Below are positions 1 to 64,000 of a DNA stretch of 64,000 nucleotides, piece by piece. The position numbers were made by a program, and so were the translations under genes. The stretch's first letter is position 1, and the number at the start of each line of letters is the position of its first letter. This DNA comes from an uncultured Candidatus Saccharibacteria bacterium (lineage in GTDB: Bacteria > Patescibacteriota > CAZHWT01). The notes beneath the pieces are model-generated. The model had not been told where the DNA came from. It did not search any database and was given only the letters and a program-made list of their open reading frames with translations. The DNA is taken from the NCBI GenBank assembly GCA_964554805.1, contig CAZKPX010000003.1:12366-76365 (forward strand), read 5' to 3'.

Positions 1-372
1 GGGCCAGGGTGGGAGCAGGCTTTTGCTGCCGAGGGCTAGGAGAATGTCGGGTAGATGGGCGCCGAAGGTGGCGAAGCCGACAAACCAGAATAAGGAGCCC
101 CACTGCCAGCCGTGAACCAGCGATAGGTAGGCAATAAGGAAGAATAAGGGTACGCCTAGGTCGAGGGCGAAGCTGCGCCAGTGACGAGCAGTAGTGTGGT
201 GAGGATCAAAGTTGTAATGGCCGTGAGGCAGGAGATCCATGGCGTAGTGTGAGGCTAAGCCAACTATGAATCCAGCCAATAAGCCAGCTACGATAGGCCA
301 GTCTGAAGGCCAGAGGGCGGCGGTGGTTGCTCCAACGATGGTGCCAATAGCTGTGTGTCCGGCTGCAATCAT
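1..372 (-). CDS. membrane protein, N-terminal part; the gene continues beyond the window edge; possibly a membrane-bound metal-dependent hydrolase-like protein
   Basis: Reverse-strand translation from the ATG at 370-372 gives MIAAGHTAIGTIVGATTAALWPSDWPIVAGLLAGFIVGLASHYAMDLLPHGHYNFDPHH..., a hydrophobic protein open to position 1; absent from the ORF track because the ORF is partial. Confidence 0.4.
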   Translation of the reverse strand, partial: MIAAGHTAIGTIVGATTAALWPSDWPIVAGLLAGFIVGLASHYAMDLLPHGHYNFDPHHTTARHWRSFALDLGVPLFFLIAYLSLVHGWQWGSLFWFVGFATFGAHLPDILLALGSKSLLPPWP

Positions 373-886
373 GTCTTTAGGATATCGGATATGGGATATG
401 GAGGCAAGGTTTGAAATGGGGAAAGCCAGGCGACTAAGCATCGCCTGGCTTTGTTTGCCAACATTGGCAAGGTTGTCTGTCGAGCTGAGAGAAGATCGCT
501 CGGTCGCTCACGGCGGTGTTCCACCTTCTCTTCTCCCAGTCGACGGTAATGCTGACTCTCTCGAGCTGAGTTTCGATCGCGTGCAGAACTAGATCGAATC
601 TCCTCACCGCTAGGCCATGAGTGGACCTGGTGGTGATAACCGTCTCCGGATGGACCACAAGTCGTAGCAAGCGACCCACCATCCGTTTCCACGTTCGCCC
701 CATGTAGGCCATTGGGACCAAAGGGTCAAGACGCTCGAGTCAGGTCTGCTCTGCAGGCAGTTGTTGTAAACAGCATTACGCAGTGCTTTATACCCCGGGC
801 AATTTTTGTTGTCAAAGATGCTGTGATTAATGGGCAGCATTTGCTAGGTAGTGGACGAGAGACTTTACTTCATTGATAATTGAAAT

Positions 887-1435
887 ATGAATAACATTAA
901 TAGGCGAGTTGTGGGCTATGGAGTGTTGGCTGGGGTGTTGTATTGGTGGACGATTTTGTTGCTGAGTCCGGGGTTGGGTGGGAGTCCACCGTGGATTTTC
1001 TTGGACTATTTGAATTTGTTGGTACATGAGGCGGGTCATTGGCTGTTTTTGCCTTTTGGAGAGACAATGTCTATTTTGGGTGGCAGTTTGTTGCAGTGTT
1101 TGCTACCGGCTGTTTTTGCAGGATACTTTGTGTATAAAAAGGAATGGGCAGGCCTGGCTTTTGGGGTGTGGTGGGTGGGGAATAATCTGGTTAATGTCAG
1201 TTACTATATTCAGGATGCTAGTCTGAGAGCTTTGCCGTTGTTGGGCGGGGATAGTGTGGGGCATGATTGGTATAATTTGTTGTCGAGGTGGAATATGTTG
1301 GAGCGGGATCATGTGATAGCGGGGGTGGTGTATGGGGCGGGATGGTTGTTGCTGGTCGGGAGTTTGTTGGGGTTGACGGTGGTTATTTTTGCTTTGCTGA
1401 CTGGTAAAAAGTTATCTGTCGTAGAAAATAGTTAG
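887..1435 (+). CDS. integral membrane protein with an HEAGH (HExxH-like) motif; putative membrane metalloprotease
   Basis: 182-aa ORF with several hydrophobic segments and the motif LLVHEAGHWLF. Confidence 0.5.
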   Translation: MNNINRRVVGYGVLAGVLYWWTILLLSPGLGGSPPWIFLDYLNLLVHEAGHWLFLPFGETMSILGGSLLQCLLPAVFAGYFVYKKEWAGLAFGVWWVGNNLVNVSYYIQDASLRALPLLGGDSVGHDWYNLLSRWNMLERDHVIAGVVYGAGWLLLVGSLLGLTVVIFALLTGKKLSVVENS

Positions 1436-1459
1436 TAATAATGGTTATAAACGCGAGAA

Positions 1460-1487
1460 GGGCGACCCAATGAGGTCGCCCTTTTTG
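1460..1487 (+). terminator. rho-independent terminator (GGGCGACC-loop-GTCGCCC-TTTTT)
   Basis: perfect 7-8 bp GC stem followed by a T5 run, directly after the stop of the 887..1435 ORF. Confidence 0.7.
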
Positions 1488-1955
1488 TGCGCTAGTGTAC
1501 GGCCTCTTTCTTCGAGATTCAATCAACCCTCACGAGTGAGGGTTAAATCGCATCGCGAGCAGTTTGCAGCTCGTTGAGCTCACAGATCTGGTGCCGGCTA
1601 TTGCAGTAAGGAAATTCAAGGAGGAAATTCAAGGTTCAACCTTAACCTTACTTAACAAGGTTGAACCTTGAATTGAGATGGTTGGTTGATTTTAGGGTAA
1701 TTTTGAGGTGTTTGGTGAAGATATGGTGGCAGTCTGGTGGGAGGGGGATGTTGGTGAGGTTTTGTGTATTGGCTTTTGTGATAGTAGGAAATAGATCTTT
1801 TGACTATGAATGGATTTTATAGAGGCGATGATTTTGGGTAAAACGAAGAAAAGCTCAAGGTTGAACCTTGTTCTTTCTGGTTTTATTATCAAAAAGAGTA
1901 TTTTGAAGGAGATGTTGGCTGGATGGACTGTTGAAAGTCTGTCCAGCCAACAGGG

Positions 1956-2171
1956 TTAGCGGGAGTTGGCGGTGTTGCCGCTTGGGTCTTCCGGGTGGCC
2001 GCTGGTTGCCGGATCGGCTTGGTGGTCGCCGCCAGCTGAAGCGCTGGCTAGAAGGAAGTCTGCAACGACTCCTGCGTCGCTGTAGTTACCTTTTTGGTAA
2101 TCCTGCCAAGCTTCCTCGGCAGTCGGCATAGTCGGCATCTGCTGGTCTTCCTGCCTGGTATCGTCGGCCAT
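1956..2171 (-). CDS. small acidic hypothetical protein (71 aa) in a GC-rich patch
   Basis: ORF with an AAAGGGGA ribosome-binding site 7 nt upstream of the ATG on the minus strand; local GC about 60% versus 48% for the window. Confidence 0.3.
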   Translation of the reverse strand: MADDTRQEDQQMPTMPTAEEAWQDYQKGNYSDAGVVADFLLASASAGGDHQADPATSGHPEDPSGNTANSR

Positions 2172-2384
2172 GACTGATCCCCTTTGTGTGTGAGTCTCTC
2201 CCAGAAACAGGTCTGGTAGGTGGAATATATCATATATTCTTTGATTGCACCATATAATGTACTGGAGAATACAGGGGGCAGCGGGGGTATTTAAAGGTGG
2301 TTGTCAGTTGGGGGCTTTTCTGGTACAATCGGTCCTGCTAATCTCCACTATGGAGTGCGCTGGTGTGGAATATTTAGACTATTA

Positions 2385-2459
2385 GCTGAGGTAGCTCAGT
2401 GGCAGAGCACTTCCATGGTAAGGAAGGGGTCGCGAGTTCAATCCTCGCCCTCAGCTCCA
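2385..2459 (+). tRNA. tRNA-Thr (anticodon GGT), CCA encoded
   Basis: cloverleaf read by eye: acceptor GCTGAGG/CCTCAGC, anticodon stem CTTCC/GGAAG, loop ATGGTAA, T-loop TTCAATC, 3' TCCA. Confidence 0.9.
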
Positions 2460-2569
2460 GAAAAGAACAGTTTTCTGGCGGCTGGATGTCGCTTTGTGAC
2501 ATGCATCTCCAGAAGAAGCTGCGCTTCTTCAGTTAGAAGTGAACAGAAGAAGTAAGAAGTTATTTTTGG

Positions 2570-2657
2570 GCAGGGCTGGCGGAGCGGTCAATCGCATCAG
2601 ACTGTAAATCTGACGTCTTCACTGACTACGGAGGTTCGAATCCTTCGCCCTGCACCA
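2570..2657 (+). tRNA. tRNA-Tyr (anticodon GTA), class II long variable arm, CCA encoded
   Basis: acceptor GCAGGGC/GCCCTGC, anticodon loop CTGTAAA, long variable arm, T-loop GGTTCGAATCC, 3' ACCA; 88 nt. Confidence 0.9.
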
Positions 2658-2801
2658 AGGATTTTTTCTCAACCAAAGTTGAGGAAAGATCCTTGGTATA
2701 GTGGTAGAGGTGAGGATTTCTTTGAGATTCGCCGACTAGGAGAGTACTATTTGAACAACGATTCAAATAGTATGAACTAGGAGTCTGACCAACGGGAAGT
2801 A
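2642..2801 (+). repeat. structured element A (about 160 nt), beginning with the 21-nt tRNA-Tyr 3' end CCTTCGCCCTGCACCAAGGAT; two conserved hairpins
   Basis: hairpin 1 at 2655-2696 (CCAAGGA...TCCTTGG); hairpin 2 at 2746-2771 (ACTATTTGAA-CAACGA-TTCAAATAGT); same architecture as unit B. Confidence 0.5.
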
Positions 2802-2965
2802 CCTTCGCCCTGCACCAAGGATATTCTCCTAATCTTTGATTGGAAGAATATCCTTGGTATTGAGCTTAGATGCGAACCTTCAGGTTCGATGCAGAGGAAA
2901 GTGCTATTTGCACAACGATGCAAATAGTGCGAACTCTAGCCCGACTAAAGGGAGGCATCCTTCAA
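2802..2965 (+). repeat. structured element B, a tandem paralogue of unit A that begins with the same 21-nt CCTTCGCCCTGCACCAAGGAT
   Basis: hairpin 1 at 2815-2857 (13-bp perfect stem CCAAGGATATTCT/AGAATATCCTTGG); hairpin 2 at 2904-2927 (CTATTTGCA-CAACGA-TGCAAATAG); stems differ from unit A only by compensatory changes. Confidence 0.5.
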
Positions 2966-3040
2966 TACTATTAGATTGCCGCGCTGCGCTTCCGCCAGGG
3001 GGCGGACAGGCAGCAATGACGGTAATGGCACGTTATATGT

Positions 3041-3117
3041 GCTGACTTAGCTCAGCTGGTTAGAGCAGCTGTTTTGTAAACAGCAGGTCGGGGGTTCGAA
3101 TCCCTCAGTCAGCTCCA
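3041..3117 (+). tRNA. tRNA-Thr (anticodon TGT), CCA encoded
   Basis: acceptor GCTGACT/AGTCAGC, anticodon stem GCTGT/ACAGC, loop TTTGTAA, T-loop TTCGAAT. Confidence 0.9.
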
Positions 3118-3292
3118 GATTGACATCGGTTAATCTGTCGCTGGATGCGCCAGAGGCGCATGCATCTCCAGATTATTCTAGTAAACGTAAGTTAGGGTTT
3201 TGACTGAAGCGTTACATTTGTTTTGAAATTAGGTATGGATTCCGGGTCTAGTCCGGAATGACATGCAATATTATTTTGTAGGAGTCGTTATT

Positions 3293-3469
3293 ATGGCTAA
3301 GAAAACCAGCCGGGTAATTGTTATCATGGCTAGCCCAGATGGCAAGCAGACTTATACTACTACCAAGAATCGTCGCAACACCGAAAAGAAGCTTGTGCTA
3401 AACAAGTATTCTCCGACTGAGCGCAAAGTGGTAGCTTATAAGGAAGTAAAAGTTAAAAAGGGTAAGTAA
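3293..3469 (+). CDS. rpmG: 50S ribosomal protein L33
   Basis: MAKKTSRVIVIMASPDGKQTYTTTKNRRNTEKKLVLNKYSPTERKVVAYKEVKVKK matches the L33 signature (YTTTKN...EKL...KY.P); ribosome-binding site TAGGAG upstream. Confidence 0.85.
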   Translation: MAKKTSRVIVIMASPDGKQTYTTTKNRRNTEKKLVLNKYSPTERKVVAYKEVKVKKGK

Positions 3470-3561
3470 ATAAAGTAAGCGTGTCATTCTGAACTTGGTT
3501 CAGAATCTTGGTCTACCGACTTTGATCCTGAAACGAGTCCAGGATGACATCTAGCTTACAT

Positions 3562-3635
3562 AGGGGCGTAGGCTAGAGGTAAACCGGTGGTCTCCAAAAC
3601 CGCATTCGGGGGTTCGATTCCCTCCGCCCCTGCCA
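3562..3635 (+). tRNA. tRNA-Trp (anticodon CCA)
   Basis: acceptor AGGGGCG/CGCCCCT, anticodon stem GTGGT/ACCGC, loop CTCCAAA, T-arm GGGGGTTCGATTCCCTC; the D-stem carries one mismatch. Confidence 0.75.
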
Positions 3636-3636
3636 A

Positions 3637-3676
3637 AATAACTCGGTTAGCTTCGGCTAAGCGAGTTATTTTTGTT
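3637..3676 (+). terminator. rho-independent terminator after tRNA-Trp
   Basis: AATAACTCGGTTAGC-TTCG-GCTAAGCGAGTTATT followed by TTTTTG. Confidence 0.7.
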
Positions 3677-3908
3677 GTGGACGGTTGAATTGAGTTGTTT
3701 TGGTTGTAGAGTTAAGTGGGAGAGGGCAGTATTTTAGTGTCAGATCTTCACTAATCCCGATAGTTAGCCTCGATTTACTTTCCGAAAGTTGCAGCGAGCC
3801 TGTTGCGGCTGCGACAGGTTATCTCTTTGTGGTGGATGGTTGTTGCGGCAACTTTTGGTACAATGTAGTGCATATGAATTTACATAACGATTCGCCTAAA
3901 TAATACAG

Positions 3909-4790
3909 ATGGAAACTGAAACAAAGCAATTAATTGATGCTATCCGAACTACACCAATAGAGCAATTTGAGTTGAGAACGGAAGATGGAGCTCTCGAAAA
4001 TTTGCTTACGGATACTCTCGAAATTAGCATAGAGACTCTAACTGATGATGAGCGGAAAACATTATCACTACATTTTATTGGTCGAACGCACAGATCTGAT
4101 TTTGATCTAGCAGTATTTGAACAACTGAGAGATTTTCGACCCAATGTTATCATTCATGAGTGCTGCGCTGAGACCCTTAAGCAGCTCCAGAATGTTGAAC
4201 TAATACAGGCGTCTTCCGTACTATCATTACCAATTGAGCTAGCAATTCCCGAAAAGGTCGCACCTACATGGGTTCAAGCCGCGGCCCTGGATGTAAGTAT
4301 TAATGATATATCTGGCGTAAACACACTAATAAGAAGTTCACGTGCGCAACCATTGCTTCGCAAAATGGATTTAACATTGGAAGAGCTAGCTCGCCAAACC
4401 GGATTTGAATTTCCAACACGGAGAACATTTGGATACCACACAATAAACCTGCTTAAAAAGTTAGGTATTGATGATATACGAGATGTTCAGCAGACTCCCG
4501 ATCTTGAATCTGCACTAATAGCTGATGCGAACACTATACAGATACGTGATAATGCAATGGTTCTAGATATATCTCGGATCGCTGGGAACTTAAGAAGGAA
4601 GATGGTAGGTGGATTATTGAGGATTGCTGTTATATCAGGCAATGATCATGCTCAGTTTTTGCAAAAGGAAGTTGAAAAGAAGGGTATTGTGGCAACAAGA
4701 TATAGCATTGTTGACGAAATAGAGCCTCATCCGTTGGATACACGAATTTATGAATCTCTTACTATTATAAGAAATCAGTCCACGAGGTAA
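3909..4790 (+). CDS. hypothetical protein (293 aa), first gene of the AT-rich island
   Basis: long ORF with no recognisable motif; base composition lower in GC than the flanking core genes. Confidence 0.5.
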   Translation: METETKQLIDAIRTTPIEQFELRTEDGALENLLTDTLEISIETLTDDERKTLSLHFIGRTHRSDFDLAVFEQLRDFRPNVIIHECCAETLKQLQNVELIQASSVLSLPIELAIPEKVAPTWVQAAALDVSINDISGVNTLIRSSRAQPLLRKMDLTLEELARQTGFEFPTRRTFGYHTINLLKKLGIDDIRDVQQTPDLESALIADANTIQIRDNAMVLDISRIAGNLRRKMVGGLLRIAVISGNDHAQFLQKEVEKKGIVATRYSIVDEIEPHPLDTRIYESLTIIRNQSTR

Positions 4791-4926
4791 AGAGGGTTAG
4801 TCGGCAGATTATTAATTCGTAAATGACTCGAGGTGTATTTTGTGATCGTAGGATGGGGTTGCGTGATTAAGCTTGCCTATTGAGATGGCTTGCTTGAAAA
4901 TCGATATGTATGGTAATAACAAGCTA

Positions 4927-5363
4927 ATGAAAATATTGAAGGTAAGTCGGTCTTCTTAGCTGGTCCAACGCCTCGATCAAAGGAGACTTTGTCATGGCGC
5001 AAAGAAGCTGTATCTTTGTTTAAGAATACTGGATTCGATCTAACAATCTTTGTGCCTGAAGATCGAAATGGCGTATGGGATGAATCGATAAATTTTGATC
5101 ATCAGATTGAATGGGAAGAGGAGGTTTTGCGAGCGGTTGATTGTATTTTGTTCTGGATTCCTCGTAATCTAACGACTATGCCGGCTTTTACAACTAATAT
5201 TGAGTTTGGTGCCTGGAAGGAATCGGGGAAAGTCGTTCTGGGATATCCTCCTGAAGCTGTGAAAATGGATTATCTAGAGTATTATGCTCAAAAGTTACAA
5301 ATTCCGACTAGCTCTACTTTGCCGAGTACAGTACAATTGGCTTGTAAAAAACTCGTTTTTTAG
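4927..5363 (+). CDS. nucleoside 2-deoxyribosyltransferase-like protein; start unresolved, probable 1-nt frameshift in an A-run or a non-ATG start
   Basis: the frame open from 4920 encodes ...NIEGKSVFLAGPTPRSKETLSWRKEAV...FWIPR...EFGAWKESGKVVLGYP (NDT-like KxxFLAGP and FWIP motifs), but the only nearby ATG (4927) is in the +1 frame; the track ORF starts at TTG 4989, downstream of the conserved N-terminal motif. Confidence 0.5.
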
Positions 5364-5411
5364 ATAAAGTCAGACAGTTTTTTGGGTGGTTTATTTTTGA
5401 GCCGGAGAACT

Positions 5412-5837
5412 ATGAAAGTTTATTTTGCTTGTTCCATTAGATCGGGTCGGCAGGATGCGGATTTGTATGCTGAGTTGGTGGCGTATATTAAAACTCGCGC
5501 CGAAGTCTTAACTGAGATATTTGCTGATGGGAAGCTGACTGTTGAAGGTTCATCAGGTACTAGTCGGGATATCTGGCAAACTGACATGGAATGGGTTAAG
5601 CAAGCGGATGTGATTATCGCTGAGGTGACTAATCCTAGCTTGGGCGTTGGGTATGAAATTGCTAAAGCCGAAGAATGGTCTAAGCCGGTATTGGCTTTGT
5701 TTCGGGACGACGGGAGCCGAAGGTTGTCAGCTATGATTGATGGAGCTCCTGGGGTAGAAGTGGCTCGGTATAGTCAGCTGGACGAGGCCAAGATGGCAAT
5801 TGATGGTTTTATGTCTTCTGCAAACTTGCGGGGATAG
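5412..5837 (+). CDS. 2'-deoxynucleoside 5'-phosphate N-hydrolase (DNPH1/Rcl-like, NDT superfamily)
   Basis: MKVYFACSIRSGRQDADLYAELVAYIKTRAEVLTE...ADVIIAEVTNPSLGVGYEIAKAEEWSKPVLALFR closely follows the DNPH1 family pattern (IYFCGSIRGGR...VVAEVTQPSLGVGYE). Confidence 0.8.
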   Translation: MKVYFACSIRSGRQDADLYAELVAYIKTRAEVLTEIFADGKLTVEGSSGTSRDIWQTDMEWVKQADVIIAEVTNPSLGVGYEIAKAEEWSKPVLALFRDDGSRRLSAMIDGAPGVEVARYSQLDEAKMAIDGFMSSANLRG

Positions 5838-5933
5838 TCGCTCAATTAATAAGGACTCAAAGCAAAAGCGCCTCCCGGAGATGGGGAGGCGCGTGATGGT
5901 GCTTTGTGGCGGAGTTTTTGTCGTGCCCTGCTC

Positions 5934-6314
5934 TCAGGGTCTTGGATTGGGGAGAGGACTGGGGTGCAGCCCGGATTGGCGGATAACCTCTCGGGCGATG
6001 TCTGGGTGGAATCTGCCCCGATCAACACACACGCCTTGGTTGTCTAGGAGGTGTAGGCGCACCCAGGGCCTACCTCCACTGTTGTCCCTGGTCAGATTGC
6101 TTCTGCTGAAACCAGGGAAGAAACTGAGCGGAGAAATACCCCAGCAGTCATCAGCCCGCTCGTTGAGCTTGTCTACGAAGGCCTGGGACTGATCCGGATT
6201 GAGGATGAGCTCGACGGGATCTTGGTCATCTTGGGGAAAGACGAGCGTGATTGGAGTCTCAGAACCTGGCTTGATGTCAAATGTTACACCATGCCCCTCG
6301 ATCGGTTTGGCCAT
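5934..6314 (-). CDS. hypothetical protein (126 aa)
   Basis: ORF with an AGGAG ribosome-binding site 8 nt upstream of the ATG on the minus strand. Confidence 0.45.
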   Translation of the reverse strand: MAKPIEGHGVTFDIKPGSETPITLVFPQDDQDPVELILNPDQSQAFVDKLNERADDCWGISPLSFFPGFSRSNLTRDNSGGRPWVRLHLLDNQGVCVDRGRFHPDIAREVIRQSGLHPSPLPNPRP

Positions 6315-6435
6315 GTTATTTTCTCCTATCTTCGGTCTCCGACAAAGCAGTTACTTATTCTATACCATACTATAGGTTGATAATCAAATTTTTTAGATAC
6401 TTTGCAAGCTGGTATATAGGAGCTATGCTGTATCT

Positions 6436-6792
6436 ATGAAGATTTATGTGACGCATTCGAGTAATTTTGACTATAAAGAAGACTTGTATAAGCCGCTGCG
6501 ACATTCGGAACTGAATGAGTTGCATGAGATATTTTTGCCGCATGAGGAGAGGGCTGAGCCGGTTAATACTCGGCAGGTGATTAAGGGAAGTGATTTGGTA
6601 TTGGCTGAAGTGTCGTTTTCGTCAACTGGGCAAGGGATTGAGATTGGGTGGGCTGATGCGGCTGGAGTGCCTATAATTTGCTTGTACAGGACTGGTTCAA
6701 TGGTGTCCTCGTCGCTTGCGTTAGTAGCGAAAGAGATGATTGGGTATGAAAATGTAGCTGATAAGCTAGGTGAAATTTTGGATCGTATTTGA
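6436..6792 (+). CDS. nucleoside 2-deoxyribosyltransferase-like protein (third NDT-superfamily paralogue)
   Basis: MKIYVTHSS...GSDLVLAEVSFSSTGQGIEIGWADAAGVPIICLY fits an NDT-like Rossmann core (acidic residue plus Gly-rich loop, then G.P). Confidence 0.6.
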   Translation: MKIYVTHSSNFDYKEDLYKPLRHSELNELHEIFLPHEERAEPVNTRQVIKGSDLVLAEVSFSSTGQGIEIGWADAAGVPIICLYRTGSMVSSSLALVAKEMIGYENVADKLGEILDRI

Positions 6793-6919
6793 ATGGGTAA
6801 GGCGCAGGTGCGATCTGAGGAGATGCAGCTGCGCCTTGGCGGAGGGTAGGGACGGCTAGTCGGTTTTGACTGCCGGGTAGGGTAGCACAACGATGGGCTC
6901 ATGACTTGACTCCAGAGAG

Positions 6920-7228
6920 CTAGGCGGCCACGACAGGTGCTGAGGACGACAGATTCTTGGCTTGGCCTAGACGTCTGAGCCAGGCCTTGGCTTCAACCTC
7001 GGCTAGGTCGTAGTATTGGGTGTCATTTGTTTTGACGTCCTTCATCCACTCGAAGTAGGTGGTTGGCAGATGCTCGAGGGCCTGTCGGCAGACTGCCTGG
7101 TTGTCAGCCATGACGGCCACGTGCTTCTCTTCAGCTATGATGACGACGGTGTTGTCGCGACTAAGCTGAGCTACATAAACTCCTTGGTTGAACGCCGGGA
7201 TGGGCGAACCGAACATTACGAACCGCAT
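6920..7228 (-). CDS. hypothetical protein (about 103 aa)
   Basis: ATG at 7228 with an AAAGGAGG ribosome-binding site; the longer track ORF extends into a GCGACRR repeat. Confidence 0.45.
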   Translation of the reverse strand: MRFVMFGSPIPAFNQGVYVAQLSRDNTVVIIAEEKHVAVMADNQAVCRQALEHLPTTYFEWMKDVKTNDTQYYDLAEVEAKAWLRRLGQAKNLSSSAPVVAA

Positions 7229-7392
7229 GGCACACCTCCTTTTGGTGTATGAAAACTGCCAAGCACGGTTGATATATTTAGTATAGTATGGATGTATGGT
7301 TTTTGGCAAGAGGCTTTTGTAGCGACGGGCGACGAGCGACATGGGGTAGCGCAGAGGGCTGAAAACTCAACACTCAAAACTTAAAACAGGTA

Positions 7393-8043
7393 CTAGACGC
7401 CGAGCAGGATGGCTGTGATCTGCCTGACGCTGGAGCCTAGTTGGCCTTGGAAACTAAAGAGAAACATAAAAACCAGAATGAAGCCGTAGGGTTCGATTTG
7501 ATCGAGTATATCCTTGTATTGGACCGGTAAGATAGTTCGGAGTATTCGGGAGCCATCTAGGGGTGGTATGGGGGCTAGATTGAATAGGGCTAACAGGATA
7601 TTGTAGAAGACAAAATAGAAAGCTATCAGGGCTACGATATCGGCGCCAGGGAAGGGTGAAATATTAATTATGCGGAACATTGTGGCAAAGATAATGGCCA
7701 GGGCAAAGTTGACGATAATACCGGCAATGGCAACCCAGAAATAGTCGCGCTCACCGCCACGCAGGTTGCGATAGTTGACTGGGACCGGCTTGGCCCAGCC
7801 AAAGACTACGGCTGATCCGAATAGTTGAAGGGCTAGGGGGAGCAGAATGGTGCCAAAAGGGTCAATGTGAGGAATAGGATTGAGGGTCAGCCTCCCCTCG
7901 AGCTTAGCAGTCATATCTCCACAGCGATAGGCGACATAGCCATGGGCAATTTCATGAAGGATAATACTGACAATGACAGCCACGAAGGGAATGATGGCTG
8001 CTAGGAGTGGGTAGTTGAGAAAAGCGGATTCGAGTAGATTCAT
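7393..8043 (-). CDS. site-2 protease family zinc metalloprotease (peptidase M50B)
   Basis: HEIAHGYVA and FNLAPIPPLDGSRIL motifs with several transmembrane segments. Confidence 0.8.
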   Translation of the reverse strand: MNLLESAFLNYPLLAAIIPFVAVIVSIILHEIAHGYVAYRCGDMTAKLEGRLTLNPIPHIDPFGTILLPLALQLFGSAVVFGWAKPVPVNYRNLRGGERDYFWVAIAGIIVNFALAIIFATMFRIINISPFPGADIVALIAFYFVFYNILLALFNLAPIPPLDGSRILRTILPVQYKDILDQIEPYGFILVFMFLFSFQGQLGSSVRQITAILLGV

Positions 8044-8315
8044 GTTTTAGGATATAGGAGTTAGAATATTGAATATGGTGGCGACGGGCGACGAGAACGA
8101 GCGACGGGATTATAATATCAAATCTGACACAGATGCTGCCTTGGTATTGCAATGAGGTAAGCAATCTGGTATAGTTGGTCTCGCTTGGTTAGGAACATGT
8201 TTGACTAGAGATAAGTATAGCATGTCTCGGCTGGGTAGTTCTATTTGAAAGCTGTTCTGAATAGATCCGGAAAATAAGTTGCGGATGACATTTTTTAGAA
8301 CGAATGGTAAACATT

Positions 8316-8645
8316 ATGGCACGTACCTGCGATATTTGTGGCCGATCTCCGCTTGTCGGATATAGCATCAGTCACGCTCACAACAAAACAAAGAAGCGTC
8401 AGGATCCTAATCTACGCACTGTTAAGCTGGTTCATTCTGGAACAAGCAAGATGACTGTGCGGATTTGTGCTGATGACTTGAAGACACTTAAGACTAAGGG
8501 CCTGATTCAGCGTTGGAAGGATATGCCTGAAAACCAGAAAGCAGAAGTTAGCCATGAAGCTCCGGTAAGTGTTAAGCCAAAGAAGTTGACTCCTAAGGCT
8601 AAGAAGGCTAAGGCTGCTAAGAAGGCAGCTGTGGCTAAGGCCTAA
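8316..8645 (+). CDS. rpmB: 50S ribosomal protein L28 with a Lys/Ala-rich C-terminal extension
   Basis: MARTCDICGRSPLVGYSISHAHNKTKKRQDPNLRTVKL matches the L28 signature. Confidence 0.85.
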   Translation: MARTCDICGRSPLVGYSISHAHNKTKKRQDPNLRTVKLVHSGTSKMTVRICADDLKTLKTKGLIQRWKDMPENQKAEVSHEAPVSVKPKKLTPKAKKAKAAKKAAVAKA

Positions 8646-8678
8646 GTCTAAGCGTTTTACGTGGTGAGTTTTTAGAGA

Positions 8679-8712
8679 AACCCTGTCGAGAGATAGGGTT
8701 TTTTGTTGTCTG
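8679..8712 (+). terminator. terminator hairpin after rpmB
   Basis: AAACCCT-loop-AGGGTTT followed by a T-run. Confidence 0.55.
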
Positions 8713-8848
8713 GAATGTTGGGGATGAGGGGAGGTGGGGTTATTTGTATCGGGTCATTGCGAGGATCCGCCAGCTGGCGGAGACGTGGCAATCTAGGGGG
8801 GGGTATGAAGTGCATTTTTGGCTCAAGGTGTGGTGTCACTATATCTGT

Positions 8849-8948
8849 CCTGGATTGCCACTCCGCCAGTCGGCGGATCGCAATGACATTGCAGGGGGCA
8901 TTATTGTTTGTCCTGGATTGCCGCTCCGCCAGTTGGCGGATCGCAATG
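8849..8948. repeat. two tandem copies of a REP-like element CTGGATTGCCRCTCCGCCAGTYGGCGGATCGCAATGAC
   Basis: copies at about 8849-8887 and 8912-8948; a third near-identical copy at 23294-23330; palindromic core TCCGCCAGYTGGCGGA. Confidence 0.7.
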
Positions 8949-9103
8949 ACGGGGGTGATGGCTGAGGTAGAGGATGATCTTCTTTGTTATATTTTGATAT
9001 ACTCATAATTAAATCTTTAAGCGACGAGAACGAGCGACGAGGAAAGCTTTAAGGTATGCTGGTATTTATGAATTGTCGGTCAATTTTTACAACATTGCCG
9101 CAG

Positions 9104-9521
9104 ATGAAGGATAGGGCTTTTGCTGAGAATGAGCGGGCATTTGCTTTGCTGACTGATATTCCAATTACTGCGGGGCACACACTTGTTTGTCCGAAGCGTG
9201 TGGCGGTGACTGACGGTGAGTTGACCAAGGGCGAAGTGCTGGCTATGCACGAGTTGGTCTTGGAGGTAAAGTCTCGACCGCGAGAGGTGTTTGGAGCTAA
9301 GGGTTTTAATTGTGCTTGGTATGAGGGTGATGGCTATGGCCAGTCTGGGCCTCATTTTGCATATACATGTTGTTCCTCGTACTCCAGGCGATGAGGGGAT
9401 TGCTGAGTATGAGCCGCGGAGGTTTTTGTACCGGCCAGGAAGTCGAGAGGATTTGCCTGAAGCTGAATTGGCTGCGATTGTGGCACGATTACGAGTGACG
9501 AGCGATGAGGGCTATCGGTGA
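9104..9521 (+). pseudogene. HIT-family (histidine triad) hydrolase gene with an apparent frameshift
   Basis: the N-terminal part (track ORF 9056..9394, ...FALLTDIPITAGHTLVCPKR...GDGYGQS) and the HIT motif LILHIHVVPR (track ORF 9291..9521) lie in different frames, with a 1-nt shift near 9345-9350. Confidence 0.5.
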
Positions 9522-9564
9522 TTTTGAAGGCGCTAGGATTCTATACTGACACTGGTGGTTGGCG

Positions 9565-9598
9565 GCAGCAGGCAACACTTTCGGAAGTGTTTGAGTTT
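9565..9598 (+). terminator. terminator hairpin (CAACACTTTCGGAAGTGTTTG) followed by a T-run
   Basis: perfect stem followed by AGTTTTTG. Confidence 0.55.
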
Positions 9599-9871
9599 TT
9601 GCTCTGAGACTAGAGTGTCGAGTTTAGTTTAAATCCTAAATCCACCCACCTATCTTTTTTTGTATGTCATTTTTTCATACCACATAAACATGACTTAGTA
9701 TCGCCGTAGGTATGGGCGGGATTTTTTGATTGTTTAGCGCTGCTTGGTCAAGATAAGAGACCAATGTGTGGTATGAAAGAAATGAATACGGGGGTTTATT
9801 TTAAACACAGAAGACAGAAGGTGGGAGGCTGCCTAAATCCTTCCGCTGGCTGGCGGATCCTATAGCTGACG

Positions 9872-10777
9872 TTACCAGGGTTGTTTGAGGGGGAAATCGG
9901 GGTAGCCGTTGAGGAAGTCGGCTAAGAGGGCTGGCTTTTTGCCTTCCATTTGGACCATGCCGTGAGGGAGGAGTTTGACGCGTTTGTTTCGGAAGAGGGT
10001 CCAGGCGCCTGGCCAGGAGTGGTAGGCATAGATGTGACGCTGCCAATTGTCTGGTAAATGCTGGAGATCTAAGCAGCCGTCTTGTTTGGAAATTTGGCGG
10101 ACATAGGTGGCCTGTGAGTTGTCCTGAGGAGTTAGTCGGGTGGTGCTATTTGAATAGTCTACTAGCACTTGATTGATATATTCTGATGCACTTTGAGACA
10201 TTTTGACATATAAAGAATCAGCTGTTTCTTTATCATCGATCACTACTTTATGTTGGCTGATTATGTGACCTTGATCCATGAGATGGTTCATTTTTATAAA
10301 GGTTATACCGGTATAAGTATCTCCATTCAATAAAGCGGCATTGATGGGCGAAGCGCCGCGATATTTGGGCAAGAGCGAGGTGTGAACATTGATGCAGCCC
10401 AGACTGGGCCAATCAAGCAGCCATTGAGGTAGGATATGACCGTAAGCGGCTACGACTACCAGGTCGACTGGCGGGAGACTGGAGACTGGAGACTGGAGAC
10501 TCTGATTTTGGGTGGTGGAAGCGAGGAGAGATGAGGGTGATTTGAGGGAGGTGGGGGTAAAGAGGGGGAGATGATGGTCTTGGGCGTAGCGGGAGACTGG
10601 TGTGGGTGTGGTCTTGAGGCCATGGCCGACTGGTTTGTCTGGTTGACTGACTACCAATTCTACAGAGAACTGTTGATTAATTGAGTTCAAAATTGGCACT
10701 GAGAACTGTGGAGTGCCGAAGAAAGCTATTTTGAGAGGCGGGGCGAGCGACGAGCGACGAGCGACAAGGTGGGGCAT
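9872..10777 (-). CDS. fmt: methionyl-tRNA formyltransferase
   Basis: HTSLLPKYRGASPINAALLNGD motif; located downstream of def; the N-terminus and an internal loop are encoded by heptamer repeats (GCGACRR at 10743-10766; GGAGACT x3 at 10476-10500). Confidence 0.8.
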   Translation of the reverse strand: MPHLVARRSSLAPPLKIAFFGTPQFSVPILNSINQQFSVELVVSQPDKPVGHGLKTTPTPVSRYAQDHHLPLFTPTSLKSPSSLLASTTQNQSLQSPVSSLPPVDLVVVAAYGHILPQWLLDWPSLGCINVHTSLLPKYRGASPINAALLNGDTYTGITFIKMNHLMDQGHIISQHKVVIDDKETADSLYVKMSQSASEYINQVLVDYSNSTTRLTPQDNSQATYVRQISKQDGCLDLQHLPDNWQRHIYAYHSWPGAWTLFRNKRVKLLPHGMVQMEGKKPALLADFLNGYPDFPLKQPW

Positions 10778-10781
10778 TTAT

Positions 10782-11282
10782 CTACTTATTCCTTTTGATT
10801 TTGGAGGGATCCGTGACGTGGTCTAGGAAGAGGACGCCGTTGAGATGGTCGGTTTCGTGGAGGACAATTCTGGCTTCGTAGCCTGAAATATCTCTAGTGA
10901 ATGACTGGCTGTTGAGGTCTTGGGCGTGGAGGCGGATTTTGATGGGGCGAGCTACGGGGGCGGTAAGTCCGGGAATAGACAGGCAGCCTTCGTCCATAGT
11001 CTCGGTAGTGGGGTCTAGCACTGTGATATGTGGATTGATAACGGCCTGTGGGGGGATAGCTGGATATTTTTGACCGGCATCTTCGAAGGCTTCGGCACCG
11101 TAAACGAATATTTGAGCGTCGACATCGATCTGATTGGCGGCTAAACCAACGCCTTCAGCTTGTTGCATGCGAGTCAACATAGCCTGAGCAAGCTCGGCTA
11201 GTTCAGGGGTAAATTCGGTGACAGGTTTTGATTTTTTGCGCAGAGCAGGGTGCGGTAGAGTAACGATTTTTGGTGTTTTCAT
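10782..11282 (-). CDS. def: peptide deformylase
   Basis: EGCLSIPG and HETDHLNG motifs. Confidence 0.85.
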   Translation of the reverse strand: MKTPKIVTLPHPALRKKSKPVTEFTPELAELAQAMLTRMQQAEGVGLAANQIDVDAQIFVYGAEAFEDAGQKYPAIPPQAVINPHITVLDPTTETMDEGCLSIPGLTAPVARPIKIRLHAQDLNSQSFTRDISGYEARIVLHETDHLNGVLFLDHVTDPSKIKRNK

Positions 11283-11498
11283 AACAATTTTGATAAACCT
11301 AGACTACTTTTGGGCTTCGGTTAGGCTTAATTACTTTTTTCAAATTATACCAACAGCGATACGGGCCGATGACCAGGATGGCTAAGATGACAACGATAAG
11401 GCTATCGACAAGAATAAGAAGGAGCGGCAGGGAGGACATTGGGGTAATTATACCGCAACAGCCATCTGTTGTCAGGTGGCTGTTGGGGAGACGGGGGG

Positions 11499-11590
11499 AC
11501 GAGCGACGGGCGACGGGCACTTATTTAAAATATGGGCATAGAATGTTTAATTGTCTTAAATCTTGTCGCTCGTCGCTCGTCCCCCTTGCT
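11499..11590. repeat. inverted pair of GCGACRR heptamer arrays flanking a 50-nt AT-rich spacer
   Basis: GGGGGGACGAGCGACGGGCGACGGGCAC ... CTTGTCGCTCGTCGCTCGTCCCCC; the arms are reverse complements. Confidence 0.7.
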
Positions 11591-11699
11591 CTTTGAGCAA
11601 GGAGTTTGTTCAATGTTTTTGGTGGGGAGTCAAGACTTTAGGTCGAGGCTGAGGTAGTGTATACTGAGATAACTAACAGCGACTGAGGAAACTTTGTGT

Positions 11700-12755
11700 A
11701 TGATTTTGGATCCAATTTGGGGTTTGGTGTCATTTGATATTGGAATAGATTTGGGTACCGCCAACACCTTGGTTTATGTCAAAGGGCGAGGTGTGGTGCA
11801 ACGCCAGCCAACGGTCATTGCGCGGCACAAACGGACCAAAGAGGTGGTGGCCATTGGTAAGGCGGCCAAAGACATGATTGGCAAGGCTCCGGAGTCTATC
11901 CAGACCATTCGACCGGTTGAGGACGGCGTGGTGGCTGATTTTGAGGCGGCCCAGGTGTTGATTAAGGAGTTGATGGATCAAGTTCATGCTCAGGCTGGTC
12001 AGTGGTCAAAAATACCTCGACCGCGGGTAATTATCGGAGTGCCGTCAATTGTGACTGAGGTTGAACGACGGGCTGTCGTGGATGCTACTAAGAAGGCGGG
12101 AGCTCGGCAGGTTTATTTGGTGGATGAGTCAGTCGCTTCGGCCTTGGGTAGCGGATTGTTGAGTGGCGAAGCTACGGGGCGATTGCTGATTGATATTGGC
12201 GGGGGAACGACTGAGATGGCGGTGGTGTCTCTGGACGGGTTGGTTTTGAATAAGTCATTGCCGATTGCCGGTTGGGAGATGGATCAGGCAATAATTCAGA
12301 TGGCTCGGGACAAATTTCAATTGTTGGTTGGCGATCAGACGGCGGAGAGTTTAAAAATGCAAATCGGTCAGGCAAGTAGTCAAGATAAGCCAGGTATGGC
12401 GATGTTGCGAGGGCGGGATTTGATTAGCGGGTTGCCTAAGGCGGTTCGGGTGTCTGGAGATGACATCGAAGTAGCTCTAAAACCCATTTTGGAGCAGCTG
12501 CACATGGCTGTTCATGAGTTGCTGGAAGAGACGCCGCCTGAGTTGGCAGCTGATATTAGCCAGTATGGAGCGACTTTGGCTGGTGGAGGAGCTTTTCTTA
12601 AGGGCTTGGACGTCTATTTTGCTGAGCGATTGGCTATGCCTGTTCAGATCGCTGAGGATCCGTTGAGCAGTGTGGTGCTAGGGACTGCTAAAATGCTAGA
12701 AAACCCTCGCATGTTAAAAACCTTTGCCTTGCCGACTCGCAAGGTGGCGCAGTAA
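11700..12755 (+). CDS. mreB: rod shape-determining protein MreB
   Basis: DLGTANTLVYVKGRGVV at the N-terminus; actin-like ATPase motifs; ribosome-binding site GAGGAA; extended -10 TGTATACT upstream. Confidence 0.9.
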   Translation: MILDPIWGLVSFDIGIDLGTANTLVYVKGRGVVQRQPTVIARHKRTKEVVAIGKAAKDMIGKAPESIQTIRPVEDGVVADFEAAQVLIKELMDQVHAQAGQWSKIPRPRVIIGVPSIVTEVERRAVVDATKKAGARQVYLVDESVASALGSGLLSGEATGRLLIDIGGGTTEMAVVSLDGLVLNKSLPIAGWEMDQAIIQMARDKFQLLVGDQTAESLKMQIGQASSQDKPGMAMLRGRDLISGLPKAVRVSGDDIEVALKPILEQLHMAVHELLEETPPELAADISQYGATLAGGGAFLKGLDVYFAERLAMPVQIAEDPLSSVVLGTAKMLENPRMLKTFALPTRKVAQ

Positions 12756-12767
12756 GATGGAAGGCGC

Positions 12768-13556
12768 ATGAAGCCAACCTATATTGCTATTGTCTTGGGA
12801 ATATTATTGCTGATTATGGTCATTGCCCTGCCTATTGGTCCGGGATGGCTAACCTCGGTGACTTTGCCGGTGCGTAATGGTGTGACTGAGGTATTTGCTT
12901 CGGGCTGGAGATTTGTTCATTGGTTTGGGGATATTGGTGGTTTGTCTGAGGAAAGAGATGAGTTAGCGGGCGAAAGGAATAGGCTATTGTCGAGGGTAGC
13001 TGAGCTGGAGGCTGCAGAGAGGCAAAATGTGGCTTTGCGCCGACAATTAGAAGCCGAGGGGATAGAGATCAAGGGGCGATTGTTAGTGGCTCAGACGGCC
13101 GGAGTTGTCGATCAGGGTGGAGTGAGTCTGATTTTGATAAATAAGGGGTCGGCGGATGGCATTAAAGAAGGGCAGGCCGTGTTGTCTGATGGGGTGTTGG
13201 TGGGGCGAATACGGCGGGTGAGTGAGCGAAGCGCTACGGTGCAGCCTCCACAGTCGCTGGGGAGTATAATTCCAGTAAGTATTCGCTATGGATCTGAAGT
13301 GACCAAGGGTGTGGTAGAAGGTAATTACAATCTGACAACTCAGCTAAACCAGGTGTTGTTGGAAGAAAAACTAGAAGAAGGTTCGATAATTTTGACCTCG
13401 GGAGAGGGTGGTACGTATCCGGCCAACTTGGTAGTAGGCAAAGTGGGGACTGTGCGACGGGAAGCTAGTCAGCTATTTCAATCAGCTGAGGTGGAGCTGT
13501 TGTGGGACATTGGCCAGCTAGAGACGGTTTTTGTGCTGCAAGAGGTTGGTCGATGA
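12768..13556 (+). CDS. mreC: rod shape-determining protein MreC
   Basis: single N-terminal transmembrane segment, coiled coil and C-terminal beta domain; position between mreB and mreD. Confidence 0.75.
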   Translation: MKPTYIAIVLGILLLIMVIALPIGPGWLTSVTLPVRNGVTEVFASGWRFVHWFGDIGGLSEERDELAGERNRLLSRVAELEAAERQNVALRRQLEAEGIEIKGRLLVAQTAGVVDQGGVSLILINKGSADGIKEGQAVLSDGVLVGRIRRVSERSATVQPPQSLGSIIPVSIRYGSEVTKGVVEGNYNLTTQLNQVLLEEKLEEGSIILTSGEGGTYPANLVVGKVGTVRREASQLFQSAEVELLWDIGQLETVFVLQEVGR

Positions 13557-14047
13557 GGCCGGTATTGATAATATTGCTGGTAGTTTTGGTGAGTGCAATA
13601 GAGCAATGGCTAGGCTATTGGCTGCGATGGTGGGGTATACCAATTCCGATAGCGGCAGTGAGCCTGCTGATGGGATGTTTGTGGCTAGAGAGCCGATGGT
13701 GGCCGTGGTTGGGTCTAGCAATTGGATTGACGCAGGATATATTTGGCGTAGGGTATGTGGGGCAAAGCAGCGTGTGGTGGTGGCTGTGGATGAGTGGAGC
13801 TTGGTGGCTGGAGAGTCGTTTACCGAGAGACAGTGGATGGCGGTGGTTGATATTGGTGGGGTGGGTGGCGCTGGCGGTGTTGTTGCAACCGTGGTATGAG
13901 ACTTTGTTGGCTGGGCCTGGTGCTTGGGCTGGTTGGTGGCCTGGCTTGGTGTGGTTGAGCTTGGGGTCAACGATGTTATTTTTGGTGGTTGGATGGCCGT
14001 TGTCTTGGTTGTTGAAGCAGCGGCATACGGATGTGGGGCAGATTTAG
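13553..14047 (+). CDS. mreD: polytopic membrane protein, probable MreD
   Basis: ATGA overlap with the mreC stop; Trp-rich hydrophobic 164-aa protein; position after mreC. Confidence 0.5.
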   Translation: MRPVLIILLVVLVSAIEQWLGYWLRWWGIPIPIAAVSLLMGCLWLESRWWPWLGLAIGLTQDIFGVGYVGQSSVWWWLWMSGAWWLESRLPRDSGWRWLILVGWVALAVLLQPWYETLLAGPGAWAGWWPGLVWLSLGSTMLFLVVGWPLSWLLKQRHTDVGQI

Positions 14048-14123
14048 GGATTTTTAAAATTGGGCAGGCTTGGTTGTTGGCAGGGGTGGGGTGGGGAGGT
14101 TAAACTGTTTTAAGAAGAAGAGT

Positions 14124-14238
14124 CTCGGGGCGTTCGTGCTCGCGCACTTCCGCTCGCGTTGGGCGGACTGACGCCTTAAAATGCGGGGTGGTCCGCCAGC
14201 TGGCGGAGTGCGCGAACTTCCCTGCGGAAGCGCACGAA
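14124..14238. repeat. about 70-nt dispersed repeat (CTCGGGGCGT..GTGCTCRCGCACTTCCGC...GGGCGGACTGRCGCCTTAAAATGCGGGGTGG) followed by a REP core CCGCCAGCTGGCGG and a hairpin
   Basis: second copy at 41272-41345, also immediately after a gene end. Confidence 0.7.
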
Positions 14239-14274
14239 TTTTTATAATGGTATAGAGGGAGCATTGGTTGTTGG

Positions 14275-16236
14275 ATGACTGAATTTGGACCGTCGTTTTT
14301 TGAAACAATTGAGGGGTCGCAGAAATTGCAGCGGAGGCGTAAGTCGGCGGCTGGCCGGCGTTCTTTGGATAAAGCAGATACACCTTCGGCTGAGCACCAC
14401 ATTAGGTGGCAATGGCGGGTGGTGCCATTGGTGTGTGTGGGAGGGTTGTTGTTGCTGAGTTTAATGGGGCGATTGTGGCAATTGCAGGTGATTCAGGGAG
14501 ATCAAGGCAAACAGGCATCGCGGAATAATAGTTTGGCAATTGAACTGATTCCGGCAGCACGAGGCATCATCTATGATCGGAATGGGGTAGTTTTGGCTCG
14601 CAATGAGTCGGCTTTTCGAGTAGCCGTAACGTATGCTCGATTACCCAAAGAAGAAGAGAGTCTACGGGGATTGGTGGATTTGCTGGCTCATCGTTTGAGT
14701 ATGACGTCTGAGGCAATTGTTGAGCGTTTTGAGCAAGCAGGAGCAACGCCGTTTGTGCCGGTTAGTTTGAAGAGTCATATTGACCGCGATACGGAGATAG
14801 GTTTGTTGTCGGTGATTCAAGATTTGCCTGGTATCAGTATTGAGCAGGATATGCGACGTCAGTATCCGTATAAGGAAGCTTTGAGTCATATTTTGGGCTA
14901 TACGGGAAGTATTAGTGAAGATGAGCTGGCCGATCCGCTGATGAGCGACTATTATGCCGGTCAGGATATTGGTAAAGCGGGGCTAGAGAAGGTGTATGAA
15001 CAGGCGTTGCACGGTATCGTTGGCAAGAAGTTTTCTCAAGTAAATGCTCAAGGATTGCCTCAGCAGGCAACTAATGAGCAGCCCTCGGTGGCTGGGCGCA
15101 ATTTGACCTTATCGATTGATGCTGACTTGCAGCGATATGTGTATGAAGAGTTAAGCCGGTCAATGGCTAAATACGGGACTAAAGGAGCCAGTATAGTGCT
15201 GCAAAATCCTAGCACGGGAGAAATTTTGGCTTTGGTTAGCTTGCCGACCTATGATAATAATTTGTTTGCTCGGGGTATCAGCACTAAGGATTATCAGTCA
15301 TTGATGGGCAGAGCGGATAATCCATTGTTTAATCGGGCCATTGCAGGTACCTATCCACCAGGAAGCACTATTAAGCCGTTGATTGGTGGGGCGGCTGTTG
15401 AAGAAGGTGTCATCACGCCAAATAGTTTGGTTTATTCTCCCAATGTTATCTCTATTGGTGGCAGTGATTTTGCTGATTGGACCTATTGGTTGGGCAGGGC
15501 AGGGCCAGGCAATATTAATGTCATTACGGCCATTGCTCAGTCGACTGATACATTTTTTTATAAGGTTAGCGGCGGTTTTGAGAGACAGCGAGGTATGGGT
15601 ATTCAAGCATTGTACAAGTACTACACTGAGGCTGGTTTTGGTAGTTTGACCGGTATTGATTTGCCTGGAGAAGCACGAGGAGTTGTGCCGAATCCGGCTT
15701 GGAAAAAGTCGCAATTCCCCGAAGAGCCGAGCTGGTATCTGGGGAATACCTATCAGCTTTCTATCGGTCAAAGCTACCTGCTGAGTACGCCATTGCAGGT
15801 TAATGTTATGACATCGGCTTTGGCCAATAATGGGATTCTGGTAAAACCTCGTTTGGCAACGGTCATTGAGGAAACTAGCGACGGCAAGAAACAAATAACC
15901 CCATTAGAAGTGACAAATAAGCAGGTGATTGCTCAGGCGGGACTAAAGGTTGGTCAACAGGGAATGAGAGAAGGCGTTAAAAATGGGATTATTTTCCCAT
16001 TGCGCAACAATTCTCTTGAAGTGGCAGCCAAAACTGGTACGGCAGAGTATGGTGTTCGTGGCGATAAAACAGGATATGGTACCCATGCCTGGATTACTGG
16101 TTATGCGCCATACAGTAGTCCAAAGTTGAGTTTTACTATCATGCTGGAGAACGGGGCTACCTCTAATAATACTGCGGAGATGGCTGATGTTATTTTGAAG
16201 TGGATAGAGAAGAATAAGCCGGAGTTGGTGAGATAA
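14275..16236 (+). CDS. mrdA: penicillin-binding protein 2 (peptidoglycan D,D-transpeptidase)
   Basis: STIK (SxxK), SIGQ and KTG motifs; position after mreBCD; -10 TATAAT at 14243. Confidence 0.85.
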   Translation: MTEFGPSFFETIEGSQKLQRRRKSAAGRRSLDKADTPSAEHHIRWQWRVVPLVCVGGLLLLSLMGRLWQLQVIQGDQGKQASRNNSLAIELIPAARGIIYDRNGVVLARNESAFRVAVTYARLPKEEESLRGLVDLLAHRLSMTSEAIVERFEQAGATPFVPVSLKSHIDRDTEIGLLSVIQDLPGISIEQDMRRQYPYKEALSHILGYTGSISEDELADPLMSDYYAGQDIGKAGLEKVYEQALHGIVGKKFSQVNAQGLPQQATNEQPSVAGRNLTLSIDADLQRYVYEELSRSMAKYGTKGASIVLQNPSTGEILALVSLPTYDNNLFARGISTKDYQSLMGRADNPLFNRAIAGTYPPGSTIKPLIGGAAVEEGVITPNSLVYSPNVISIGGSDFADWTYWLGRAGPGNINVITAIAQSTDTFFYKVSGGFERQRGMGIQALYKYYTEAGFGSLTGIDLPGEARGVVPNPAWKKSQFPEEPSWYLGNTYQLSIGQSYLLSTPLQVNVMTSALANNGILVKPRLATVIEETSDGKKQITPLEVTNKQVIAQAGLKVGQQGMREGVKNGIIFPLRNNSLEVAAKTGTAEYGVRGDKTGYGTHAWITGYAPYSSPKLSFTIMLENGATSNNTAEMADVILKWIEKNKPELVR

Positions 16237-16240
16237 TAAC

Positions 16241-16476
16241 TTAAGACTTAAGACTTAAGACTTAAGACTTAAAAGGCAAAAGGCAAAAGGCAAAAGGCAA
16301 AGGGCAAAGGGTAAAAGCAAAGGGCAAAAGGCAAAAGTTAAAGTTATAAATCAAAAGTTATAGAGAAATGTATATAGAGAATGAGATTAAACATTTTTCA
16401 CCTTATATTTTCATTTTTGCCCTTTGCCTTTTGCCCTTTGCTTTTGCCTTTGCTTTTGCTTTTCTTTTGCTTTAAC
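16241..16476. repeat. heptamer-array inverted-repeat element: (TTAAGAC)4-(AAAGGCA/AAGGGCA)n ... AT-rich spacer ... (TGCCTTT/TGCCCTT)n
   Basis: tandem 7-nt units at 16241-16335 and their reverse complement at 16417-16476; the spacer contains TAAATCAAAAGTT, shared with the 30380 copy. Confidence 0.75.
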
Positions 16477-16523
16477 CGAGCTTGCTTGTTGTCATATGGG
16501 GGGATTTGGCTATACTGTGGGGC

Positions 16524-17591
16524 ATGGATGAACGGGTTGAGGAGAGAATTCGGTGGTTGGCTTTGCGAAAAGTTCGAGGTATGGGTTGGAAAAGCCTGTC
16601 GAAAGGCTTGGCTGAGCATGGGTCATCTGAAGTGTTGTGGAACTTTTTACCTCTATCTGATGACGATCGAAAAAAGATTTGGCATGAAGCAGCGGCAGAA
16701 TATGCAGACTTGGAAAATTTTGGTATCGAGTTACTCTTATGTGATGATGTGGCTTATCCTAGCAACCTAAAATGCTTGGATGATAAGCCGCTATTTTTAT
16801 ATAGCAAAGGGCAAATGTGGGCAGGTATAGAGCGGGCAGTGGCGGTGGTGGGTAGCCGGAATATTAGCTCATACGGGAAAGAAGTAACTAGAAGGCTGGT
16901 AGGTCAACTTGTTGCACAGAATTACACTATTGTCAGTGGGATGGCCAAAGGTGTGGATACGGTGGCTCATCAAATGGCTCTGGCCTGTGGCGGTAAAACC
17001 ATAGCGGTGTGGGGTAGTGGCTTGGATACGGTTTACCCCGCTGAGAATACCGCTCTGGCTGAACAAATTTTGGATAAAGGATTGGTTATTTCGCCTTTTG
17101 GGTTGGGTGTGGAGGCTCAATCGTATACTTTTGCTGTGAGAAATTCTGTGATTGCGGGACTGAGTCAGGCGATAGTGATAACAGAGGCCGGATTGAAAAG
17201 TGGGTCATTGTTAACGGCTGAATGGGCCAGAACGTATAGAAGGCCGGTCTTTGCCGTGCCTGGATCTATATTTGGTAAGGGGAGTTGGGGGACGCATAGC
17301 TTGATAAAATTGGGGGCTAACTTGGCCGTTGACGCAGCTGATATAGTAGATAAGCTAGATAATGAATTAGGTTACAATAATTCAATTGTCAACCAATCTA
17401 GTCATGTTATTCCTGTAGATCTGACTGCCAGTCAAACTCAGATTGTTACTTTTCTTCAACAAGAACCACAATCGGTTGATAGTCTTATTCGGCAAAGTCA
17501 GTTGTCAGCAGCTGAGGTGGCAGCATGTTTGATGGAGCTGGAGATACGGGGTGTGGTGAGGCTGGTGGGGGAAGAATGGGTGGCGGGGTGA
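16524..17591 (+). CDS. dprA: DNA processing protein DprA (Smf)
   Basis: the Rossmann-like DprA core (AVVGSRNISSYGKEVTRRL...GMAKGVDTVAHQMALACGGKTIAVWGSGLDTVYPAEN) with a C-terminal winged helix; ATG at 16524 chosen, with TATACT just upstream. Confidence 0.75.
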   Translation: MDERVEERIRWLALRKVRGMGWKSLSKGLAEHGSSEVLWNFLPLSDDDRKKIWHEAAAEYADLENFGIELLLCDDVAYPSNLKCLDDKPLFLYSKGQMWAGIERAVAVVGSRNISSYGKEVTRRLVGQLVAQNYTIVSGMAKGVDTVAHQMALACGGKTIAVWGSGLDTVYPAENTALAEQILDKGLVISPFGLGVEAQSYTFAVRNSVIAGLSQAIVITEAGLKSGSLLTAEWARTYRRPVFAVPGSIFGKGSWGTHSLIKLGANLAVDAADIVDKLDNELGYNNSIVNQSSHVIPVDLTASQTQIVTFLQQEPQSVDSLIRQSQLSAAEVAACLMELEIRGVVRLVGEEWVAG

Positions 17592-17604
17592 GGGTTAGAA
17601 GAGA

Positions 17605-17690
17605 GCAGGAGAAGAGAACAGAGAACAGAGAACAGAGAACAGAGAACAGAGAACAGAGAACAGAGAGAAGAGGGAAGAGAGAAGTTGGAA
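17605..17690. repeat. (AGAGAAC)7 heptamer tandem repeat in the dprA-topA spacer
   Basis: GAGAAGAGAACAGAGAACAGAGAAC... seen directly. Confidence 0.8.
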
Positions 17691-17710
17691 ATAACAAGGA
17701 AAGTGAATTT

Positions 17711-20113
17711 ATGAAGAATTTGGTAATCGTCGAAAGCCCGGCTAAGGCTAAAACAATTGAAAAGTATTTGGGCAAAGACTTTCAGGTAGTCAGCAGCATG
17801 GGACATATTCGGGCCTTGCCAAGTAAGGATGGGTCAATTGATGTGGCTCATAACTTTGAGCCTATTTTTGAAATTGCTGAGGGTAAATCTAAGGTTATTA
17901 GTGATTTGAAAAAGTTAGTTAAGCAGGCAGATGCGGTGTGGTTGGCTTCGGATGAGGATCGTGAAGGTGAGGCTATTGCCTGGCATTTGGCTGAAGTTTT
18001 GGGATTGGATGTATCTAAGACGCGTCGCATTGTTTTTCATGAAATCACCCAGTTGGCGCTGGAAGAAGCGGTGGCTAGCCCACGGACTATAGATGGGGCG
18101 TTGGTTGAGGCTCAACAGGCTCGCCAAGCTTTGGATTATTTGGTGGGATTTGAATTGAGTCCGGTGTTGTGGCGCAAGGTTCGACCGTCATTGAGTGCCG
18201 GCCGTGTTCAATCAGTGGCGGTGCGGTTGATTGTGGAGCGGGAACGAGAGTTGGATGAATTTGCTGCCGAAGCCTCGTTCAAGGTCAAAGCGACCTTTTT
18301 GTTGAATGATGGCAGTGAGATGGTGGCTGAGTCGCCTAAAAAACATAGCTTTGAAAGCGCCAGAAAGGCCCTAGAAACCTTTATTGGTAGTAGTTTTACT
18401 ATAGAGGCGGTTGAGAAAAAACCAGGCACTAGAAGTCCTGGAGCGCCTTTTACGACTAGTACATTACAGCAGGAAGCCAGCAATAAGCTAGGGTATAGTC
18501 CGCGGTCAACTATGCAGTTGGCTCAGAGATTATATGAAGCGGGTCATATTACGTATATGCGTACCGACTCTGTAAATCTGTCTAAACAAGCTTTGGCGGC
18601 TATGACTGATCACATTAAGGGGCAATACGGAGATTCTTACCATCAATTTCGTACGTATGCTACCAAGTCGGCTGGCGCTCAGGAGGCTCACGAAGCCATT
18701 CGTCCAACTAATGTGGCTGTTGAGCGAGTTGGGGCTGATGAGCAGCAGCAGAAGCTGTATAACTTGATTTGGCGTCGAGCCGTGGCGAGTCAGATGGCCT
18801 CAGCCCAATTAGAAAAGACTACCATTAGTATTGTGCCAAGTCGTGATCCGAAAGAAACTTTGGAAGCTAAGGGTGAAGTTGTGATCTTTGATGGCTTTTT
18901 GAAAGTCTACGGTCGAAGTGGGGATGATACGTTGTTACCGCCGGTGGCGGTGGGTGATGGGGTGGATTTGAAGTCGGCTGAAGCTATGGAGTCGTTGAGT
19001 CGTGGCCCGGCACGTTATACTGAAGCATCTTTGGTGCGGAAGTTGGAGGAGATGGGTATTGGCCGTCCGAGCACCTACGCCAGCACTATCAGCACCATTC
19101 AAAGTCGAGGCTATGTGGAGCGAGGCGATATTGAGGGTGAGGAGCGTCAATTGCGCAAGCTGCGTTTGGAAAAAGAAACTATTTCAGAATCGACCGAGCT
19201 GACAATGTATGGTAAGGACACTAATAAGCTGTTTCCGACAGATACCGGTTTGGTTGTAACTGACTTTTTGGTTAAGCATTTTTCTGAAGTGATGGAGTAT
19301 GACTTCACTAAGACGATTGAGGAGCAATTGGATGAGATCGCCGAGGGGGCTAAGGATAGAGTCGCTGTGCTGCGCGATTTTTATACGCCATTCCATAAAT
19401 TGGTAGAACAGAGCGGTGATATTAGTCGCGCCGAAGCTACGCAAGCTCGTAAATTGGGTGATGATCCGAAGACTGGCTTGCCTATTTATGCTCGCTATGG
19501 ACGATATGGAGCGATGCTGCAAAAAGGGGAAAAGGATGAAAATCCTGGCGACCCCAAGCCATTGTTTGCTCCATTGCCGGCTGGTAGTTCAATCAATTCG
19601 GTAACTTTGGATCAAGCTTTGGAGATGTTTAAGCTGCCTCGTTTGGTGGGGATGACTGAGGATGGCCGTGAGATTAAGGCCAATATTGGCCGATTTGGTC
19701 CGTATATTTTGATTGATAAGACTTTTGTATCAATTAAACCGCTTGATCCGATCAGCATTACTGAGGCTGAAGCTCGGGAATTATATGCTGAGAAGCTGAA
19801 GAAGGATGCTGAGAAGTATATCGCGACCTTTGGTGATATCCAGGTATTGAATGGCCGTTTTGGACCGTATGTGACTGATGGATCGGCTAATGCCAAGATT
19901 GCCAAAGATACCGATCCGAAGACTATTACTGAAGAGCAAGCCAAGGCTTTGTTGGCAGCGGTGCCTGCTTATAAGCGGAAGAAGACGGCTAAGAAGGTTG
20001 TTAGGCGAGTGGATAAGGTTGCCGCTAAGACGGCTAAGACTACAAAAGCAGCTAAGAAGGCGCCAGCCAAGGCTAAAAAAACCACGACTAAGACTACAAA
20101 AACTAAGAAATAG
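17711..20113 (+). CDS. topA: DNA topoisomerase I, with a Lys/Thr/Ala-rich C-terminal tail and no zinc ribbons
   Basis: MKNLVIVESPAKAKTIEKYLG TOPRIM start; catalytic Tyr region ...GHITYMRTDS. Confidence 0.9.
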   Translation: MKNLVIVESPAKAKTIEKYLGKDFQVVSSMGHIRALPSKDGSIDVAHNFEPIFEIAEGKSKVISDLKKLVKQADAVWLASDEDREGEAIAWHLAEVLGLDVSKTRRIVFHEITQLALEEAVASPRTIDGALVEAQQARQALDYLVGFELSPVLWRKVRPSLSAGRVQSVAVRLIVERERELDEFAAEASFKVKATFLLNDGSEMVAESPKKHSFESARKALETFIGSSFTIEAVEKKPGTRSPGAPFTTSTLQQEASNKLGYSPRSTMQLAQRLYEAGHITYMRTDSVNLSKQALAAMTDHIKGQYGDSYHQFRTYATKSAGAQEAHEAIRPTNVAVERVGADEQQQKLYNLIWRRAVASQMASAQLEKTTISIVPSRDPKETLEAKGEVVIFDGFLKVYGRSGDDTLLPPVAVGDGVDLKSAEAMESLSRGPARYTEASLVRKLEEMGIGRPSTYASTISTIQSRGYVERGDIEGEERQLRKLRLEKETISESTELTMYGKDTNKLFPTDTGLVVTDFLVKHFSEVMEYDFTKTIEEQLDEIAEGAKDRVAVLRDFYTPFHKLVEQSGDISRAEATQARKLGDDPKTGLPIYARYGRYGAMLQKGEKDENPGDPKPLFAPLPAGSSINSVTLDQALEMFKLPRLVGMTEDGREIKANIGRFGPYILIDKTFVSIKPLDPISITEAEARELYAEKLKKDAEKYIATFGDIQVLNGRFGPYVTDGSANAKIAKDTDPKTITEEQAKALLAAVPAYKRKKTAKKVVRRVDKVAAKTAKTTKAAKKAPAKAKKTTTKTTKTKK

Positions 20114-20171
20114 ATTTGTTGCAAAATTAAGTACATACCATTTGATCAAAAGTGGTTGATTTGATTGTAGC

Positions 20172-20200
20172 TTGACTAAATAATGCTTGAGAGCTATAAA
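20172..20200 (+). promoter_or_regulatory. sigma70-like promoter (TTGACT-17-TATAAA)
   Basis: hexamers at 20172-20177 and 20195-20200, 60 nt upstream of the 20260 ORF. Confidence 0.5.
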
Positions 20201-20259
20201 GGCTGTACTCTCCTGGCGGCTGGCTTGGAGATAGTTAGACATTTGATGGAGTAGCATGG

Positions 20260-20637
20260 ATGGCAAGAGCAGTATCTCGTGGTGTATCTGCTGGTGGACG
20301 CCATATGGGTAAATTCCCTGGAAAACCAGATCTTGGCCCCAAGACTCTACCAGAGGATGATTGCGTCGACAGCAGATCATCGGTGGCTGCGCAGCGGCTG
20401 ATCCACAAAGAATCGATTGCCAGTCATGATGCTGAGCGCAGATTCACAGAAGCGGCTCGAGAGATTGGGCGCTTGATCGGGGTTGGGAAGATTGCAGGAG
20501 ACACCCTTTTGCTTCTACAAGCCGAATGCAAAGGCGGAGATCTGTGTGTTCGAAGCTTGAGCAAGAAATTCAACCTCGGGGATTTGTCTCCGAAGCTTGA
20601 CTTTTCGGACCTTGATGAAGCTATCGATAATCAATGA
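20260..20637 (+). CDS. hypothetical protein (125 aa), GC-elevated cassette
   Basis: ORF with a GGAG ribosome-binding site; no recognisable motif. Confidence 0.45.
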   Translation: MARAVSRGVSAGGRHMGKFPGKPDLGPKTLPEDDCVDSRSSVAAQRLIHKESIASHDAERRFTEAAREIGRLIGVGKIAGDTLLLLQAECKGGDLCVRSLSKKFNLGDLSPKLDFSDLDEAIDNQ

Positions 20638-20655
20638 ACGTGGAGGGAGGCTACT

Positions 20656-20880
20656 ATGCATGCTGGCTCATCCAGACCAGTTCCGAAAGGAAGACCTCAA
20701 AAGCCACGTGATGGCGAGTCTCGCGCACTTGGCGTTGATTTTAGCCGTCTTCGACGCCAACATAGGCAGGATCCTCCAGATTTCGGGGAGAATGACAATG
20801 TGCGAGAATTGTTGCAGGCTGGTGGCTTACGGACATATATACGTGAACTGAGGGACAGAGAGCTCGAACCCTTGGAGTGA
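20656..20880 (+). CDS. hypothetical protein (74 aa), charged
   Basis: ORF immediately downstream of and co-directional with the 20260 ORF. Confidence 0.35.
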   Translation: MHAGSSRPVPKGRPQKPRDGESRALGVDFSRLRRQHRQDPPDFGENDNVRELLQAGGLRTYIRELRDRELEPLE

Positions 20881-20909
20881 CAGCCAGGCTGTCGGACGGA
20901 GGAGACATT

Positions 20910-20950
20910 AAGGCGATTATCAACGAAGATAATCGCCTTTTGTCATTTTT
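20910..20950 (+). terminator. rho-independent terminator (AAGGCGATTAT-loop-ATAATCGCCTT-TTGTCATTTTTA)
   Basis: 11-bp perfect stem followed by a T-run. Confidence 0.7.
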
Positions 20951-21055
20951 ATTAATACTTTGCCAAGGATTGGCTAATGTAAAGAAGAAGCCTGATAAGA
21001 AAAAGCGATCTTCTAACCAGCGGATTGACAAGAGTCAGATTTCGCTCAAATATAA

Positions 21056-21085
21056 TTGACATTAACCTATAGTTTGCGATATACT
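21056..21085 (+). promoter_or_regulatory. sigma70-like promoter (TTGACA-18-TATACT)
   Basis: consensus -35, and a -10 variant that recurs across this window. Confidence 0.55.
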
Positions 21086-21139
21086 CAAGATTGATCACAG
21101 CGAATCCTTTTCGAAGTAGATTGTCACCAGTGAGGAGCA

Positions 21140-21523
21140 GTGAGAATGGCGAGGCGAACGAATTTGGTTGGCGGCGGGCGGGCAGAGCAGTTGTCCGGTA
21201 TGCGCAATAACGTTCAGCGCACCTCTGTCGGCGCCGACGGAAGAGTTTTTATCGAGACTGATCAAATGACGGGTTGGGTTAACCCAATTGAGTCGGCAAT
21301 TGGTGAGGATGATCCTCCTGCAGAGCGACAGCGGCTCTCTGTGCGCCAGCTGACTTTGCTTGGCGAGATTAAAGATCTTAAAAAGGAGATTCGTAAGAAG
21401 GCTGCCTATCCATCAGTCACGGTTAGTCTAGGGCAACTCCTGAGTAACCGCGAGGCTGAGTTGCTTCGGGTCAAGAGCCAGATCGATGAGATTGATCAGC
21501 AAGAGGCTGAAGCGCGTCTTTAG
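21140..21523 (+). CDS. hypothetical protein (127 aa) with a C-terminal coiled-coil-like region
   Basis: ORF downstream of the promoter at 21056. Confidence 0.45.
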   Translation: MRMARRTNLVGGGRAEQLSGMRNNVQRTSVGADGRVFIETDQMTGWVNPIESAIGEDDPPAERQRLSVRQLTLLGEIKDLKKEIRKKAAYPSVTVSLGQLLSNREAELLRVKSQIDEIDQQEAEARL

Positions 21524-21676
21524 CAGGAGCTAGAGGCGCTTTTTAGCACTATCTGGCCAGGTTTGTGAAAAGGAGAGTTGTGGGGCGGTTGTTTTTGGAC
21601 GACCGCCCTTTTCCATTTTTTAAAATATAAAAACTCAATCAGAATACAGCCATACTTGCTTGATGGGTGTACAATA

Positions 21677-22153
21677 ATGTCTGAGAAAAGGAAGGCTGCC
21701 CGATTGGTGGTGGTCTTGGAGGCAAGTCGAAGGAGACTTGAGATGCGTGACGCGCAGTTAGTTGTTCTGGATGTGTCTGAAAAGACGGGTATGATACGGG
21801 CAACCTTTGATCCGTGGGTTTTTGCTGAAGTACCACTGACCACCGGTTGTTGGTCGGTGCGCCAATTCACTCCATCAGTGGAGGACGAGGCGTACCGTAC
21901 AGTGGGCTGGTCGAAAATCCTTGAGTCTTTGGATCGGGCTCAGCTGCTATTGGGCCTGAAGTACTATGTTCCCGAGATCGGCGGGATTTGTTTTCAGGGC
22001 TTGAGCTTCGATGAGATCGACGGGGCTCGGGAGACTGTTGAAATTTCCCTTGACCCGGAGCTAATCAATGATGAAGTTGTCTTGTGCCAGTTGCGGGATG
22101 GATTTCGGCAGGGTTTGCAAGCTGTCGATGTGGAATTCAATTTTGTCGTCTAG
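21677..22153 (+). CDS. hypothetical protein (158 aa)
   Basis: in-frame ATG at 21677 preceded by TACAAT; the longer track ORF begins inside the upstream terminator region. Confidence 0.4.
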   Translation: MSEKRKAARLVVVLEASRRRLEMRDAQLVVLDVSEKTGMIRATFDPWVFAEVPLTTGCWSVRQFTPSVEDEAYRTVGWSKILESLDRAQLLLGLKYYVPEIGGICFQGLSFDEIDGARETVEISLDPELINDEVVLCQLRDGFRQGLQAVDVEFNFVV

Positions 22154-22188
22154 CCTTGAGAGATTGGGCGACTAGGATGAGGACGAAC

Positions 22189-22227
22189 GGGCCCGGCGGT
22201 GAATTCTGCCGGGTCCTTTGACGTTTT
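22189..22227 (+). terminator. rho-independent terminator (GGGCCCGGCGG-loop-GCCGGGTCC-TTTGACGTTTT)
   Basis: GC-rich stem followed by a T-run. Confidence 0.65.
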
Positions 22228-22427
22228 GAGGTTGAATATAAGTTGAATAAGGTTGAATGTTGTGGTATATTCCGTCTGGTCATTTGCTTCCGTCGGCTGG
22301 CGGAAGTGAAAGGCCAATACTCACATCTCATACAGGATCTTCTGCGTTGATTGAGATTATCTTCAATGGCGTTTACCTGAGATGGCGGTTCCCGAATGGG
22401 AAGTTATTACAAGAAGGGGGCATATTA

Positions 22428-23228
22428 ATGTCTAAAATTTCTATGAAAGACCTGCTTGAAGCAGGCGTTCACTTTGGTCACCAGTCTAAACGCTGGAACC
22501 CTAAAATGAAGCAGTATATCTTCACTGCTCGCAATGGTGTGCATGTAATCGACTTGGCCAAAACTGTGCCAGCTATGGATGAAGCATATACTTTTGTTCG
22601 TGATTTGACAGCTAATGGCGGCCAGATTATCTTTGTTGGCTCCAAGAAGCAGGCCCGTCACATTGTGACTGAAGAAGCTAAGCGGGTTGGAGCAATGTAT
22701 GTGACTGAGCGTTGGTTGGGTGGTTTGTTGACTAACTTTGATTCTATTAAGAAGTCTCTGAAGAAGTTGGAAACACTAAAGGCTCAAAAAGAAAATGGCT
22801 CTTTGAAGAGTTACACTAAGAAAGAACAAGCAATTGTTGACCACGAAATCGCTCGTCTGGAGCGTTTGTTGGGTGGTATCTCTGAATTGCGTCAGTTGCC
22901 ACAAGCATTGTTTATTATCGATCCTCATAAGGAAGATATTGCTGTCGCAGAAGCTAAATTGGTTGGTATTCCTGTAGTAGCTGTTGTTGATACAAACTGT
23001 GATCCGTCAGTTATCAACTTTCCAATCCCAGGCAACGACGATGCTTTGAAGTCAATTCGTTTGTTTGTTAAGAATATTGCCGATGCGGTTGAAGAGGGTA
23101 AGAAGCAGCGTCAAGTAGCTAGTGATAAGGCTGCGGCTGAAGCTGGTGAAAAGCGCGAAGAGAAGGCTAAGGAAGAAAAAGTAGAAGTAAAAGTAGAAGT
23201 AGAAGTAAAAGAAGAAGCAGCTGCTTAG
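22428..23228 (+). CDS. rpsB: 30S ribosomal protein S2 with a low-complexity [13 protein letters not shown] tail
   Basis: [27 protein letters not shown]; AAGGGGG ribosome-binding site; the tail is encoded by GTAGAAG/GTAAAAG heptamers at 23180-23215. Confidence 0.9.
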
Positions 23229-23378
23229 CTCTAGTTCTCATTGTTGTCATTGCGAGGAGTGTGATGACGCGGCAATCTAGCCTTAATATAAACTGGATTG
23301 CCGCTCCGCCAGTTGGCGGATCGCAATGACAAAAAGATGATAACCAAGACATATCTAATACCTGAAAGGACTTAAGAA

Positions 23379-23834
23379 ATGGCATTGAACACTGAATTAA
23401 TTAAAGAACTTCGCGAGAAGACTGGGGCTGGTATCATGGATGCTAAGCAAGCTCTGGAAGAGTCTGGTCAGGATATGGCTCAGGCTGAAGAGTGGTTGAA
23501 GCAAAAGGGTTTGGCTTCGGCTGCTAAAAAGGGTGACCGCGAAACCAAGCAGGGTCTGGTGGAAACCTATATTCATAATGGTCGCATTGGGGCTATGGTT
23601 GAAGTGAACTGCGAAACTGATTTTGTGGCTAAGACTGAAGATTTTCAGACTTTGGCTAAGAATATTGCTTTTCAGGTAGTATCGATGGATCCTGAAACTG
23701 TTGAAGAACTGCTGAAGCAGGACTTCATCAAGGATCCTAGTACTTCAATTGAAGACTTGATCAAGGCTGCTATTGCTAAATTGGGTGAAAATATTGTGGT
23801 GGGGCGTTTTGTTCGGTATGAATTAGGCGCTTAA
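23379..23834 (+). CDS. tsf: elongation factor Ts, short 151-aa form
   Basis: MALNTELIKELREKTGAGIMDAKQAL N-terminal UBA-like domain, then ...EVNCETDFVAKTEDF. Confidence 0.85.
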   Translation: MALNTELIKELREKTGAGIMDAKQALEESGQDMAQAEEWLKQKGLASAAKKGDRETKQGLVETYIHNGRIGAMVEVNCETDFVAKTEDFQTLAKNIAFQVVSMDPETVEELLKQDFIKDPSTSIEDLIKAAIAKLGENIVVGRFVRYELGA

Positions 23835-23920
23835 GAATCGCAGGAGCTAGGTCTTAGGATTTAGGTATTAAAAGCGCCTCTCGAAAGGAGGTGCTTTTGG
23901 TTTACTTTTGCCTGATGTCA

Positions 23921-23962
23921 TTGCGAGGATCCGCCAGCTGGCGGATCCTCGCAATGACGTAG
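23921..23962. repeat. perfect 42-bp palindrome GTCATTGCGAGGATCCGCCAGCTGGCGGATCCTCGCAATGAC (REP-like family)
   Basis: the sequence equals its reverse complement; it contains the CCGCCAGCTGGCGG core. Confidence 0.85.
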
Positions 23963-24031
23963 TGTGTGGCCATTTGCCTTCTTCTTGCATGTCTCTTCTA
24001 TCTTCGGATTGGATATGCGATAATAGGGATT

Positions 24032-24589
24032 ATGAGCGAACAGATTATTCAGCAAGCAAAACAAAAAATGCAACAGAGCTTTGAAGCTTTTGAGCGAGAT
24101 ATGTCAACTGTCCGTACCGGCAGAGCCGCGCCAAGCCTGATCGAAAACTTATCGGTGGAAGCGTATGGTAGCATGATGAAGTTGCAAGAAGTGGCTTCGA
24201 TTACTGCTCCAGAACCGGCTCTTTTGGTGGTGCAGCCTTGGGACGCTTCTTTGGTTGATGTGGTGGCTAAGATGCTACGTACTTCAGATTTTCACTTTAA
24301 TCCAGCCGTCGAGGGGACCGTTATTCGGATACCTCTGCCTCCACTTACTCAAGATCGCCGCCAAGAGATGGTTAAGATGGTTGGCAAAAAGACTGAAGAG
24401 GCCAAGATTAGCGTGCGAAATGTCCGTCAAGATACTTTGACTGCCTTGAAGCGCGCTAAAGAGGGTAGTGAAATTAGCGAGGATGAATTGGCTGGATTTG
24501 AGAAGCGTGTCCAGGATTTGGTTGAGGCTACTAATAAGCAGATTGAGGCGGCAGCTAAGGTTAAAGAACAAGATTTGATGAGTCTTTAG
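24032..24589 (+). CDS. frr: ribosome recycling factor
   Basis: MSEQIIQQAKQKMQQSFEAFERDMSTVRTGRAAPSLIENLSVEAYG is a typical RRF N-terminus. Confidence 0.9.
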   Translation: MSEQIIQQAKQKMQQSFEAFERDMSTVRTGRAAPSLIENLSVEAYGSMMKLQEVASITAPEPALLVVQPWDASLVDVVAKMLRTSDFHFNPAVEGTVIRIPLPPLTQDRRQEMVKMVGKKTEEAKISVRNVRQDTLTALKRAKEGSEISEDELAGFEKRVQDLVEATNKQIEAAAKVKEQDLMSL

Positions 24590-24759
24590 TCCTAACCCTA
24601 GCGACAGGCGACGCGCGACGGGTACGAGTTATTGATTCATGTAGTTAAGGCTAAATTTACTCGTGCTGGTACTTGAATGAATGGGCTTAGGATAGATTTA
24701 GGCTGGGTGAGGTAGAGTAGACACTGATAAGAAATCTTTATTGGGAAATCTGAGGATTT

Positions 24760-25887
24760 ATGGAAAATATTATTAACACGTTTATTACAGCTAGCATATT
24801 TATTTTTATTTTATTGGTGCTGGTTGTCGTTCATGAGCTAGGTCACTTTTGGGCTGCCAAAAAGGCCGGCATTAAAGTGGAAGAATTTGGGGTTGGTCTG
24901 CCACCTAAGTTGTGGGGTAAGCAGGTCGGTGAGACAGAATATACGGTTAATTTGCTGCCAATTGGCGGTTTTGTGCGGATGTATGGGGAGATGCCTGATG
25001 GGGTGTCGATTAAGGAGGCGACGAGCGACGAGCGACAGGCGACTGGGGATGCTGCGGATGAGAGTCGGGCGTTTACGAGTAAGTCGCCGGCTTGGAGATC
25101 GGTGGTGTTGTTGGCTGGAGTGGCGGCTAACTTGGTGCTGGGAATTGTTATTTTTGGGATCGTTTATACGGTTGGTTTGCCTCAGTATAGTGCGACGCCA
25201 GTTATTAGTGAGGTGAATGAAAATTCTCCGGCAGCCGCGGCTGGTTTGGAGAAAGGGCAGACTATTTTGGCTTTGAATGGGGTGAAATATGATGATATTG
25301 AACCTAGTTTCTCGGCTCAGATCACTGAGTTGAAGGGCCAGGAAGTAGTAATGCGAGTGGCTAATGAAGATGGGACCGAAGAGGATGTAGTTATTACTCC
25401 TCGAACTGAAATTCCAGCTGGGCAAGGGGCTTTGGGTGTGGTAATTGGGGCGGGTGATGTGTATCAGTCTGATGTTGTTCGCTATCCGTTTTGGCAGGCC
25501 GGTTGGGAAGGTACTAAGCAGGCTATTGGCTTTGCGGGCATGATTTTGGGCTCTCTGGGGTCGATGATTGGGGGTTTGAGTCAGGGTAATGTGCCGCAGG
25601 ATTTGGCTGGGCCGGTGGGAATAGCCTCTGTTATCGGTGAGGCTCGGTCGTTTGGTTGGGTGCCGGTTTTGTTCTTTGCTGGAATCATTAGTATCAACCT
25701 GGCTGTGATCAATATATTGCCATTCCCAGCTTTGGACGGTGGTCGGCTAGTATTTGTAGCTATTGAAGCTATTACTCGTCGCAAAGTTAGCCCGAAGGTG
25801 GAAGCGATTGTAAATACAGCTGGCATGGCAGCGCTATTGCTGCTGATTGCGGCAATTACGGTGTCTGATATTAGTAAGTTTTTCTAG
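24760..25887 (+). CDS. rseP: RIP metalloprotease RseP (peptidase M50A with a PDZ domain), short form
   Basis: HELGHFWAAK, GGFVRMYGE and LNILPFPALDGGRL motifs; a GCGACRR array at 25019-25045 encodes KEATSDERQATGD. Confidence 0.8.
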   Translation: MENIINTFITASIFIFILLVLVVVHELGHFWAAKKAGIKVEEFGVGLPPKLWGKQVGETEYTVNLLPIGGFVRMYGEMPDGVSIKEATSDERQATGDAADESRAFTSKSPAWRSVVLLAGVAANLVLGIVIFGIVYTVGLPQYSATPVISEVNENSPAAAAGLEKGQTILALNGVKYDDIEPSFSAQITELKGQEVVMRVANEDGTEEDVVITPRTEIPAGQGALGVVIGAGDVYQSDVVRYPFWQAGWEGTKQAIGFAGMILGSLGSMIGGLSQGNVPQDLAGPVGIASVIGEARSFGWVPVLFFAGIISINLAVINILPFPALDGGRLVFVAIEAITRRKVSPKVEAIVNTAGMAALLLLIAAITVSDISKFF

Positions 25888-25986
25888 CTGCTGCGAATTG
25901 AATATAATACGTAATCTGCTAATTTTGGGCTAATTTACGAATAGGTGAATGTGGCAATATAGTGCTTGTGTAATGTGAATGGGGTG

Positions 25987-25995
25987 TGATATAAC
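25987..25995 (+). promoter_or_regulatory. extended -10 element TGaTATAAC inside the shared motif GGGGTGTGATATA
   Basis: the same 13-mer occurs at 51660-51673 upstream of the 51715 ORF. Confidence 0.35.
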
Positions 25996-26054
25996 TCTTT
26001 GACAGGCAGGGAGCCTGGAGAGTTTGAGATACACTTAAAAAGGAGTGTTGAGGC

Positions 26055-26447
26055 ATGGAAGCATCGAAGTCCAGCTCGGTTGGTCAGTCCACGGCGGTGG
26101 CGGGTTCGGAAAGCCCGTGGACGTCAGAGAAGGGGATGGATGAAGCCTCATCCTTGATCCGTCGCCTTCGTAGCAGCCATTCGGGCGTCAAGGCGGTCAT
26201 TAAGGAGTGCCGGCAAGCTCTGACCATTGTGGCTCGAGGGGAGTATATTCCGGTAGATGAACTGGAATGCTTGTCTCGGCGGTGCCGCTCGCAGGGATCA
26301 ATCTGGATCGACCCAGACTTCAATCGTCTGGCGGATATCCTGGACAAGTTTGCCGATGATGCTTCGAAGCCGGTGGCTTCGGAAGTCCTTGTGCAGGCTG
26401 AGGTTGTATTGTCAGCCAGCGCGGCCAGACAATCCGTGCGCCTGTAG
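26055..26447 (+). CDS. hypothetical protein (130 aa), GC-elevated
   Basis: ORF with an AAAAGGAG ribosome-binding site. Confidence 0.4.
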   Translation: MEASKSSSVGQSTAVAGSESPWTSEKGMDEASSLIRRLRSSHSGVKAVIKECRQALTIVARGEYIPVDELECLSRRCRSQGSIWIDPDFNRLADILDKFADDASKPVASEVLVQAEVVLSASAARQSVRL

Positions 26448-26616
26448 CAGACCGACTCGACTTCTTTGGGCGGGTGTTGGGGAAATTTACCCCGACGCCC
26501 GCCGTTGTCATTTTTATACTGTTAAATTCCCTGCTTGACTGATTTTGAAAAAGTGGTAAAGTGGGTGCTTACCCAAATCGTGGGTTTGAAGGTTTCGAGA
26601 CATAGTGAGGTGTGAT

Positions 26617-27108
26617 ATGCCGGTTGGATCAGACAAATCTGAGGCGGTATGGCGATCCCTGCCGCCTTCTCGCTCATTCCATCCTCGAAAGGGCTGGATG
26701 GCTGGCAAATGGTACGTGACCGCGGATCAGGCTGTGTTCATAGCTGCAGTTTGTGCGGAAGCAAGGCTGGTTTGTCGTAAAGTCGAAAAGCTCCGTCGTG
26801 AAAAAGGAGACCGAGCCTTTCATGACTTGAGATATTCCATCGGCAGGACTCGTCGTTTGGCTGCAGCTGGACAATGGCTAGCTGCGGGCGATTTGCTTGA
26901 TCAGTCATCGACCACTGCAGAGGCTTTAAAGTGTCCAGATGACATTTTGGCTGATCTGGGGTCAATGAAACAGGCCTTTGCTGAGGCATGGCACGATGGC
27001 TTGTTCAAGCCAATCCCGGCTAGCATGCTGCCGAAAAAGGCTGCGATTCGTCGCGGTCCTGACCCAACCGGAGAAGGCTGGCCTCGTACAATGGCTTTGG
27101 CTAGCTAA
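26617..27108 (+). CDS. hypothetical protein (163 aa), GC-elevated
   Basis: ATG at 26617 with a GTGAGG ribosome-binding site; promoter TTGACT-17-TAAAGT at 26537-26565. Confidence 0.4.
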   Translation: MPVGSDKSEAVWRSLPPSRSFHPRKGWMAGKWYVTADQAVFIAAVCAEARLVCRKVEKLRREKGDRAFHDLRYSIGRTRRLAAAGQWLAAGDLLDQSSTTAEALKCPDDILADLGSMKQAFAEAWHDGLFKPIPASMLPKKAAIRRGPDPTGEGWPRTMALAS

Positions 27109-27129
27109 GACAGAAAGAAGATAGACATT

Positions 27130-27166
27130 GAGGCGTTCCAATTGCGGGGCGCCTCTTGTCATTTTT
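27130..27166 (+). terminator. terminator (GAGGCGTTCC-loop-GGGGCGCCTC-TTGTCATTTTTA)
   Basis: stem followed by a T-run; the tail TTGTCATTTTTA also occurs at the 20931 and 26497 terminators. Confidence 0.6.
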
Positions 27167-27260
27167 AGAGTAAGTAACTGAAATTGCATCCGCCAGCTGG
27201 CGGAGTGAGAAGTTTAAATTCGAGCTGCTTGAATGTTTGGCTCTCTGGTATAATGGGCCA

Positions 27261-28508
27261 ATGAAATATAGTTCTTTATTTGGAAAAACTACTCGTAATG
27301 TATCTGGGGATGAGGTAGCAGCTAATGCTATTTTGTTAACTAAGGCGGGATTTGTGTATAAGGTGATGGCTGGTGTGTACGCTTATACGCCGCTGGGTAT
27401 TCGGGTTTTGGATAAGATTAAGCAGATTGTACGGGAAGAGATGAATGCTATTGGTGGGCAGGAACTGATCATGAGTAGTTTGCAGAAGAAGGAGACTTGG
27501 GAAACGACTGGCCGATGGAGTGATGAGGTGGTGGATGTGTGGTTTAAGTCTGAGCTGAAAGATAAAACTGAGGTTGGCTTTGGTTGGTCTCATGAGGAAG
27601 CCATTATTGAAATGGTCAAGGAGCAGCTGTCTTCTTACCGCGATTTGCCGATTAATGTTTATCAATTCCAGACTAAGATGCGTAATGAATTGCGAGCTAA
27701 GAGTGGGATTATGCGAGGTCGTGAGTTTGTGATGAAGGATATGTATTCATGTAGTACTGATGAAGCGCAGCATGAGGCTTTTTATCAGGCGACGATGGAT
27801 GCTTATACCCGGGTGTTTGATCGACTGGGTTTTGGTGAGGACACCTTTATTACCTTTGCGGCGGGTGGAGCTTTTACCGAGTTTAGCCATGAATTCCAGA
27901 CTATTTGTGAAGCCGGGGAGGATGTTATTTATATTAATCGAGCCAAGAATATAGCCATCAATGAAGAAGTGCTGAACGATGCAACTATGGCAAAGCTGGG
28001 TGTAACTCGAGATGAATTAGAAGAAGTGAAGACGGCTGAGGTGGGTAATATTTTTAATTTTGGTACAGATAAGAGCCAGGAGACGGACTTTGCGTTTACT
28101 AATGCTGAAGGTGAAAAGCAATATGTTCATCTTGGGTCATATGGCATTGGTATTACCCGGGCTATGGGTGTGATTGTGGAGAAATTCCATGATGAGCGAG
28201 GGATTATGTGGCCTGAAGCTGTGGCGCCATATCGAGTGCACTTGGTGTCTTTAGGGGTTGATGCAGAAGTATTGGCTGAGGCTGAAAAGCTTTACCATCA
28301 GCTAGAAGAGGCTGGGGTAGAGGTGTTGTGGGATGAGCGTGATGCGTCGGCTGGTGTGAAGTTGGGTGACGCTGATCTGATTGGTTTACCTTGGCGAGTC
28401 TTAGTATCCAAGAAGACGTTGGAGCAGGGGAAACTAGAGGTTAAGAAGCGAGATCAGGGTGAGGCTGAGATGCTGAGTGTGGAAGAATTGATGAAGAAAG
28501 TTAGCTAA
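27261..28508 (+). CDS. proS: prolyl-tRNA synthetase (short form lacking the editing insertion), probably leaderless
   Basis: class II aaRS motifs; -10 TATAAT at 27249-27254 ends 6 nt before the ATG at 27261. Confidence 0.8.
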   Translation: MKYSSLFGKTTRNVSGDEVAANAILLTKAGFVYKVMAGVYAYTPLGIRVLDKIKQIVREEMNAIGGQELIMSSLQKKETWETTGRWSDEVVDVWFKSELKDKTEVGFGWSHEEAIIEMVKEQLSSYRDLPINVYQFQTKMRNELRAKSGIMRGREFVMKDMYSCSTDEAQHEAFYQATMDAYTRVFDRLGFGEDTFITFAAGGAFTEFSHEFQTICEAGEDVIYINRAKNIAINEEVLNDATMAKLGVTRDELEEVKTAEVGNIFNFGTDKSQETDFAFTNAEGEKQYVHLGSYGIGITRAMGVIVEKFHDERGIMWPEAVAPYRVHLVSLGVDAEVLAEAEKLYHQLEEAGVEVLWDERDASAGVKLGDADLIGLPWRVLVSKKTLEQGKLEVKKRDQGEAEMLSVEELMKKVS

Positions 28509-29125
28509 TTGCAGGCCATTTACTTTATATCTATTGACATATAGTAATTTATATGCTATACTATAAGTTATTAGGGTGCTAGTACGTTAGCTCCGACAGA
28601 GTGGTTAAGGTAATTTAACTGTTGTGTTGGGGTTAGCGCGCAACCCCTGATGAAGTCGGCAGTGTAGCCACTCACGCTGTCTAAAGACGCGGTTTCTAAT
28701 TAGCCCCCAGTTCGGGGCAAGTCTAACGTGAAATGTTGACGTGTGTTTATTGTGAGAGTGATCGGAGCAGTGTTGTTCATCATCGAGTGGCGATGTTCAC
28801 TGTTCCAAACCCGTGCTTGAGTCGCAGTCCCGGCTGAAAGCTGTAATCTCGAACGAGACGAGATGCGGGTTAAGGACTAATTGACTAGTGCCTTTATGGT
28901 TGTGTTTCGCCAGAGGGTGGAACAAGCAGTTGATCGCGACAGAATCGGGATTCTGTCCGTCGAGTGTTTCCATTTACGCACAACGGTGGCCTCACCGGAA
29001 AACGAGGGCTCTTAGAGAGTAGGGTCCTAACCCTCAAAACAAGGGTTGCAACAACTCTCCAAAATTGTACGGACCGCGCACTTCACCACCTCCCCGAAGG
29101 TTGTCGAGCAGTGTTCGTGCATCGG

Positions 29126-29178
29126 CGAGCCGCATCAGTTGTCTATCATATGACAGCAGGTGCGGCTCATCCCCCTTT
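29126..29178 (+). terminator. strong rho-independent terminator (GAGCCGCA...TGCGGCTC-ATCCCCCTTTTTATT)
   Basis: long hairpin with an inner palindrome TGTCTATCATATGACAG, then a T5 run. Confidence 0.75.
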
Positions 29179-29239
29179 TTATTGATTTATTGTAGATTTG
29201 AAAATTGTAGCTTAGCTGTTTGGGCATCTTTGATATTTT

Positions 29240-29268
29240 GACTTTTGAAATCTTTCGCTGTATACTAC
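29240..29268 (+). promoter_or_regulatory. promoter TTGACT-17-TATACT
   Basis: consensus spacing; lies 23 nt upstream of the HIT gene ATG. Confidence 0.55.
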
Positions 29269-29290
29269 GCAATTGTATTGGAGCGACTTT

Positions 29291-29617
29291 ATGGATTGTT
29301 TGTTTTGTTCAATCGTCCAAGGGAATATTCCAGCTAAGGTTCATTACCAAGATGACTTGTGCCTGGTTTTTGAAGATATCCACCCTAAAGCGCCGGTACA
29401 TTTGCTTGTTATCCCTAAGCGTCACATCGTTAGTTTGGCAGAAACCTCAGTAGATGACCAAGAAATTCTTGGCACGCTATTGGTAACTGTGTCTCAAGTG
29501 GCTAAGGATAAAGGACTAAAAGGCTACAAGATCGCCATTAATACCGGTCGAGACGGTGGGCAGGTGGTTGATCATTTGCATATGCATTTGCTCGGTGGGA
29601 AGAAGTTCTCTGAATAG
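29291..29617 (+). CDS. HIT-family (histidine triad) nucleotide hydrolase
   Basis: MDCLFCSIVQGNIPAKV...VDHLHMHLLGG. Confidence 0.8.
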   Translation: MDCLFCSIVQGNIPAKVHYQDDLCLVFEDIHPKAPVHLLVIPKRHIVSLAETSVDDQEILGTLLVTVSQVAKDKGLKGYKIAINTGRDGGQVVDHLHMHLLGGKKFSE

Positions 29618-29730
29618 CAGTTAGAAGGTAGGAGGTGGGAGATAGAAGGTGGACTGTCTATCAGTTTTTACGTTTTAACGTAACTTATTATTTTTATTTA
29701 TTTGATTGAAGGGTGGTGTATTTTACACAC

Positions 29731-29916
29731 ATGGCACAAGTTCAAGCAATGCCAAATGAATCTGTTGAAAGCCTGATTCGTCGCTTCACCAAGGAAGTGC
29801 AGAAGGAAGGTATTTTGACCGAATATAAAGAGCGTGAGCATTATAAGTCTCCAGCAGAGCGCCGTAAGGAAATGAAGAATCGACGCACTCGTCGTTTCCG
29901 TACCAACGAAGACTAA
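29731..29916 (+). CDS. rpsU: 30S ribosomal protein S21 (alternative start at 29749)
   Basis: SLIRRFTKEVQKEGILTEYKEREHYKSPAERRKEMKNRRTRRFR matches the S21 pattern. Confidence 0.8.
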   Translation: MAQVQAMPNESVESLIRRFTKEVQKEGILTEYKEREHYKSPAERRKEMKNRRTRRFRTNED

Positions 29917-29938
29917 TCGTCATTCAAAGGGTTATTGT

Positions 29939-30376
29939 ATGATCCAATCCTTACAGCAAGACTTAATTTCCGCAATGAAAGCCAAAGATGATGTCCGTGT
30001 GGGCACATTGAGGTTGTTATTGTCTTCGGCAAAAAATAAGCAAATTGACCTTGGCCACGAGTTGTCTGAGGATGACTTTAAGGCTGTGGTACAACGAGAA
30101 GTTAAGCAGCGCAAAGATTCTATTTCTCAGTTTGAAGCTGCTGGACGAGCAGATCTGGCTGAAGAAGAGAAGGCTGAGCTGGCTGTTATGCAAGAATATA
30201 TGCCTGCGCAGATGTCTGAAGAGGCTATTGCCGTTGAAGTAGATAAGGCGGTGGCTGAGAGTGGCGCTGCTAGCGCTTCTGATATAGGTAAAGTGATGCC
30301 TTTGCTCGGTCATTTAAAGGGTCAGGCTGATATGGGAATTGTTTCGAGATTGGTAAAGAAAAGCTTGGCTAATTGA
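29939..30376 (+). CDS. GatB/YqeY domain protein
   Basis: 145 aa; the common rpsU-yqeY neighbourhood; helical GatB C-terminal-like composition. Confidence 0.65.
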   Translation: MIQSLQQDLISAMKAKDDVRVGTLRLLLSSAKNKQIDLGHELSEDDFKAVVQREVKQRKDSISQFEAAGRADLAEEEKAELAVMQEYMPAQMSEEAIAVEVDKAVAESGAASASDIGKVMPLLGHLKGQADMGIVSRLVKKSLAN

Positions 30377-30379
30377 CTA

Positions 30380-30496
30380 AAAAGGCAAAGGGCAAAGGGC
30401 AAAAATTAAAATCGTAAATCAAAAGTTGTTATACTAACATTGCAATCATTGGGCACTTTTAATAGTAACTTTTGATTTTTGCCCTTTGCCTTTTGA
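30380..30496. repeat. heptamer-array inverted-repeat element (AAAGGCA)n ... spacer with TAAATCAAAAGTT ... (TGCCCTT)n
   Basis: same family as 16241-16476 and 49060-49152. Confidence 0.7.
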
Positions 30497-30500
30497 TTTT

Positions 30501-30848
30501 ATGAAGATACATATGGGTTTGAATGTGACAAATGATGATAAGACGAGTCGGTTGCATGAGGAGCATTTTGATGATGTTTCAGCGACCGACACTATGTCAT
30601 GGCCGTTTAATGAAATGACCCCAGATGGTGATTATTTCTTGGGAGATATTGTTGTAAATTTTGATCAAATCAAGAGAACGGCTGAAGAGCTGTCGTTGCC
30701 AGAAAAGGAAGAGTTGGCGAGACTAATCGTACATAGCAGCCTGCATTTGATGGGTTTGGATGATAAAACCGATGATGGTTCTGAAGAGATGCGACAGGCT
30801 GAGAATAGAGTGCTGAACAGGATCTTTAAGAACCCTAGTTTGCGGTAA
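30501..30848 (+). CDS. ybeY: rRNA maturation RNase YbeY, short form
   Basis: HSSLHLMGLDD (HxxxHxxGxxH) zinc motif. Confidence 0.8.
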   Translation: MKIHMGLNVTNDDKTSRLHEEHFDDVSATDTMSWPFNEMTPDGDYFLGDIVVNFDQIKRTAEELSLPEKEELARLIVHSSLHLMGLDDKTDDGSEEMRQAENRVLNRIFKNPSLR

Positions 30849-30924
30849 ATGTTGTGTTTAGAGAAGTTTAAAGGCGCCAAATTAAGTTCTAGCGCCTTTA
30901 TGCGTGTCTGGGAGAACCAGATGG

Positions 30925-31461
30925 CTACATGTCGTTTGGGTCGGGAGTGTTGCTGCTAATGCTCACCTGAAGGTGATGGTCTGGACCCCCGCAGTATCTT
31001 ACACACAAGCAAGGGTAGCCCATGGTGTGAGCTGTCTCCTTGGCATGTAGGTGATCAGCGAGAACGAAGTTGTCCCAATGTGGACTCGTATGCCCGCTCC
31101 AATGAGTCATTGGATGCCCGCAGAGATGACAGCAGGGCTCTTTCTGGGCCTTATAATCATGCTGGTCAATCCAAGAGCACTTCGAGCCTGCGTTCGCTAT
31201 GTACTCTATGTTGTTATTGAGGTAGTCGCCTAGCGGAGCAGTCTGCTTCATAATGGTGAAGCATTGGGCATTGCTCTCGAAGCAGGTGCTTAGTTCATGC
31301 CATACGACTTGCGGGACAAGCAGTCGTACGTCATTGAAGGGACCGTAGATGATTGTTATCTGGTTAAGTTGATCCAATGTAGCCTGCTCTTGCAGTTGGC
31401 TGTAAAGCGCTTTAGTGCCGTAGGGATAATCGACAGAGATTAAAACTGGTGGCTGCGACAT
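30925..31461 (-). CDS. hypothetical Cys/His-rich protein (178 aa)
   Basis: ORF with clustered C and H residues (CCHLCGHPMTHWSGH...CLCVRYCGGPDHH). Confidence 0.45.
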   Translation of the reverse strand: MSQPPVLISVDYPYGTKALYSQLQEQATLDQLNQITIIYGPFNDVRLLVPQVVWHELSTCFESNAQCFTIMKQTAPLGDYLNNNIEYIANAGSKCSWIDQHDYKAQKEPCCHLCGHPMTHWSGHTSPHWDNFVLADHLHAKETAHTMGYPCLCVRYCGGPDHHLQVSISSNTPDPNDM

Positions 31462-31671
31462 GAAATCTCTCTCCTGGTTGTCTCTGTGGTGGCGCCGACC
31501 GCTACCTTGAATGGGACTATAGCTGTCGTGGAATCAATTGTCAATCAAATTGACGGAGTATTTGATATGGTATTGGATGAGAAAATATAAGTATTGAGCC
31601 GTTTTTATTAAATAATAAAAAATTGTTAGGCCAAGAGCTGGTTGCTCTTGGCCTTTTGGTTTGACGATTAA

Positions 31672-32271
31672 TTACGTCATGGGATCGCCTTTGCGATACA
31701 GTTGATCCTCGATATGGCTAGCTCTATCCTTGGCCCGTTGATCTGGCTGGTGGTTGGGTTTGATCCATTGGCCGGCGTCTTCGGCTATTTGACAGGCGGT
31801 GCCATCGGGGCTAGGGAATTCTATCCAGTCGTAGAGATAGCCTTCCTTCAAGATGCCCTCTATTGGCATATGACGAAGAGGTGTCCAATGCTCTTCGCTC
31901 ATACTAGCGCTCCTTAGAGTGCGCTCTAGCTCGTCGGGGTTGTCAAAAAGTTGACCGATAAAGGGTTTGAAGAGGTCGCGAAGTCGTTGGTCGCCCTTGG
32001 ACCACGTTAAGTCTTTGAACTCCGGACGCATGAATAGGCTTTGAAGGGTTTGGCCGTTTGGATAGACGCTGCAGCCGATACCTGCTTGCTTGAGGATGTT
32101 TTCGACCTGTGATTTGGCCGACAGGTTGACTTCAATGGTTACAGATTGATCCTTATCGGTGGCGTGGCCGACATAAATGTTCTGGGCAAAGTCTTTGGCG
32201 AGGTGAGCTCCGGCCAAAGCCGTCACGACATCCATTAGTTGATGAGAAGATTCGACTACAAGCGTGGGCAT
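31672..32271 (-). CDS. hypothetical protein (199 aa)
   Basis: ribosome-binding site GAGGAGAG; TATACTCCC -10-like element about 50 nt upstream on the minus strand. Confidence 0.45.
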   Translation of the reverse strand: MPTLVVESSHQLMDVVTALAGAHLAKDFAQNIYVGHATDKDQSVTIEVNLSAKSQVENILKQAGIGCSVYPNGQTLQSLFMRPEFKDLTWSKGDQRLRDLFKPFIGQLFDNPDELERTLRSASMSEEHWTPLRHMPIEGILKEGYLYDWIEFPSPDGTACQIAEDAGQWIKPNHQPDQRAKDRASHIEDQLYRKGDPMT

Positions 32272-32392
32272 TTGGTTATCTCTCCTCGATTTTGCAGCTT
32301 AACCACAGCGGTTTAGCTCTGGCGGGAGTATAGTTAGCTGGGAATCTTTTGTCAAACTAAATAGTAGGCGGAATTAAATCTTTGATACATAT

Positions 32393-32445
32393 GCCAAAAA
32401 ATGAAACGAGGCGCCGGAAGTGTTTCGGCGCCTATTTGAATTTGA
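32393..32445 (-). terminator. bidirectional terminator hairpin AGGCGCCGGAAGTGTTTCGGCGCCT
   Basis: A-run before and T-rich sequence after; near-identical hairpin at 33141-33165. Confidence 0.6.
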
Positions 32446-32453
32446 TCAGAGAG

Positions 32454-33062
32454 TTATTTGTATTTACCATCTCTGATGTCAATAGCACTCTTCAACGTAT
32501 CGATAAAGCGCTTGCATGCCTTGGCCTGCAGAGAGTGAGGCTTCCAGTACTTGCCGACGGCTTTGTCAATCCTGACCGGTTGAGGTCCATACTGGACTTT
32601 GGTTTTCTCGGGAATTACCCATCCTGATCGATAAACCTCAATCAAGACTTCGAGACCGCCACCGAACTGCTTCTTTATGTCTGGGGTCATCTGAGAGCGG
32701 ACTGCTCCCTCAAACCTGATGTGGGAATCGAAGTGATTTCCTTTGAATGGCAGAATCAGTTTGCTCAGGCCTGGATCTGGGTTGGACCAAGTGGATCTCT
32801 CCATCTCGGAATTTACCATTAATATATCGGCCATCAACAAAGTCTGGAGCGATTGAACGCGCAAGCGGCCGTTAGAGAACTTGCCTGGCAGTTCATTTAT
32901 CTCGGGCTCGCTGGAGTTGATGAGAATAACAGCGGCTTCTGATGTCTCTGACCAGAGTGAAGTTTTCCCCACCCGGATACCCTGCAAATTTTGGCAGGTT
33001 TTGCCGATGATGGCCAGCGCTTCAGGTAGGTCTTCTGCCGGCATAACCAACGTAAGGTGCAT
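32454..33062 (-). CDS. hypothetical protein (202 aa)
   Basis: ribosome-binding site AAGGAG; TATACTCCCC element upstream. Confidence 0.45.
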   Translation of the reverse strand: MHLTLVMPAEDLPEALAIIGKTCQNLQGIRVGKTSLWSETSEAAVILINSSEPEINELPGKFSNGRLRVQSLQTLLMADILMVNSEMERSTWSNPDPGLSKLILPFKGNHFDSHIRFEGAVRSQMTPDIKKQFGGGLEVLIEVYRSGWVIPEKTKVQYGPQPVRIDKAVGKYWKPHSLQAKACKRFIDTLKSAIDIRDGKYK

Positions 33063-33140
33063 CGGTATTTCTCCTTGACTGCGGATACCACGTCGGTGTC
33101 CTCTCGGTGGGGAGTATAGTTTTGTAAAGAGGATGTGTCA

Positions 33141-33170
33141 AGGGCGCCGGAAGTGTCCGGCGCCTTTGGG
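33141..33170 (-). terminator. terminator-like hairpin GGGCGCCGGAAGTGTCCGGCGCC (paralogue of the 32409 hairpin)
   Basis: lies 18 nt downstream of the stop of the 33183..33485 ORF. Confidence 0.5.
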
Positions 33171-33182
33171 TGTATCGCGTGG

Positions 33183-33485
33183 CTAGTAGTCTCGCCACAT
33201 GACCTGCTTGATATGGCAATGGCAGTGGCGGGTGTGGAGGTGTTTGCCTTTGGGAGGACTTTGCAAGATGTGTGGGTGCTCCAACTGGAAGAAGGTATTG
33301 GCAAACATATCCATATCTATCCAGATTGAGTTCACCGGTGCTTGGCAATCTGGGCAACTATCGGCACGTGTGTGGTCGTCCATGTTGAAATAGTGACAGA
33401 CGATGGGTACGCCATTGCTGGAACTGGTCATTCTCAGCTCGAGCTTTTCGACACCTGGTGCGATTTCCAGTGGGTTAGCCGGCAT
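33183..33485 (-). CDS. small Cys/His-rich protein (100 aa), paralogous to the 52440..52718 ORF
   Basis: MPANP... start; VCHYF..CPDC and HTRHCHCH clusters; the 52440 ORF begins MANPINRT... with CDHCHQAVGHH. Confidence 0.45.
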   Translation of the reverse strand: MPANPLEIAPGVEKLELRMTSSSNGVPIVCHYFNMDDHTRADSCPDCQAPVNSIWIDMDMFANTFFQLEHPHILQSPPKGKHLHTRHCHCHIKQVMWRDY

Positions 33486-33605
33486 GTCTCAGCCTTTCTG
33501 ATGATTGGCGGTGGGTCAGTGGTCTCTGGTTGAGGATAATACTCCTTATGACTAGACTGCGTCAATGGAGGTGCAAGGTTATGGGTATATGTCTATGATT
33601 CGGAT

Positions 33606-33748
33606 GAAGATTTAATCCCGGCTAGGCGGCTGGGATTAAATCTTCACTGCTGGCTGAGCGATAAGAGAGTGATAGCTATCGTGTATTAGATTGGATTATT
33701 AATGACAAGATTTAATCCGGCACGGCGTGTTGGGATTAAATCTTGTTT
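33606..33748. repeat. two similar hairpins (AAGATTTAATCCC-loop-GGGATTAAATCTT) about 100 nt apart
   Basis: copies at 33606-33645 and 33708-33748; stems identical, loops different. Confidence 0.6.
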
Positions 33749-33784
33749 GTTGGTGGGGGTGGGTGGAGGTGGTACAATACTGGT

Positions 33785-34162
33785 ATGATTAGTCAAGCTA
33801 AGCGACAGGCTCGGAGTTATAGGTATGCGGCTAAGGGTGTTCGCTATACACTGAGCACGCAGATTAATATTTGGGTGCATCTAGTGAGCGCTGGGGCGGT
33901 TATTTGTTTGGGATTGGTGCTGCATTTTAGTGTGGAGAAGATGTTGCTGGTAGTGTTGGCTATTGGGTTGGTGTTGGCGGCCGAGTTGCTGAATACGGCT
34001 ATTGAGGTGATGGTAGACTTGTTGTCGCCTGAGTATGCGGAGAAGGCTGGTATAGTCAAGGATGTGGCTGCTGGCGGGGTATTGGCGGCGGCAGTGTGTG
34101 CTTCGATTGTGGGTATTAGTTTGTTTGGGCCGCCGCTGTTTTCTTTATTGATTGGTCAATAA
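33785..34162 (+). CDS. dgkA: diacylglycerol kinase / undecaprenol kinase family protein
   Basis: 126 aa with three transmembrane segments; EVMVDLLSPEY...AGGVLAAAV resembles the DgkA motifs. Confidence 0.65.
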   Translation: MISQAKRQARSYRYAAKGVRYTLSTQINIWVHLVSAGAVICLGLVLHFSVEKMLLVVLAIGLVLAAELLNTAIEVMVDLLSPEYAEKAGIVKDVAAGGVLAAAVCASIVGISLFGPPLFSLLIGQ

Positions 34163-34301
34163 ACTAAGCAGCGGATGTAGAATACGCTGCCGTTGGCAGA
34201 GAATAGAGAATATTGAATATTGTTAAAGTCAAAATTGTAGATCTACCTAGTCTCATATTCCTCTATATTCTATATTCAATATCCGTGACCGAAGGGAATC
34301 T

Positions 34302-34919
34302 ATGAAATTGATTGTTGGATTGGGAAATGTTGGAACGCAATATGAGATGACGCCGCACAATGTGGGGTTTGCTGTAATTGATCAGCTGGCTGGTCAGTTA
34401 AGCGACGAGCGACAAGCGACGAGCGACGGATGGGAAACGGTGGGGAGAATTAAGGCTGACGTGCTAAAGACTAAACTTGGAGATGAAGAGGTGGTGTTGG
34501 CTAAGCCGACGACTATGATGAATTTGTCAGGTGGGGCGGTTAGTAAGTTGGCCCAGTTTTATCGGATTAAGGCTGAGGATATTTGGATAATTCACGATGA
34601 GTTGGACTTGGTGTTGGGTAGATTGAAAATTTCTTCTGGTGGCGGGATGAATGGGCATAATGGGCTACTTTCTATTACAGAACAGTTGGGGCATAATCGG
34701 TTTTGGCAGTTCAAAGTTGGGGTGGACGGGCGAGTTGGTCGAGAGATACCAGGCTTAGCTTACGTGTTAAAGCCATATGATGGCAGCGAGTTACAACTTG
34801 TGCACAAAAGTGTGGATATGACTGTTGAAGCAGTAAAATTGGCCTTGTCTAGCGGTCTGGAGCGAGCTCGGAAAGAGTATAATAAGAAAGTGGTTGAACC
34901 ACTTTCTGAGGAGAAGTAA
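34302..34919 (+). CDS. pth: peptidyl-tRNA hydrolase
   Basis: MKLIVGLGNVGTQYEMTPHNVGF...MNLSGGAV...HDELDL; a GCGACRR array at 34401-34428 encodes SDERQATSDG. Confidence 0.85.
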   Translation: MKLIVGLGNVGTQYEMTPHNVGFAVIDQLAGQLSDERQATSDGWETVGRIKADVLKTKLGDEEVVLAKPTTMMNLSGGAVSKLAQFYRIKAEDIWIIHDELDLVLGRLKISSGGGMNGHNGLLSITEQLGHNRFWQFKVGVDGRVGREIPGLAYVLKPYDGSELQLVHKSVDMTVEAVKLALSSGLERARKEYNKKVVEPLSEEK

Positions 34920-34996
34920 AAAGAAGAAGTTAAAAAGGGTTATTCTGTCTTTTTGCTTAACTTCTCCTTCTCGCTCCTCCTTGCAACTTATTGAAC

Positions 34997-36772
34997 ATGA
35001 CATTATATCGGAAATATAGACCTCAAACACTGGCTGAGGTGACTGGCCAGGATCATATTGTTAATGTGCTGCAGGCGGCGGTCGCTCAGGATCGAGTTGC
35101 GCATGCCTATTTATTTGCTGGACCAAGGGGTACCGGTAAGACTTCGGTGGCGAGAATCCTGGCTAAGGCAGTGAACTGCCTTAGCCAGGAGCGACAAGCG
35201 ACAAGCGACGAGCGACAAGTGGGTGCAGAAGATGCTTTGGGCTCGTCGCCTAAGCTTCAAATTCCCTGTAATGTTTGTGATAATTGTGTGGCGATTGATA
35301 AGGGGTCGTTTTTGGATGTCTTGGAAGTTGATGCAGCTTCGAATGGTCGAGTAGAGGAAGCTCGGCAGTTGATAGAGCAAGTGGCTACAGCTCCGGCCAT
35401 GGGTGGGTATAAGGTGTATATTTTGGATGAAGTGCATATGCTGAGCAATGCGGCTTTTAATGCATTGTTGAAAACTCTGGAAGAGCCGCCAGCTAAGGTG
35501 GTGTTTGTGTTGTGCACGACTGAATCTCATAAGGTGCCGGTGACGATAGTGTCTCGATGTCAGAGATTGGTTTTTAATCGGGCTAGTGTGGAGCAGGTGC
35601 GGCATCAGTTGCAGAAGGTGGCTGAAGCTGAGGAGATACAGATTGATGAGGGCGCTATATCGTTGGTGGCTGAATTGGCTGATGGGGGCTATCGAGATGC
35701 CTTGATGCTGTTAGAGCAATTAGCCACTTCAGAGATTGGTGCCAAAAAGGGTGGCTTGAATCGTCAAATGGTCATTGATCAGCTTGGTTTGGCTCGCGAG
35801 GATGTGGTGGAGGCTATTTGTCAGGCTATGGTTGCTCATAAAGTTGATGAAGTGATTGAGTTAACCGAGTCGCTTTTAAGTCAAGGGGGATCGGCCCAGG
35901 CTTTGAATCAAGCCTTGATTGAGTGGTGGCGACGACGGTTAATGGTGGCTACTAATAGTGGATTGGCTGTGAAGCTGTTTGGTGAGGTTGCAGTGGAGGC
36001 GATGAAGTCGTCGGCAATGGCTGTGAGTGCTAGACAGGCGACTGAAGTTTTGCAGCATCTGTTGGCTTTGCAACAGGTGGTGGCTGGGAAGGATGGCTTG
36101 GCGTTGCAGGTGGCGCTGGTCGACTTAGCGGCTACGTCGGGCGACGGGCGACGGGCGACGAGCGACGAGGAGGGGGAGGCTGTGAAGTCGGAGCCAGTCT
36201 CTGTGGTGGTTGCGCCTCCTACCACCTCCAGTCCACAGCCTTCTGTTGCTAGTGAGCCGTTGTCGCAGCCGCCGGCGGATGTGGTCGGGGAAGCTTTTAG
36301 TGACGAGCGACGAGCGACCAGCGACAAGAGGGATGAAGGCTTGTCGCCGGTCGCCAGTCGCTCGTCGCTCGACAGCCAGGCTGTGGCAGTTCCGGTTAAT
36401 GCGCCGGCTGAGTTGCTGGAGGCTTGGGGTAAGATTTTGGTGGAGTTGAATCAGCAAAGTCGGTCTTTGGCGGCTATCCTGCGTGACTGTACGCCGTTGT
36501 CCTATGATGGTACAATACTGCTGTTGCAATTCTGGTACGAATTCCACAAAAAGCAGATTGAATTGGATAAGAATCGCAAGTTGTTGGAAAAGGTATCGAG
36601 CCAGGTTTTAGGGCAGTCGGTCAAAGTTCGTGGACAGTTGGGTGATCTGACTAAACGACCTCGACGGCGAGCCATGTCTGAAGAAGATATTCATAATGTG
36701 GAACCGGTTGAAGCGGATGCTTCGGAATTGCTGGATGCAGCGAGTAAGATATTTGGTGGGGAGATTTCGTAA
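34997..36772 (+). CDS. dnaX: DNA polymerase III subunit tau/gamma
   Basis: MTLYRKYRPQT...YLFAGPRGTGKTS; three GCGACRR arrays inside the reading frame (35190-35218, 36140-36168, 36301-36328). Confidence 0.85.
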   Translation: MTLYRKYRPQTLAEVTGQDHIVNVLQAAVAQDRVAHAYLFAGPRGTGKTSVARILAKAVNCLSQERQATSDERQVGAEDALGSSPKLQIPCNVCDNCVAIDKGSFLDVLEVDAASNGRVEEARQLIEQVATAPAMGGYKVYILDEVHMLSNAAFNALLKTLEEPPAKVVFVLCTTESHKVPVTIVSRCQRLVFNRASVEQVRHQLQKVAEAEEIQIDEGAISLVAELADGGYRDALMLLEQLATSEIGAKKGGLNRQMVIDQLGLAREDVVEAICQAMVAHKVDEVIELTESLLSQGGSAQALNQALIEWWRRRLMVATNSGLAVKLFGEVAVEAMKSSAMAVSARQATEVLQHLLALQQVVAGKDGLALQVALVDLAATSGDGRRATSDEEGEAVKSEPVSVVVAPPTTSSPQPSVASEPLSQPPADVVGEAFSDERRATSDKRDEGLSPVASRSSLDSQAVAVPVNAPAELLEAWGKILVELNQQSRSLAAILRDCTPLSYDGTILLLQFWYEFHKKQIELDKNRKLLEKVSSQVLGQSVKVRGQLGDLTKRPRRRAMSEEDIHNVEPVEADASELLDAASKIFGGEIS

Positions 36773-36793
36773 TTTATATAAGGAGTTTTTTAT

Positions 36794-37108
36794 ATGGGTT
36801 TGGTTGATAAAGCTAAGCAAGTTGGTCAGATGAATGAGATGCGCAAGCAGGCTCAGCAGATTCAAAAGGTATTGGAAGCTGAAGTGCTTGAGCACACCTA
36901 TGCTGGTGGTTCAGTGAAGATTATTGTTCGTGGCGACCAGAAGATTCAGGATATCAAGATGTCTCCTGAATGGATGGCTAGCCAGTCACAGGACAAGCTG
37001 GAAGCTGCCATTAAGGATGCAGTGAATCAGGCGATGTTTGAGGCTCAGAAGATGGCCATGAAGAAGATTCAGGCTATGGGCGGCGGTCTTGGATTACCGG
37101 GTATGTAA
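36794..37108 (+). CDS. ybaB: nucleoid-associated protein YbaB/EbfC
   Basis: 104 aa; ...EVLEHTYAGGSVKIIVRGDQKIQDIKMSPE...; the dnaX-ybaB-recR synteny. Confidence 0.8.
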   Translation: MGLVDKAKQVGQMNEMRKQAQQIQKVLEAEVLEHTYAGGSVKIIVRGDQKIQDIKMSPEWMASQSQDKLEAAIKDAVNQAMFEAQKMAMKKIQAMGGGLGLPGM

Positions 37109-37133
37109 TTGCGACATCGTCGCAATTACATAC
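37101..37133. repeat. perfect palindrome GTATGTAATTGCGAC-ATC-GTCGCAATTACATAC spanning the ybaB stop codon
   Basis: 15-bp arms that are exact reverse complements. Confidence 0.8.
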
Positions 37134-37218
37134 CAGTGAGAAGTGAGAAGGAGAAGAGAAAAGTTTAGATTTGTTATGTCTTTTAATCCGTCCTCACTTC
37201 TCCTTCTGACTATTCACT

Positions 37219-37815
37219 ATGTCTCTTGCCAAACCGATTGCTGATTTAATACATGAGCTGGAGAAATTGCCGGCTGTGGGACCGAAAAGTGCCCAAAGAT
37301 TGACGTACCATTTGCTGCGGGCGCCTCGGGATGAGGCTGAGCGGCTGGCTCGGGCTATTCTTGATGTGAAGGATAAAACTGTGGTCTGCCAGGTGTGTTT
37401 TAATATTTCTGATAGCTCGCCATGTGAGATTTGTACCAGTGAGAAACGGGATAAGACTAAGGTGTTTGTGGTGGAAGAGCCGTTGGATGTGGTCGCTTTG
37501 GAGAGGACTGAGGTTATTGATGGTGTCTACCACGTGTTGGGAGCAGCTTTGTCGCCTTTGAATAATATTGGGCCGAATGATTTGCGAATTAAAGAGTTGG
37601 AAGATCGGGTCAAGGAGCAGGGGATTACTGAAGTGATTGTGGCTACCAATCCGACCATGGAGGGTGAGGCAACTTCTCTTTATTTGGCTAAACTGTTGAA
37701 GCCGCATGGGGTAAAAATGACACGAATTGCCCGCGGGTTGCCGGTTGGCGGAGATTTGGAATATGCGGATCAGGTGACACTGGCCAGAGCGCTGCAGGGT
37801 AGGAGTGAGATTTAA
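37219..37815 (+). CDS. recR: recombination protein RecR
   Basis: zinc finger CQVCFNISDSSPCEIC and a Toprim domain. Confidence 0.9.
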   Translation: MSLAKPIADLIHELEKLPAVGPKSAQRLTYHLLRAPRDEAERLARAILDVKDKTVVCQVCFNISDSSPCEICTSEKRDKTKVFVVEEPLDVVALERTEVIDGVYHVLGAALSPLNNIGPNDLRIKELEDRVKEQGITEVIVATNPTMEGEATSLYLAKLLKPHGVKMTRIARGLPVGGDLEYADQVTLARALQGRSEI

Positions 37816-37905
37816 TTTTCGACCTTGGTCGTAATTATAGAGAAGGCTAGAGATTCGATGATAGTTCGAAGCTCTAGCCTGTGTTGTGATGAACAAAGGT
37901 AAGGA

Positions 37906-38253
37906 TTAGCTTACTTGTTCAAGTGCTGCAGAGATACTTTCTAGTTTTCCCCAAAGCAGATTGATCGATAAGGGGATATCGTTGTTGTTGCCGTGAGGCC
38001 GAACGATGAACTTTCGATAGGTGTTTTGTCTCCGAATGGTGACGCGGTAGGCTGGGCCACCGTTGGGTCGACCAAATTCCTGGCCATCCTGTCTGTTGAA
38101 GATGTTGGCCATGGAAATCAATTCGCCGATATCGGTCTGCAGTTCGACGGACAGGGCTTTCGACACAAGGCTGAAATACTCTGCATAATTGACCCCATTT
38201 CCTACTTCTTTATCGACGGTAATGGCCGACCATTGTGTGGCTGGCAGTCTCAT
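37906..38253 (-). CDS. hypothetical basic protein (115 aa)
   Basis: ORF; second gene of a two-gene minus-strand pair between recR and cysS. Confidence 0.4.
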   Translation of the reverse strand: MRLPATQWSAITVDKEVGNGVNYAEYFSLVSKALSVELQTDIGELISMANIFNRQDGQEFGRPNGGPAYRVTIRRQNTYRKFIVRPHGNNNDIPLSINLLWGKLESISAALEQVS

Positions 38254-38265
38254 GCATGTCTCCTT

Positions 38266-38652
38266 CTAGGGCTGGAATAGCAGCATTTCCGGCAATCCGT
38301 TGATGAGAAGAGGCCCTGAACACGTTTTGGTTAGGTAGTCCCTTCCTAGTTGAATCTCAAAGTCGTCGTCTGTGGTGGTGGCTAAGCACTGTGGATTTAA
38401 GATGGGTAAGACAAAACTTTCGTAATGGACTTCGATGTAGATAGGATAGCTGGCTCCGATCCAAAATTCGTTATCGCAAGGCTCGAAGTATCGAAGACAT
38501 ACATCAAGATTGTGTCTTTTCGCAACCCATCCCGCTAAACTAAAAACGAACCGCGACTGGGTTGCTATTCCATAGCTAAATAGATCTACCTGAATATTGA
38601 GATCATTTAGCTCAAGCAACTCTTCTGGCGACAAAAGTAGATGTCCAAGCAT
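38266..38652 (-). CDS. hypothetical acidic protein (128 aa)
   Basis: ORF; first gene of the pair. Confidence 0.4.
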   Translation of the reverse strand: MLGHLLLSPEELLELNDLNIQVDLFSYGIATQSRFVFSLAGWVAKRHNLDVCLRYFEPCDNEFWIGASYPIYIEVHYESFVLPILNPQCLATTTDDDFEIQLGRDYLTKTCSGPLLINGLPEMLLFQP

Positions 38653-38753
38653 GGTCTCGCTCCCATCAACTTGACTCTCAATCTTCGATAAGTGGAGTAT
38701 AACATAACTATTTTAGCCTTGACTTCAGATAGGACTGGCTATACCCTTAAGTA

Positions 38754-40193
38754 ATGGAAAAACTACATTTATACAATACAAAAACTCGGTCAGTGGAAGA
38801 ATTTAAGCCTCTTAAGGATAATGAGGTTGGGTTGTATACGTGTGGGCCGACTGTGTATCACTATGCTCATATTGGTAATCTGCGGACTTATGTTTTTGAA
38901 GATATCTTGAAGCGAGTGCTGGTTTGGGATGGTTTTAAGGTCAAGCATGTCATGAATGTAACTGATGTGGGGCATTTGACTTCTGATGCTGATGAGGGCG
39001 AGGATAAAATGGAGAAGGGGGCTAAGCGGGCCGGTAAGACGGTTTGGGAAGTGGCGGCCTTTTATCAAGAGCAGTTTTTTAAAGATTTGGCGGCTTTGAA
39101 TATTATTGAACCTGACATTGTGGCTCGGGCGACGGATGAGATAGAAGCTCAGCAGGAATTGATTCAGCAGTTGTTTAACAGGCATGCGGCATATGTGACA
39201 GACAGAGCAATTTATTTTGATGTGACAGCATTTCCAGACTACTGGAAGTTTTCGGGGCAGAAGCTGGATGATAAGGAGATTGGGGCTCGGGATGAGGTGA
39301 ATGTTGATAAGGACAAGCGGCATCCGGCGGATTTTGCTTTATGGTTGTTTACGGTGGATGAGCATGCGGATCATGTGATGCGCTGGCCGAGTCCTTGGGG
39401 TGGGGGTTTTCCGGGTTGGCATATTGAGTGTTCGGCTATTTCGATGAAATATCTGGGAGAAGAGTTTGATATTCATACTGGTGGAGTGGATCATATTGGG
39501 ACGCACCATCCAAATGAGATTGCTCAGTCTGAGGCGGCTACAGGTAAGGGATTTGCTCGATATTGGGTACATGGCGGACATCTGCATATCGCTGGAGGGA
39601 AAATGGCTAAGTCGGCAGATAATTTTTACCGGCTACAGACTGTTATTGACGATGGATTTAGCCCCATTGATTATCGTTATTTTTGTTTGACTGCTCATTA
39701 TCGATCAGCGCTTGATTTTGAACCGGATAAACTGGAAGTGGCGGCGACAACTTTGCGGAACTTGAAGCGAGTGGTGGGAAGCTTGCCGCCGAAGACTGCA
39801 ACCGGCGCTCTTCAAGGCACTGAAGAGGAGGCAAGGAGAATGGAGCAGGAGTTTGATTTGTGGGAACAACTTCGTAATCGGTTCCGTGAGGCTATAAACA
39901 ATGATTTGGACATACCGCGAGCTGTATCGGTGATGTGGGAAATGCTTGGGTCTGATTTGAATGGTATGGACAAGCGATCGCTGATGAATGACTTTGATGA
40001 AGTGTTGGGATTGGGGTTGAAGGGGTATATGCAGCCTGAGTTGACTGAACAGGAGCAGGCTTTGATAGAAGAGCGGCGGGCGGCTCGGGAGGCTAAGGAT
40101 TGGGCTGAGGCTGATCGATTGCGGGATGAGTTGGCTAAGACAGGGGTAGAAGTTAAAGACGGGGCGCAGGGGACTGAATGGACGAAGGTGTAA
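38754..40193 (+). CDS. cysS: cysteinyl-tRNA synthetase
   Basis: HIGNLRTY (HIGH) and KMAKS (KMSKS) motifs. Confidence 0.9.
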
Positions 40194-40349
40194 AATATTT
40201 ACTAAATTCCTGCAGGAGAAATAAGGGCTTCGACTGTAAGCAATGAGTGACAGACGAGACAGGAGTTAGGAGTCAGGAGGCAGCCTTGTTGACATTATCG
40301 ATATTCATTATTCGATATCCTAACTACAAGACCGAAGGGAGAGAAAGAT

Positions 40350-41264
40350 ATGAAATTAGGAGCGACGTATAGTCATCGAGAGATACGGAATATGGGGTTG
40401 AGTCATGAAAAGGCTTGGCCGGAGGCGCTGGATATTGGATTCGCAGTGCTGAGGCTGGCTGCTTATTGGGATGAAATTGAGCCTAGTGAAGGGGAATTTA
40501 ATATTGATCCGCTGCTGGCTATGTTGGAAGATTGTAATCGTCGAAATCAGAAGGTGGTGATGGTGGTGGGGATGAAGGCGCCGCGGTGGCCGGAGTATTA
40601 TGTGCCGAAATGGTTGAGTATTGATAGTCCTGAGAAGGCTGAAAAGCAAGTTTTGAACTTGATTGGACGGGTGGTTGAGGCGCTGAAGGGTTTTGAGTGT
40701 ATTGTGGCTTGGCAGGTGGAGAATGAGCCGTTGGATGGGAGTGGGCCGAATTCGTGGCAGATTCCGGCAAGACTGTTGGCTAAAGAGGTGACATTGGTGC
40801 GCAAGCTAGACCCTGAACGACAGATCCAATTGACGGTGTGGGGCAATAGTTTGTCGCGGAATGGGTATATGCCTGATTTGGCACTGATGGCTGATGTCGT
40901 GGGATTGGATATTTATTACCAGACACCTGTGGGAGTTAATAAGTGGTTGAAGAAAATAGGCTGGATGAAGCCGAGCTATGCTGGACCATTTGATAGTCAA
41001 AGACATCTTCGCCATATGATTGCTTTGAGCACTAAGCCGGTTTGGATTAGTGAGCTGCAGGTTGAAGCCTGGGAGGAGCATGATGCGGGGAAATGGCAGG
41101 AGCGGCCGGGTAGTATGAGTGGACAGATTTTGCAGAAAAATGTGGAGCAAGCACGAGAGTTGGGGGTGGAGATGATTTTGTTGTGGGGGATTGAGTATTG
41201 GTATTGGCAGAAGGAGCGAGGTAGAATGGAGTTGTGGGAAACTGGTCGAGGTCTTGTGAAGTAG
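40350..41264 (+). CDS. glycoside hydrolase, TIM-barrel type (GH5-like, NEP motif)
   Basis: WQVENEP acid/base motif; length 304 aa. Confidence 0.5.
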   Translation: MKLGATYSHREIRNMGLSHEKAWPEALDIGFAVLRLAAYWDEIEPSEGEFNIDPLLAMLEDCNRRNQKVVMVVGMKAPRWPEYYVPKWLSIDSPEKAEKQVLNLIGRVVEALKGFECIVAWQVENEPLDGSGPNSWQIPARLLAKEVTLVRKLDPERQIQLTVWGNSLSRNGYMPDLALMADVVGLDIYYQTPVGVNKWLKKIGWMKPSYAGPFDSQRHLRHMIALSTKPVWISELQVEAWEEHDAGKWQERPGSMSGQILQKNVEQARELGVEMILLWGIEYWYWQKERGRMELWETGRGLVK

Positions 41265-41271
41265 TGTGAGG

Positions 41272-41345
41272 CCTCGGGGCGTCTGTGCTCACGCACTTCC
41301 GCCGGTGGGCGGACTGGCGCCTTAAAATGCGGGGTGGGCTGCGCG
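41272..41345. repeat. second copy of the 70-nt dispersed repeat (see 14124)
   Basis: CTCGGGGCGTCTGTGCTCACGCACTTCCGCCGGTGGGCGGACTGGCGCCTTAAAATGCGGGGTGGG. Confidence 0.7.
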
Positions 41346-41412
41346 CTGACTTCTCTGCGACATCGAAGATTGAGGTTAGGTGCATATTTTTAGAATAGAG
41401 AAAGGAATTTGT

Positions 41413-41913
41413 ATGAAGTTAGGACTTATTGCTGATATTCATGATAATTTGACCAATTTGGATGGGGCTTTGGCTATATTTGAGGGGATGAAGGTTAGAG
41501 AGGTGTTGGTGTTGGGGGATATGTGTTCGCCGCCTACAGTTCAAAGATTGGTTGATAGCGGGCTGACTTTTTGGTGTATTTACGGCAACAATGATGGCGA
41601 CCGAGTTCGGATGATGAAGGTGGCGGCTGGCAGTAAGGGGAGGGTGACTTTGGCTGAGGATGAGTTTGCTGAGTATGAATTTGGTGGCCAACCGGTGTTT
41701 GCCACGCATTATCCTCAGATTGCAGCTTTGGCTGCGGAGACTGCTCAGTATCGGGCAGTCTTTTATGGACATGACCATATCCAGCACTGGGAAAGCCTGT
41801 CTAATGGGACAGTTTTGGCTAATCCGGGGGAGATTTGGGGTTATAAAACGGGGGTGGCGAGCTGGGGGGTATGGGATAGTGAAACTAATGAGGTGGAGAT
41901 ATTTGAGTTGTAA
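41413..41913 (+). CDS. metallophosphoesterase (YfcE/MJ0936-like phosphodiesterase)
   Basis: MKLGLIADIHDN, LGDMCSP, GNND and GHDH motifs. Confidence 0.75.
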   Translation: MKLGLIADIHDNLTNLDGALAIFEGMKVREVLVLGDMCSPPTVQRLVDSGLTFWCIYGNNDGDRVRMMKVAAGSKGRVTLAEDEFAEYEFGGQPVFATHYPQIAALAAETAQYRAVFYGHDHIQHWESLSNGTVLANPGEIWGYKTGVASWGVWDSETNEVEIFEL

Positions 41914-42133
41914 GCGAGCCTTGGTCTTTGATGGGTAATAGGTAGCTAGCGGCCGCGGGCACATTAAACTAAAACGGAACAGACCTTGTTAAAATAGTGC
42001 GTGGAAACACAACTATTAATGAAGGAACCTGTTCCATGAGGAGTATGGCTGGTGTGGATATTGCAGAATAAAGGTTCGCCCTAAAGCTCACTGCTGGCTG
42101 CGAGGCTCAAAACTAAGCTACCATGACCTCTTT

Positions 42134-42670
42134 GTGCGACTCTCTTGCTGGCAAAGACGCTTAAGTCCTGGAGTCACTAAGACTACCACTAACCTAAGCT
42201 ACACCGCCACTGCTCGGCGGTACACTCGCTTTAGAGAACGCCTCCCCCCAGAGAGTGTAGACAGACTGGATGGCATTGTGGAAGTAGATGATTCATGGTT
42301 TGGCAGACAAAGACATGGCTCGCAGAGAATTGTGGTAGGAGCTATTGAGCGAGGTACAAAGAGACTCAGACTGCAAATTATTCCAGACACCGCTCAAGAT
42401 TCACGAGAGGAGTTTATCTGTGCGGTGGTTACTCCTCAAAGCCTGCTGGTCACTGACACTCGCATGGGCTACTCAGGTATTGAGTACTGGGGTTATGGTC
42501 GGCCATGAGGCGACACTTGAGAGGGCTCTCCAATCATGTCGGTATTAGACACCTGCAAACTTTCTTAAATGAATGGATGGCCAGACATAACCAGCCGCAG
42601 GTATTTAAAAGCCCACAGGACTATTTTGCAGGTATCTTGTTCCGCTTTAGTTGACAGTGCTGCGGAGTGG
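42134..42670 (+). pseudogene. IS1595-family (ISXO2-like) transposase remnant, frameshifted and N-terminally truncated
   Basis: IVEVDDSWFGRQRHGSQRIVVGAIERGTKRLRLQIIPD...LLVTDTRMGYSGIEYWGYG (DDE core), then in other frames HLQTFLNEWMARHNQ; no intact ORF. Confidence 0.5.
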
Positions 42671-42712
42671 TGTCTTGACGCTTGGTTGGTGAAAAAGTTA
42701 CTATGAAGGCGT

Positions 42713-45292
42713 ATGACTGATACTGCCCATAAAAAACCTGAATCTGCAGAGGGTGAATCCAAGCCAGTGGTGGCTTATGATTTGATTGCTGTCGGAAATA
42801 CGAAGATTGATATGTTCTTTTCATTTTATCAAGATTCGACTAAGTGGCGAGTAACGCCACGCACTAATGAGTTGGCATTGAAATTGGGTGAAAAGATTGC
42901 AGTTGATCGAAGTGATTATTCGATGGGCGGTAATGCTAATAATGTTAGTGTCGGCTTGTCGCGCCTGGGATATAGTGTGGCTTTGATGGCTGAAATTGGT
43001 GATGATGCCTTTGCTGATGATATTGAGAAAAACCTGCGCGCCGAAGGTGTAAGTAATGCATTGGTGGTCAGAACGCCTGGTTCTCGAACGTCTATCGGAG
43101 TAATTATGAATGTGGATGGTGATCGAACCTTGTTGTCACAACATATGGCTCGCAGTCATCCGTTTAGTTTTGATGGTGTGGCAACGCGGTTGCTATATTT
43201 GACAAGTATCGGTAATGCTTGGGAGCATGTTTACCAGAAGACGGTTGATTTTGCTTTGGCAAATAAGGTGCCGATCGCTTTTAACCCCGGCACAATTCAG
43301 TTGCGTGAACAATCTGAAGCCTTTTGGAAAGTTATAAAACACACTCATATTTTGTGTGTTAATCGAGAAGAAGCTATTAAAATATTGACTGGGGCGCACA
43401 GCAAACTGTTGAAGCGCAAAGAGCCAAGCATTGAAGATATGATGGCTGAATTGGCTGAATTGGGCCCCAAGATCGTCATCGTCACAGATGGTAAAGAGGG
43501 TTCGCATGCTCGGGCTGAAGATGGACGAGTCTTTCATCAAGAGACTATTCCGGCAGTAGTGGTGGAGCGAACTGGGGCAGGGGATGGGTTTATGGCCGGA
43601 GTGCTGGGGGCTGCCTTAAATGGGAAATCTTTGCAGGAAGCTATGCTGTGGGGGACTCGCAATGCGGCAGCAGTGGTCGGCAAGATCGGGGCTCAGGAAG
43701 GCTTGCTGACTCGGGAACAGATGGAGTCGAATATCATGGATATGCGACTGATTGATTTGGGATATAGCGAGCCGCTGATTATTTTGCCGTTTGATCATCG
43801 AGCTGCTTTTGCCAAGTACATGTTTGAGGCGGATGCGACTAAGCTAAAGGCTGATCAGGTGGCCGCAGTTAAGGACTTTAAGGCAGTTATTTACGAAGCT
43901 GTTAAGAAGTCTTTGGATTTGGGTGTGCCGCGTGGATCTGAAGCGATTTTGGTGGATGAGGAAACAGGAACTGAAGTGTTGAAGGATGCAGCCGAAGGAG
44001 ATATGACGACGATCTTGTCGGTTGAAAAGGGCGGTGCAAAAGAGTTTGCCTTCCAATACGGAGCTCAGTACCACCAGCATATCGACAAATTTAAGCCTAC
44101 TTTTACCAAGGCAATGGTTTATTACAATACCGCTGATACTGATGAGCTGAAGAAGCGTCAACAAGCTAAGTTGAAAGAAATCAGTGATTACAGCCATGAG
44201 CGCGGGTACAAGTTTTTGCTCGAAGTGTTGGTCAAGCCGACTGGCAAACAGGTAGAAGATGCTGGTGGTAGCCAGGATGACTTTGATAAGAATCTCAAGG
44301 CGGCTATTATGGTTGACTTGATTGGAGAGCTGCAAGCAGCTGGTGTTGAGCCGGACGTATGGAAGTTGGAAGGCCTGGATAGTGTTGAAGATTATCAAAA
44401 TGTGGTGAAGGCTATTCGGGCTAAGGGGCGAGATAAAGTTGGTTTGGTGGTGCTGGGGCGTGGAGCTAGCAAGGAAAAGGTTGAGAGTTGGCTAGAACTT
44501 GGAGCAGGACTGCCAGGCATTATTGGGTTCTCGGTTGGTCGAACTGTCTTCTGGGATGCTTTGTCGGAATATTATCATAAAAAAGCTTCTCGAGCTGAGA
44601 CAGTGAGTGTTATTGCCAAGAACTTCGCCCATTTTTATGAAGTGTTCAGCCAAAAAGAATCGTCAGTCAACTCGGCTGTTTTGCCGAGCAGCCCCGAAAC
44701 AGAGCAGCTTTTGGCAACTAAGGAAGTTGTCGGTGATGAAGATCCAGGTTTTGTAGTCAATGATCCATTGGACAGCTTGGAAAATTCGCAAATCAATCAT
44801 TCGTTTGCGGTAGAGGCTGTAGCGGAAGAGGCTGCCAAGCCGGCCACTGTTCCATCTTTGGCTGAAGAGCTGTGGATGGGTGGCAGCAAGAATGAGGAAG
44901 ATGGAGCGATGTTGGCTGACAGCAGTGCTACAGTGAAGTCTGAAGTGGGTGGAGTAGAAGTAGAAGAAGTTGAGGCTGCGGAACCTGCAGTAAAAAGCGA
45001 AGTAAAAGGCGAAGTAAAAAGCGAAGTTGAGGCTGCAGATAAAGAGACGACTCCTGCTGTAGACGATGAGGATGATGATTTGCCAATCTGGGCAGTATCT
45101 CGTCAGCAGGCAGTTAAATCAGAAGCTGTGGTGCCGGTGTCGCCTTATGGTGAGCCTGAAGAAGGTGTGTCTAGTCCTGCGCCGGTAGTTGGCGGTTTTT
45201 CGATAGAGCCTTCGTTTGAAGTACCCGAAGATCCTGATAAAGACGGTGGCGAGAAGAAAGGTTTGAAGCGGTTTTTTAGTAAAAAGAAGTAG
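42713..45292 (+). CDS. PfkB-family sugar kinase fused to a DUF2090/LacD-like aldolase domain (IolC-like), with a roughly 200-aa acidic repetitive tail
   Basis: GGNANNVSVGLSRLG and GAGDGFMAGVL ribokinase-like motifs in the N-terminal 330 aa; the middle domain resembles class I aldolase fold proteins; the C-terminus is E/V/K-rich with heptamer-coded VKSEVKGEVKSEV. Confidence 0.6.
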   Translation: MTDTAHKKPESAEGESKPVVAYDLIAVGNTKIDMFFSFYQDSTKWRVTPRTNELALKLGEKIAVDRSDYSMGGNANNVSVGLSRLGYSVALMAEIGDDAFADDIEKNLRAEGVSNALVVRTPGSRTSIGVIMNVDGDRTLLSQHMARSHPFSFDGVATRLLYLTSIGNAWEHVYQKTVDFALANKVPIAFNPGTIQLREQSEAFWKVIKHTHILCVNREEAIKILTGAHSKLLKRKEPSIEDMMAELAELGPKIVIVTDGKEGSHARAEDGRVFHQETIPAVVVERTGAGDGFMAGVLGAALNGKSLQEAMLWGTRNAAAVVGKIGAQEGLLTREQMESNIMDMRLIDLGYSEPLIILPFDHRAAFAKYMFEADATKLKADQVAAVKDFKAVIYEAVKKSLDLGVPRGSEAILVDEETGTEVLKDAAEGDMTTILSVEKGGAKEFAFQYGAQYHQHIDKFKPTFTKAMVYYNTADTDELKKRQQAKLKEISDYSHERGYKFLLEVLVKPTGKQVEDAGGSQDDFDKNLKAAIMVDLIGELQAAGVEPDVWKLEGLDSVEDYQNVVKAIRAKGRDKVGLVVLGRGASKEKVESWLELGAGLPGIIGFSVGRTVFWDALSEYYHKKASRAETVSVIAKNFAHFYEVFSQKESSVNSAVLPSSPETEQLLATKEVVGDEDPGFVVNDPLDSLENSQINHSFAVEAVAEEAAKPATVPSLAEELWMGGSKNEEDGAMLADSSATVKSEVGGVEVEEVEAAEPAVKSEVKGEVKSEVEAADKETTPAVDDEDDDLPIWAVSRQQAVKSEAVVPVSPYGEPEEGVSSPAPVVGGFSIEPSFEVPEDPDKDGGEKKGLKRFFSKKK

Positions 45293-45315
45293 GGGTTGTT
45301 ACCTGCATGAAGTGG

Positions 45316-46038
45316 TTAAAGGTTAAAATCTGACCAACCTCGGAGGTTATCGCCCCAGAGAACCTCCGAGGTTGGTTTGTTTGTGGCTAGGAGTCTTTGG
45401 TAATCTGCGTTGTCCGTTATAAAGCGAAGATAGCTTTGTTTAGAAGGGAATTCGCATAATATAGAAGTGTTATCACAAGAAGATGCCAGCTTTGATGAAG
45501 CTTGCTCTGAGATATAGGCTGATATAGATGACCATGGGTATGCTAGGCAGCCTTCCACTGTTTTGCTAATCGAACTTGCGTACGGATTTAGATGAATATA
45601 TCTTGATGTATGGAGGAGTTGTTCTTTGCTGCTGATATGTACGGCCTTGAATTGTGTGGAGAAAAGAGGGCCTTGGCGTTTATTCAGCTGATTAAAGTAC
45701 TTGGTGTAGCTGTTTTGAAATAGACTGAGATAGTGAGAAATTCCATTTTGGCTATTTTGTCTTAACAGTAAGTGGAAATGATTTGGCATAAGACAGTAGG
45801 CGATAATATCAACTTTTTGATCTGCGTTATTGTTATTGCTGAGCAGCCCACTCCTTGCGATTAGGGTCTGTCGAATATAGCTACTGAAGCTGATGGGCTG
45901 CGACTTAAGGTAGAACTCAAGTGTGCTCATTGCTCGCTGATAGTGAAGATTGCTGGCAAAGGTTAGTTGGTGATTCTGGCCTCTATTATAGACATGGTAT
46001 ATCTGGCCGTTTTGTAGGGGGAGTTGTCGACGAGGCAT
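45316..46038 (-). CDS. REP-associated tyrosine transposase (RAYT; IS200-like Y1 transposase)
   Basis: YHVYNRG, LMPNHFHLL (HuH) and RYIHLNP (catalytic Tyr region) motifs. Confidence 0.75.
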   Translation of the reverse strand: MPRRQLPLQNGQIYHVYNRGQNHQLTFASNLHYQRAMSTLEFYLKSQPISFSSYIRQTLIARSGLLSNNNNADQKVDIIAYCLMPNHFHLLLRQNSQNGISHYLSLFQNSYTKYFNQLNKRQGPLFSTQFKAVHISSKEQLLHTSRYIHLNPYASSISKTVEGCLAYPWSSISAYISEQASSKLASSCDNTSILCEFPSKQSYLRFITDNADYQRLLATNKPTSEVLWGDNLRGWSDFNL

Positions 46039-46150
46039 AAAATGGGTGCTTTATATGATGTGTTCTAGCTCATATAACTAAGATAGTCAACAACTAAGCA
46101 TGTGAACCTCGGAGGTTGTCTGGGTTGTGAACCTCCGAGGTTGGTTAATT
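45338..46150. mobile_element. RAYT gene bracketed on both sides by paired AACCTCGGAGGTT/AACCTCCGAGGTT hairpin-forming repeats (BIME-like)
   Basis: CCAACCTCGGAGGTT...AACCTCCGAGGTTGG at 45340-45385 and GAACCTCGGAGGTT...GAACCTCCGAGGTTGG at 46098-46150. Confidence 0.65.
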
Positions 46151-46345
46151 TTTCATAAAACAAAAGACCCGCTTGGTGGAGTCGGGCCTTTTGAGGGTAT
46201 AGTATAGCAGGTTTTAGCAAATATTGCTTGGTTACTGATAAGACTTAGGATTTAGTCCGCCGGTTGGCGGATTAGGATTTGGGATTTAGGAATAAGATAT
46301 TAAACCTCTACATCCTCAACCTCTACATCCCGCCGAGCTATCTGT

Positions 46346-48010
46346 TTACCAGGATTGGCGGATGTGGTCCATGGCGAACTTTTGATCAGGGTTGACCTTT
46401 TTGCGAGGGTTGAACATGTTGGTTGGGTCGAAAATATCCTTAGTTTGGGCAAATAGCTTGGTTATTTTTTTGCCATACATCAATTCGAGATACGGGGTAC
46501 GAACCAAGCCGTCGTTATGCTCGCTATCGATGGTGCCTTCGTAGTCTTCGACTACCATTTTATAGACTTGCTCGCTGATGATCGGGATGGCTTTGCGCAT
46601 CTTAGGATCTTCAATCTTCATCAGAGGGATGATGTGGAAGTTGCCATCGCCAACGTGGCCGGCTACGGTATAGATCATTTGAGGGTACTTCTTAAATATC
46701 TTGGCGATCTTGGGCATAAACTCGCCGAGATATTTAGGGTTAATAGAGAAGTCATCAATGAATGGGGCAGTGTGCATGTTTTGGATCTTTTTGCGAAGCA
46801 GGCTGAAGCTATCTCGACGGATTAACCAGTACTTGAGGGATTCATCGTCAACAGCGATACGAGTCATCTCGTTTAGCGGCTCTAGAGCGCGTTGTAAAAG
46901 CTCCATTTTGTGTTCGAGTAGTAGAGCGTCATCGCCGGTAAATTCGATTTGGAGAACCAGTTTGGGGAGCTTGCGACGGCTGGCAACTAGCATGAATTCG
47001 GGCATGAACTTGATACCGGTGCCGATAATACCTTTGGCGCCTAGCATTTTGGCGAATTCAGGGAAGAATTTGAGAGCTAATTTAAGGGTATTGTCATCAT
47101 ATGACTCGAAGGTTTCTGGTCCGACTTTGAGAGTTTCTTCGATAATGGCGCCGAGATTCTTGAGGTCATACATGAAGATGACCATCATGCGCTGGTGTTT
47201 GGTGGTTTTGACGAGTTTGGTTTGACCTTCTGTCATCAGACCAAGGGTGCCTTGTGCTCCAACCAGCAGTTTCGTTAAGTCAAAAATACCTTTTTCTTTA
47301 TCCCAGACATTCCAGAGGAAGTAGCCGGCTGAGTTCTTGGATACTTTGGGTTTGGCAGCCATGATGGCATCATAGTTATCTTCGATAAGCTGGTGCATTT
47401 CACGGTAAATATGACCTTCAAGGTCCTTTTTCTTCTTTTTGGCAGCTAGCTGGTCCATGGTTAATGGTTCAAAGGTATATTCTTTGCCGTCGCTTAGGAC
47501 TGCTTTGACCTGGGTTATGAAATTTTCAGTTTTGCCGTATTGGTATGATTTTTCTCCACCTGAGTTGTTGTTGACGATACCGCCCATGGCACACAGCATG
47601 CGAGAGGCGGGGTAGGATGGGAAAATAAGTTCGCTTTTGAGCGATTCAGCTTCAAAATCTCGATAATAGACACCTGGCTGGAAGGTGGCCATCATGTTCT
47701 TGGCATCGATGGTTGGTTTGTCGTTGAAATGTTGGGTGAAGGAGACAATGATTGAGTCATTGATGGAGCCGCCGCCCATATCTGTGCCGGCTGAGCGACC
47801 GGTCAAGGACAATTCCGGGTGGTCTTTTTTGTGTGCATTAACAAAATCGACCAAGGTCTGTAGATCTTTGACATCTTTGGGGCAAACAACCACCTGAGGA
47901 CGAACCTCATAGAGACTAGTGTCGTGGCTGTATTCGGTTAAGGTTTGATCGTCAGTTAGGACTTCGCCTTTGATAGTTTTTTTGAGTTGATCTAGTAAAA
48001 TTTGGTCCAT
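46346..48010 (-). CDS. FAD-binding oxidoreductase (GlcD/D-lactate dehydrogenase-like, FAD-linked oxidase)
   Basis: FAD PCMH-type N-domain composition; GHVGDGNFHI C-terminal motif. Confidence 0.75.
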   Translation of the reverse strand: MDQILLDQLKKTIKGEVLTDDQTLTEYSHDTSLYEVRPQVVVCPKDVKDLQTLVDFVNAHKKDHPELSLTGRSAGTDMGGGSINDSIIVSFTQHFNDKPTIDAKNMMATFQPGVYYRDFEAESLKSELIFPSYPASRMLCAMGGIVNNNSGGEKSYQYGKTENFITQVKAVLSDGKEYTFEPLTMDQLAAKKKKKDLEGHIYREMHQLIEDNYDAIMAAKPKVSKNSAGYFLWNVWDKEKGIFDLTKLLVGAQGTLGLMTEGQTKLVKTTKHQRMMVIFMYDLKNLGAIIEETLKVGPETFESYDDNTLKLALKFFPEFAKMLGAKGIIGTGIKFMPEFMLVASRRKLPKLVLQIEFTGDDALLLEHKMELLQRALEPLNEMTRIAVDDESLKYWLIRRDSFSLLRKKIQNMHTAPFIDDFSINPKYLGEFMPKIAKIFKKYPQMIYTVAGHVGDGNFHIIPLMKIEDPKMRKAIPIISEQVYKMVVEDYEGTIDSEHNDGLVRTPYLELMYGKKITKLFAQTKDIFDPTNMFNPRKKVNPDQKFAMDHIRQSW

Positions 48011-48036
48011 GGGAGAGTCCTTTTAGGATTTAGGGT

Positions 48037-49038
48037 TTAGGGTTTAGGGGCTTTTCTTTTGATGACTGTTTGGGCGGCTTTTTGAATAGCTGGGACATCC
48101 ATGCGGTATTTGGTAAGTAATTGTTCAGGAGTGCCTGATTCGGCAAAGGTATCCTGAAGGCCGATACGCTCGAGTGGTAGTGGATGATGCTGGGCTAGAA
48201 TTTCGGCAATCATACTGCCGAGACCGCCGGTGGTCTGATGATCTTCGACGGTGACGACTGCGCCGGATTGGGCGGCTAGCTCTACAACTTGTTTGGCGTC
48301 GACTGGCTTAATCGAGGCGACGTTTATGACTAGAGAATCGACGCCGAGTGTTTCGAGGCCTTTGGCTGCCAGTAGAGCATAGTAGGTCATGTAGCCGCAG
48401 GAAAAAATGGTGACTTGAGGATTGTCTGAAATCCAGAATGCACCTAGTTCGCCAATAGTAAAAGGAGTTTTGTCGGTGGTGATAACCGGGGTTTTGTCTC
48501 GGCTGTATCGGAGGTAAAATGGGCCATCAGTTTGGCCGGCCGCGATGGTGGCTTTGGTTGATTCGATGCTGTCGCAGGGGGCAAGCACGGTCATTCCAGG
48601 CCAGCAGCGAGTAATAGCGATATCTTCAGTGGCTTGGTGAGTGGCGCCGTCAGGGCCGGTCATGATGCCGGCATGGTGACCAGCTACTTTGACATTGGCA
48701 TTGTTGTAGACGGCGGTAGTGCGGATAGTCTCCCAATTTTTGCCAGGAGAAAAGGCGGCATAGGAGGCGATAAAGGGGATTTTGCCAGTGACAGCCATGC
48801 CGGCAGCCACGGAGGCCATGTTTTGCTCAGCCACACCGACCTGCACAAAACGTTCCGGATATTGTTTGGCAAAGGCATCTGAACGGGTGGATTCGGTCAA
48901 ATCAGCAGTAATAGCGACAACATTAGGATTTGTTTCACCCAGAGACATAAGACCTAAGCCATAGCCGTCACGAACAGGTTTTTTGTCGACGGTTGGTTCA
49001 AATATATCTGGATTTAAGTGGAGTTTAGGGTTAAGCAT
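48037..49038 (-). CDS. transketolase, C-terminal (pyrimidine-binding) subunit
   Basis: ...FIASYAAFSPG...; follows the N-terminal subunit gene; ATG at 49038. Confidence 0.85.
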   Translation of the reverse strand: MLNPKLHLNPDIFEPTVDKKPVRDGYGLGLMSLGETNPNVVAITADLTESTRSDAFAKQYPERFVQVGVAEQNMASVAAGMAVTGKIPFIASYAAFSPGKNWETIRTTAVYNNANVKVAGHHAGIMTGPDGATHQATEDIAITRCWPGMTVLAPCDSIESTKATIAAGQTDGPFYLRYSRDKTPVITTDKTPFTIGELGAFWISDNPQVTIFSCGYMTYYALLAAKGLETLGVDSLVINVASIKPVDAKQVVELAAQSGAVVTVEDHQTTGGLGSMIAEILAQHHPLPLERIGLQDTFAESGTPEQLLTKYRMDVPAIQKAAQTVIKRKAPKP

Positions 49039-49059
49039 GGTGGTAATTAAAATTTCAAA

Positions 49060-49152
49060 GTCAAAAGGCAAAGGGCAAAGGGTAAAAGTGTATCATTAAT
49101 TTTTTGATTTTTTGAATTTAATTTTTGACATTTAATTTTTACCTTTTGACTT
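49060..49152. repeat. heptamer-array inverted-repeat element (AAAGGCA/AAGGGCA ... AT-rich ... TACCTTTTGAC)
   Basis: same family as the 16241 and 30380 elements. Confidence 0.6.
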
Positions 49153-49156
49153 ATCT

Positions 49157-50020
49157 TTATTGGTGTTCGCTCTTGATGCGGCCACCAAGGGTGCGGAGTT
49201 GAGATAGGGCATCTTTGGCCTGATCAGTGTTAGGTGGCTTGCCGTGCCAGGTGTAATCACGCTCCATAAAATCAACGCCTTTGCCCGGAATGGTGTTGGC
49301 GATGATGACGGTAGGCTTGTCGGTGATTGACTGAGCGTATCGGCAGGCGTCAACAATGGCTTCCATATTGTGGCCGTCGATTGTCAGAACCTCCCAGTTG
49401 AAGGCTCGGTACTTTTCAGCAAAGTTTTCCATAGGGAGGATATCTTCGGTGGACCCATCGATTTGAATGCCGTTACGATCAATGATGACGGTTAGATTGT
49501 CGAGGCGATATTTGGCGGCTAGCATAATTGATTCCCAGATATTGCCTTCTTGGTGATCGCCGTCGGATGACATGCAGAAGGTGTGAAACTTTTTGCCATC
49601 CATTTTGGCGGCCAAAGCGATGCCGACTGATTGGCCTAGGCCTTCACCAAGAGGGCCAGAGGTGTTTTCGATGCCGGGCAAAAGAGTCCGATGAGGATGA
49701 CCTTGCAGACGTGAATCTAACTTTCGGAGAGTTTGTAGCTCTTTGATAGGGTAGTAGCCTGATTGGGCCAGAGACACATACAAGATGGGGCAAATATGGC
49801 CGTTGGATAGAATGAGACGATCTCGGTCAGCCCAGTCTGGTTGTTTGGGATTGTGATTGAGGACGTGAAAATAGAGGGCGGTAAATATATCAGCCATGCC
49901 CAGAGGTCCAGCTGAGTGGCCTGAACCAGCTGTCAGGAGAGTTTCGATTAATAATTCGCGAGCTTGGTTAGCTTTTAGCTCTAATTCTTGGAGTTTTTGT
50001 GGGTAGACTTCAGTAATCAT
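49157..50020 (-). CDS. transketolase, N-terminal (TPP-binding) subunit
   Basis: GHSAGPLGMADIFTALY and GDG...EG motifs. Confidence 0.85.
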   Translation of the reverse strand: MITEVYPQKLQELELKANQARELLIETLLTAGSGHSAGPLGMADIFTALYFHVLNHNPKQPDWADRDRLILSNGHICPILYVSLAQSGYYPIKELQTLRKLDSRLQGHPHRTLLPGIENTSGPLGEGLGQSVGIALAAKMDGKKFHTFCMSSDGDHQEGNIWESIMLAAKYRLDNLTVIIDRNGIQIDGSTEDILPMENFAEKYRAFNWEVLTIDGHNMEAIVDACRYAQSITDKPTVIIANTIPGKGVDFMERDYTWHGKPPNTDQAKDALSQLRTLGGRIKSEHQ

Positions 50021-50089
50021 GGGCAGTGTTTGTTAAGGAGAAGGTATAAGAAGAAGTGAGAAGAGGTGCTCTTTCAGTTGTTCTTGTGG

Positions 50090-51379
50090 CTACTTTTCAC
50101 CTTTAATGACAATAAACAGGTCGGCGACGTTGGATGGAAGCCTGCCTGTTTGTATAGTATCGCCTGTTTCAGTGAAAAAGGCAAGGCTATCGTGACGGTT
50201 GAGATGGTCTTGGATATCAACATTCTTGGTCTGAGCCTTGGCAATGGTGTTGGTGTCGCCGATGGCGCCGGCTGCCGGAGTATTATCCCAGCCATCAGAG
50301 GCAAAGGATATTACTACCTGGTCAGGTTGTATATGTTGGAGTGAGCCAAGGACTACTTCTTGATTACGGCCGCCTGTACCATTGGCATCACTGCTAACAG
50401 TAACGGTTGTTTCGCCACCGGCTAGAGTGATTTGGCCTGGCTGAGTAATGTCTAAGAGCTGTTTGGCCACTTGACTGGCTTCACCTTGGAAATGGTTGGA
50501 GTGAATAGTGGCAGTAAGGCCGAGCTCGGTGGCTTTGGCTTGCATGGCTTGGAGAGCTGTATCGTTGCTGAGGACGAGAATATTGTGGATGTTGGCGAAA
50601 TATTGGTCATCTTTGGGTGTTTCGGTGAAGCTGTCAGGGGTTAACGGAGAATTTTCGCCTAATTTGAATCGCTCAAGGAGAGCCAGGGCATCTTGAATGG
50701 TGGTGGGATCTTTGACGGTTGGGCCTGAAGCGATGACATTGAGGTCGTTGCCTGGTACGTCGGAGAAGAGCAGGTTGGCAACTGTAGCCGGGTGTACGAC
50801 ATGGGCTAGACCGCCACCTTTGACCTTGGAGATATGTTTGCGAACAGTGTTCATCTCAGAAATAGTGGCGCCAGCCTTGAGCAGAGCTTTGTTAACGGCG
50901 ATAATACCATCTAAATCAAGTGATTGGGGAGCTTCGAACATGGCTGAGCCGCCTCCGCAGGTAACGACAATGACAAGGTCTTTATCTGTTAGGTTACCAA
51001 GGGCTTCAACGACGGTATGGGTAAAGTCTAGGTTGGCTTGGGAAGGGAGCGGATGATTGCCGAGAGTGAATTTGATTTTTGAAAAGGTGACTTCGGTGAC
51101 ATCAACAACCCAGCCTTCAGTTAGTGAATCGCCGAGTTCTTGCTCGATGAGCAGAGAGATGTTGGCTGAACCTTTGCCAAAACCGACTAGGTAGACATTG
51201 TTGAATTGAGATAGATCAAAGCTTTGCTGGCCTAATTTAAGGATACTGTCTTGTTTCGAAATATTTTGTTTAACGGCGAAATCGGGCTGGATGGCTTGAT
51301 AGGCGGCTTCGATAAGATCTAGGGCAACTTGGCGTTGCTTGGAAGTGGCTAACTGGGAATGGTTTTGGATGTAGCTCAT
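50090..51379 (-). CDS. glycerate 2-kinase (MOFRL family)
   Basis: VTCGGGSAMFEAP (the family SGGGSAL motif); 429 aa. Confidence 0.7.
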   Translation of the reverse strand: MSYIQNHSQLATSKQRQVALDLIEAAYQAIQPDFAVKQNISKQDSILKLGQQSFDLSQFNNVYLVGFGKGSANISLLIEQELGDSLTEGWVVDVTEVTFSKIKFTLGNHPLPSQANLDFTHTVVEALGNLTDKDLVIVVTCGGGSAMFEAPQSLDLDGIIAVNKALLKAGATISEMNTVRKHISKVKGGGLAHVVHPATVANLLFSDVPGNDLNVIASGPTVKDPTTIQDALALLERFKLGENSPLTPDSFTETPKDDQYFANIHNILVLSNDTALQAMQAKATELGLTATIHSNHFQGEASQVAKQLLDITQPGQITLAGGETTVTVSSDANGTGGRNQEVVLGSLQHIQPDQVVISFASDGWDNTPAAGAIGDTNTIAKAQTKNVDIQDHLNRHDSLAFFTETGDTIQTGRLPSNVADLFIVIKGEK

Positions 51380-51714
51380 AAAATAAGCGTACAGCTGTAA
51401 GGGGCAAGCGTCAAGTCTCTCCTATAGGACCTGCACCTGACAACTTGCTAGTAAGTGCTCTAAATCTAACTTGATGTTTGAAACACGAACCCGGTGCGTT
51501 ATGCCGGGTTCGTGTTATGGTTGGTTGTTATTTGAAACAATTAATAAATCAGGTAGTTGTTTTTGCTGTAGATTTAAAGGCAACTTCTGAGTAACTGTTA
51601 TCTTTTTAGTTGATGAAGGATTTTCGGTTATTTGCTACATGGGTTGATTTGAATATTGTGGGGTGTGATATAGTATGGCGGATGTTGGGAGCGCTCTCAT
51701 GAGAGGAGATTGAA

Positions 51715-52245
51715 ATGTGCTCTGGTGTACCTATACCTGCTAGTGTGGCTGTGGCAGCTTGTGCTGACTACCCGTCATTAGTTGTGGACGAAGGCCTGCT
51801 CGAGGAAGTGGAGGCCATGTCAAAACTGCAGTTTGATAAGCGCAAGTCTACACTAACGCGGCGACTGCGAGACCTAGATCTGCATGTTGAGCGACTTGGA
51901 ACGGGCGCACTGGGCCTCTTTTGCCAGGTGGAGCTCGACGATAAGTTCTATCTCGTTCGCGCCATGATGTGGCCTCACCTAGTAAGGGATTTTCAGCCAG
52001 TTGTAGATGGCCGGGGCATGTTTCTGGGTGAGATGATCGGAAAAACTACGGAAGAAGTTCTAGTGCGGCCGCGCGAACTGGGTCTTATCTTTCCTGATAA
52101 CAAGTACTTCCCGACCGACTCACTGCGGCAAGCTTTGACGGACAAAATTTCTGTTGCTTGTCAGGAGAAGCTGCCCTTAAGGGTGATTGTGGACCATCCT
52201 AGCTGTGGTCGAGGAGTTTTTAGCCGAGTCATGAGGCGGGCTTAG
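51715..52245 (+). CDS. hypothetical protein (176 aa)
   Basis: ribosome-binding site GAGAGGAG; extended -10 TGaTATAGT at 51666-51674. Confidence 0.4.
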   Translation: MCSGVPIPASVAVAACADYPSLVVDEGLLEEVEAMSKLQFDKRKSTLTRRLRDLDLHVERLGTGALGLFCQVELDDKFYLVRAMMWPHLVRDFQPVVDGRGMFLGEMIGKTTEEVLVRPRELGLIFPDNKYFPTDSLRQALTDKISVACQEKLPLRVIVDHPSCGRGVFSRVMRRA

Positions 52246-52439
52246 ATTAAGGAGTAGAGATTGGAGGTGTCGTTAGCTTTGACTGACGGCACCTCGAATC
52301 GTTTATATCAGATTTTGATATAAACTTATTTAATCTATTTTATTTCTATGATAGTAGAATACTTATAGACTGAGTAACTGTTTTATAAAGTGATGATAAC
52401 CCGGAGATACGACGTCGTTGTCGTAGTCCGGGCTATTTG

Positions 52440-52718
52440 TTAATCGGCGGCCAGCAGTTCATGCTGATCATGTTCGATTGAGTGTGAGTGCGTCTGGCGA
52501 TGCTGACGAAGGGCTTCGATGCACTGGGTCAGCAGCTCGGGAACACTTTCGTTGCGTTCGGTTCTGACGATGTGATGGCCGACGGCTTGATGACAGTGGT
52601 CGCACTGCCAGATGTGAACGGTGGTCTTGGCCACCATGCGGCCCTGAGAGTCTACTTCGGGCCAGCTAAAACCTGCAAACGCATCGGTGCCACGCGTACG
52701 ATTGATTGGGTTAGCCAT
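52440..52718 (-). CDS. small Cys/His-rich protein, paralogue of the 33183..33485 ORF
   Basis: MANPINRT... start (second in-frame Met of the track ORF); CDHCHQAVGHH and HSHSIEHDQH clusters. Confidence 0.4.
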   Translation of the reverse strand: MANPINRTRGTDAFAGFSWPEVDSQGRMVAKTTVHIWQCDHCHQAVGHHIVRTERNESVPELLTQCIEALRQHRQTHSHSIEHDQHELLAAD

Positions 52719-52994
52719 TGTGCTCTGCCTTTCCTTTTTTGGTAACAAAAAACTCTCCGGTGAGGGAGAGTTAGAATGGTTACCAGATAGAAACGGAAAA
52801 AACGGGTATATCAGGCCATAGAACTTCCCTCAACATGACTGTTGGTAAACCAATAGATATAGTTGTGGGAACGTTGAGCTGACATAGGGGAAGTATACAC
52901 CTTGGAGCGACGAGCGACAAGCGACGGGTGACGAGGGGTGTTTTTGCTAGAAAAGGGATGGGGTATACTGGAGATACTAGGTGAAGGAGGTTTA

Positions 52995-53912
52995 ATGAAG
53001 GGTATTCAAGCTGAGATGGAGGGGATTTATTTGGTGCCGGTGTCGAAGAATGTTGAGACTGAGGTGATGAGAGCATTGTTTCCCAATAGAAAGATTGTGG
53101 TGTGTGATGCGTATGTGGCGGATATTGAAAAAATCGGGCGGTCGATTGCGGGGGGATTTGCCTTGGATGAGGATATTATCAATATTGATCATCATGCACC
53201 GGCTGTAGAAATGGAGCGGCCCATTTCTAGTACGCCGTTGGCTATTGAGTACATGCAAGCGTTTGGCTCTATTTCAAAAGACGCTGTGGTTGTGATAAAC
53301 CATATGGATGCTGATAGCATGCTGAGCTCGGCGGTTATGCGAGGCTTGATTGAACCTGAAGAGCGATTTGGTGAGGCGGCTATTGCGGCTGATCACACCG
53401 GAGCAGACAATGAACTGGCTGATTTGCTGCAAGGTTGTGGTCAGGCTCGAGACTTGGAATTTTCGTACCGCAACCTGAAGCTGTGGCTGGCAGGGCAGCC
53501 AATAGAAACGAAAGCGCAGGAGTTGTTGGATAAGCAGCGCCTGCAACGGGCTGAGGCTAAGAAGTTGGTTGATGAAGGGAAGTTTACTGTAACTGAGTCT
53601 GGTTTAGCTTGGATTTATGTGGAGGATAAGATTGATGGAGCCTTTTCCCCGGCTTTGTTGCCAGAGGCGAAAGTAATTTTGCAATTTAGTCCTATTGATG
53701 GGGGAGCTCGGCATCGAGTCGGTCATCGTCTGGGTTTGGCAGCTCCGGCTGGTATGACGTTGCATAAACTGGGTGTTGATACCTTTGATAAAGCTTTTGG
53801 TGGACGATGGAATGCTGGTAATAATAGCCGTGCAGGGGGAACCGAGATAGCTATGGAGGCTTATGTGGCTGAAGTTGATAAGCGATTTGGGGTTTTAAGA
53901 GCTAATAGTTAG
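52995..53912 (+). CDS. DHH-family phosphoesterase (NrnA-like)
   Basis: motifs CDAYVAD, IDHHA and NHMDADS; ribosome-binding site GAAGGAGG before the ATG at 52995. Confidence 0.55.
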   Translation: MKGIQAEMEGIYLVPVSKNVETEVMRALFPNRKIVVCDAYVADIEKIGRSIAGGFALDEDIINIDHHAPAVEMERPISSTPLAIEYMQAFGSISKDAVVVINHMDADSMLSSAVMRGLIEPEERFGEAAIAADHTGADNELADLLQGCGQARDLEFSYRNLKLWLAGQPIETKAQELLDKQRLQRAEAKKLVDEGKFTVTESGLAWIYVEDKIDGAFSPALLPEAKVILQFSPIDGGARHRVGHRLGLAAPAGMTLHKLGVDTFDKAFGGRWNAGNNSRAGGTEIAMEAYVAEVDKRFGVLRANS

Positions 53913-54623
53913 GCTTTTGATATTGTATTTATCTAGAATAATCTGAAACGATTGTCGATTTTTTGTCTTTTTAAGCCAGAACTTACGTCGAGAATCTTGA
54001 TCGGCGGTATCAAGTTGATTAAACAGAGTATCGAAGTTTAGTAGCAGGAGGTTGGTATGAGATGAAGGTGTGAGTTGCAAATCATGGCAGAGGTAGAGCG
54101 CTCTGATAAGGTCTCCAAGCAGGCAGCTGGCATAGGAGCGACCATTGCCGCGGTGATTAGCCCACACTTCAACACCGGATAGTCGAAGCTCGTACCGCTT
54201 ATCGTTTAAATCGATGAGGGCTTTGTCATCGCCTACTATCAAATTGCCTTTAGCGTCCATCAACATTAAGGTGAGATAGTCAGTGTGGTATGAATGTTTG
54301 CCAATGCTATCTTCGAAGAAATCTCCGCTGAGGCCAGTGGCTGAAATGTTTTCAAACTCCCATTCTGGGTAATGGACGCCTAGCTGAGCTTCGGCCTCCA
54401 AAACCGCCTCCGCAATACCGGGTTGATTTAACTGGTTGCCTTGAAAAATGACATCACAATCTTTGGGCGGTAAGCCTAGGGCGACGTTGCGTAGAAAGCC
54501 GCCAACGATGTGAGGATTTTTGAAGTTAGGATTTATCTGCTCGGCTAAAGCAAGAGTTTTTAATCGGGGTGTAACTAGTGGGTGGCTATTTAGTTGTTGT
54601 TCAAGTTCTGTTAGGGTTTTCAT
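53895..54623 (-). CDS. polymerase-beta-type nucleotidyltransferase, head domain only (CCA-adding/poly(A) polymerase family)
   Basis: GGFLRNVALGLPPKDCDV aligns to the CCA-enzyme GGAVRDLLLGRKPKDIDL motif; 242 aa. Confidence 0.55.
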   Translation of the reverse strand: MKTLTELEQQLNSHPLVTPRLKTLALAEQINPNFKNPHIVGGFLRNVALGLPPKDCDVIFQGNQLNQPGIAEAVLEAEAQLGVHYPEWEFENISATGLSGDFFEDSIGKHSYHTDYLTLMLMDAKGNLIVGDDKALIDLNDKRYELRLSGVEVWANHRGNGRSYASCLLGDLIRALYLCHDLQLTPSSHTNLLLLNFDTLFNQLDTADQDSRRKFWLKKTKNRQSFQIILDKYNIKSLTISS

Positions 54624-54771
54624 TTGACAAAGTATACACCAAATCGCCTGGTTGCTAGGGCATTTGACTAGCTGGCAACGCGCTGTCTGTTAAATGTGTA
54701 TTGTCTATGGTATCTTTTGTATAAACTATATTGTCTGTATGGCTCTTGTGTGAGCTGAGAGGATAGTACTT

Positions 54772-56343
54772 ATGTCAAATTCTGACCTGAACTCATTTGA
54801 GAACACACCATTGCCGGTGGAGGAGGCGGTGGCGTCGATGGTTATGCCTGGGGTGGGGATTCAGGCTTCTAATTTTGAAAACTTTAAGGATGATGTGTTT
54901 GGGCGGGATTCGATTCGGTTTGGTCGGGATTTGCCGGATCGGCAGGATATTGGGCGGCTGGTGATTGATAGTTTGGCTCGGTTGCAGGCGCGGGAGGAGC
55001 AGGTGGCGAATGAGATGGCTGATGCGACTTTTGGCGGGATTCATCATGAAGCCCGATTGCTGTATGTGGATGGACGAAAGATTGGGCCGAAACAGCAGGA
55101 GCATTTGCAGCGTTGGTCAAAGCGGTTTGGTGGTGATGACAATGGCTTTATTTATTATGGAGCTACTGATGCTACTCCGGATTATGTGACCTTTGTGGCT
55201 GAATATTGTCAGAGATTTGGCATGGAGTGGCTAGATGAGACATTTGAGCATGTATCAGGTAGAGAATATACGTATAAGCAAAGTTTGTTGGATGCCATTA
55301 CCTGGATAGAGGAGCGGTTGGAGGTGTCGGATATTGGGTTGGTGGAGTCGTTTCACCAGAATCCGACTGGACACTATTTCCAATTTTGGCGAGATACTCA
55401 TGAATCATATCGCGATCCTGAGGGCAAAATAATTAATGCGCTGGGGCCGATTGCTTCGTTTGAGGTGCAGATCAAAGCTTATGACGCGTTGATGAATGCA
55501 GCTGATTTGTTGGGTGACGAAATGCAGGATAAGGTTGAGGAGTGGAGAGATAGGGCGGCTGATCTGCGGAGACGCACTTTGGAATGGTTTTGGATGCCAG
55601 AGGACGACTATTTTGGCATGGCAGTAGATCGGGATGTTGAGGGCAAGCCGCGTCTGGTTAAGACGATTAGCTCGCTGCCAGCTGAGTCCTTGGACAGCCG
55701 ATTTTGGGGAGATTTGGATGAAGCTGATCGACAGAAGTATGTTGCAGCCATTGTCCAACGAACTTTTACTGATGAATTTTTGACTGAGGTGGGTATTCGA
55801 TGCCTGAGCAAGTCGCTGTTTGCGGTATTGAGCCATCATTTTAATCATGGTCCGAGTGCGGTGTGGCCGATGTCGAATAATGTAATCAGTATTGGGTTGT
55901 CTCGGCAAGGTTTTTATGTTTTGGCCGATGAATTGGATCAACGGACTCTTAATTCGGTTAATATTGCCGGTAAATTGTTGGAAAATTATGATGTGACTGA
56001 GGATGGTCGAATTAATTATGATCCGACGGCTGACAAAGAAATTGAGGTGGACAGGGAAGAGTTGATCTCATCAATTCTCCCTGAACACACTCAAGCCTGG
56101 ACGGCTTCAGCTATTGCTCGAATTCTTGCAACTCGACAGCAAGGATTGGCTAAGGAAGAGTCGTGGCAGAAAGCTTTGACTGAGGAAATACTCGGTACAA
56201 TTACGCCTGCTCCTCGATATTCTACACAGACAGAGCTGGATGAAGCATTTCCTCGACAGTATGGGTTTGTGGCTAATAGAGAGAGGGCGCTGGAGGAAAT
56301 GAATAAGGATTTGGTAGCAGCGGGTTATCCGACTATTCCGTAG
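54772..56343 (+). CDS. putative (alpha/alpha)6-barrel glycoside hydrolase (GDE_C/GH63-like)
   Basis: 523 aa; composition and length typical of this fold; no sharp motif seen. Confidence 0.4.
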   Translation: MSNSDLNSFENTPLPVEEAVASMVMPGVGIQASNFENFKDDVFGRDSIRFGRDLPDRQDIGRLVIDSLARLQAREEQVANEMADATFGGIHHEARLLYVDGRKIGPKQQEHLQRWSKRFGGDDNGFIYYGATDATPDYVTFVAEYCQRFGMEWLDETFEHVSGREYTYKQSLLDAITWIEERLEVSDIGLVESFHQNPTGHYFQFWRDTHESYRDPEGKIINALGPIASFEVQIKAYDALMNAADLLGDEMQDKVEEWRDRAADLRRRTLEWFWMPEDDYFGMAVDRDVEGKPRLVKTISSLPAESLDSRFWGDLDEADRQKYVAAIVQRTFTDEFLTEVGIRCLSKSLFAVLSHHFNHGPSAVWPMSNNVISIGLSRQGFYVLADELDQRTLNSVNIAGKLLENYDVTEDGRINYDPTADKEIEVDREELISSILPEHTQAWTASAIARILATRQQGLAKEESWQKALTEEILGTITPAPRYSTQTELDEAFPRQYGFVANRERALEEMNKDLVAAGYPTIP

Positions 56344-56531
56344 ATTTTGCATTTGGGCATTGAGAGGCTGTAAGATCAGGCTCTTGTAAATCTGCCTGGG
56401 GGCGATAGGTTTGGGTATCAGATTTAGCTGCGGATTAATGATTGGTTGTTGGGTGCTAGGATGGATTGTGATAGAAAGATGAGGTGAGGGAGCGTTCTCT
56501 TGCTGTCTGTTGAGCGGGGCTAAGGAGAAGG

Positions 56532-57107
56532 ATGATGACTGGCGAGCTGAGATGTTCGTGTGGTGTCTGGGGTATTCCTCCGAAAGCCAACTATTGCCCG
56601 ATGTGCGGCGGGCGGTTGTTTGCCAAGGATCAGGCTCAGTCTGGCTGGGAATGGTTGGGAGTGACATTGGATGAAACGGAGGATCAGTTTGATTGGTCTG
56701 TGGTTGTAGCTCGAGCGCTGTTGGCTGAGATTCAGCGATTGGGGAACTATTTTGGCGACTATGACCAGGGTATCTTCCGTTTTGGCCAGAGGCTGTGGTT
56801 GGCTTTTGATGGTCAGGAGTATGAGCTACACTTGAACTATCCCGCGATGTTTGAGTCGCGCTTTGCCGTTGAGCATAGCGCACAAGGAGAGACAGGCGAT
56901 CGGCCAATTGTGGTGCCGGCTCGTATCGATGTGTATCAGAGGAGCGATGAAGACAAGACTGTCTTGACGAGCCAAGAGCAGCTAGACTTTGAGCAGCTGC
57001 AACAGCGATTCAGTTCCGAAGTGATTCGCCAGTGGGCTAGCGGGTTGTATGGCCTGATGGCCTATCGTGCCTTCTATATCTCATTGGGAAACTTTGTTAG
57101 TCCGTGA
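56532..57107 (+). CDS. hypothetical protein with an N-terminal zinc ribbon (CxC...CxxC)
   Basis: ribosome-binding site AAGGAGAAGG; LRCSCGVWG...YCPMCGG. Confidence 0.45.
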   Translation: MMTGELRCSCGVWGIPPKANYCPMCGGRLFAKDQAQSGWEWLGVTLDETEDQFDWSVVVARALLAEIQRLGNYFGDYDQGIFRFGQRLWLAFDGQEYELHLNYPAMFESRFAVEHSAQGETGDRPIVVPARIDVYQRSDEDKTVLTSQEQLDFEQLQQRFSSEVIRQWASGLYGLMAYRAFYISLGNFVSP

Positions 57108-57117
57108 TTGTAGTTTT

Positions 57118-57160
57118 GTGTGGGTTCCGACTTGATTGTCGGAACCCACTTTGTGTTTGT
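57118..57160 (+). terminator. terminator GGGTTCCGAC-loop-GTCGGAACCC-ACTTTGTGTTTG
   Basis: 10-bp perfect stem followed by T-rich sequence. Confidence 0.65.
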
Positions 57161-57180
57161 TGTGTTGTATGTAAACCATG

Positions 57181-57215
57181 TTAATAGTTGAAGTTGGTTT
57201 TATGTTCTTGAAAAT
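57181..57215 (+). repeat. degenerate copy 1 of the ychF 5' end (TAGTTGAAGTTGGTTTTATGTTCTTGAAAATTAATGG)
   Basis: aligns to 58928-58965 (the real ychF start) and to 57719-57756. Confidence 0.6.
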
Positions 57216-57260
57216 TAATGGTTTCAAGTTGAAATGGAAGGGATTTAATCCTTTTGTGAG

Positions 57261-57557
57261 CTAGTGTGCCGAGGTTATCTGGGATGGCAACTCCCGGAGT
57301 TGCCAGAGAGGTATGAGTTGAATGTTGTTCTCTGGAATCCAGCAATAACCATGCCAACGTTTTGGCTCTCCAATAATTATTAGCTGGGCTTTGTTAACAG
57401 AAAGCATGGTGCTCCGGGTAAGGATGTGGATGCACGGCGCCGTTGTATGCAAGTGGGCGGGTAATGCATACCAATCAATACGCACTATGGCATTTTCGAG
57501 TAGATGCCGGTAGAGGTTTTCCGCAATTAGATGAGAATCTGTGCTGAGAGTAGACAT
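57261..57557 (-). CDS. hypothetical protein (98 aa)
   Basis: ORF only; no recognisable motif. Confidence 0.3.
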   Translation of the reverse strand: MSTLSTDSHLIAENLYRHLLENAIVRIDWYALPAHLHTTAPCIHILTRSTMLSVNKAQLIIIGEPKRWHGYCWIPENNIQLIPLWQLRELPSQITSAH

Positions 57558-57718
57558 TGTGTTCTTCTCCTGTACATCGAAGCTTAGCTACAGCAGCCTA
57601 GTTCAACGGCGGGATTGTGCATCATGGCGTAATAGGCAATTCAACGACTTAGCTAATTTTTGGTTTGATATAATGATCGAGAATTTATAGTCCCTGAATC
57701 AAGCTCGGGATGACAAGT

Positions 57719-57756
57719 AGTTGAAAGTTGTGTTCATGTCTTTGAAAATTGGGATA
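57719..57756 (+). repeat. degenerate copy 2 of the ychF 5' end (TAGTTGAAAGTTGTGTTCATGTCTTTGAAAATTGGGATAGTGGC)
   Basis: aligns to 58928-58972. Confidence 0.6.
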
Positions 57757-57888
57757 GTGGCAATAGTGTATCAACTTTAGAATTCACCTTTGATTTTCTA
57801 CTTCCATCGCCAGATAAGTTTAGAATAATAGCTAGAGGCGACCAATAGGAGAGAGCTTTTTGTTCAGGACCAGATTGGGCATATTTTT

Positions 57889-57917
57889 TGACATAAGACC
57901 TATAGTATGCTATAATT
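57889..57917 (+). promoter_or_regulatory. promoter TTGACA-17-TATAAT
   Basis: consensus hexamers about 45 nt upstream of the 57964 ORF. Confidence 0.6.
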
Positions 57918-57963
57918 ATAGATAGATCTCTACGACTTGACTTAAAATGAGAGGTGGGTGCTC

Positions 57964-58854
57964 ATGAAGATTATAGCTGTGGACGTTTCGGATCATCGGC
58001 TTCTGGTCAATCGCAAGGCTGATCAGCTGCTATTGGATGGCAAAGTCATTGGCCGGCCAATAAACGACCGCCTTGCAGGGTATTTGGTATACAGATATCC
58101 GCAGAAGTTTTCAACGATTTGCTTCAGGACAGACGAAGGGGGTACCTATTGTCTGGCTAGTCGCGAATTCGAATATTTCCCCGGACCCGATAATTCTGTT
58201 CGCAGATGCTTTGCTGAGCGGAAACGATTTGGTAAAGTGCAACTAACCTACCCTGAGGCAGTTCGGCGAATCAAGGTTGGCCTTGATCTTAGTCAGGGCT
58301 TGCCGATTGAGTGGGATGCTGAAGGTCGGTTTTTGACCAATTTAAGCAATGTTGAAATCCCTGCTCAGCGTCCGTGTGGAAAAGAGTGGGCAAGATTTGC
58401 TCGCATAGCTTCACTCCGAAGCATTTCGTCTGCTAACTGGCAGAGTATGCTTAAGGCGCTGGAAGGAAAGTACGTCCATCGGGTCTTGACTTTGGATCGG
58501 GTTCGATCTGAAGTGGAAGAGATGAAACGGATTGAAAGGCGTAAGCTCAGTCTGGAAAAGAAGCTGCAATCGCTGGCCATAGGCCAATGTTATCAGCCTC
58601 AAAGCGACGCTATTAAAGTAATAGATGTTGGCGAGAACATGGTGTTCTTCGTCACCATCGGTAGCCGGCAGCTGTATGCTGTTGATTCACCAAATTATGG
58701 CCGAGCCTTTTACTTGTTCGAGGAGTATGCAGATGCTGCTGCTTGGGCTACAAGGCTTATTGATCAATCAGAGGCCCGGCGAAGAGCACTAGTTTTCCAT
58801 ACCCATCACAATGGTTGGCAGGACAGGGTGGCTCGTTCGCTGGCTTCGGCTTAG
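57964..58854 (+). CDS. hypothetical protein (297 aa)
   Basis: ribosome-binding site GAGGTG; own consensus promoter. Confidence 0.45.
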   Translation: MKIIAVDVSDHRLLVNRKADQLLLDGKVIGRPINDRLAGYLVYRYPQKFSTICFRTDEGGTYCLASREFEYFPGPDNSVRRCFAERKRFGKVQLTYPEAVRRIKVGLDLSQGLPIEWDAEGRFLTNLSNVEIPAQRPCGKEWARFARIASLRSISSANWQSMLKALEGKYVHRVLTLDRVRSEVEEMKRIERRKLSLEKKLQSLAIGQCYQPQSDAIKVIDVGENMVFFVTIGSRQLYAVDSPNYGRAFYLFEEYADAAAWATRLIDQSEARRRALVFHTHHNGWQDRVARSLASA

Positions 58855-58946
58855 TGATCTGGTTTGTTGCGGGGCGGCTTCGATAGTCGTCCCGTTTTTT
58901 GTATCTGATATAATTATCCTGATATTTATAGTTGAAAGTTGGTTTT

Positions 58947-60002
58947 ATGTCTTTGAAAATTGGTATTGTGGGGCTTCCTAATGTGGGGAAGTCGACACTT
59001 TTTAATGCTTTGATGAAGAAGTCACAGGCGTTGGCGGCTAATTATCCGTTTGCTACTATTGAGCCAAATGTAGGGGTGGTGCCGGTGCCGGATGAGCGGT
59101 TGCAGGCGTTGGCTAAGTTGTATAATCCGCCCTCAGTGGTGCCGGCGACCATAGAGTTTGTTGATATTGCTGGGCTGGTTAAGGATGCATCGAAGGGCGA
59201 GGGGTTGGGCAACCAGTTTTTGTCTCATATTCGAGAAGTCGATGCGATTGTGCATGTGATGCGGGAGTTTGGTGATGGCAATGTGATTCATGTTGAGGGA
59301 CGGGTTAACGCTGACGAGGATCGAGAAATCATTACGACTGAGCTGATGTTGGCTGACTTGGGAGTGTTGGAGAAGTCTTGTCGAGTCAATAAGTCGGGTA
59401 ATATGGCCAAGGATGAAATAATTCGACAATCGGCTATTGCCAAGGCTATAGAAGCTTTAGAAAAAGGAAAAGTAGAAGATCTGATTCACTTGAATGATGA
59501 TGAGAAGCTTGCCTTGAAGAGTCTGAACCTGTTGAGCATGAAGCCGGTTATTTATATTCATAATGTTGATGAAGACCAATTGTTAGCAGGTGATCCGCTA
59601 CCTCCGGGGCATATCAAAGTCAATGCTCAGTTGGAGGCAGAACTTAGCTCATTGTCTGAGGACGAGCAGGTTGAATATCTGAAGGATTTGGGGATTGAGC
59701 AGAGTGGTTTGGATAAGGTGATTAAGGTGGGTTATGAGACCTTGAATTTGATGAGCTTTTTGACCGCTGGGGAGAAGGAGGTCCGAGCTTGGACTATTGA
59801 TCGTGGCAGCAAGGCACCGCAGGCAGCAGGGGAGATTCATACTGATTTTGAGGCTAAGTTTATCCGAGCTGAGGTGGTCAATTGGCAAGATTTGATGGAG
59901 CAGGGGAGCTGGAATGAGGCTAAGTCTAAGGGCATGATCCGGATGGAAGGTAAGGATTATGTGGTGCAGGATGGGGATGTGATGGTGATTCATCATTCTT
60001 GA
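58947..60002 (+). CDS. ychF: ribosome-binding ATPase YchF (Obg-like GTPase family)
   Basis: MSLKIGIVGLPNVGKSTLFNAL P-loop start; C-terminal TGS domain ...DGDVMVIHHS. Confidence 0.9.
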   Translation: MSLKIGIVGLPNVGKSTLFNALMKKSQALAANYPFATIEPNVGVVPVPDERLQALAKLYNPPSVVPATIEFVDIAGLVKDASKGEGLGNQFLSHIREVDAIVHVMREFGDGNVIHVEGRVNADEDREIITTELMLADLGVLEKSCRVNKSGNMAKDEIIRQSAIAKAIEALEKGKVEDLIHLNDDEKLALKSLNLLSMKPVIYIHNVDEDQLLAGDPLPPGHIKVNAQLEAELSSLSEDEQVEYLKDLGIEQSGLDKVIKVGYETLNLMSFLTAGEKEVRAWTIDRGSKAPQAAGEIHTDFEAKFIRAEVVNWQDLMEQGSWNEAKSKGMIRMEGKDYVVQDGDVMVIHHS

Positions 60003-60010
60003 TGAATCGC

Positions 60011-60058
60011 AGTGAGAAGCGAGAAGGAGAAGCGAGAAGTGAGAAATGAGAAGCGGAG
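60011..60058. repeat. heptamer tandem repeat (GYGAGAA)n
   Basis: GTGAGAAGCGAGAAGGAGAAGCGAGAAGTGAGAAATGAGAAG. Confidence 0.7.
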
Positions 60059-60094
60059 ATTGACACTTTTTAGGCAGAAGTGTATACTTTTGGT

Positions 60095-60376
60095 ATGAGT
60101 AGTTATGCAGTCATTAATCTTAAAACAGATCCAGTATTGAAGAAAAAGGCGGCTGAGGTGGCTGATAGGTTGGGTATTAGTTTGAGTGCGGTGTTGAATA
60201 ATGAGTTGCGGCGGTTTGCGGTGGAGCAAAGTGTGTCGTTTGAATTGCCGGAAGTGCCGAATGCTCAAACAGCAACCCTGTTGAAAGACTCTGAGATGGA
60301 GATAGTCGCTGGCGAGCATCATCGGTTTAAAAACAACCAGGAGGCGCTGGATTTTTTGGCCTCTGAGCTGGAGTAG
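60095..60376 (+). CDS. type II antitoxin, RelB/DinJ family
   Basis: MSSYAVINLKTDPVLKKKAAEVADRLGISLSAVLNNELRRF ribbon-helix-helix-like N-terminus; -10 TATACT lies 6 nt upstream. Confidence 0.65.
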   Translation: MSSYAVINLKTDPVLKKKAAEVADRLGISLSAVLNNELRRFAVEQSVSFELPEVPNAQTATLLKDSEMEIVAGEHHRFKNNQEALDFLASELE

Positions 60377-60399
60377 ATTGAGGTTAACTGATATCTCAT

Positions 60400-60657
60400 A
60401 TGACGATTTCGTATACCAAGGCTTTTATTAAACAAGCCAAAAAGCTGTCTCCTGCAGCCAGGCTACAGCTGCAAGAGCGGCTGAGATTGTTTGTCCAAAA
60501 CCCCCTAGATCCAAGCTTGCGCAATCATCCATTAAAGGGGCGGTATAAGCAATATCGGAGTATTAATATCAGCGGTGATTTGCGAGCTTTGTATCTATTG
60601 ACTGAAGGCGAAGCTATTTTTGAAGCTGTCGGTAGTCATAGTGAATTGTATGAGTGA
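60400..60657 (+). CDS. type II toxin, RelE/YafQ family mRNA interferase
   Basis: ...NHPLKGRYKQYRSINISGDLRALY matches the YafQ/RelE pattern (HPLKG..YRE.HI..DWLLIY); 85 aa. Confidence 0.65.
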   Translation: MTISYTKAFIKQAKKLSPAARLQLQERLRLFVQNPLDPSLRNHPLKGRYKQYRSINISGDLRALYLLTEGEAIFEAVGSHSELYE

Positions 60658-60668
60658 GGGGAGGGTTT

Positions 60669-61382
60669 ATGAAGTATTTAGTGGTTAATGCTGATGATTT
60701 TGGGTATACGGCTGGGGTTAATGAGGGGATAATTCGGGCTCATCGAGAGGGGATTGTGACTAGTGCTTCGTTGATGGTTGATGGGGATGCGGCTGAGGAG
60801 GCAGTTGCTTTGAGTAGGGATTGTCCTGATTTGGCGGTGGGATTGCACTTTCAAATGACGGATGAAGGATTAGTCAGTTTGATTCGGGCACATGGAAAAC
60901 TGTATTTGAGTTCGCAAGCTACGGTTGAGCGGGAATTTGGACGGCAGATCGAAGCTTTTGAAAGGTTAATGGGTCGAAAACCTAGCCATATAGATTCTCA
61001 TCATAGTATTCATTTGCATAGCCAACTAGTCAATATTATTTTAGAGTATGCAGATGAGCATGATCTAGCTGTTCGAGGACAAAATGGCAACAAATTTATA
61101 AGAGACTTTTTTGCCTGGGATAAACTAAAGAATACTGATTTGAGTAAAGTTAGTATCGAAAGCCTGAAGAGAGTGGTGGCCGGGTTGGAGGATGGAGTGA
61201 ATGAGTTGATGTGTCATCCGGGAGTAGCTGATGAGGCATTGTTGGCTGAGACTAAGTATGCCAAAGAGCGGGAGGTGGAGTTGCAGACTTTGACTGAGGC
61301 AGGATTGAAGGAATATGTTGAAAGTTTGGAGATTGAGTTGGTGTCTTGGGAAGAAGTTGGGCGGCTGGTGGGCCGCCCGTAA
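60669..61382 (+). CDS. ChbG/YdjC-family carbohydrate deacetylase
   Basis: MKYLVVNADDFGYTAGVNEGII...HIDSHHSIH. Confidence 0.7.
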   Translation: MKYLVVNADDFGYTAGVNEGIIRAHREGIVTSASLMVDGDAAEEAVALSRDCPDLAVGLHFQMTDEGLVSLIRAHGKLYLSSQATVEREFGRQIEAFERLMGRKPSHIDSHHSIHLHSQLVNIILEYADEHDLAVRGQNGNKFIRDFFAWDKLKNTDLSKVSIESLKRVVAGLEDGVNELMCHPGVADEALLAETKYAKEREVELQTLTEAGLKEYVESLEIELVSWEEVGRLVGRP

Positions 61383-61385
61383 GCA

Positions 61386-61751
61386 TTAGGCTTGATTTGG
61401 AGCTGCGGGCAACTGGGTGAGAGCTTGCTGATAGATATCAAGCAAGTTAGACCAATCGCTTGGAGCCTGTTGGAAGAGGGGGGAGAGGAAGGCGTTGACG
61501 ACCTCAATAATTGTTCCAGTGTTGCCGGATTCGCTACAAAAGTTGGCACCGACAGTTAGTCGAATGCATATCTGGCTGACCGCTTCCAGGTCGCCGTCTA
61601 TTCCGCTAAACGATTCTGGAAAAGCTTTGGAGATTGTCGAGTAGAATTTTTGTCGACTATCGCCGTCTGCTATTCTTTCAATCGCTTGCTCAATTACAAA
61701 CCTAATCTGACCGCCGCCGGTAATAATGGGTAACGGGGTAGAATGACTCAT
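61386..61751 (-). CDS. hypothetical protein (121 aa)
   Basis: promoter TTGACG-17-TAAAAT upstream on the minus strand. Confidence 0.4.
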   Translation of the reverse strand: MSHSTPLPIITGGGQIRFVIEQAIERIADGDSRQKFYSTISKAFPESFSGIDGDLEAVSQICIRLTVGANFCSESGNTGTIIEVVNAFLSPLFQQAPSDWSNLLDIYQQALTQLPAAPNQA

Positions 61752-61922
61752 GTGCTCTCCCTGCTTGTCTGGCTTGAGGTTAATTGAGGTGGGCGGATTT
61801 TAGCATGTCAAGGGGCAAGCGTCAAGGAGGTGGGGTTTTGACTTTTGTGGGTGGAGCATGCTATATAGCCAAGTGAGAGCTGAATCGTGTGACCAGTGGC
61901 TGTTCAGTACAAGGAGAGAGTG

Positions 61923-62471
61923 ATGAGCGACGGTGAGTTGATAGGGCTGAAGGATGTGACTGAGGAGCGCATTCTCCGGTCACTAGAGGATGGTTCAACA
62001 GATCTGTTTGCGGGTCATATGCTGCTGATCGCATATTATGTTGATTATGACGATCAGGTTAAGTATAGAAAAGACTGGCAAGCGGCGCACCCAGATAAGG
62101 CTTATTGGGCTCCGACTTGGTTGCGGCTGCTTGTTGGTAGCACATCCTTCTGCAGGATGGGTTGGCGGCATGACTTTTATGTCGTTGAATTGTGGGCAAC
62201 TATCGAGCTCGGTGCGTTGACTGACTGCGGTTGGATCGTAGACTTTTTGGAAGCGCCGCCGAAGGATGATGTTGTTGAAGGCTGGAAGAAGGAGCTGGTT
62301 GCGCATGTGACTGCTCTGGCCACGATAGGGTTGACCAACGCTGAGAAGTGGGGGTTGTCCTATGATCCGACTCGGCTGGCGTATGTCAAAAACGGCACGA
62401 CCAGTTACGAGCTGGATGAGCCGACGATGCACCTTCGGTCGTTTGATCTGTGGCAGGCTGGCTTCAAATAG
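61923..62471 (+). CDS. hypothetical protein (182 aa)
   Basis: ribosome-binding site AAGGAGAG before the ATG at 61923. Confidence 0.4.
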   Translation: MSDGELIGLKDVTEERILRSLEDGSTDLFAGHMLLIAYYVDYDDQVKYRKDWQAAHPDKAYWAPTWLRLLVGSTSFCRMGWRHDFYVVELWATIELGALTDCGWIVDFLEAPPKDDVVEGWKKELVAHVTALATIGLTNAEKWGLSYDPTRLAYVKNGTTSYELDEPTMHLRSFDLWQAGFK

Positions 62472-62654
62472 AAGAACGCTTAGTGGGTGACGGCGACTGA
62501 GTAGCTTGATGGGCACCTGTGGCGCGTAAATCGCGACCATGGGTGCCTATTTGAATAATTTGCTCTATTGAGGGAGAAGGGATTGTTATTTTTAAAAATA
62601 AGGAAAAGTGAGAGGCGGTCGTATAAGACCGCCTCTTGTCGACTGAGCCAGTTT

Positions 62655-63290
62655 TCAAGCTTTGGGTTGCTTCGGCGGAAACAAGTCGAATATCCTTTGG
62701 CTGCGATGATATATTGTGAGGACTCTACCCAATCCTAATTGTCGGCGCTTGGGGTCGGTCCTTGCATGCTCGAATAGGGCTTGCAGCTGAGAATCGCGCA
62801 ATTCTGGTCTAAATTCGACTACCTCAGCCAAGGCAAGGACGGCAGCCTCTCTGACTTCAAAGCTCGGATCTTCCAGTAGGCCATGCAGCTGCTCGCATCG
62901 CCACTGTCCGGACTGATTGATGCCGACAAAGCCAAAGCCCAAGAGTTTTACGATGCAGATGCGCACGTAATCAATCCGACTGGTGAACATGTCTTGCGCT
63001 TTGGCAGCGGAGTCGTTCTCTTCGGTCCAGTTGTTGTGGGTAAGTCCATAGAAGGCTCCAAGGTAGCGCATAGCCATCTGGTCTAGGCTATAGTTGCCAC
63101 CGGAACGACCTAAGGTGCATGCTTTACATTCAAGGACATGCACCAGCTCTTGGTTGGTTAGCGGTATGTTTTGTATGTAGTGCAATGGGCGAAGAAGTCC
63201 ACTGCGGCGCATCAATAGCACGAGTGCGTACTCGTCGCAAGTTATTTTGGACCCAACAGGATAATCTTCCTCTTGAGGTGTATCGGACAT
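62655..63290 (-). CDS. hypothetical protein with a HEAT-like C-terminal region
   Basis: ATG at 63290 with an AGGAGAG ribosome-binding site; the longer track ORF start would contain the TATACTCCCC promoter. Confidence 0.4.
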   Translation of the reverse strand: MSDTPQEEDYPVGSKITCDEYALVLLMRRSGLLRPLHYIQNIPLTNQELVHVLECKACTLGRSGGNYSLDQMAMRYLGAFYGLTHNNWTEENDSAAKAQDMFTSRIDYVRICIVKLLGFGFVGINQSGQWRCEQLHGLLEDPSFEVREAAVLALAEVVEFRPELRDSQLQALFEHARTDPKRRQLGLGRVLTIYHRSQRIFDLFPPKQPKA

Positions 63291-63503
63291 GTTTTCTCTC
63301 TCCTGTGATGAACCAATACGACAGGGGGAGTATAGCATAGAGATTAGGTTTAACTAAATTATTCATAAATTTGGTGCGCATCTTGTTAGTTGCGCTCAGA
63401 AATGGTATACTTCTGCAGATCATTGTATTGATCGTGCATGCCGTCTTGGTGTCGGTATGTTTATCTATCTAAAAACAAATCTTATATTTAACCGAGGATC
63501 ACG

Positions 63504-63890
63504 ATGAAAGTTTACGAATTAATGGCAATTGTTAGCGGAGCATTGGAAGAAGATGCCGTTAAGCCAGTTGCTGACGGAATTGAAAAGACAGTTAAGGCCA
63601 AGCAAGGAACTATCACCTCTTTAGATGAGTGGGGCAAGCGCAAGCTAGCTTACCAAATCAATAAGCAGGATTATGGGTATTACTTTGTATGGCGCTTTAC
63701 TTCAGAAGAATCAAGTGCACCTGCTGAAATTCAGGCAGCTTTGAAGATTCAAGACAACGTACTTCGATCTCTGGTAACTTTGGCTCCTAAGAAGCGATTC
63801 ACTAAGGATGCTGTAGAAGAAGGAACAGAAGAAGTAAAAGAAACAAAAGAAGCAAAAGAAGCTAAAACCAATCAAGCAGCAGAAGCCTAA
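63504..63890 (+). CDS. rpsF: 30S ribosomal protein S6 with a K/E-rich tail
   Basis: MKVYELMAIVSGALEE...KRKLAYQINKQDYGYYFVW. Confidence 0.85.
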   Translation: MKVYELMAIVSGALEEDAVKPVADGIEKTVKAKQGTITSLDEWGKRKLAYQINKQDYGYYFVWRFTSEESSAPAEIQAALKIQDNVLRSLVTLAPKKRFTKDAVEEGTEEVKETKEAKEAKTNQAAEA

Positions 63891-63926
63891 GGCAACAGTT
63901 GATTAGAATGTGAAAGAGGGTTTGCT

Positions 63927-64000
63927 ATGTCTAGTCGTTCTTTAAATAAAGTTCAATTAATCGGTAATTTAACCCGCGATCCTGAGTTGCGCTATACTCC
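63927..64000 (+). CDS. ssb: single-stranded DNA-binding protein, N-terminal fragment running off the window
   Basis: MSSRSLNKVQLIGNLTRDPELRYT; the rpsF-ssb synteny. Confidence 0.7.
   Translation, partial: MSSRSLNKVQLIGNLTRDPELRYT

Follow-up and report, generated by a model that had tools for sequence, protein, structure and literature searches.

The two tandem units of about 160 nt found between tRNA-Tyr and tRNA-Thr(TGT) are probably tRNA-linked repeats (TLR-type elements), in which a structured RNA would be transcribed together with the tRNAs and excised by the enzymes that form tRNA 3' ends. Their sequences place them in a conserved, previously undescribed family; the host is from a distant uncultured lineage, and its closest genome record bears the label Candidatus Saccharibacteria. 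The link to TLRs is one of architecture, not of demonstrable homology. The covariance model of RtT, the tyrT member of the class in Escherichia coli, gives no match, and the units are therefore best regarded as a separate family that shares the TLR design.

The units are embedded in a cluster of tRNA genes near one end of the window (the whole 64-kb stretch of DNA that was analysed), which is arranged as follows:

2301..2329, + strand, promoter-like site TTGTCA-17-TACAAT with TG, 5' of the tRNA cluster (consensus match)
2385..2459, + strand, tRNA-Thr(GGT) (ARAGORN, Rfam)
2570..2657, + strand, tRNA-Tyr(GTA), CCA encoded (ARAGORN, Rfam)
3041..3117, + strand, tRNA-Thr(TGT) (ARAGORN, Rfam)
3284..3469, + strand, rpmG (ribosomal protein L33)
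3562..3635, + strand, tRNA-Trp(CCA) (ARAGORN, Rfam)
3632..3680, + strand, hairpin starting in the tRNA-Trp CCA and followed by a U-tract (read from the sequence; a simple scan did not list it)

The tRNA genes are as placed by ARAGORN and Rfam, and tRNA-Thr(GGT), tRNA-Tyr, the two units and tRNA-Thr(TGT) lie where the initial annotation had put them. The site at 2301..2329 is a putative promoter by its match to the consensus, and the hairpin at 3632..3680 resembles an intrinsic terminator that is the probable end of the operon. The hairpins at tRNA-Tyr have no U-tract, the terminator-like hairpin being found only 3' of tRNA-Trp. The promoter-like site and the absent internal terminator support a predicted co-transcription of the units with the operon. 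A neighbouring ORF of 293 aa is an orphan, its sole match among 5.8 billion proteins being itself, and Logan contigs of the same organism end inside the tRNAs.

The position of the units had earlier been interpreted as the slot of a missing tRNA-Gly. This does not hold, as the relatives with a readable locus (L004, L020, L021, L023 and L024/L038) display the order Thr(GGT)-Tyr-Thr(TGT)-rpmG-Trp, neither tRNA-Gly nor tuf being present, and five spacers 3' of tRNA-Tyr measure just 10-75 nt. The units thus represent an insertion or an expansion rather than a replacement.

Both units begin with an identical 21-mer, CCTTCGCCCTGCACCAAGGAT, whose only two occurrences in the 64 kb are at 2642 and 2802 (0.01 expected). 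The 21 nt had been assigned entirely to the tRNA; their identity in both units stands, but only the first 16 nt are the tRNA-Tyr 3' end (T-stem 3' strand, acceptor 3' strand, A73 and CCA). The remaining AGGAT is a trailer, outside the tRNA, that makes the base of hairpin 1. The anatomy of the array is:

2642..2657, + strand, seed 1, the genuine tRNA-Tyr 3' end CCTTCGCCCTGCACCA
2654..2697, + strand, unit 1 hairpin 1, a 20-bp helix from A73-CCA (ACCAAGGAU...AUCCUUGGU) with no U-tract
2698..2801, + strand, unit 1 core, comprising GUAUAG, a weak GAxx/GAUUCG hairpin at about 2711-2731, P3, a GA-rich internal loop and hairpin 2
2736-2739 with 2777-2780, + strand, unit 1 stem P3
2744-2755 with 2762-2773, + strand, unit 1 hairpin 2, a 12-bp stem with loop CAACGA at 2756-2761
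2802..2817, + strand, seed 2, an exact copy of the last 16 nt of tRNA-Tyr
2814..2858, + strand, unit 2 hairpin 1, with 21 stacked positions, 20 of them paired, and one C.A mismatch
2859..2959, + strand, unit 2 core, comprising GUAUUG, a CGAACCU/AGGUUCG hairpin at 2873-2888, P3 and hairpin 2
2893-2896 with 2934-2937, + strand, unit 2 stem P3
2901-2912 with 2919-2930, + strand, unit 2 hairpin 2, a 12-bp stem with loop CAACGA at 2913-2918
2960..2975, + strand, seed 3, a degenerate third copy (CCTTCaatact...) in which only CCTTC is kept

Seed 2, located 160 nt past the original tRNA-Tyr 3' end, both closes unit 1 at its 3' end and opens unit 2, and its identity with seed 1 runs through AGGAT to 2822. 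This exact 16-nt copy at 2802 bears out the proposal that the elements are seeded by the tRNA-Tyr 3' end. The array amounts to about 2.1 units. Units 1 and 2 share about 75-80% identity, with small indels (z=14.6); Tandem Repeats Finder reported no repeat in the window because there are just two diverged copies. A coding reading was discarded, since the ORFs across the units are unconserved, no frame surviving the indels of 1 and 4 nt. A database look-up of an ORF inside unit 2 returned nothing on record.

Folded singly, each unit gives the same architecture, and units 1 and 2 are both much more stably folded than shuffles, with z values of -7.5 and -6.3, respectively. The upper halves of hairpin 1 differ between the two units with the pairing kept, G.U pairs included. 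The two copies of hairpin 2 differ by one A-U to C-G double change and by one-sided G.U changes, and the 4-bp stem flanking hairpin 2 contains two further double changes (CUAG/CUAG versus AGAG/CUCU). Within the window, the hairpin-2 motif is present just at the two unit sites. The common architecture and its compensatory changes, first pointed out for these two copies, are seen across nine distinct units from metagenomic contigs. In the alignment of these nine, which was fitted to the covariance model, 14 of the 22 core base pairs show double-sided changes, a number reached by none of 500 shuffles, and 91.8% of cells pair, compared with 74.7+-2.0 in shuffles and 23-42% in slid controls. From a plain MAFFT alignment, RNAalifold recovers just hairpin 1 plus the upper part of hairpin 2. 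G.U pairs exceed A.C pairs by 21 to 10, a ratio confounded by the G-over-C skew of the strand, which is strong in the window. The structure of the units is under selection. A new structured RNA was among the identities considered at the outset, and the Rfam run agrees with it, detecting tRNAs only and no family for the units at either gathering or permissive thresholds.

The units end in the 3' strand of a tRNA, and their core holds a T-loop-like motif, GGTTCG(A/C)T, as might be expected of decayed tandem duplicates of tRNA-Tyr, that is, pseudo-tRNAs in neutral evolution. This origin is extremely improbable, and covariation has already largely refuted it. ARAGORN and Rfam RF00005 detect just the four genuine tRNAs and none in the units, and tRNA-Tyr does not align convincingly with any part beyond the seed. 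Furthermore, the core is conserved and covarying where neutral spacers are unalignable: the cores of the window and of L023 align with z=8.4, whereas no alignment is obtained for the neighbouring tRNA spacers of this pair of genomes (z -1.4 and 0.4). The rpmG genes of these two genomes are about 71% identical. Finally, the same core is also present 3' of tRNA-Trp.

The family in the relatives comprises one unit 3' of tRNA-Tyr in L023, with a degenerate terminal copy, and homologous units 3' of tRNA-Trp in at least six other distinct relatives. A covariance model built from three tRNA-Tyr unit cores only, with the tRNA-derived bases excluded (R1), finds the tRNA-Trp units of L004 (E=1.6e-5) and L021 (8.5e-4), and model R2 adds those of L018 (4.5e-6), L037, L031 and L024. 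Weak R1 matches at window positions 37800-37906 and 8142-8218 were dismissed as chance, as they are gone with the better model R2. The homologues share the core structure and show compensatory changes in it. Among the six tRNA-Trp units, the 3' copy of the tRNA-Trp end is exact or near in four, which are about 160 nt long (L004; L021, equal to L015; L018; and L024, equal to L038 and L039), and decayed in two. Exact copies span at least 12 nt, and 18-19 nt by eye in L021 and L004. L023, L004, L021, L018 and L024 carry a single copy per locus and the window carries two plus a fragment. The array size by genome is 0.2, 1.2 or 2.1 units. The relatives' tRNA-Trp units are placed past a terminator-like hairpin, in L021 and L018 between two such hairpins, and may be transcribed by read-through only. 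Searches of a metagenome contig collection with the hairpin-2 motif and with a 25-mer from the tRNA-Tyr 3' end gave 0 matches each, and the lineage is apparently absent from that collection.

The conservation of the structure could also reflect a role in cis, in which the unit is a processing, folding or termination spacer that aids maturation of tRNA-Tyr and tRNA-Trp and the excised RNA is degraded. Hairpin 1 could then be a site for a double-strand-specific nuclease, a block to exonucleases or, after tRNA-Trp, a terminator. This possibility is unlikely on balance. In its favour, hairpin 1 (18-20 bp, its start always N73-CCA) follows essentially every tRNA-Trp in the lineage, with or without a unit, and there it carries a U-tract like that of an intrinsic terminator; it is also present 3' of the unit-bearing tRNA-Tyr genes and of some tRNA-Thr(TGT) genes. 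In addition, each of the two tRNA-Thr genes of the window is followed by a similar mini-repeat of 52-53 nt:

2460..2513, + strand, mini-repeat of about 52 nt 3' of tRNA-Thr(GGT)
3118..3172, + strand, second mini-repeat of about 53 nt 3' of tRNA-Thr(TGT), with the end CATCTCCAGAT

The first consists of a CCA-including hairpin and a 7-bp hairpin, followed by CATCTCCAGAA, which is a 10/11 copy of the tRNA-Thr(GGT) 3' end plus trailer (CAGCTCCAGAA). The second is its paralogue, and the 7-bp hairpin shows compensatory changes. However, most relatives mature their tRNA-Tyr with the unstructured spacer of 10-75 nt and no unit, and tRNA-Trp is matured without a unit in L020, in L033 and in the window, where, unlike in other relatives, no homologous unit lies 3' of the gene. 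The core is therefore dispensable for tRNA maturation, and yet it is kept with compensatory changes in two tRNA contexts.

At att sites in tRNA genes, and in cis-mobilizable remnants, a direct repeat of the tRNA 3' end flanks the inserted DNA. The units share this arrangement, and it had been suggested that they are serial integrative remnants (CIME-like). More generally, they could be a miniature, non-autonomous DNA element (CIME- or MITE-like) inserting at tRNA 3' ends by site-specific or homology-driven recombination, with duplication of the target and with the hairpins as protein-recognition sites on DNA. Compatible with such mobility are the patchy distribution, the presence of the same core at two tRNAs, each with its own 3' end, and the pair formed by a filled tRNA-Trp site in L021 and an empty one in L020, in which the L33 protein is identical. 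However, there is no integrase, transposase or other recombinase domain near the locus, either in the window, from about -3 to +10 kb, or on the relatives' contigs, and Pfam integrase and transposase domains are absent both from the window neighbours and from the relatives' contig gene tables. There are no extra copies in the 64 kb. Neither the hairpin-2 motif nor the 21-mer matched any of the viral contigs searched, and four viral matches to a degenerate family motif were rejected as chance, having no model match and no tRNA nearby. The repeats differ in length (11 and 16-21 nt), unlike the target duplications made by transposases, the arrays end in fractional units as unequal crossing-over predicts, every copy is co-oriented with its tRNA, and the helices tolerate G.U pairs. 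Unlike in att sites and their remnants, the insert is 160 nt long, gene-free and tandem with a fractional last copy, and it is a covarying structure kept with compensatory changes at two tRNAs where att sites decay. The idea of integration remnants thus finds no support, and a mobile DNA element in the broader sense is very unlikely.

The arrangement best matching the units was overlooked in the initial annotation, as the architecture is known in E. coli as tRNA-linked repeats, with RtT as the tyrT member. TLRs have been known there since 1978, the class having first been seen 3' of tyrT; the sources are reportedly Egan and Landy in 1978 and Rudd in 1999. A further source is the work of Stenum et al. 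(2021; PMC8144298). The last 18-19 bp of an E. coli TLR reproduce exactly the 3' end of the preceding tRNA or rRNA (PMC8144298). RrA, RrB and RrF are transcribed by read-through, with a 3' end that maps 3 nt past the repeat, and the authors propose that the repeat is a processing signal (PMC8144298). Except for these three rRNA-linked members, TLRs have "no known function," and the stringent-response claim of Bosl and Kersten (1991) is reported as retracted (PMC8144298).

The tyrT locus of E. coli, re-read here, has the same layout as the window units. Both kinds of element lie within tRNA or rRNA operons, directly 3' of a stable-RNA gene: the window units start within the tRNA-Tyr 3' end, and those of the relatives directly follow tRNA-Tyr or tRNA-Trp. 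In both, the repeat closes with some 16-19 nt copied from the 3' end of that gene, the copies after unit 2 and after the L023 unit being degenerate, and the unit size is about 160-178 nt. The copy number also falls within the one to five tandem copies per locus of the class, the last copy being fractional (3.14 in tyrT, about 2.1 in the window, 1.2 or 0.2 in relatives). Moreover, rrA/B/F lie between T1 and T2, just as the tRNA-Trp units of L021 and L018 lie between terminator-like hairpins. By contrast, the host here belongs to an uncultured lineage near Candidatus Saccharibacteria, the seed consists of 16 nt plus a common 5-nt trailer instead of 18-19 nt, the core contains a 12-bp hairpin with loop CAACGA, and every seed is followed by a CCA-including 20-bp hairpin that tyrT does not have.

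There is likewise no detectable sequence or covariance-model similarity to RtT RNA (RF00391; rttR, tyrT operon), the one TLR tested. RF00391 scores 133-138 bits on four E. coli copies, but it has no match in the window at gathering (45 bits) or at E<=10, and none at E<=5 in five relatives; conversely, R2 has no match at E. coli tyrT. RtT and the units are both linked to tRNA-Tyr and end in a copy of its 3' end (...CCA), and both include a GAACC-loop-GGUUCGA hairpin and GA-rich internal loops. The 5' segment of unit 1 can also pair with the 3' copy, as in stem P1 of RtT, and such a closing stem appears in the minimum free energy folds of unit 1, unit 2 and L023. It is not consistently supported across the family, as the cognate duplexes beat shuffles only weakly, in four to five of seven units (p=0.014-0.16 in five; no better than shuffles in L023 and L018). 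The missed gathering score and the absence of a tpr-like ORF set the units apart from RtT. The 3'ETS sRNAs (e.g., 3'ETS-leuZ; PMC8144298) are also comparable, as both would be by-products of tRNA-operon processing that can act as RNAs themselves, but their spacers are unrepeated and have no tRNA 3'-end copy.

Taken as TLR-type elements, the units can be given a possible pathway of transcription, processing and trans-acting function, read from sequence features. The region from tRNA-Thr(GGT) to tRNA-Trp would be transcribed as a single precursor, in which both units would present a common boundary signal made of the tRNA-Tyr acceptor/T-stem 3' strand, ACCA, AGGAU and hairpin 1. Because this signal is the same as that at the tRNA-Tyr 3' end, the nucleases that form this end would be expected to cut at the equivalent position past unit 1. 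The remainder would be freed by RNase P at the 5' end of tRNA-Thr(TGT), a step based on general tRNA biology, in which RNase P cuts tRNA 5' ends. This would yield one or two RNAs of about 160 nt, each consisting of the 20-bp hairpin 1 and the conserved core (GAAC..GGUUCG hairpin, P3, GA-rich internal loop and 12-bp hairpin 2 with loop CAACGA), and the unit 1 RNA would have a tRNA-like 3' end, ...GCACCA. Since the unit RNAs would be made 1:1 with the tRNAs, their level would follow transcription of the tRNA operon. The conserved loops suggest putative binding of a protein or another RNA. The size of the array most likely shifts by unequal recombination between the repeated modules of seed plus hairpin 1.

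The presence of the TLR hallmark in an independent family, which shows clear covariation, comes from a very distant uncultured lineage and has copies at two tRNAs, suggests that the design recurs for a reason, namely that a structured RNA makes use of the signal for 3'-end processing that belongs to the stable RNA preceding it. The family can also serve for comparative work on the roles of the repeated 3' end and of the core, on the origin of the units and on how their number changes. Annotators are cautioned by it against reading every repeated tRNA 3' end as an integration scar.

A broader proposal, which is improbable at present, is that TLR-type elements are a general class of possibly self-propagating structured RNAs that attach to stable-RNA genes by copying the 3'-terminal processing signal, and so perhaps no enterobacterial curiosity. 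As part of this proposal, the same core may have been transferred between two tRNAs with similar 3' ends, tRNA-Trp and tRNA-Tyr (CGCCCCTGCCA versus CGCCCTGCACCA), and there could be a dedicated copy-and-retarget mechanism acting via a recombinational or RNA-mediated intermediate. The core RNA could in that case act in trans in a bacterium with a reduced genome. At either tRNA, the core carries the 3' end of the local tRNA itself, and in L024 the 3' copy includes the local A variant of its tRNA.

The cluster from tRNA-Thr(GGT) to tRNA-Trp looks like a single operon, since a promoter-like site lies upstream and the sole terminator-like hairpin with a U-tract in the cluster follows tRNA-Trp.

Components of the cluster (tRNA genes concordant between ARAGORN and Rfam)
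2301-2329: promoter-like site
2385-2459, + strand: tRNA-Thr(GGT)
2570-2657, + strand: tRNA-Tyr(GTA)
3041-3117, + strand: tRNA-Thr(TGT)
3284-3469: rpmG (ribosomal protein L33), between tRNA-Thr(TGT) and tRNA-Trp
3562-3635, + strand: tRNA-Trp(CCA)
about 3632-3680: terminator-like hairpin with U-tract, after tRNA-Trp

Just 5' of tRNA-Trp (3518-3551) a hairpin is followed by GGAUGACA (GAUCCUGAAACGAGUCCAGGAUGACAUC), an arrangement that is kept in the related contig L004 (about 4447-4470) and may be a processing signal. Kindred motifs, ..CCGGAAUGACA and ..CCAGGAUGACA, precede rpmG in the window (3250-3265) and tRNA-Thr(TGT) in the related locus L023 (about 2704-2716). The operon is adjoined by a 293-aa ORF (3909-4790) with no match in Pfam or NCBIfam, whose sole match among 5.8 billion clustered proteins is itself.

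The gap between tRNA-Tyr and tRNA-Thr(TGT) contains two structured units opening with a common 21-mer, as the initial annotation had described. This 21-mer, CCTTCGCCCTGCACCAAGGAT, has two exact copies in 64 kb (2642 and 2802; 0.01 expected); its first 16 nt correspond to the tRNA-Tyr T-stem 3' strand, acceptor 3' strand, A73 and CCA, and the final 5 nt are trailer outside the tRNA. Identity between the units is about 75-80%, their alignment contains indels of 1 and 4 nt, and they fold far more stably than shuffled sequences (z of -7.5 and -6.3). Both contain a 20-bp hairpin 1, running from A73-CCA onward, and a 12-bp hairpin 2 with the loop CAACGA. The compensatory changes claimed between them are genuine, with two more in the 4-bp stem that flanks hairpin 2 (CUAG/CUAG vs AGAG/CUCU). 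Unit 1 and unit 2 share no conserved ORF. Since a degenerate third seed, CCTTCaatact, lies 3' of unit 2, the array amounts to about 2.1 units.

Relatives were gathered through L33 homologues and the contigs carrying them. The closest genome found by L33 is L004 (labelled Candidatus Saccharibacteria, 79% identity), and identical contigs were found in three metagenome runs only. All relatives with a long enough contig have the order Thr(GGT)-Tyr-Thr(TGT)-rpmG-Trp, and in all of these the locus lacks tRNA-Gly and tuf. From tRNA-Tyr to tRNA-Thr(TGT), the spacer measures 10 nt in L020, 27 nt in L024 and L038, 48 nt in L004, 75 nt in L021, L018 and L035, and 230 nt in L023, against 383 nt in the window. 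The proposal that the units occupy a tRNA-Gly slot is thus not upheld; given this gene order and the short spacers, the units are a lineage-specific insertion or expansion that replaced no gene. Logan contigs of the window's own organism (L001-L003, L013-L014) all end inside tRNA-Thr(GGT) or tRNA-Thr(TGT) (2421, 3060), so the unit region is missing from these assemblies. The breaks probably reflect near-identical tRNAs in co-occurring relatives, such as the single C/T difference from L004 at 3056.

Homologous units occur after two different tRNAs. L023 has a single clearly homologous unit 3' of tRNA-Tyr, which comprises a 20-bp hairpin 1 from ACCA, GUAUUG, a GAAC..GGGUUCG hairpin and CUAG-[12-bp hairpin 2]-CUAG, and ends in a degenerate tRNA 3'-end copy, CCTTCGCCCaGCg. 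When the last 12 nt of each tRNA were looked for downstream of that tRNA, the tRNA-Trp 3' end recurred, exactly or nearly so, 160-166 nt downstream in L004, L021 (duplicate L015), L018 and L024 (duplicates L038 and L039); the copy in L024 has the A variant of that lineage's own tRNA-Trp.

tRNA-Trp-linked units in related contigs
L004, 4674-4838: terminal copy exact
L021, 649-809: terminal copy exact
L018, 616-778: terminal copy off at 1-2 of 12 positions
L024, 1092-1257: terminal copy off at 1-2 of 12 positions
L037, 432-590: terminal copy decayed
L031, 587-800: terminal copy decayed; apparently an internal partial duplication

In L004, L021, L018 and L024 these units share the layout of the window units: a hairpin starting at CCA, GUAUG, a GAACC-loop-GGGUUCG(A/C)U hairpin, AGG with P3, and hairpin 2, whose loop CAACGA recurs in L021 and L024. 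Homology was assessed without the tRNA-derived bases, using a covariance model (R1) of the three tRNA-Tyr unit cores only, which picks up the units linked to tRNA-Trp in L004 (31 bits, E=1.6e-5) and in L021/L015/L016 (25 bits, 8.5e-4). A model from five units (R2) further matches those of L018 (4.5e-6), L037 (2.8e-4), L031 (0.019) and L024 (0.024). R2 has no other match in the 64-kb window, and none in E. coli tyrT or the included Dehalococcoidia, Gammaproteobacteria and Latescibacterota loci (L005-L009). Two weak R1 matches, at 37800-37906 (E=0.046) and 8142-8218 (E=0.23), disappear with R2 and are most likely chance; both start with CCTTGGT(C/A).

Pairing was assessed on nine distinct units over 22 pairs, with 500 column shuffles. 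In this alignment, which is itself fitted to R2, 91.8% of cells hold standard pairs, compared with 74.7±2.0 in the shuffles; 14 of the 22 pairs show double-sided changes, none of the five measures was reached by any shuffle (0/500), and pairing falls to 23-42% when the 3' partners are shifted 1-3 columns along. Double changes affect 10 of the 12 hairpin-2 pairs, and P3 alternates between U-A and G-C at one position and among A-U, C-G, G-C and G-U at another. Because the arms carry indels, RNAalifold on a plain MAFFT alignment recovers just hairpin 1 and the upper part of hairpin 2; free of any alignment, every unit folds alone into hairpin 2 and P3, with the GGUUCG hairpin added in most of them. 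An origin by decay of duplicated tRNA genes is very improbable, being all but ruled out by this covariation and by the tRNA-Trp-linked homologues. The cores of window unit 1 and the L023 unit are identical at 72 of 106 positions (z=8.4), whereas between these two genomes neither the Thr(GGT)-Tyr spacer nor the one from Thr(TGT) to rpmG can be aligned (z of -1.4 and 0.4), and rpmG is about 71% identical; the unit core is conserved where neutral DNA diverges. G.U pairs outnumber A.C mismatches (21 vs 10), which would favour an RNA of the same sense as the tRNAs but carries little weight, given how very strongly that strand is skewed towards G over C. In 2-kb windows this GC skew is uniformly positive over 1-64000, at +0.14 to +0.42, whichever strand the genes lie on, and implies an unusually large replication-strand asymmetry.

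That the units are purely cis-acting processing or termination spacers is unlikely. Such a role is plausible for hairpin 1, which is present behind almost all tRNA-Trp genes and certain tRNA-Thr genes, but it leaves the conserved core unexplained, since in close relatives the same tRNAs mature in the absence of that core. More doubtful still is the reading as a miniature DNA element, integrative or mobile. It would account for the flanking repeats, the two target tRNAs and the presence of filled and empty sites: tRNA-Trp has no unit in the window, L020 and L033, and L020 and L021, which encode an identical L33 protein, are an empty and a filled site bounded by direct repeats. Against it, no recombinase lies near the locus in the window or the relatives' contigs, the 64-kb window has no extra copies, viral matches are lacking, repeat lengths vary and terminal units are fractional. 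The original observation is confirmed. What stands of its interpretation is a structured element, probably at the level of RNA, with a tRNA 3' end as its seed; the tRNA-Gly slot is wrong and an integration remnant is unsupported.

The element is probably a variant of the tRNA-linked repeats (TLRs), a poorly understood kind already known. In E. coli, 22 TLRs occur over ten loci, one to five per locus; rrA, rrB and rrF lie between dual terminators and are made by transcriptional read-through, their RNAs bind Hfq and CsrA in vitro, and the RrB 3' end maps 3 nt beyond the repeat, which its authors proposed as a nuclease signal (PMC8144298). The other TLRs have no known function, and an early stringent-response claim for RtT was retracted (PMC8144298). 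On re-reading the E. coli tyrT/tyrV locus, 178-bp repeats were found downstream, each ending in the last 19 nt of tRNA-Tyr; RtT (RF00391) spans 130 nt up to ...AATCCTTCCCCCACCACCA and scores 133-138 bits for all four E. coli copies. The window units agree with TLRs in position, 3'-end hallmark and copy number, but RF00391 does not match them even at E<=10, so they are assigned to this kind of element but to a family of their own. They share with RtT a GAACC-loop-GGUUCGA hairpin and GA-rich internal loops, and a 5' segment of unit 1 can pair with the 3' copy; a closing stem of the RtT type is not consistently supported from unit to unit. The TLR kind is old; what is unexpected is that an independent family, supported by covariation and linked to two different tRNAs, exists in a lineage so distant and uncultured, and this opens TLR purpose and origin to comparative study.

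The putative precursor would span everything between the promoter-like site (2301) and the terminator that follows tRNA-Trp. Since unit 1 is bounded on both sides by an identical module (acceptor/T-stem 3' strand, ACCA, AGGAU, hairpin 1), the endo- and exonucleases forming the tRNA-Tyr 3' end should cut again after it, and RNase P at tRNA-Thr(TGT) would release the distal end. The predicted products are structured RNAs of about 160 nt, in amounts proportional to tRNA-operon transcription, and the conserved CAACGA loop and GGUUCG motif suggest a binding partner. The best explanation for array lengths of 0.2, 1.2 or 2.1 units is that the repeated modules recombine unequally, which is also the assumption for tyrT. 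The 3' ends of tRNA-Trp and tRNA-Tyr are similar (CGCCCCTGCCA vs CGCCCTGCACCA), and one may speculate that this similarity let a tRNA-Trp-linked unit enter the tRNA-Tyr site by recombination in the ancestry of the window's lineage and that of L023.

Downstream of tRNA-Thr(TGT), the 15-mer GAAGGGTGAGAACCT occurs in L024 (459-473), L038 (2789-2803), L025-L030 and L039. The identical 15 nt form part of the RtT repeat of E. coli tyrT-tyrV, within its conserved 5' region (minus strand of L036, 1165-1179). The RtT model has no match at these loci, and the identity may be chance (p about 0.04 by our own rough estimate) or a trace of deeper relatedness. In the window, mini-repeats of 52-53 nt that are absent from L004 lie 3' of both tRNA-Thr genes (2460-2513 and 3118-3172) and look like miniature TLR-type units. 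Each consists of a CCA-including hairpin, a 7-bp hairpin with compensatory changes (AUGUCGC..GUGACAU vs AUGCGCC..GGCGCAU) and CATGCATCTCCAGA, which over its final 10 nt agrees with the tRNA-Thr 3' end and trailer (CAGCTCCAGA) at 9 of 10 positions. After tRNA-Thr(TGT) in L020 (573-620), L021 (237-285) and L038 (2742-2790) there is an 18-19-bp hairpin, CCAAGGAUGAG...CUCAUCCUUGG, whose base is identical to CCAAGGAU...AUCCUUGG, the base of the window's hairpin 1.

Follow-up and report, generated by a model that had tools for sequence, protein, structure and literature searches.

Three small genes of the nucleoside 2-deoxyribosyltransferase (NDT) superfamily lie close together, directly 3' of a tRNA-Trp gene, in a 64-kb stretch (the window) of a metagenome-assembled genome from an uncultured member of the Saccharibacteria, a small bacterium with a parasitic lifestyle. 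The question is whether they serve nucleotide salvage or arrived as a horizontally acquired module of the kind phages use for DNA hypermodification; a first-pass annotation of the sequence had left both possibilities standing. We consider nucleotide scavenging the most likely reading of these N-glycosidase genes, and not a phage-derived island.

The segment between tRNA-Trp and the M50 peptidase gene

The tRNA-Trp gene, whose presence was confirmed, forms the left border and is the last of a Thr-Tyr-Thr-L33-Trp cluster, and six ORFs occupy the 3.75 kb between it and an M50 peptidase gene. ORF1, ORF3, ORF4 and ORF5 had been called before and are all present; ORF2 had to be redrawn. The features, with their supporting evidence, are:

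3562–3635 (+): tRNA-Trp (cca), left border of the variable block (ARAGORN; Rfam tRNA 56.8 bits)
3636–3675 (+): stem-loop with T-run directly 3' of tRNA-Trp, likely terminator of the tRNA/L33 transcript (sequence reading, inverted repeat I1)
3909–4790 (+): ORF1, 293 aa (alignment, AF2 model, fold search)
4920–5363 (+): ORF2, conserved frame of a PF15891 (Nuc_deoxyri_tr2) gene (Pfam 39.9 bits)
5412–5837 (+): ORF3, 141 aa, DNPH1/Rcl-type predicted 2'-deoxynucleoside 5'-phosphate N-hydrolase (PDB phmmer, Pfam)
5868–5892 (−): GC-rich hairpin with T-tail, ORF4 terminator, between the convergent ORF3 and ORF4 (terminator scan)
5934–6314 (−): ORF4, orphan protein, 126 aa (ORF list, sequence)
6436–6792 (+): ORF5, NDT/DNPH1-related protein, 118 aa (sub-threshold Pfam match, family profile)
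6920–7342 (−): ORF6, hypothetical protein, 140 aa (GC-rich third codon positions)
7393–8043 (−): M50-family peptidase, right border of the block (Pfam; synteny with L004, L005, L061 and L170)

The terminator at 3636–3675 is a presumed one, since the consensus terminator scan did not list the element. ORF4 is preceded by a GGAG Shine-Dalgarno site, has a GC content of 0.56, and is favoured by codon statistics over an overlapping plus-strand ORF; it forms a cluster of one in a collection of 15 billion proteins and has no family or PDB match. Lying on the opposite strand, it separates ORF5 from ORF2 and ORF3, which are 48 nt apart, and the three NDT/DNPH1-superfamily genes are not one operon. The 64-kb window contains no further copies of the three families.

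The description of the block as AT-rich held for ORF1 and ORF2 (0.40 GC each), whose joint span (3909–5363) has 40.0% GC, placing it among the 0.1% of windows of that size with the least GC; their GC3 values are 0.30 and 0.34 (z-scores −3.6 and −2.9). It did not hold for the whole block, which at 45.4% GC vs. 47.4% for the window falls in the 9th percentile among same-size windows, nor for the GC-rich ORF4 and ORF6 (GC3 z-scores about +2 to +2.5). Composition of the block is a mosaic, and its GC skew is positive throughout, the same sign as in the flanks.

L170, with a 74% identical M50, is the closest relative found and shares the frame from tRNA-Trp to the minus-strand M50 gene. This frame encloses an ORF2 orthologue, 65–68% identical, and otherwise different genes (NT5C, ParB-CE and Fic). 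In L004, L170 and L174, the block linked to tRNA-Trp carries ParB-CE together with a different dNMP enzyme, the 5'-deoxynucleotidase NT5C; nucleotide enzymes thus reappear in the segment although its genes change from one relative to another. None of the relatives retrieved (L004, L005, L170 and L174) has ORF1, ORF3, ORF4 or ORF5 at this position, a weak ORF6 homologue (25% identity) sits at the matching position beside M50 in L170, and the segment is inverted and its gene content reshuffled among relatives. M50 itself opens a segment that is collinear in relatives (M50, L28, HIT, fmt, def, mreBCD, PBP2).

Domain profile searches of the six ORFs yielded no integrase, recombinase or transposase, a search for att-like repeats of the tRNA-Trp 3' end found none, and the block contains neither structural or replication genes nor a significant PADLOC match to defence genes. 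The organism, the synteny and its variability, and this lack of mobile-element hallmarks are direct observations. The proposal of an island integrated at a tRNA hotspot is not supported in the form first given: without an integrase or att repeat, with a uniform GC skew, and with the frame and an ORF2 orthologue shared by L170, the locus is better described as a lineage-variable chromosomal segment than as a discrete island. Piecemeal gain, especially of ORF1–ORF2, stays plausible because of the variable interior, the mosaic composition and the ORFs absent from relatives.

Three N-glycosidase families and their neighbour ORF1

All three genes had been assigned to the NDT superfamily, and this was borne out by PF15891 for ORF2, PF05014 for ORF3, and profile comparisons (hhalign, PDB) for ORF5. 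They represent three separate families of the NDT/DNPH1 (“DrHyd”) N-glycosidase superfamily and are not recent duplicates. The distributions of the families are mutually independent, and members of the ORF2, ORF3 and ORF5 families adjoin one another in none of the other loci retrieved: ORF3 homologues (80 loci) and ORF5 homologues (3 proteins, 5 loci) are never beside members of the other two families.

ORF3, previously annotated as DNPH1/Rcl-like, matches solved DNPH1/Rcl structures at E = 2.5e-28 (PDB phmmer) and PF05014 at 43.7 bits (cut-off 28.8), and by these alignments is a clear DNPH1/Rcl orthologue. With residue roles taken from PMC10603095, the human catalytic triad Y24/D80/E104 is represented in ORF3 by Y4, D58 and E82, the serines that bind phosphate (S98 and S128) by S76 and S106, and E55 by E35. 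The sole catalytic or phosphate-binding residue that is changed is human H56, which is Ile36 in ORF3, and substrate preference may differ because this base-positioning His is missing. DNPH1 genes in other loci have unrelated housekeeping neighbours.

ORF5 scores 21 bits against PF05014, under the cut-off of 28.8, but the profile of its family (86 homologues retrieved) matches the DNPH1 family over its full length (hhalign 98%, E = 2e-13) and finds DNPH1, MilB and BlsM in the PDB. The homologues retrieved are on Patescibacteria-like contigs, as single genes among housekeeping genes, and profile evidence places ORF5 in a small DNPH1-related family common in Patescibacteria (CPR). ORF5 retains Y4 as the Tyr and, within AEVSxxSTGxGIE, E69 as the nucleophilic Glu, the latter invariant in the family alignment, and has family-specific invariant residues H7, Y18, P20, P35 and Y104. 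It may not hydrolyse dNMPs at all, because the SIRGGR phosphate loop is missing and the general-acid Asp has no obvious equivalent.

ORF2 scores 39.9 bits against PF15891 (Pfam cut-off 30 bits) and matches PDB 4mcj at 1.9e-06 as a single sequence and 1.3e-09 with the family profile (355 homologues retrieved). It keeps the PF15891 family invariants, and a Phe that is nearly invariant in the family occupies the position of DNPH1 Tyr24 in a motif (not structural) alignment. A single frame from ATG 4927 to 5363, as first annotated, does not exist: this ATG lies in the +1 frame, which stops at 4957. Homology to the relatives of ORF2, which are 150–160 aa long, starts at ~4929 in a frame closed upstream by TAA TAA (4914–4919), where the first in-frame ATG/GTG/TTG is TTG 4989, 3' of the nearly invariant FLAGPTPRS motif, and the sole in-frame near-cognate start is ATT 4935. 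The 5' region is identical across three independent assemblies (L001–L003). ORF2 is either 5'-disrupted or non-canonically initiated, and it may be a pseudogene.

Structure prediction for the 293-aa ORF1, suggested earlier, gave an AF2 model with a pLDDT of 90.2, and its best fold matches were ChaN (2g5g) and a Marseillevirus TraB protein (probability 1.00, TM 0.36–0.45). No match was found in Pfam, NCBIfam, PADLOC or PHROG. The family has 11 representatives among 1.84 billion proteins, with H61, E84, R151, R213, N227 and H247 invariant in its alignment. ORF1 is the founder of this new, very rare TIKI/TraB/ChaN-like family and a predicted hydrolase.

Salvage, phage links and alternative readings

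We propose, at slightly better than even confidence, that the tRNA-Trp/M50 segment is a lineage-variable stretch of the Saccharibacteria chromosome that, within this clade, collects small enzymes of mononucleotide metabolism, with a role in salvage. ORF3 would most likely cleave 2'-deoxynucleoside 5'-monophosphates to a free base and deoxyribose 5-phosphate via a covalent Glu-deoxyribosyl intermediate; ORF5 is predicted to cleave or transfer, most likely, the N-glycosidic bond of some nucleoside or nucleotide; and ORF2 would be a PF15891 enzyme with either a damaged 5' end or a non-canonical start. In the literature, Saccharibacteria are described as having no de novo pathway for nucleotides (PMC10633639), so a salvage reading fits the organism. 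In such a host, phosphoribosyltransferases could re-use the freed bases, and the enzymes might feed sugar phosphate into central metabolism or clear unwanted (d)NMPs from the pool. Family memberships and conserved catalytic residues are observed directly; substrates, physiological role and any joint action of the three enzymes we infer. Comparison lends such joint action no support, as the three stand together in no other retrieved locus. Our literature search found no biochemical data on bacterial members of the three families.

Relatives of ORF1, ORF3 and ORF5 are absent from GenBank phages, and family profiles retrieved only two IMG/VR relatives for ORF3 and one for ORF5. The ORF2 family, the sole one of the three common in phages, is abundant there (identity up to 59%), with PF15891 matches in 77 ORFs found in 80 viral loci. 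About 24 of the 77 carry a C-terminal extension of ~240 aa, which matches Nudix in L178, and at least three are fused to a calcineurin-like phosphoesterase domain; a Pfam search of gp334 from Bacillus phage G found no NUDIX domain, despite its NUDIX annotation. Genes for NAMPT (directly adjacent in L250–L253), Macro and Sir2 lie within 4 kb of the PF15891 gene in 9, 8 and 6 viral loci, respectively, as raw locus counts that include near-duplicates. These contexts hint at NAD/ADP-ribose chemistry, not DNA hypermodification, and the idea of a phage hypermodification module finds no backing in them or in ORF1, ORF3 and ORF5. The same contexts favour NAD/ADP-ribose chemistry over (deoxy)nucleotide salvage, which counts against the salvage reading.

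That the block, or its AT-rich ORF1–ORF2 part, was gained from a phage or mobile element targeting the tRNA cluster is possible but doubtful. ORF1–ORF2 have the lowest GC in the window, unlike the L170 orthologue of ORF2, whose GC is typical of its own genome, and the mosaic composition, the four ORFs missing from relatives and the phage-abundant ORF2 family point the same way. A duplicated 3' end on tRNA-Tyr, 0.9 kb upstream, further shows that rearrangement has taken place within the tRNA cluster. However, the tRNA-Trp 3' end is unrepeated, recombination, structural and replication genes are lacking, the skew follows the flanks, ORF3 and ORF5 are essentially without phage relatives, and the closest ORF2 homologues (65–69% identical) lie on the chromosomes of related Saccharibacteria, in this same neighbourhood. 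We give about as little credence to the idea that gene turnover in a segment prone to recombination brought the three genes together incidentally, with independent enzymes and a decaying ORF2. Such turnover would suit the inverted and reshuffled segment, the independent distributions and contexts of the families, the absence of an operon, and a conserved ORF2 N-terminus without a canonical start, but the chance of all three genes falling within five consecutive genes is ~4e-5 (for a ~1000-gene genome with exactly three such genes placed randomly and no further copies assumed), and relatives too retain dNMP enzymes in the segment.

It is somewhat less probable still that ORF2 serves NAD-related metabolism, as an N-glycosidase or base-exchange enzyme acting on nicotinamide/ADP-ribose-type ribonucleotides, not deoxynucleosides, in which case the row of three genes would be functionally heterogeneous. 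NADases and ADP-ribosyl cyclases belong to the superfamily (PMC9503650), the Phe at the Tyr24 position accompanies ribose substrates in MilB (PMC10603095), and viral PF15891 fusions and neighbours fit this chemistry, as does an NAD-kinase gene 2 kb from the closest phage homologue. Yet no NAD-related gene lies beside ORF2 in the window, its neighbours in L170/L174 are NT5C, ParB-CE and Fic, jumbo phages commonly carry NAD genes anyway, the neighbour counts are raw, and the Phe/Tyr match comes from a motif alignment. Some defence systems use DrHyd-superfamily domains as NADase effectors (PMC9503650), and the locus is variable, like defence islands. An anti-phage or conflict system with NADase or nucleotide-depleting effectors of this fold is nevertheless highly improbable here: PADLOC gave only SspF (E = 0.013 over 48 residues, not significant), the three proteins are small, single-domain and unaccompanied by a sensor, ATPase or nuclease, ORF3 is closely orthologous to DNPH1, and ORF5 homologues have housekeeping surroundings.

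Comparison with known systems

Like tRNA-linked islands and prophages, the block is directly 3' of a tRNA, variable between relatives and partly atypical in composition; unlike them, it has no integrase or att duplication of the tRNA-Trp end, spans only 3.75 kb, and has conserved borders and one interior gene common with a relative. ORF1 finds its best fold matches, ChaN and a TraB protein in two libraries, in the TIKI/TraB/ChaN/erythromycin-esterase superfamily, and its family's invariant His, Glu and His are consistent with the His-Glu catalytic centre, although a sole invariant Glu is seen vs. the 2His/2Glu motif, and sequence profiles gave no match to the superfamily's Pfam families.

ORF2 has the invariant residues of PF15891 proteins such as the uncharacterised 4mcj and gp334 of Bacillus phage G. 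It differs in being single-domain and in its disrupted or non-canonically initiated 5' end; gp334 adds a C-terminal extension annotated as NUDIX, and phage members are often fused to Nudix or metallophosphoesterase and near NAMPT, Macro or Sir2. Classical NDTs (PF05014, Lactobacillus; 7m5h) are homologous at the superfamily level and share the Glu nucleophile and the Tyr that follows strand 1; ORF5 matches their structures weakly (E = 0.02–0.07), and its chemistry may be that of a hydrolase or of a transferase. The CMP and hydroxymethyl-CMP N-glycosidases MilB and BlsM (4jem, 5vto), matched by the ORF5 family profile at E = 1.5e-06 to 9e-03, share its fold and Glu nucleophile. They are 160–190 aa long, belong to nucleoside-antibiotic biosynthetic clusters and have a phosphate-binding Arg loop, whereas ORF5 has 118 aa, no such cluster and an N-terminal HSS loop.

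Mammalian DNPH1 clears hmdUMP from the pool, a role that may not apply in a bacterium lacking de novo synthesis, and its base-contacting His56 is Ile in ORF3 and its closest clade (TEIFADG), with TEH in more distant bacterial homologues. The alignment of ORF3 with rat (2khz/4fyh) and human (8os9/9da1) DNPH1/Rcl is full-length, and ORF3 retains the Tyr/Asp/Glu triad along with the SIRxGR loop, the two phosphate-binding serines and the Glu that activates water.

Gene content and composition of the tRNA-Trp-linked block

Six open reading frames (ORF1-ORF6) lie between tRNA-Trp and an M50-family peptidase gene, downstream of a cluster of tRNA genes. The features of this region, in window coordinates, are as follows.

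2385-2459, + strand: tRNA-Thr(ggt), predicted by ARAGORN
2570-2657, + strand: tRNA-Tyr, predicted by ARAGORN
3041-3117, + strand: tRNA-Thr(tgt), predicted by ARAGORN
Between tRNA-Thr(tgt) and tRNA-Trp: ribosomal protein L33 gene
3562-3635, + strand: tRNA-Trp(cca), predicted by ARAGORN
Just 3' of tRNA-Trp: stem-loop with a T-run, read from the sequence
3909-4790, + strand: ORF1, 293 aa
4920-5363, + strand: ORF2, conserved frame; 124 aa counted from TTG 4989
5412-5837, + strand: ORF3, 141 aa
5934-6314, - strand: ORF4, 126 aa
6436-6792, + strand: ORF5, 118 aa
6920-7342, - strand: ORF6, 140 aa
7393-8043, - strand: M50-family peptidase gene (Pfam), after the six ORFs

Three short contigs (L001-L003), assembled independently from three sequencing runs, encode these six proteins without any difference, which excludes a single-assembly artefact as the source of the gene arrangement. 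An Rfam search of 2200-8300 at a permissive E-value returned the four tRNAs and nothing else. The first-pass annotation had described this region as a lower-GC block holding a 293-aa hypothetical protein, which is ORF1, and three members of the NDT superfamily in a row. The superfamily assignment holds for ORF3 and ORF5 and, as a putative placement, for ORF2, but the row is broken by ORF4, which stands on the opposite strand between ORF2-ORF3 and ORF5 and has both a Shine-Dalgarno site and a good terminator (5868-5892) to itself. ORF2 and ORF3, separated by a gap of 48 nt, may be co-transcribed. For ORF4 and ORF6 we found no family or PDB match, and their sequence clusters contain one member or nearly so. 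Family-profile searches of the 64 kb gave no further copies of the three NDT-superfamily families, and the divergence among ORF2, ORF3 and ORF5 appears far too great for recent tandem duplicates.

In base composition the block is a mosaic. A low GC content applies to ORF1-ORF2 only (40.0% GC; GC3 of 0.30 and 0.34, z = -3.6 and -2.9), a pair that falls within the lowest 0.1% of windows of its size. Taken over its full length the block is unremarkable, at 45.4% compared to 47.4% for the window; ORF3 and ORF5 are typical in composition, and ORF4 and ORF6 are GC-rich.

Family assignments of the encoded proteins

HMM searches had been proposed as a check on the superfamily assignment. ORF2 and ORF3 scored above their Pfam cut-offs, and ORF5 fell below. 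ORF3 reached 43.7 bits against PF05014 (cut-off 28.8) and matched rat and human DNPH1/Rcl structures over almost its full length (phmmer against the PDB, E = 2.5e-28 to 2e-25), the best match being 2khz (2.5e-28, covering residues 2-126 of 141). Taking residue roles from human DNPH1 (PMC10603095), Y4, D58 and E82 of ORF3 align with the catalytic triad Y24, D80 and E104, and S76 and S106 with the phosphate-binding Ser98 and Ser128 (human numbering); all are invariant in the DNPH1 family alignment (A5). The SIRxGR loop is retained, as is the water-activating Glu (ORF3 E35, human E55). The Glu55-His56 helical element, which in human DNPH1 positions the base and activates water, with His56 contacting the base (PMC10603095), is only half kept, since ORF3 has Ile36 in place of His56. 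The motif reads TEIFADG in ORF3 and its closest relatives, and TEH in more distant bacterial homologues. By analogy with DNPH1, ORF3 would convert dNMPs to free base and deoxyribose 5-phosphate via double displacement, with a base preference possibly shifted by the His-to-Ile change.

ORF5 matched PF05014 only partially (residues 38-89) and at 21 bits, under the 28.8 cut-off, but profile alignment joins it to the DNPH1 family: hhalign pairs the ORF5 family alignment (A4) with A5 at 98% (E = 2e-13, 121 columns). HMM matches between ORF3 and ORF5 are reciprocal (1e-07 to 1e-08), and the ORF5 family profile recovers DNPH1, MilB and BlsM from the PDB. The 86 homologues of ORF5 are each about 120 aa long. 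Its E69 is invariant within the motif AEVSxxSTGxGIE, the Tyr after strand 1 is also retained, and the family has serines possibly equivalent to S98 and S128. At the position aligned with D80, the general acid of DNPH1, there is no Asp in the ORF5 family, and HSSxFDY stands where DNPH1 has the SIRGGR phosphate loop. On these alignments we assign ORF5 to the NDT/DNPH1 (DrHyd) superfamily; its predicted activity would be a related N-glycosidic cleavage or transfer on some nucleoside or nucleotide.

ORF2 belongs to a different family, PF15891 (Nuc_deoxyri_tr2; 39.9 bits, cut-off 30), and the family invariants W, R, E, Q and TTN-E-G are found in it. Its family alignment (A2) showed no significant similarity to A5 (hhalign probability 0.6%), and its family profile recovered 4mcj and no other PDB entry. 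The PF15891 domain of phage G gp334 weakly matches PF05014 across the whole domain (E = 9.8e-4); we take PF15891 and PF05014 to be members of one Pfam clan. The putative placement of ORF2 in the superfamily therefore rests on its Pfam family, on motif correspondence and on the weak match between gp334 and PF05014.

The 5' end of ORF2 differs from the gene first annotated at 4927-5363, a span that mixes two frames: ATG 4927 lies in the +1 frame, which stops at 4957, and an AAAA run comes right after this ATG. Homologues of ORF2 are 150-160 aa long with the N-terminus MKxIYAxE...GKSxFLAGPTPRS, and the FLAGPTPRS strand-loop motif is encoded here at 4953-4979. The conserved frame is preceded by the stop codons TAA TAA at 4914-4919 and offers none of ATG, GTG or TTG until 4989; a near-perfect AAGGAG is found just 3 nt upstream of TTG 4989. 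Making the conserved N-terminus, with IEGKSVFLAGPTPR, from the region 4906-4991 needs a single-base frameshift or ATT initiation, and adding one A to the AAAA run past ATG 4927 would recover a frame coding MKNIEGKSVFLAGP. Because the conserved N-terminus has no canonical start, and because the 5' sequence agrees in the window and L001-L003, ORF2 is one of three things: a gene recently disrupted at its 5' end, a gene started at ATT 4935, or a truncated product without the first fold strand. If expressed, it would be expected to take a ribo-type substrate.

ORF1 is rare, with 10 detectable relatives (11 representatives including itself) among 1.84 billion cluster representatives. Searches of ORF1 and its family members against Pfam, and of the family profile against the PDB, gave only noise. 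Structure prediction, which the first-pass annotation had recommended for this protein, yielded a confident AlphaFold2 model from the 11-sequence alignment (pLDDT 90.2, pTM 0.89); a single-sequence model was discarded (pLDDT 34). The best Foldseek matches were ChaN 2g5g in the PDB (E = 3.5e-3, probability 1.00) and a Marseillevirus TraB-family protein in the viral library (E = 3.6e-4, probability 1.00), both, however, with TM scores of only 0.36-0.45. ChaN is accepted as belonging to the TIKI superfamily, in which active enzymes rely on a His-Glu centre (PMC6254334). Residues H61, E84, R151, R213, N227 and H247 are invariant across the ORF1 family. We read ORF1 as a new, divergent TIKI/TraB-like clade and a predicted hydrolase. 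Its relatives occur in unrelated and uninformative contexts, and nothing in them ties ORF1 functionally to the NDT-fold genes.

Synteny and probable gene turnover at tRNA-Trp

The M50 peptidase has its best matches in Saccharibacteria MAGs, and from this gene rightwards the order L28, HIT protein, fmt, def, mreB/C/D and PBP2-like gene is collinear in three related loci (L004, L005 and L061). In L004 and L005 the M50 gene is followed immediately by the same tRNA cluster in the same direction, and past tRNA-Trp L004 carries a GNAT gene, an NT5C 5'(3')-deoxynucleotidase, a ParB-CE protein and a coupling-protein-like ATPase. The closest relative retrieved, L170 (identities of 74% for M50, 82% for L28 and 69% for HIT), is laid out as in the window, with L33, tRNA-Trp, 5.3 kb of genes and an opposite-strand M50 gene. 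Between these borders are two unknown genes, an ORF2 orthologue (65-68% identical) whose GC content is normal for its genome, genes for Fic, NT5C and ParB-CE, and a weak homologue of ORF6. NT5C, ParB-CE and an ORF2 orthologue are also linked on a further contig, L174. The tRNA cluster and its downstream block became inverted relative to M50 in the course of the clade's history, and the borders are conserved. ORF2 is an older resident of the segment, and ORF6 perhaps another; ORF1, ORF3, ORF4 and ORF5 are lineage-specific among the genomes reached.

The divergent NT5C/ParB-CE pair is conserved at L004:13147-14454, L170:3863-5195 and L174:845-2170. It sits in the tRNA-Trp-linked block in L004 and L170, and the short L174 contig shows no tRNA. 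DNPH1 and ORF5 are present in the window where relatives carry NT5C/ParB-CE.

GC skew is uniformly positive over the block and its flanks, so that no part of them was recently inverted; as the skew is the same in both arrangements, it does not date the inversion relative to L004. Every 1-kb window of 1-64000 has a skew of +0.07 to +0.45 (mean about +0.25), regardless of gene strand. L170 likewise has strongly positive skew, and the strand asymmetry is unusually strong.

The location of the block led to the earlier proposal of an island integrated at the tRNA gene, and the AT-rich ORF1-ORF2 pair is the part of it to which horizontal gain would best apply. Searches with Pfam, NCBIfam and PHROGs gave no integrase or recombinase domain in ORF1-ORF6. 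The 3' 25-mer of tRNA-Trp, allowing up to three mismatches, has a single occurrence in the 64 kb, so that the att-like repeat sought there is absent, and a repeat search of 2300-8200 returned no tRNA-Trp repeat. Among the closest relatives retrieved, an empty-site comparison found the frame filled in L170, with partly different genes, and inverted in L004 and L005. With neither a recombinase nor a repeated tRNA-Trp end, integration at the tRNA is not supported; the block is best read as gene turnover in a variable chromosomal segment, as opposed to an integrative element with defined ends. Genes may have been gained horizontally one by one, ORF1-ORF2 above all.

Several repeats and mobile sequences were observed elsewhere. 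The tRNA-Tyr 3' end with its hairpin (2642-2699) recurs about 160 nt downstream (2802-2860; 93% identity over 27 nt), each copy is followed by a second repeat (2743-2759 and 2900-2916), and the Tyr-Thr spacer is 383 nt long in the window compared to 49 nt in L004. The repeated tRNA-Tyr end may have arisen by tandem duplication of part of the tRNA, or may be the scar of an old att-like site. An IS200-like Y1 transposase domain (PF01797) is encoded by a 240-aa ORF at 45316-46038 (- strand). Between L28 and the HIT gene, overlapping ORFs occur on both strands (8703-9008 and 8744-9006) and contain an internal repeat in the protein sequence, PGLPLRQxADRND appearing twice; this interval is probably repetitive non-coding DNA.

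Proposed nucleotide processing and the phage contexts of PF15891

Co-occurrence of the three NDT-fold genes was assessed in metagenome loci. In eighty loci that carry DNPH1 homologues, at identities of up to 70%, there was no ORF2 and no separate ORF5 homologue, five loci with ORF5 homologues lacked the other two genes, and ORF2 homologues were never beside relatives of ORF3 or ORF5. A conserved three-gene module is therefore rejected: among the loci retrieved, the trio was seen together in this genome only. The genes conserved next to DNPH1 homologues are housekeeping genes of unrelated function (galactokinase, AsnC, Mur ligase, M20 peptidase), with Nudix genes in only six loci; ORF5 homologues are lone genes amid housekeeping genes on long contigs, and the sole source name given among them is 'Microgenomates group bacterium'. 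A chance juxtaposition of the three is unlikely, with an estimated probability of about 4e-5 for ~1000 genes if there are no other copies (our own estimate). Because NT5C, another dNMP enzyme, recurs in the segment in relatives, the data suggest that the segment tends to hold nucleotide-processing genes.

Saccharibacteria are without de novo nucleotide synthesis (PMC10633639). Activities of the ORF2, ORF3 and ORF5 types could release bases for re-use, together with sugar phosphate, from the (deoxy)nucleotides that such a cell scavenges; alternatively, the enzymes could clear unwanted nucleotides from the pool. A transketolase is also encoded in the window, and 20 other window proteins scanned for nucleotide-metabolism genes were housekeeping only. 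We lean slightly toward a general role in nucleotide processing or salvage, and give far less credence to the trio as a coordinated module. For a role in defence, PADLOC, NCBIfam and PHROGs returned nothing significant on the six ORFs, the sole PADLOC match being SspF over 48 residues of ORF5 (E = 0.013).

A phage hypermodification module was suggested in the first-pass annotation. No relatives of ORF1, ORF3 or ORF5 were present among 50,697 GenBank phage records, and family profiles found two relatives of ORF3 and one of ORF5 in IMG/VR, and no more. The ORF2 family has six GenBank phage matches, including Bacillus phage G gp334, and at least 89 confirmed relatives in IMG/VR, many on contigs of 200-600 kb. 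One phage homologue is 59% identical to ORF2, on a contig that also has T4 gp2-like and endonuclease VII-like genes, and an NAD-kinase gene lies close to the nearest phage homologue. About 24 of 77 viral PF15891 ORFs bear a C-terminal extension of ~240 aa, which matches Nudix in L178 and in gp334 is called NUDIX by annotation only; in at least three further ORFs the fusion partner is a calcineurin-like phosphoesterase. The most frequent genes within 4 kb are NAMPT (nine loci, directly adjacent in four, L250-L253), Macro domain (eight), Sir2 (six) and TROVE/Ro60 (six), as raw counts that include several near-duplicate loci. Example loci, from the viral set L177-L256, are L178:4956-6104, L200:4437-5441, L250-L253, L238 and L240. 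The phage settings of PF15891 are those of NAD+ and ADP-ribose, not of DNA hypermodification, and with the lack of GenBank phage relatives for the other genes they leave such a module unsupported.

By motif alignment, the PF15891 family, which is annotated as nucleoside 2-deoxyribosyltransferase-like, has a nearly invariant Phe where DNPH1 has Tyr24. Phe at this position in MilB goes with ribose substrates (PMC10603095), and Aravind-group surveys ascribe to the DrHyd superfamily a broad nucleotide range including NAD+ (PMC9503650). Together, the NAD/ADP-ribose contexts and the Phe suggest that the substrates of PF15891 may be ribonucleotides, for example compounds of the NMN or ADP-ribose type. 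Jumbo phages may combine PF15891 with NAMPT, Nudix or metallophosphoesterase, Macro and Sir2 proteins to rebuild or detoxify NAD-derived molecules, with Saccharibacteria keeping a chromosomal copy; the NDT-fold trio may share out the clearing of different host-derived (deoxy)nucleotides, unwanted or modified ones, ahead of their entry into the pools of the cell. In Saccharibacteria, however, the genes beside ORF2 are not NAD genes. We consider it rather improbable that PF15891 is a nicotinamide/ADP-ribose-type N-glycosidase or base-exchange enzyme and, more broadly, that the trio divides nucleotide clearing in this way. Our literature search found no mention of PF15891, no description of its association with NAD/ADP-ribose genes, and no link of deoxyribosyltransferase or DNPH1 with Patescibacteria or with phage NAMPT.

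Saccharibacteria and other Patescibacteria live on host nucleotides, the processing of which is poorly known. If the assignments hold, DNPH1-type hydrolases and a small DNPH1-related family known from Patescibacteria-like contigs are candidate parts of that processing, with candidate roles in base release, deoxyribose phosphate supply and pool cleaning, and dNMP enzymes recur in the clade's tRNA-Trp-linked segment (DNPH1 in the window, NT5C in relatives). No new mechanism was found, and current views are not overturned. The original observation is real but ordinary in kind, consisting of known families in a variable segment of a reduced genome; perhaps more useful are two by-products, the contextual association of PF15891 with NAD/ADP-ribose genes in large phages and the very rare family founded by ORF1.

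Follow-up and report, generated by a model that had tools for sequence, protein, structure and literature searches.

GCGACRR heptanucleotide arrays lie in-frame in housekeeping genes of a Saccharibacteria genome with a general excess of period-7 repeats

Among the long SSRs of many bacteria, heptameric repeats are the over-represented class, an excess for which slippage of the polymerase has been put forward as the cause (PMC4679880 and PMC4692102, each with reference to Mrazek et al. 2007). Dispersed heptamers have been described as the STRR sequences of cyanobacteria (Calothrix, Nostoc), as GGGGAYT in Anabaena and as GGGAATC in Xanthomonas (PMC4692102), and TAACTGA heptamer repeats occur in Beggiatoaceae, cyanobacteria, and Bacteroidetes (PMC4679880). 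Rickettsia palindromic elements (RPE; Ogata et al. 2000, 2002) are, in the summary given by PMC10969869, about 100-150 bp long, palindromic, and characterised by a conserved encoded peptide. A full-text literature search returned no report of heptamer repeats in Saccharibacteria, no paper containing the GCGACRR repeat string, and no paper on in-frame occurrence of GCGACRR in coding regions.

Here, we analysed the heptanucleotide repeat GCGACRR in a 64-kb stretch of Saccharibacteria DNA, the whole of which is referred to as the window. Tandem GCGACRR heptamers were found at 12 loci together with three inverted partner copies, compared to a chance expectation of 0, and overlapping dimer matches numbered 19 as against 0.00 in 100 dinucleotide-preserving shuffles. 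The 12 primary arrays (starting at 7322, 8081, 9021, 10747, 11503, 24601, 25018, 34402, 35191, 36141, 36307, and 52907) consist of two to four exact-phase units arranged head-to-tail, as in STRR-type long SSRs, with which the repeat also shares recurrence at many dispersed loci; another heptamer, AAAGGGC, likewise recurs at three loci. All 12 lie on the + strand (two-sided p ~0.0005), including two in minus-strand genes, and this strand is the strongly G-rich one, while inverted copies are located at 11563, at 36341 and, as a short one, at 35241-35250. About half of the tracts in the window are inside genes, and GCGACRR is not confined to intergenic DNA as STRR, GGGAATC, and TAACTGA are. An earlier note on this DNA had proposed a dispersed repeat that also sits in-frame in dnaX, pth, rseP, and fmt, and the census and translations bear this out: an array is present at every position it listed, and the peptides it quoted (rseP KEATSDERQATGD, pth SDERQATSDG, dnaX ERQATSDERQ, SGDGRRATSDE, and DERRATSDK) are correct. 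The loci, with one tract of a separate heptamer, are:

7322..7342, + strand: three units (GCGACGG GCGACGA GCGACAT), overlapping the first 7 codons (MSLVARR) of an unannotated ORF, 6920-7342(-)
8081..8108, + strand: GCGACGG GCGACGA GAACGA GCGACGG G, in the divergent spacer between an M50 peptidase gene (-) and rpmB (+)
9021..9041, + strand: GCGACGA GAACGA GCGACGA GG, 15 nt upstream of a HIT-family gene
10474..10501, + strand: (GGAGACT)x4, the separate heptamer, in-frame inside fmt, aa 93-102, SLQSPVSSLP
10740..10769, + strand: three units and one degenerate unit inside fmt (gene on - strand), codons 4-12
11494-11518 (+ arm) and 11563-11585 (inverted arm): hairpin pair with a 50-nt loop, in the divergent def-mreB spacer
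24601..24621, + strand: GCGACAG GCGACGC GCGACGG, in the frr-rseP spacer
25016..25045, + strand: four units in-frame in rseP, aa 87-96, ATSDERQATG
34400..34429, + strand: four units in-frame in pth, aa 34-43, SDERQATSDG
35157..35250, + strand: dnaX zinc-module loop, inverted repeat, four-unit array, spacer, and inverted copy
36134..36170, + strand: dnaX inter-domain linker, array of four to five units, aa 383-393, SGDGRRATSDE
36298..36371: dnaX linker coding hairpin, + arm 36298-36328 (DERRATSDK) and inverted arm 36340-36371 (GLSPVASRSSLD)
52904..52935, + strand: three units and GTGACGA, intergenic, just upstream of the DHH-like gene 52938-53912

All six frames of GCGACRR are free of stop codons. 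Its own strand yields the cyclic peptide A-T-S-D-E-R-R from every frame, which is hydrophilic and charge-balanced, and the reverse strand encodes S-S-L-V-A-R-R. Opposite-strand ORFs reading SLVARR, which the earlier note had regarded as spurious, exist at 24838-25425, 35111-35605, 35908-36327, and 36125-36547, all on the - strand. The ATG of ORF 6920-7342(-) is supplied by the last unit of the 7322..7342 array, and this ORF had no match in Pfam or NCBIfam. In the arrays at 8081 and 9021 the middle unit is 6 nt long, and an identical odd 19-nt variant, GCGACGAGAACGAGCGACG, is common to 8088-8106 and the 9021 array. The note's array in fmt does lie in the coding region, but antisense to the gene, reading LVARRSSLA at codons 4-12.

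At the dnaX zinc-module locus, the one singled out in the earlier note, a perfect 16-bp inverted repeat (35157-35172 / 35175-35190) is followed by the four-unit array (35191-35218, ERQATSDERQ), a 22-nt spacer, and a short inverted copy, GCTCGTCGCC, at 35241-35250; the perfect 16-bp palindrome directly 5' of the array is window-specific and made by synonymous codon changes. This loop comprises 26 residues compared to 5 in E. coli gamma, a gain of ~21, and corresponds to ~19-21 alignment-gap columns relative to the closest relatives. The earlier note had put this in-frame gain at ~14 residues instead of the ~21 obtained by alignment, and the array itself contributes only ~10 of the 21 extra residues, the remainder being spacer and partial inverted copy. 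In the linker, the arms of the 36298-36371 hairpin are 87% complementary (MFE -54.2, z = -6.8). In the DnaX model, the insertions occupy loop and linker segments of low confidence, with predicted pLDDT values of 46-69 for residues 61-90 and of ~30 for the linker. A role of the linker hairpin as a -1 frameshift stimulator, giving a gamma-like product, was considered and judged unlikely: a TTTT run at 36295-36300 is followed by TAG in the -1 frame, a canonical slippery heptamer is absent, and the stem begins at zero spacing. Two further candidates were set aside. The "ERRQ" in the same loop of the closest DnaX (L208) is encoded by DNA (GAGCGGCGGCAG) too diverged to be called a seed or remnant, and the loop insertion in Moranbacteria DnaX is a 51-nt tandem duplication, not a heptameric one.

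Relatives were located by protein searches and contig look-ups; a DnaX scan of genome contigs returned generic motifs, with no close relative among the matches listed. Four syntenic Saccharimonadales relatives (L213, L212, L087, L084) contain 0-1 period-7 tracts, and their spacers are much shorter (41 vs 245, 24 vs 119, and 8 vs 170 nt here, the last being the frr-rseP spacer, with 8 nt in L213). Compared to orthologues, the rseP loop with the array is 5-8 residues longer and the pth array represents a 9-11 residue insertion. In fmt, the GCGACRR array lies in a 12-residue N-terminal extension that the L213 orthologue does not have, and the (GGAGACT)x4 tract accounts for ~11 extra residues relative to L213. 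Overall, rseP, pth, dnaX, and fmt contain eight in-frame tracts, seven of GCGACRR and one of GGAGACT; all of them keep the frame, with conserved domains on either side, and coincide with orthologue alignment gaps and low-pLDDT segments. Since the relatives are without the inserted residues and nearly without period-7 tracts, the insertions are lineage-specific, and an ancestral low-complexity loop, the outcome that would have spoken against a repeat in DnaX, Pth, RseP, and Fmt, is not borne out.

GCGACRR is one family within a general excess of period-7 repeats in this genome, which the earlier note had overlooked. The window contains 23 period-7 tracts compared to 0-2 for periods 5, 6, and 8-11, as in STRR-rich genomes, and 17 exact heptamer arrays per 64 kb, where 80 unrelated bacterial loci gave 1.8 over the same length. 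Further units include AAAGGGC, AGAGAAC, GGAGACT, ACTTAAG, and TTTAGGG among others, and arrays abut other heptamers in phase. An AAAGGGC hairpin element is present in two copies with a common non-repeat core. A palindrome, CCGCCGGTTGGCGG, was also observed inside a TTAGGAT array at 46240-46291.

Beyond the window, GCGACRR occurs in-frame in MurE, MurD, LpxK, DXS, TsaD, and other enzymes on metagenome contigs, which differ widely in GC content and one of which was traced to Planctomycetota. Many of these matches sit at contig ends. The GCGACRR-bearing contigs (654 kb) carry ~150 other heptamer arrays, 95 unit classes in all, compared to 34 heptamer arrays in 1.24 Mb of control loci; the propensity is thus a property of the genome and not bound to a single sequence. 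Four units were the commonest length across unrelated taxa (70/120 arrays; 13, 9, and 8 arrays had five, six, and seven units), in a search that required ~3.7 units and was biased towards 4. The 4-unit blocks have sharp CRR(GCGACRR)4 boundaries and are phase-consistent in many unrelated contigs. Base profiles of the 120 arrays revealed a conserved GCGAC core with variable RR positions and no conserved or duplicated flank, the upstream sequence being just a continuation of the unit (CRR), and neither MITE terminal inverted repeats nor target-site duplications were found at these arrays. Array orientation showed no correlation with GC skew in 78 metagenome contigs (42/78, p = 0.57), and 6 of 91 arrays had an inverted partner.

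The repeat had also been called REP-like, a label we do not retain: the unit is no palindrome, roughly half of the tracts lie within genes, in conflict with the extragenic location of REP/REPIN, most arrays are singlets, and the RAYT-like gene in the window has a different hairpin. Tandem GCGACRR arrays showed no internal dyad, and single arrays did not fold (z -1.2 to +2.5, 8 loci). Among the 12 loci, two strong inverted pairs and one partial pair were found, short of the predominance of doublets seen with REPINs; the arms of the def-mreB hairpin (11494..11585) are 95% complementary (MFE -65.9, z = -8.1). The terminator scan was blind to such long-loop heptamer hairpins. The RAYT-like gene (45316-46038) scored 49.7 bits against NF047646, below the 80-bit cut-off, and is flanked solely by AACCTCSGAGGTT hairpins, which were seen nowhere else in the window. 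A link between this Y1 transposase and GCGACRR was rejected on the basis of these hairpins of its own and of the relative L084, in which RAYT is present and heptamers are absent. Within the window, the better candidate for a REP sequence is a separate palindrome family, CCGCCAGCTGGCGG.

On balance, we favour the reading that the loci are heptanucleotide microsatellite-type arrays, GCGACRR being one of several families in a genome with a general, lineage-specific tendency to make and spread 7-nt tandem repeats. Replication slippage and template switching would generate short blocks of 3-4 units, and existing blocks would be copied to new sites, at times inverted. Signs of copying or template switching are the variant common to 8088 and 9021, the inverted copies, and the 16-bp palindrome 5' of the dnaX array. 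Arrays once placed would change through gain or loss of units and through unit mutation followed by homogenisation; at one Sedimentisphaerales MurE site with the GCGACRR repeat, orthologues 66-87% identical have RATSDERRATK, RDTRYEIRDTK, RTTHHARRTTK, longer forms, or nothing, a strong variation in length that would fit change in situ. For the Saccharibacteria genome itself, where the earlier note had suggested rapid length variation, the only other copies are 100% identical. Selection would then act as a filter, and the intragenic survivors are net insertions of a multiple of 3 nt, stop-free, in presumably flexible loops, linkers, or termini. GCGACRR, stop-free in six frames and with its hydrophilic peptide, would pass this filter unusually well. 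Selection most likely keeps only in-frame, stop-free, hydrophilic insertions after slippage or template switching, and these are most likely near-neutral passengers, not functional modules.

Random birth by slippage fails to account for one unit at 12 loci in 64 kb and for the dominance of sharply bounded 4-unit blocks across unrelated taxa, and the common strand of the 12 primary arrays counts against slippage as well, as does the absence of a correlation between array orientation and GC skew. Stepwise 7-nt slippage would take dnaX, pth, and fmt through lethal intermediates with a shifted frame, and we therefore infer that pre-formed blocks were inserted. The inability of single 7-nt steps to give in-frame blocks in essential genes also favours a very small non-autonomous mobile element, a ~30-nt (GCGACRR)4 block or, sometimes, an inverted doublet, cut or copied by a trans-acting enzyme such as an HUH/Y1 ssDNA transposase or a reverse-transcriptase-like activity, with slippage merely secondary. 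Phase-consistent 4-unit blocks as the commonest form in many unrelated contigs, the idiosyncratic variant repeated identically at two loci, the RAYT-like gene, and the common core of the AAAGGGC hairpin copies point the same way, as does the placement of all primary arrays on one strand, an outcome of IS200/IS605-type ssDNA transposition. We nonetheless regard such an element as unlikely, though by no means negligible: terminal inverted repeats, target-site duplication, and conserved flanks are all absent, the RAYT gene is flanked by a different, non-dispersed hairpin and occurs in L084 with no heptamers, the inverted pairs differ in their loops, which are unrelated, an inverted partner exists for so few arrays, and the 95 unit classes alongside GCGACRR argue for a sequence-independent process. 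A bolder variant, which we consider quite unlikely, is a trans-acting, horizontally transferable, sequence-specific system that inserts ready-made (GCGACRR)n blocks, also into essential genes, in distant phyla (Saccharibacteria, Planctomycetota, and high-GC soil bacteria); it could be a templated repeat-adding polymerase, a reverse transcriptase, or an unrecognised ssDNA transposition pathway. If it existed, a heptamer-rich genome would be a marker of the system, and the bacterial 7-nt excess would be enzymatic, not passive slippage.

The conserved GCGAC core with variable RR positions and the co-orientation of the arrays on the G-rich strand are also what a cis-element would present, in which a sequence-specific DNA- or RNA-binding factor contacts the core every 7 nt, with one protein bound to each heptamer, and influences transcription, the stability or translation of mRNA, or the organisation of the chromosome; a sequence-specific factor had already been raised in the earlier note. 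Start codons follow at least four of the intergenic arrays at a distance of 15-200 nt (those of rpmB, the HIT gene, rseP, and mreB), and a fifth array, at 52907, lies shortly before the DHH-like ORF. A role of this kind is suggested for TAACTGA repeats in PMC4679880, where CspB is also noted to bind heptamer repeats. Sister genomes in which the same genes stand in the same order have no arrays, so the arrays are not needed for regulation; moreover, half of the tracts lie within unrelated coding sequences, the flanking genes have no common feature, and an Rfam search of the window matched four tRNAs and none of the arrays, making this account improbable. Several arrays at promoter or 5'-UTR positions might instead act as contingency loci, since with a unit that is not a multiple of 3 a change in copy number would switch genes on or off or tune promoters, as heptanucleotide repeats drive HMW1A phase variation in Haemophilus (PMC8262952). 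This account is highly improbable: dnaX, pth, fmt, and rseP are essential single-copy housekeeping genes, not dispensable surface or virulence genes, and an off state in them would be lethal; the arrays have just 2-4 units, and Logan contigs from two independent assemblies of separate runs were 100% identical to the window over 9-16 kb, five arrays included. That identity, the frame kept by every intragenic array, orthologues without the inserted residues, and strictly 7-periodic DNA leave it hardly credible that we are looking at an artefact of assembly or binning, or at an ancestral loop of low complexity merely resembling a repeat, even though repeats break assemblies, the Logan contigs begin exactly at the 30381 array, and many metagenome matches lie at contig ends.

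A 7-nt repeat, despite the expected frameshift hazard, repeatedly lengthens loops and linkers in the clamp-loader zinc module, Pth, RseP, and Fmt, and elsewhere in MurE, MurD, LpxK, DXS, and TsaD, which gives very small genomes a simple way of gaining new protein segments. The bacterial heptamer excess ("why seven?") has been known since 2007, and the heptamer-free, fully syntenic sister genomes of this lineage provide a clean comparison for finding the responsible factor. For annotation, the arrays yield spurious antisense ORFs and false N-terminal extensions, the deposited 845-aa TopA running through one, besides breaking assemblies.

The small dispersed repeats (SDR) of Nostoc punctiforme, the subject of work by Elhai and colleagues in Genome Res in 2008, are reportedly 21-27 nt long, found in a heptamer-rich genome and often inside heptamer arrays, and are said to be unique hairpin sequences, not the arrays themselves; the CCGCCGGTTGGCGG palindrome within the TTAGGAT array resembles them. 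To our knowledge, in-frame colonisation of essential genes is not a feature of that work. Like REP/REPIN sequences (PMC3116915), GCGACRR is short, abundant, and dispersed, forms some hairpin-forming inverted doublets, and has a RAYT-like gene in the same window, but unlike them it is non-palindromic, not confined to extragenic DNA, and dominated by singlets, and the RAYT hairpins are different. Both arms of the dnaX linker hairpin are translated, as in the coding palindromes of Nematomorpha mitochondria, which are up to 284 bp long, perfect, and not made of tandem heptamers (PMC6649704). With RPE, as far as the summary in PMC10969869 describes them, GCGACRR shares a selfish-looking, lineage-specific presence in-frame in unrelated housekeeping genes and also between genes, adding a hydrophilic peptide at fold-compatible positions. 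It differs from that description in that the inserts are 21-63 nt tandem heptamers, mostly non-palindromic (palindromic only at the dnaX sites 35157-35250 and 36298-36371), in another phylum and accompanied by many heptamer families; judged from phylum and tandem-heptamer make-up, homology to RPE families is very unlikely. The closest likeness is to STRR, GGGAATC, and TAACTGA: short tandem arrays (2-10 copies) of a 7-nt unit, an overall richness in heptamers with one favoured unit at many loci of the genome, occasional hairpin-capable inverted pairs, one unit recurring in distant phyla, and slippage as the proposed mechanism. Those repeats are essentially intergenic, and TAACTGA has stop codons and no forward read-through, whereas GCGACRR is stop-free in six frames, has about half of its tracts in-frame in essential genes, and resides in a reduced-genome Saccharibacteria (CPR) lineage. 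Its occurrence in coding regions is the unusual aspect compared to known heptamer repeats, and GCGACRR in the loops of essential proteins is a variation, so far little described, on a known type of bacterial repeat.

The flagged site at 35190–35218 reads directly as GCGACAA GCGACAA GCGACGA GCGACAA, and GCGACRR dimers gave 19 overlapping matches in the window, compared with a chance expectation of 0.00 from 100 dinucleotide-preserving shuffles of it. The arrays are:

7322, 8081, 10747, 11503, 24601, 25018, 34402, 35191, 36141, 36307 and 52907, + strand: exact-phase arrays of 2–4 units
9021: degenerate array, GCGACGA-GAACGA-GCGACGA
11563 and 36341, − strand: arrays on the opposite strand

All 12 primary arrays (12/12) are carried by the + strand, and the − strand copies are only inverted partners of a nearby + array. 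Every array coordinate listed in an earlier note on this DNA, and all the array-encoded peptides it quoted, proved correct on checking, and the antisense ORFs reading SLVARR are present as it described.

Pfam searches of the array-bearing ORFs identified RseP (M50 and PDZ), Pth, DnaX and Fmt; GCGACRR arrays outside these four genes are intergenic. Within the genes, the heptamers lie as follows:

rseP, aa 87–96: GCGACRR array, in-frame, sense
pth, aa 34–43: GCGACRR array, in-frame, sense
dnaX, aa 67–77, 383–393 and 438–446: GCGACRR arrays, in-frame, sense; the last has an inverted partner at aa 450–461, likewise translated
fmt (minus-strand gene), codons 4–12: GCGACRR array antisense to the gene, LVARRSSLA
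fmt, aa 93–102: another heptamer, (GGAGACT)x4, in-frame

Orthologue alignments placed the DnaX insert between zinc-ligand cysteines one and two, with about 19–21 gap columns in the closest relatives, and alignment to the solved E. coli gamma/tau structure broke exactly at the insert (26 residues in the window, 5 in E. coli). In addition, Pth had gained 9–11 residues, RseP 5–8 in an already variable loop, and Fmt 12 residues as an N-terminal extension plus about 11 internally. DnaX was modelled with AlphaFold2 (mean pLDDT 74.5); the model, built on a shallow alignment and used as supporting evidence only, was confident in the domains and of low confidence at residues 73–85 and 382–467, the segments holding all three array sites. 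Judged by these alignments, the insertions are lineage-specific; relatives with the same residues and no repeat structure, as expected of an ancestral loop, were not seen. In a Moranbacteria DnaX (P0022; locus L209, 10190–10270) this zinc-module loop has independently acquired a 51-nt tandem duplication (LSRQS...LSRQS), which shows that other CPR lineages also accommodate insertions there.

The earlier note's reading of lineage-specific, in-frame loop insertions was upheld by the alignments, but its "REP-like" label is wrong: the GCGACRR unit has no dyad symmetry, inverted pairs are few, and the RAYT-like gene in the window is flanked by different hairpins. Strong folding was found at only two GCGACRR loci (11480–11600, z = -8.1; 36290–36380, z = -6.8) and partial folding at 35191, and among the metagenome matches listed, 6 of 91 arrays had an inverted partner within 200 nt. 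The gene in question is:

45316–46038, − strand: RAYT-like Y1 (IS200-type) transposase (Pfam PF01797; NCBIfam REP_Tyr_transpos, below cut-off)

Hairpins of its own, AACCTCGGAGGTT..AACCTCCGAGGTT (45333–45376 and 46104–46146), flank this gene, and no further copies of them were found within the window. A link between this gene and GCGACRR was rejected, as the syntenic relative L084 has a similar gene next to recR, yet no heptamers.

A separate dispersed palindrome, CCGCCAG(C/T)TGGCGG, is the better candidate for a REP-like element here. It occurs at 8767, 8926, 14193, 23306, 23931 (within 23917–23958), 27190 and 46257, with longer complementary arms GTCATTGCGAGGATCCGCCAGCTGGCGGATCCTCGCAATGAC and none expected by chance. 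Its copies lie mostly in gene spacers, two within the doubtful ORF 8703–9008, and the one at 46257 inside a TTAGGAT heptamer array. A near-identical hairpin pair AAGATTTAATCCC...GGGATTAAATCTT (33607–33644 and 33707–33744, 62 nt apart) lies upstream of a diacylglycerol kinase gene, and the short ORF at 42134–42508, which has a Pfam DDE transposase domain of the IS1595 family, is probably a transposase remnant. The dnaX linker hairpin (36290–36380) directly follows a TTTT run, with a TAG in the −1 frame at 36298–36300, which gives it a superficial resemblance to the frameshift arrangement for gamma in E. coli dnaX; it has neither a canonical slippery heptamer nor a spacer, and the likeness is probably coincidence.

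GCGACRR is the largest family within a window-wide excess of period-7 repeats. With a minimum of three units and 85% lag identity, there were 23 tracts of period 7, compared with 0–2 for each of periods 5, 6 and 8–11, and TRF together with an exact-period scan revealed arrays of AAAGGGC/AAAAGGC, AGAGAAC, GGAGACT, ACTTAAG, TTTAGGG, AGTGAGA, GAGTCAG and GAGAAGC. The AGAGAAC array (about 8–12 units, 17597–17684) fills the dprA–topA spacer. The topA ORF reads through it, and the deposited 845-aa protein (P0243) has a spurious N-terminal extension, the true start being MKNLVIVESPAKAK (17711), matching eight orthologues. The (AAAGGGC/AAAAGGC)n arrays with inverted (GCCCTTT)n partners (16271–16451, 30380–30500, 49057–49152) directly follow gene ends and may be terminators that heptamer slippage has lengthened; a non-heptamer core AAAAGTTAAAGTTATAAATCAAAAGTT is common to the first two, which are therefore copies of one composite hairpin element. 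Two minus-strand genes 26 nt apart have (TTTAGGG)x4 between them (48022–48049); this unit, the plant-type telomere repeat, is probably just one more heptamer family.

Window TopA was 72–74% identical to proteins labelled Candidatus Saccharimonadales or Saccharibacteria, which assigns the window to a TM7 (CPR) bacterium. The syntenic relatives compare with the window as follows:

L212/L208 (sample DRR438448): TopA 81%, DnaX 51%
L213: TopA 75%; collinear with window 7393–25887
L087: DnaX 46%
L084: DnaX 41%

These relatives have 0–1 period-7 tracts versus 23 in the window, and spacers are much shorter in L213 than in the window: PBP2–dprA 41 versus 245 nt, dprA–topA 24 versus 119 nt, frr–rseP 8 versus 170 nt, and rpsB–tsf 25 versus 150 nt. 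The comparisons show heptamer richness to be a genome-level property, independent of unit sequence and recent in the window's lineage. GC skew is very strong and uniform across the window (1–64000; +0.20 to +0.33 in each 4-kb block), reaches +0.36 to +0.38 in the nearest relative's contigs (L208, L212), and is -0.04 to +0.09 in L213, L084 and L087.

Scanning JGI metagenome contigs with GCGACRR x3 + GCGAC recovered at least 120 loci, on contigs of 33–75% GC among the matches listed. On lower-GC contigs the array is in-frame and spanned by Pfam domain alignments, in LpxK, DXP synthase, TsaD, MurD, Ham1/RdgB, endonuclease V, a Na/Ca exchanger, a sulfatase and a glycosyltransferase, with ATSDERR-type peptides at the array; the array in an ABC ATPase is antisense, giving SSLVARR. 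Among the matches listed, contigs found via GCGACRR held about 150 other heptamer arrays in 654 kb (95 unit classes in all), a density roughly eight times that of control loci. A Sedimentisphaerales (Planctomycetota) contig, L096, carries (ACGATGG)5(ACGAGCG)7 in phase in murE (2982–3108). One site among 27 MurE orthologues (66–87% identity) reads RATSDERRATK, ELRDTSDERRATK, RDTRYEIRDTK, RTTHHARRTTK or longer forms, or is absent; a second reads SDERRATSH, and SIVNRQS, SSIEHRA, TMDDGRW and RDTRYEI recur with seven-residue periodicity at several insertion sites. MurE length in this order ranges from 477 to 593 aa; with the periodic insertions, this implies that heptamers have widely colonised coding sequence in Sedimentisphaerales. 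Coding heptamer arrays can thus be old and vertically inherited, vary in length and turn over in place.

GCGACGA contains no stop codon in any of six frames. Since 7 and 3 share no common factor, all three frames of a strand encode one cyclic heptapeptide: ATSDERR (hydrophilic, net charge zero) in sense and SSLVARR in antisense. Against simple slippage, one unit at 12 loci cannot have come from independent births, and steps of a single 7-nt unit would put essential genes out of frame. The dominance across taxa of four-unit tracts with sharp CRR(GCGACRR)4 boundaries (70 of 120 matches listed, followed by 13, 9 and 8) also speaks against it, albeit with a search threshold that favours four units. 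We consider it slightly more likely than not that replication template switching inserted or copied pre-formed short heptamer blocks, on which slippage and a coding filter then acted. An identical odd 19-nt variant at both 8088 and 9021, together with the inverted copies, is evidence for copying and template switching; the MurE variants, and GCGACRR arrays abutting other heptamers in phase, were taken as evidence of in-place turnover. Immediately 5' of the dnaX array, a perfect 16-bp inverted repeat TCCTGGCTAAGGCAGT / ACTGCCTTAGCCAGGA (35157–35190) lies in conserved coding sequence (ILAKAV / NCLSQE). It arose through synonymous substitutions in the N-C-L-S codons, and L084, L087 and L208 lack it. 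Template-switch mutagenesis produces "palindrome perfection", which suggests that this repeat may be its product. A dedicated mobile mechanism, the main rival to template switching, we regard as unlikely. On 78 metagenome contigs among the matches listed, array orientation showed no relation to GC skew.

GCGACRR is a dispersed heptanucleotide repeat, with coding arrays on contigs of very different GC and in at least two phyla traced (Saccharibacteria, Planctomycetota). In full-text literature searches the repeat string did not turn up in any paper, nor did any paper connect Saccharibacteria to heptamer repeats. With sister genomes free of heptamers, the question "why seven?" becomes testable. 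Precedents include cyanobacterial STRR, Anabaena GGGGAYT and Xanthomonas GGGAATC (PMC4692102) and Beggiatoaceae TAACTGA (PMC4679880), which have in common with GCGACRR the pattern of a largest family within a period-7 excess. Both papers cite a 2007 finding that heptamers are the over-represented class of long SSRs, along with the idea of polymerase slippage. Routine in-frame colonisation of essential genes is unusual and apparently undescribed, and would surprise a specialist; a functional parallel, without relatedness, is provided by the Rickettsia palindromic elements as portrayed in PMC10969869.
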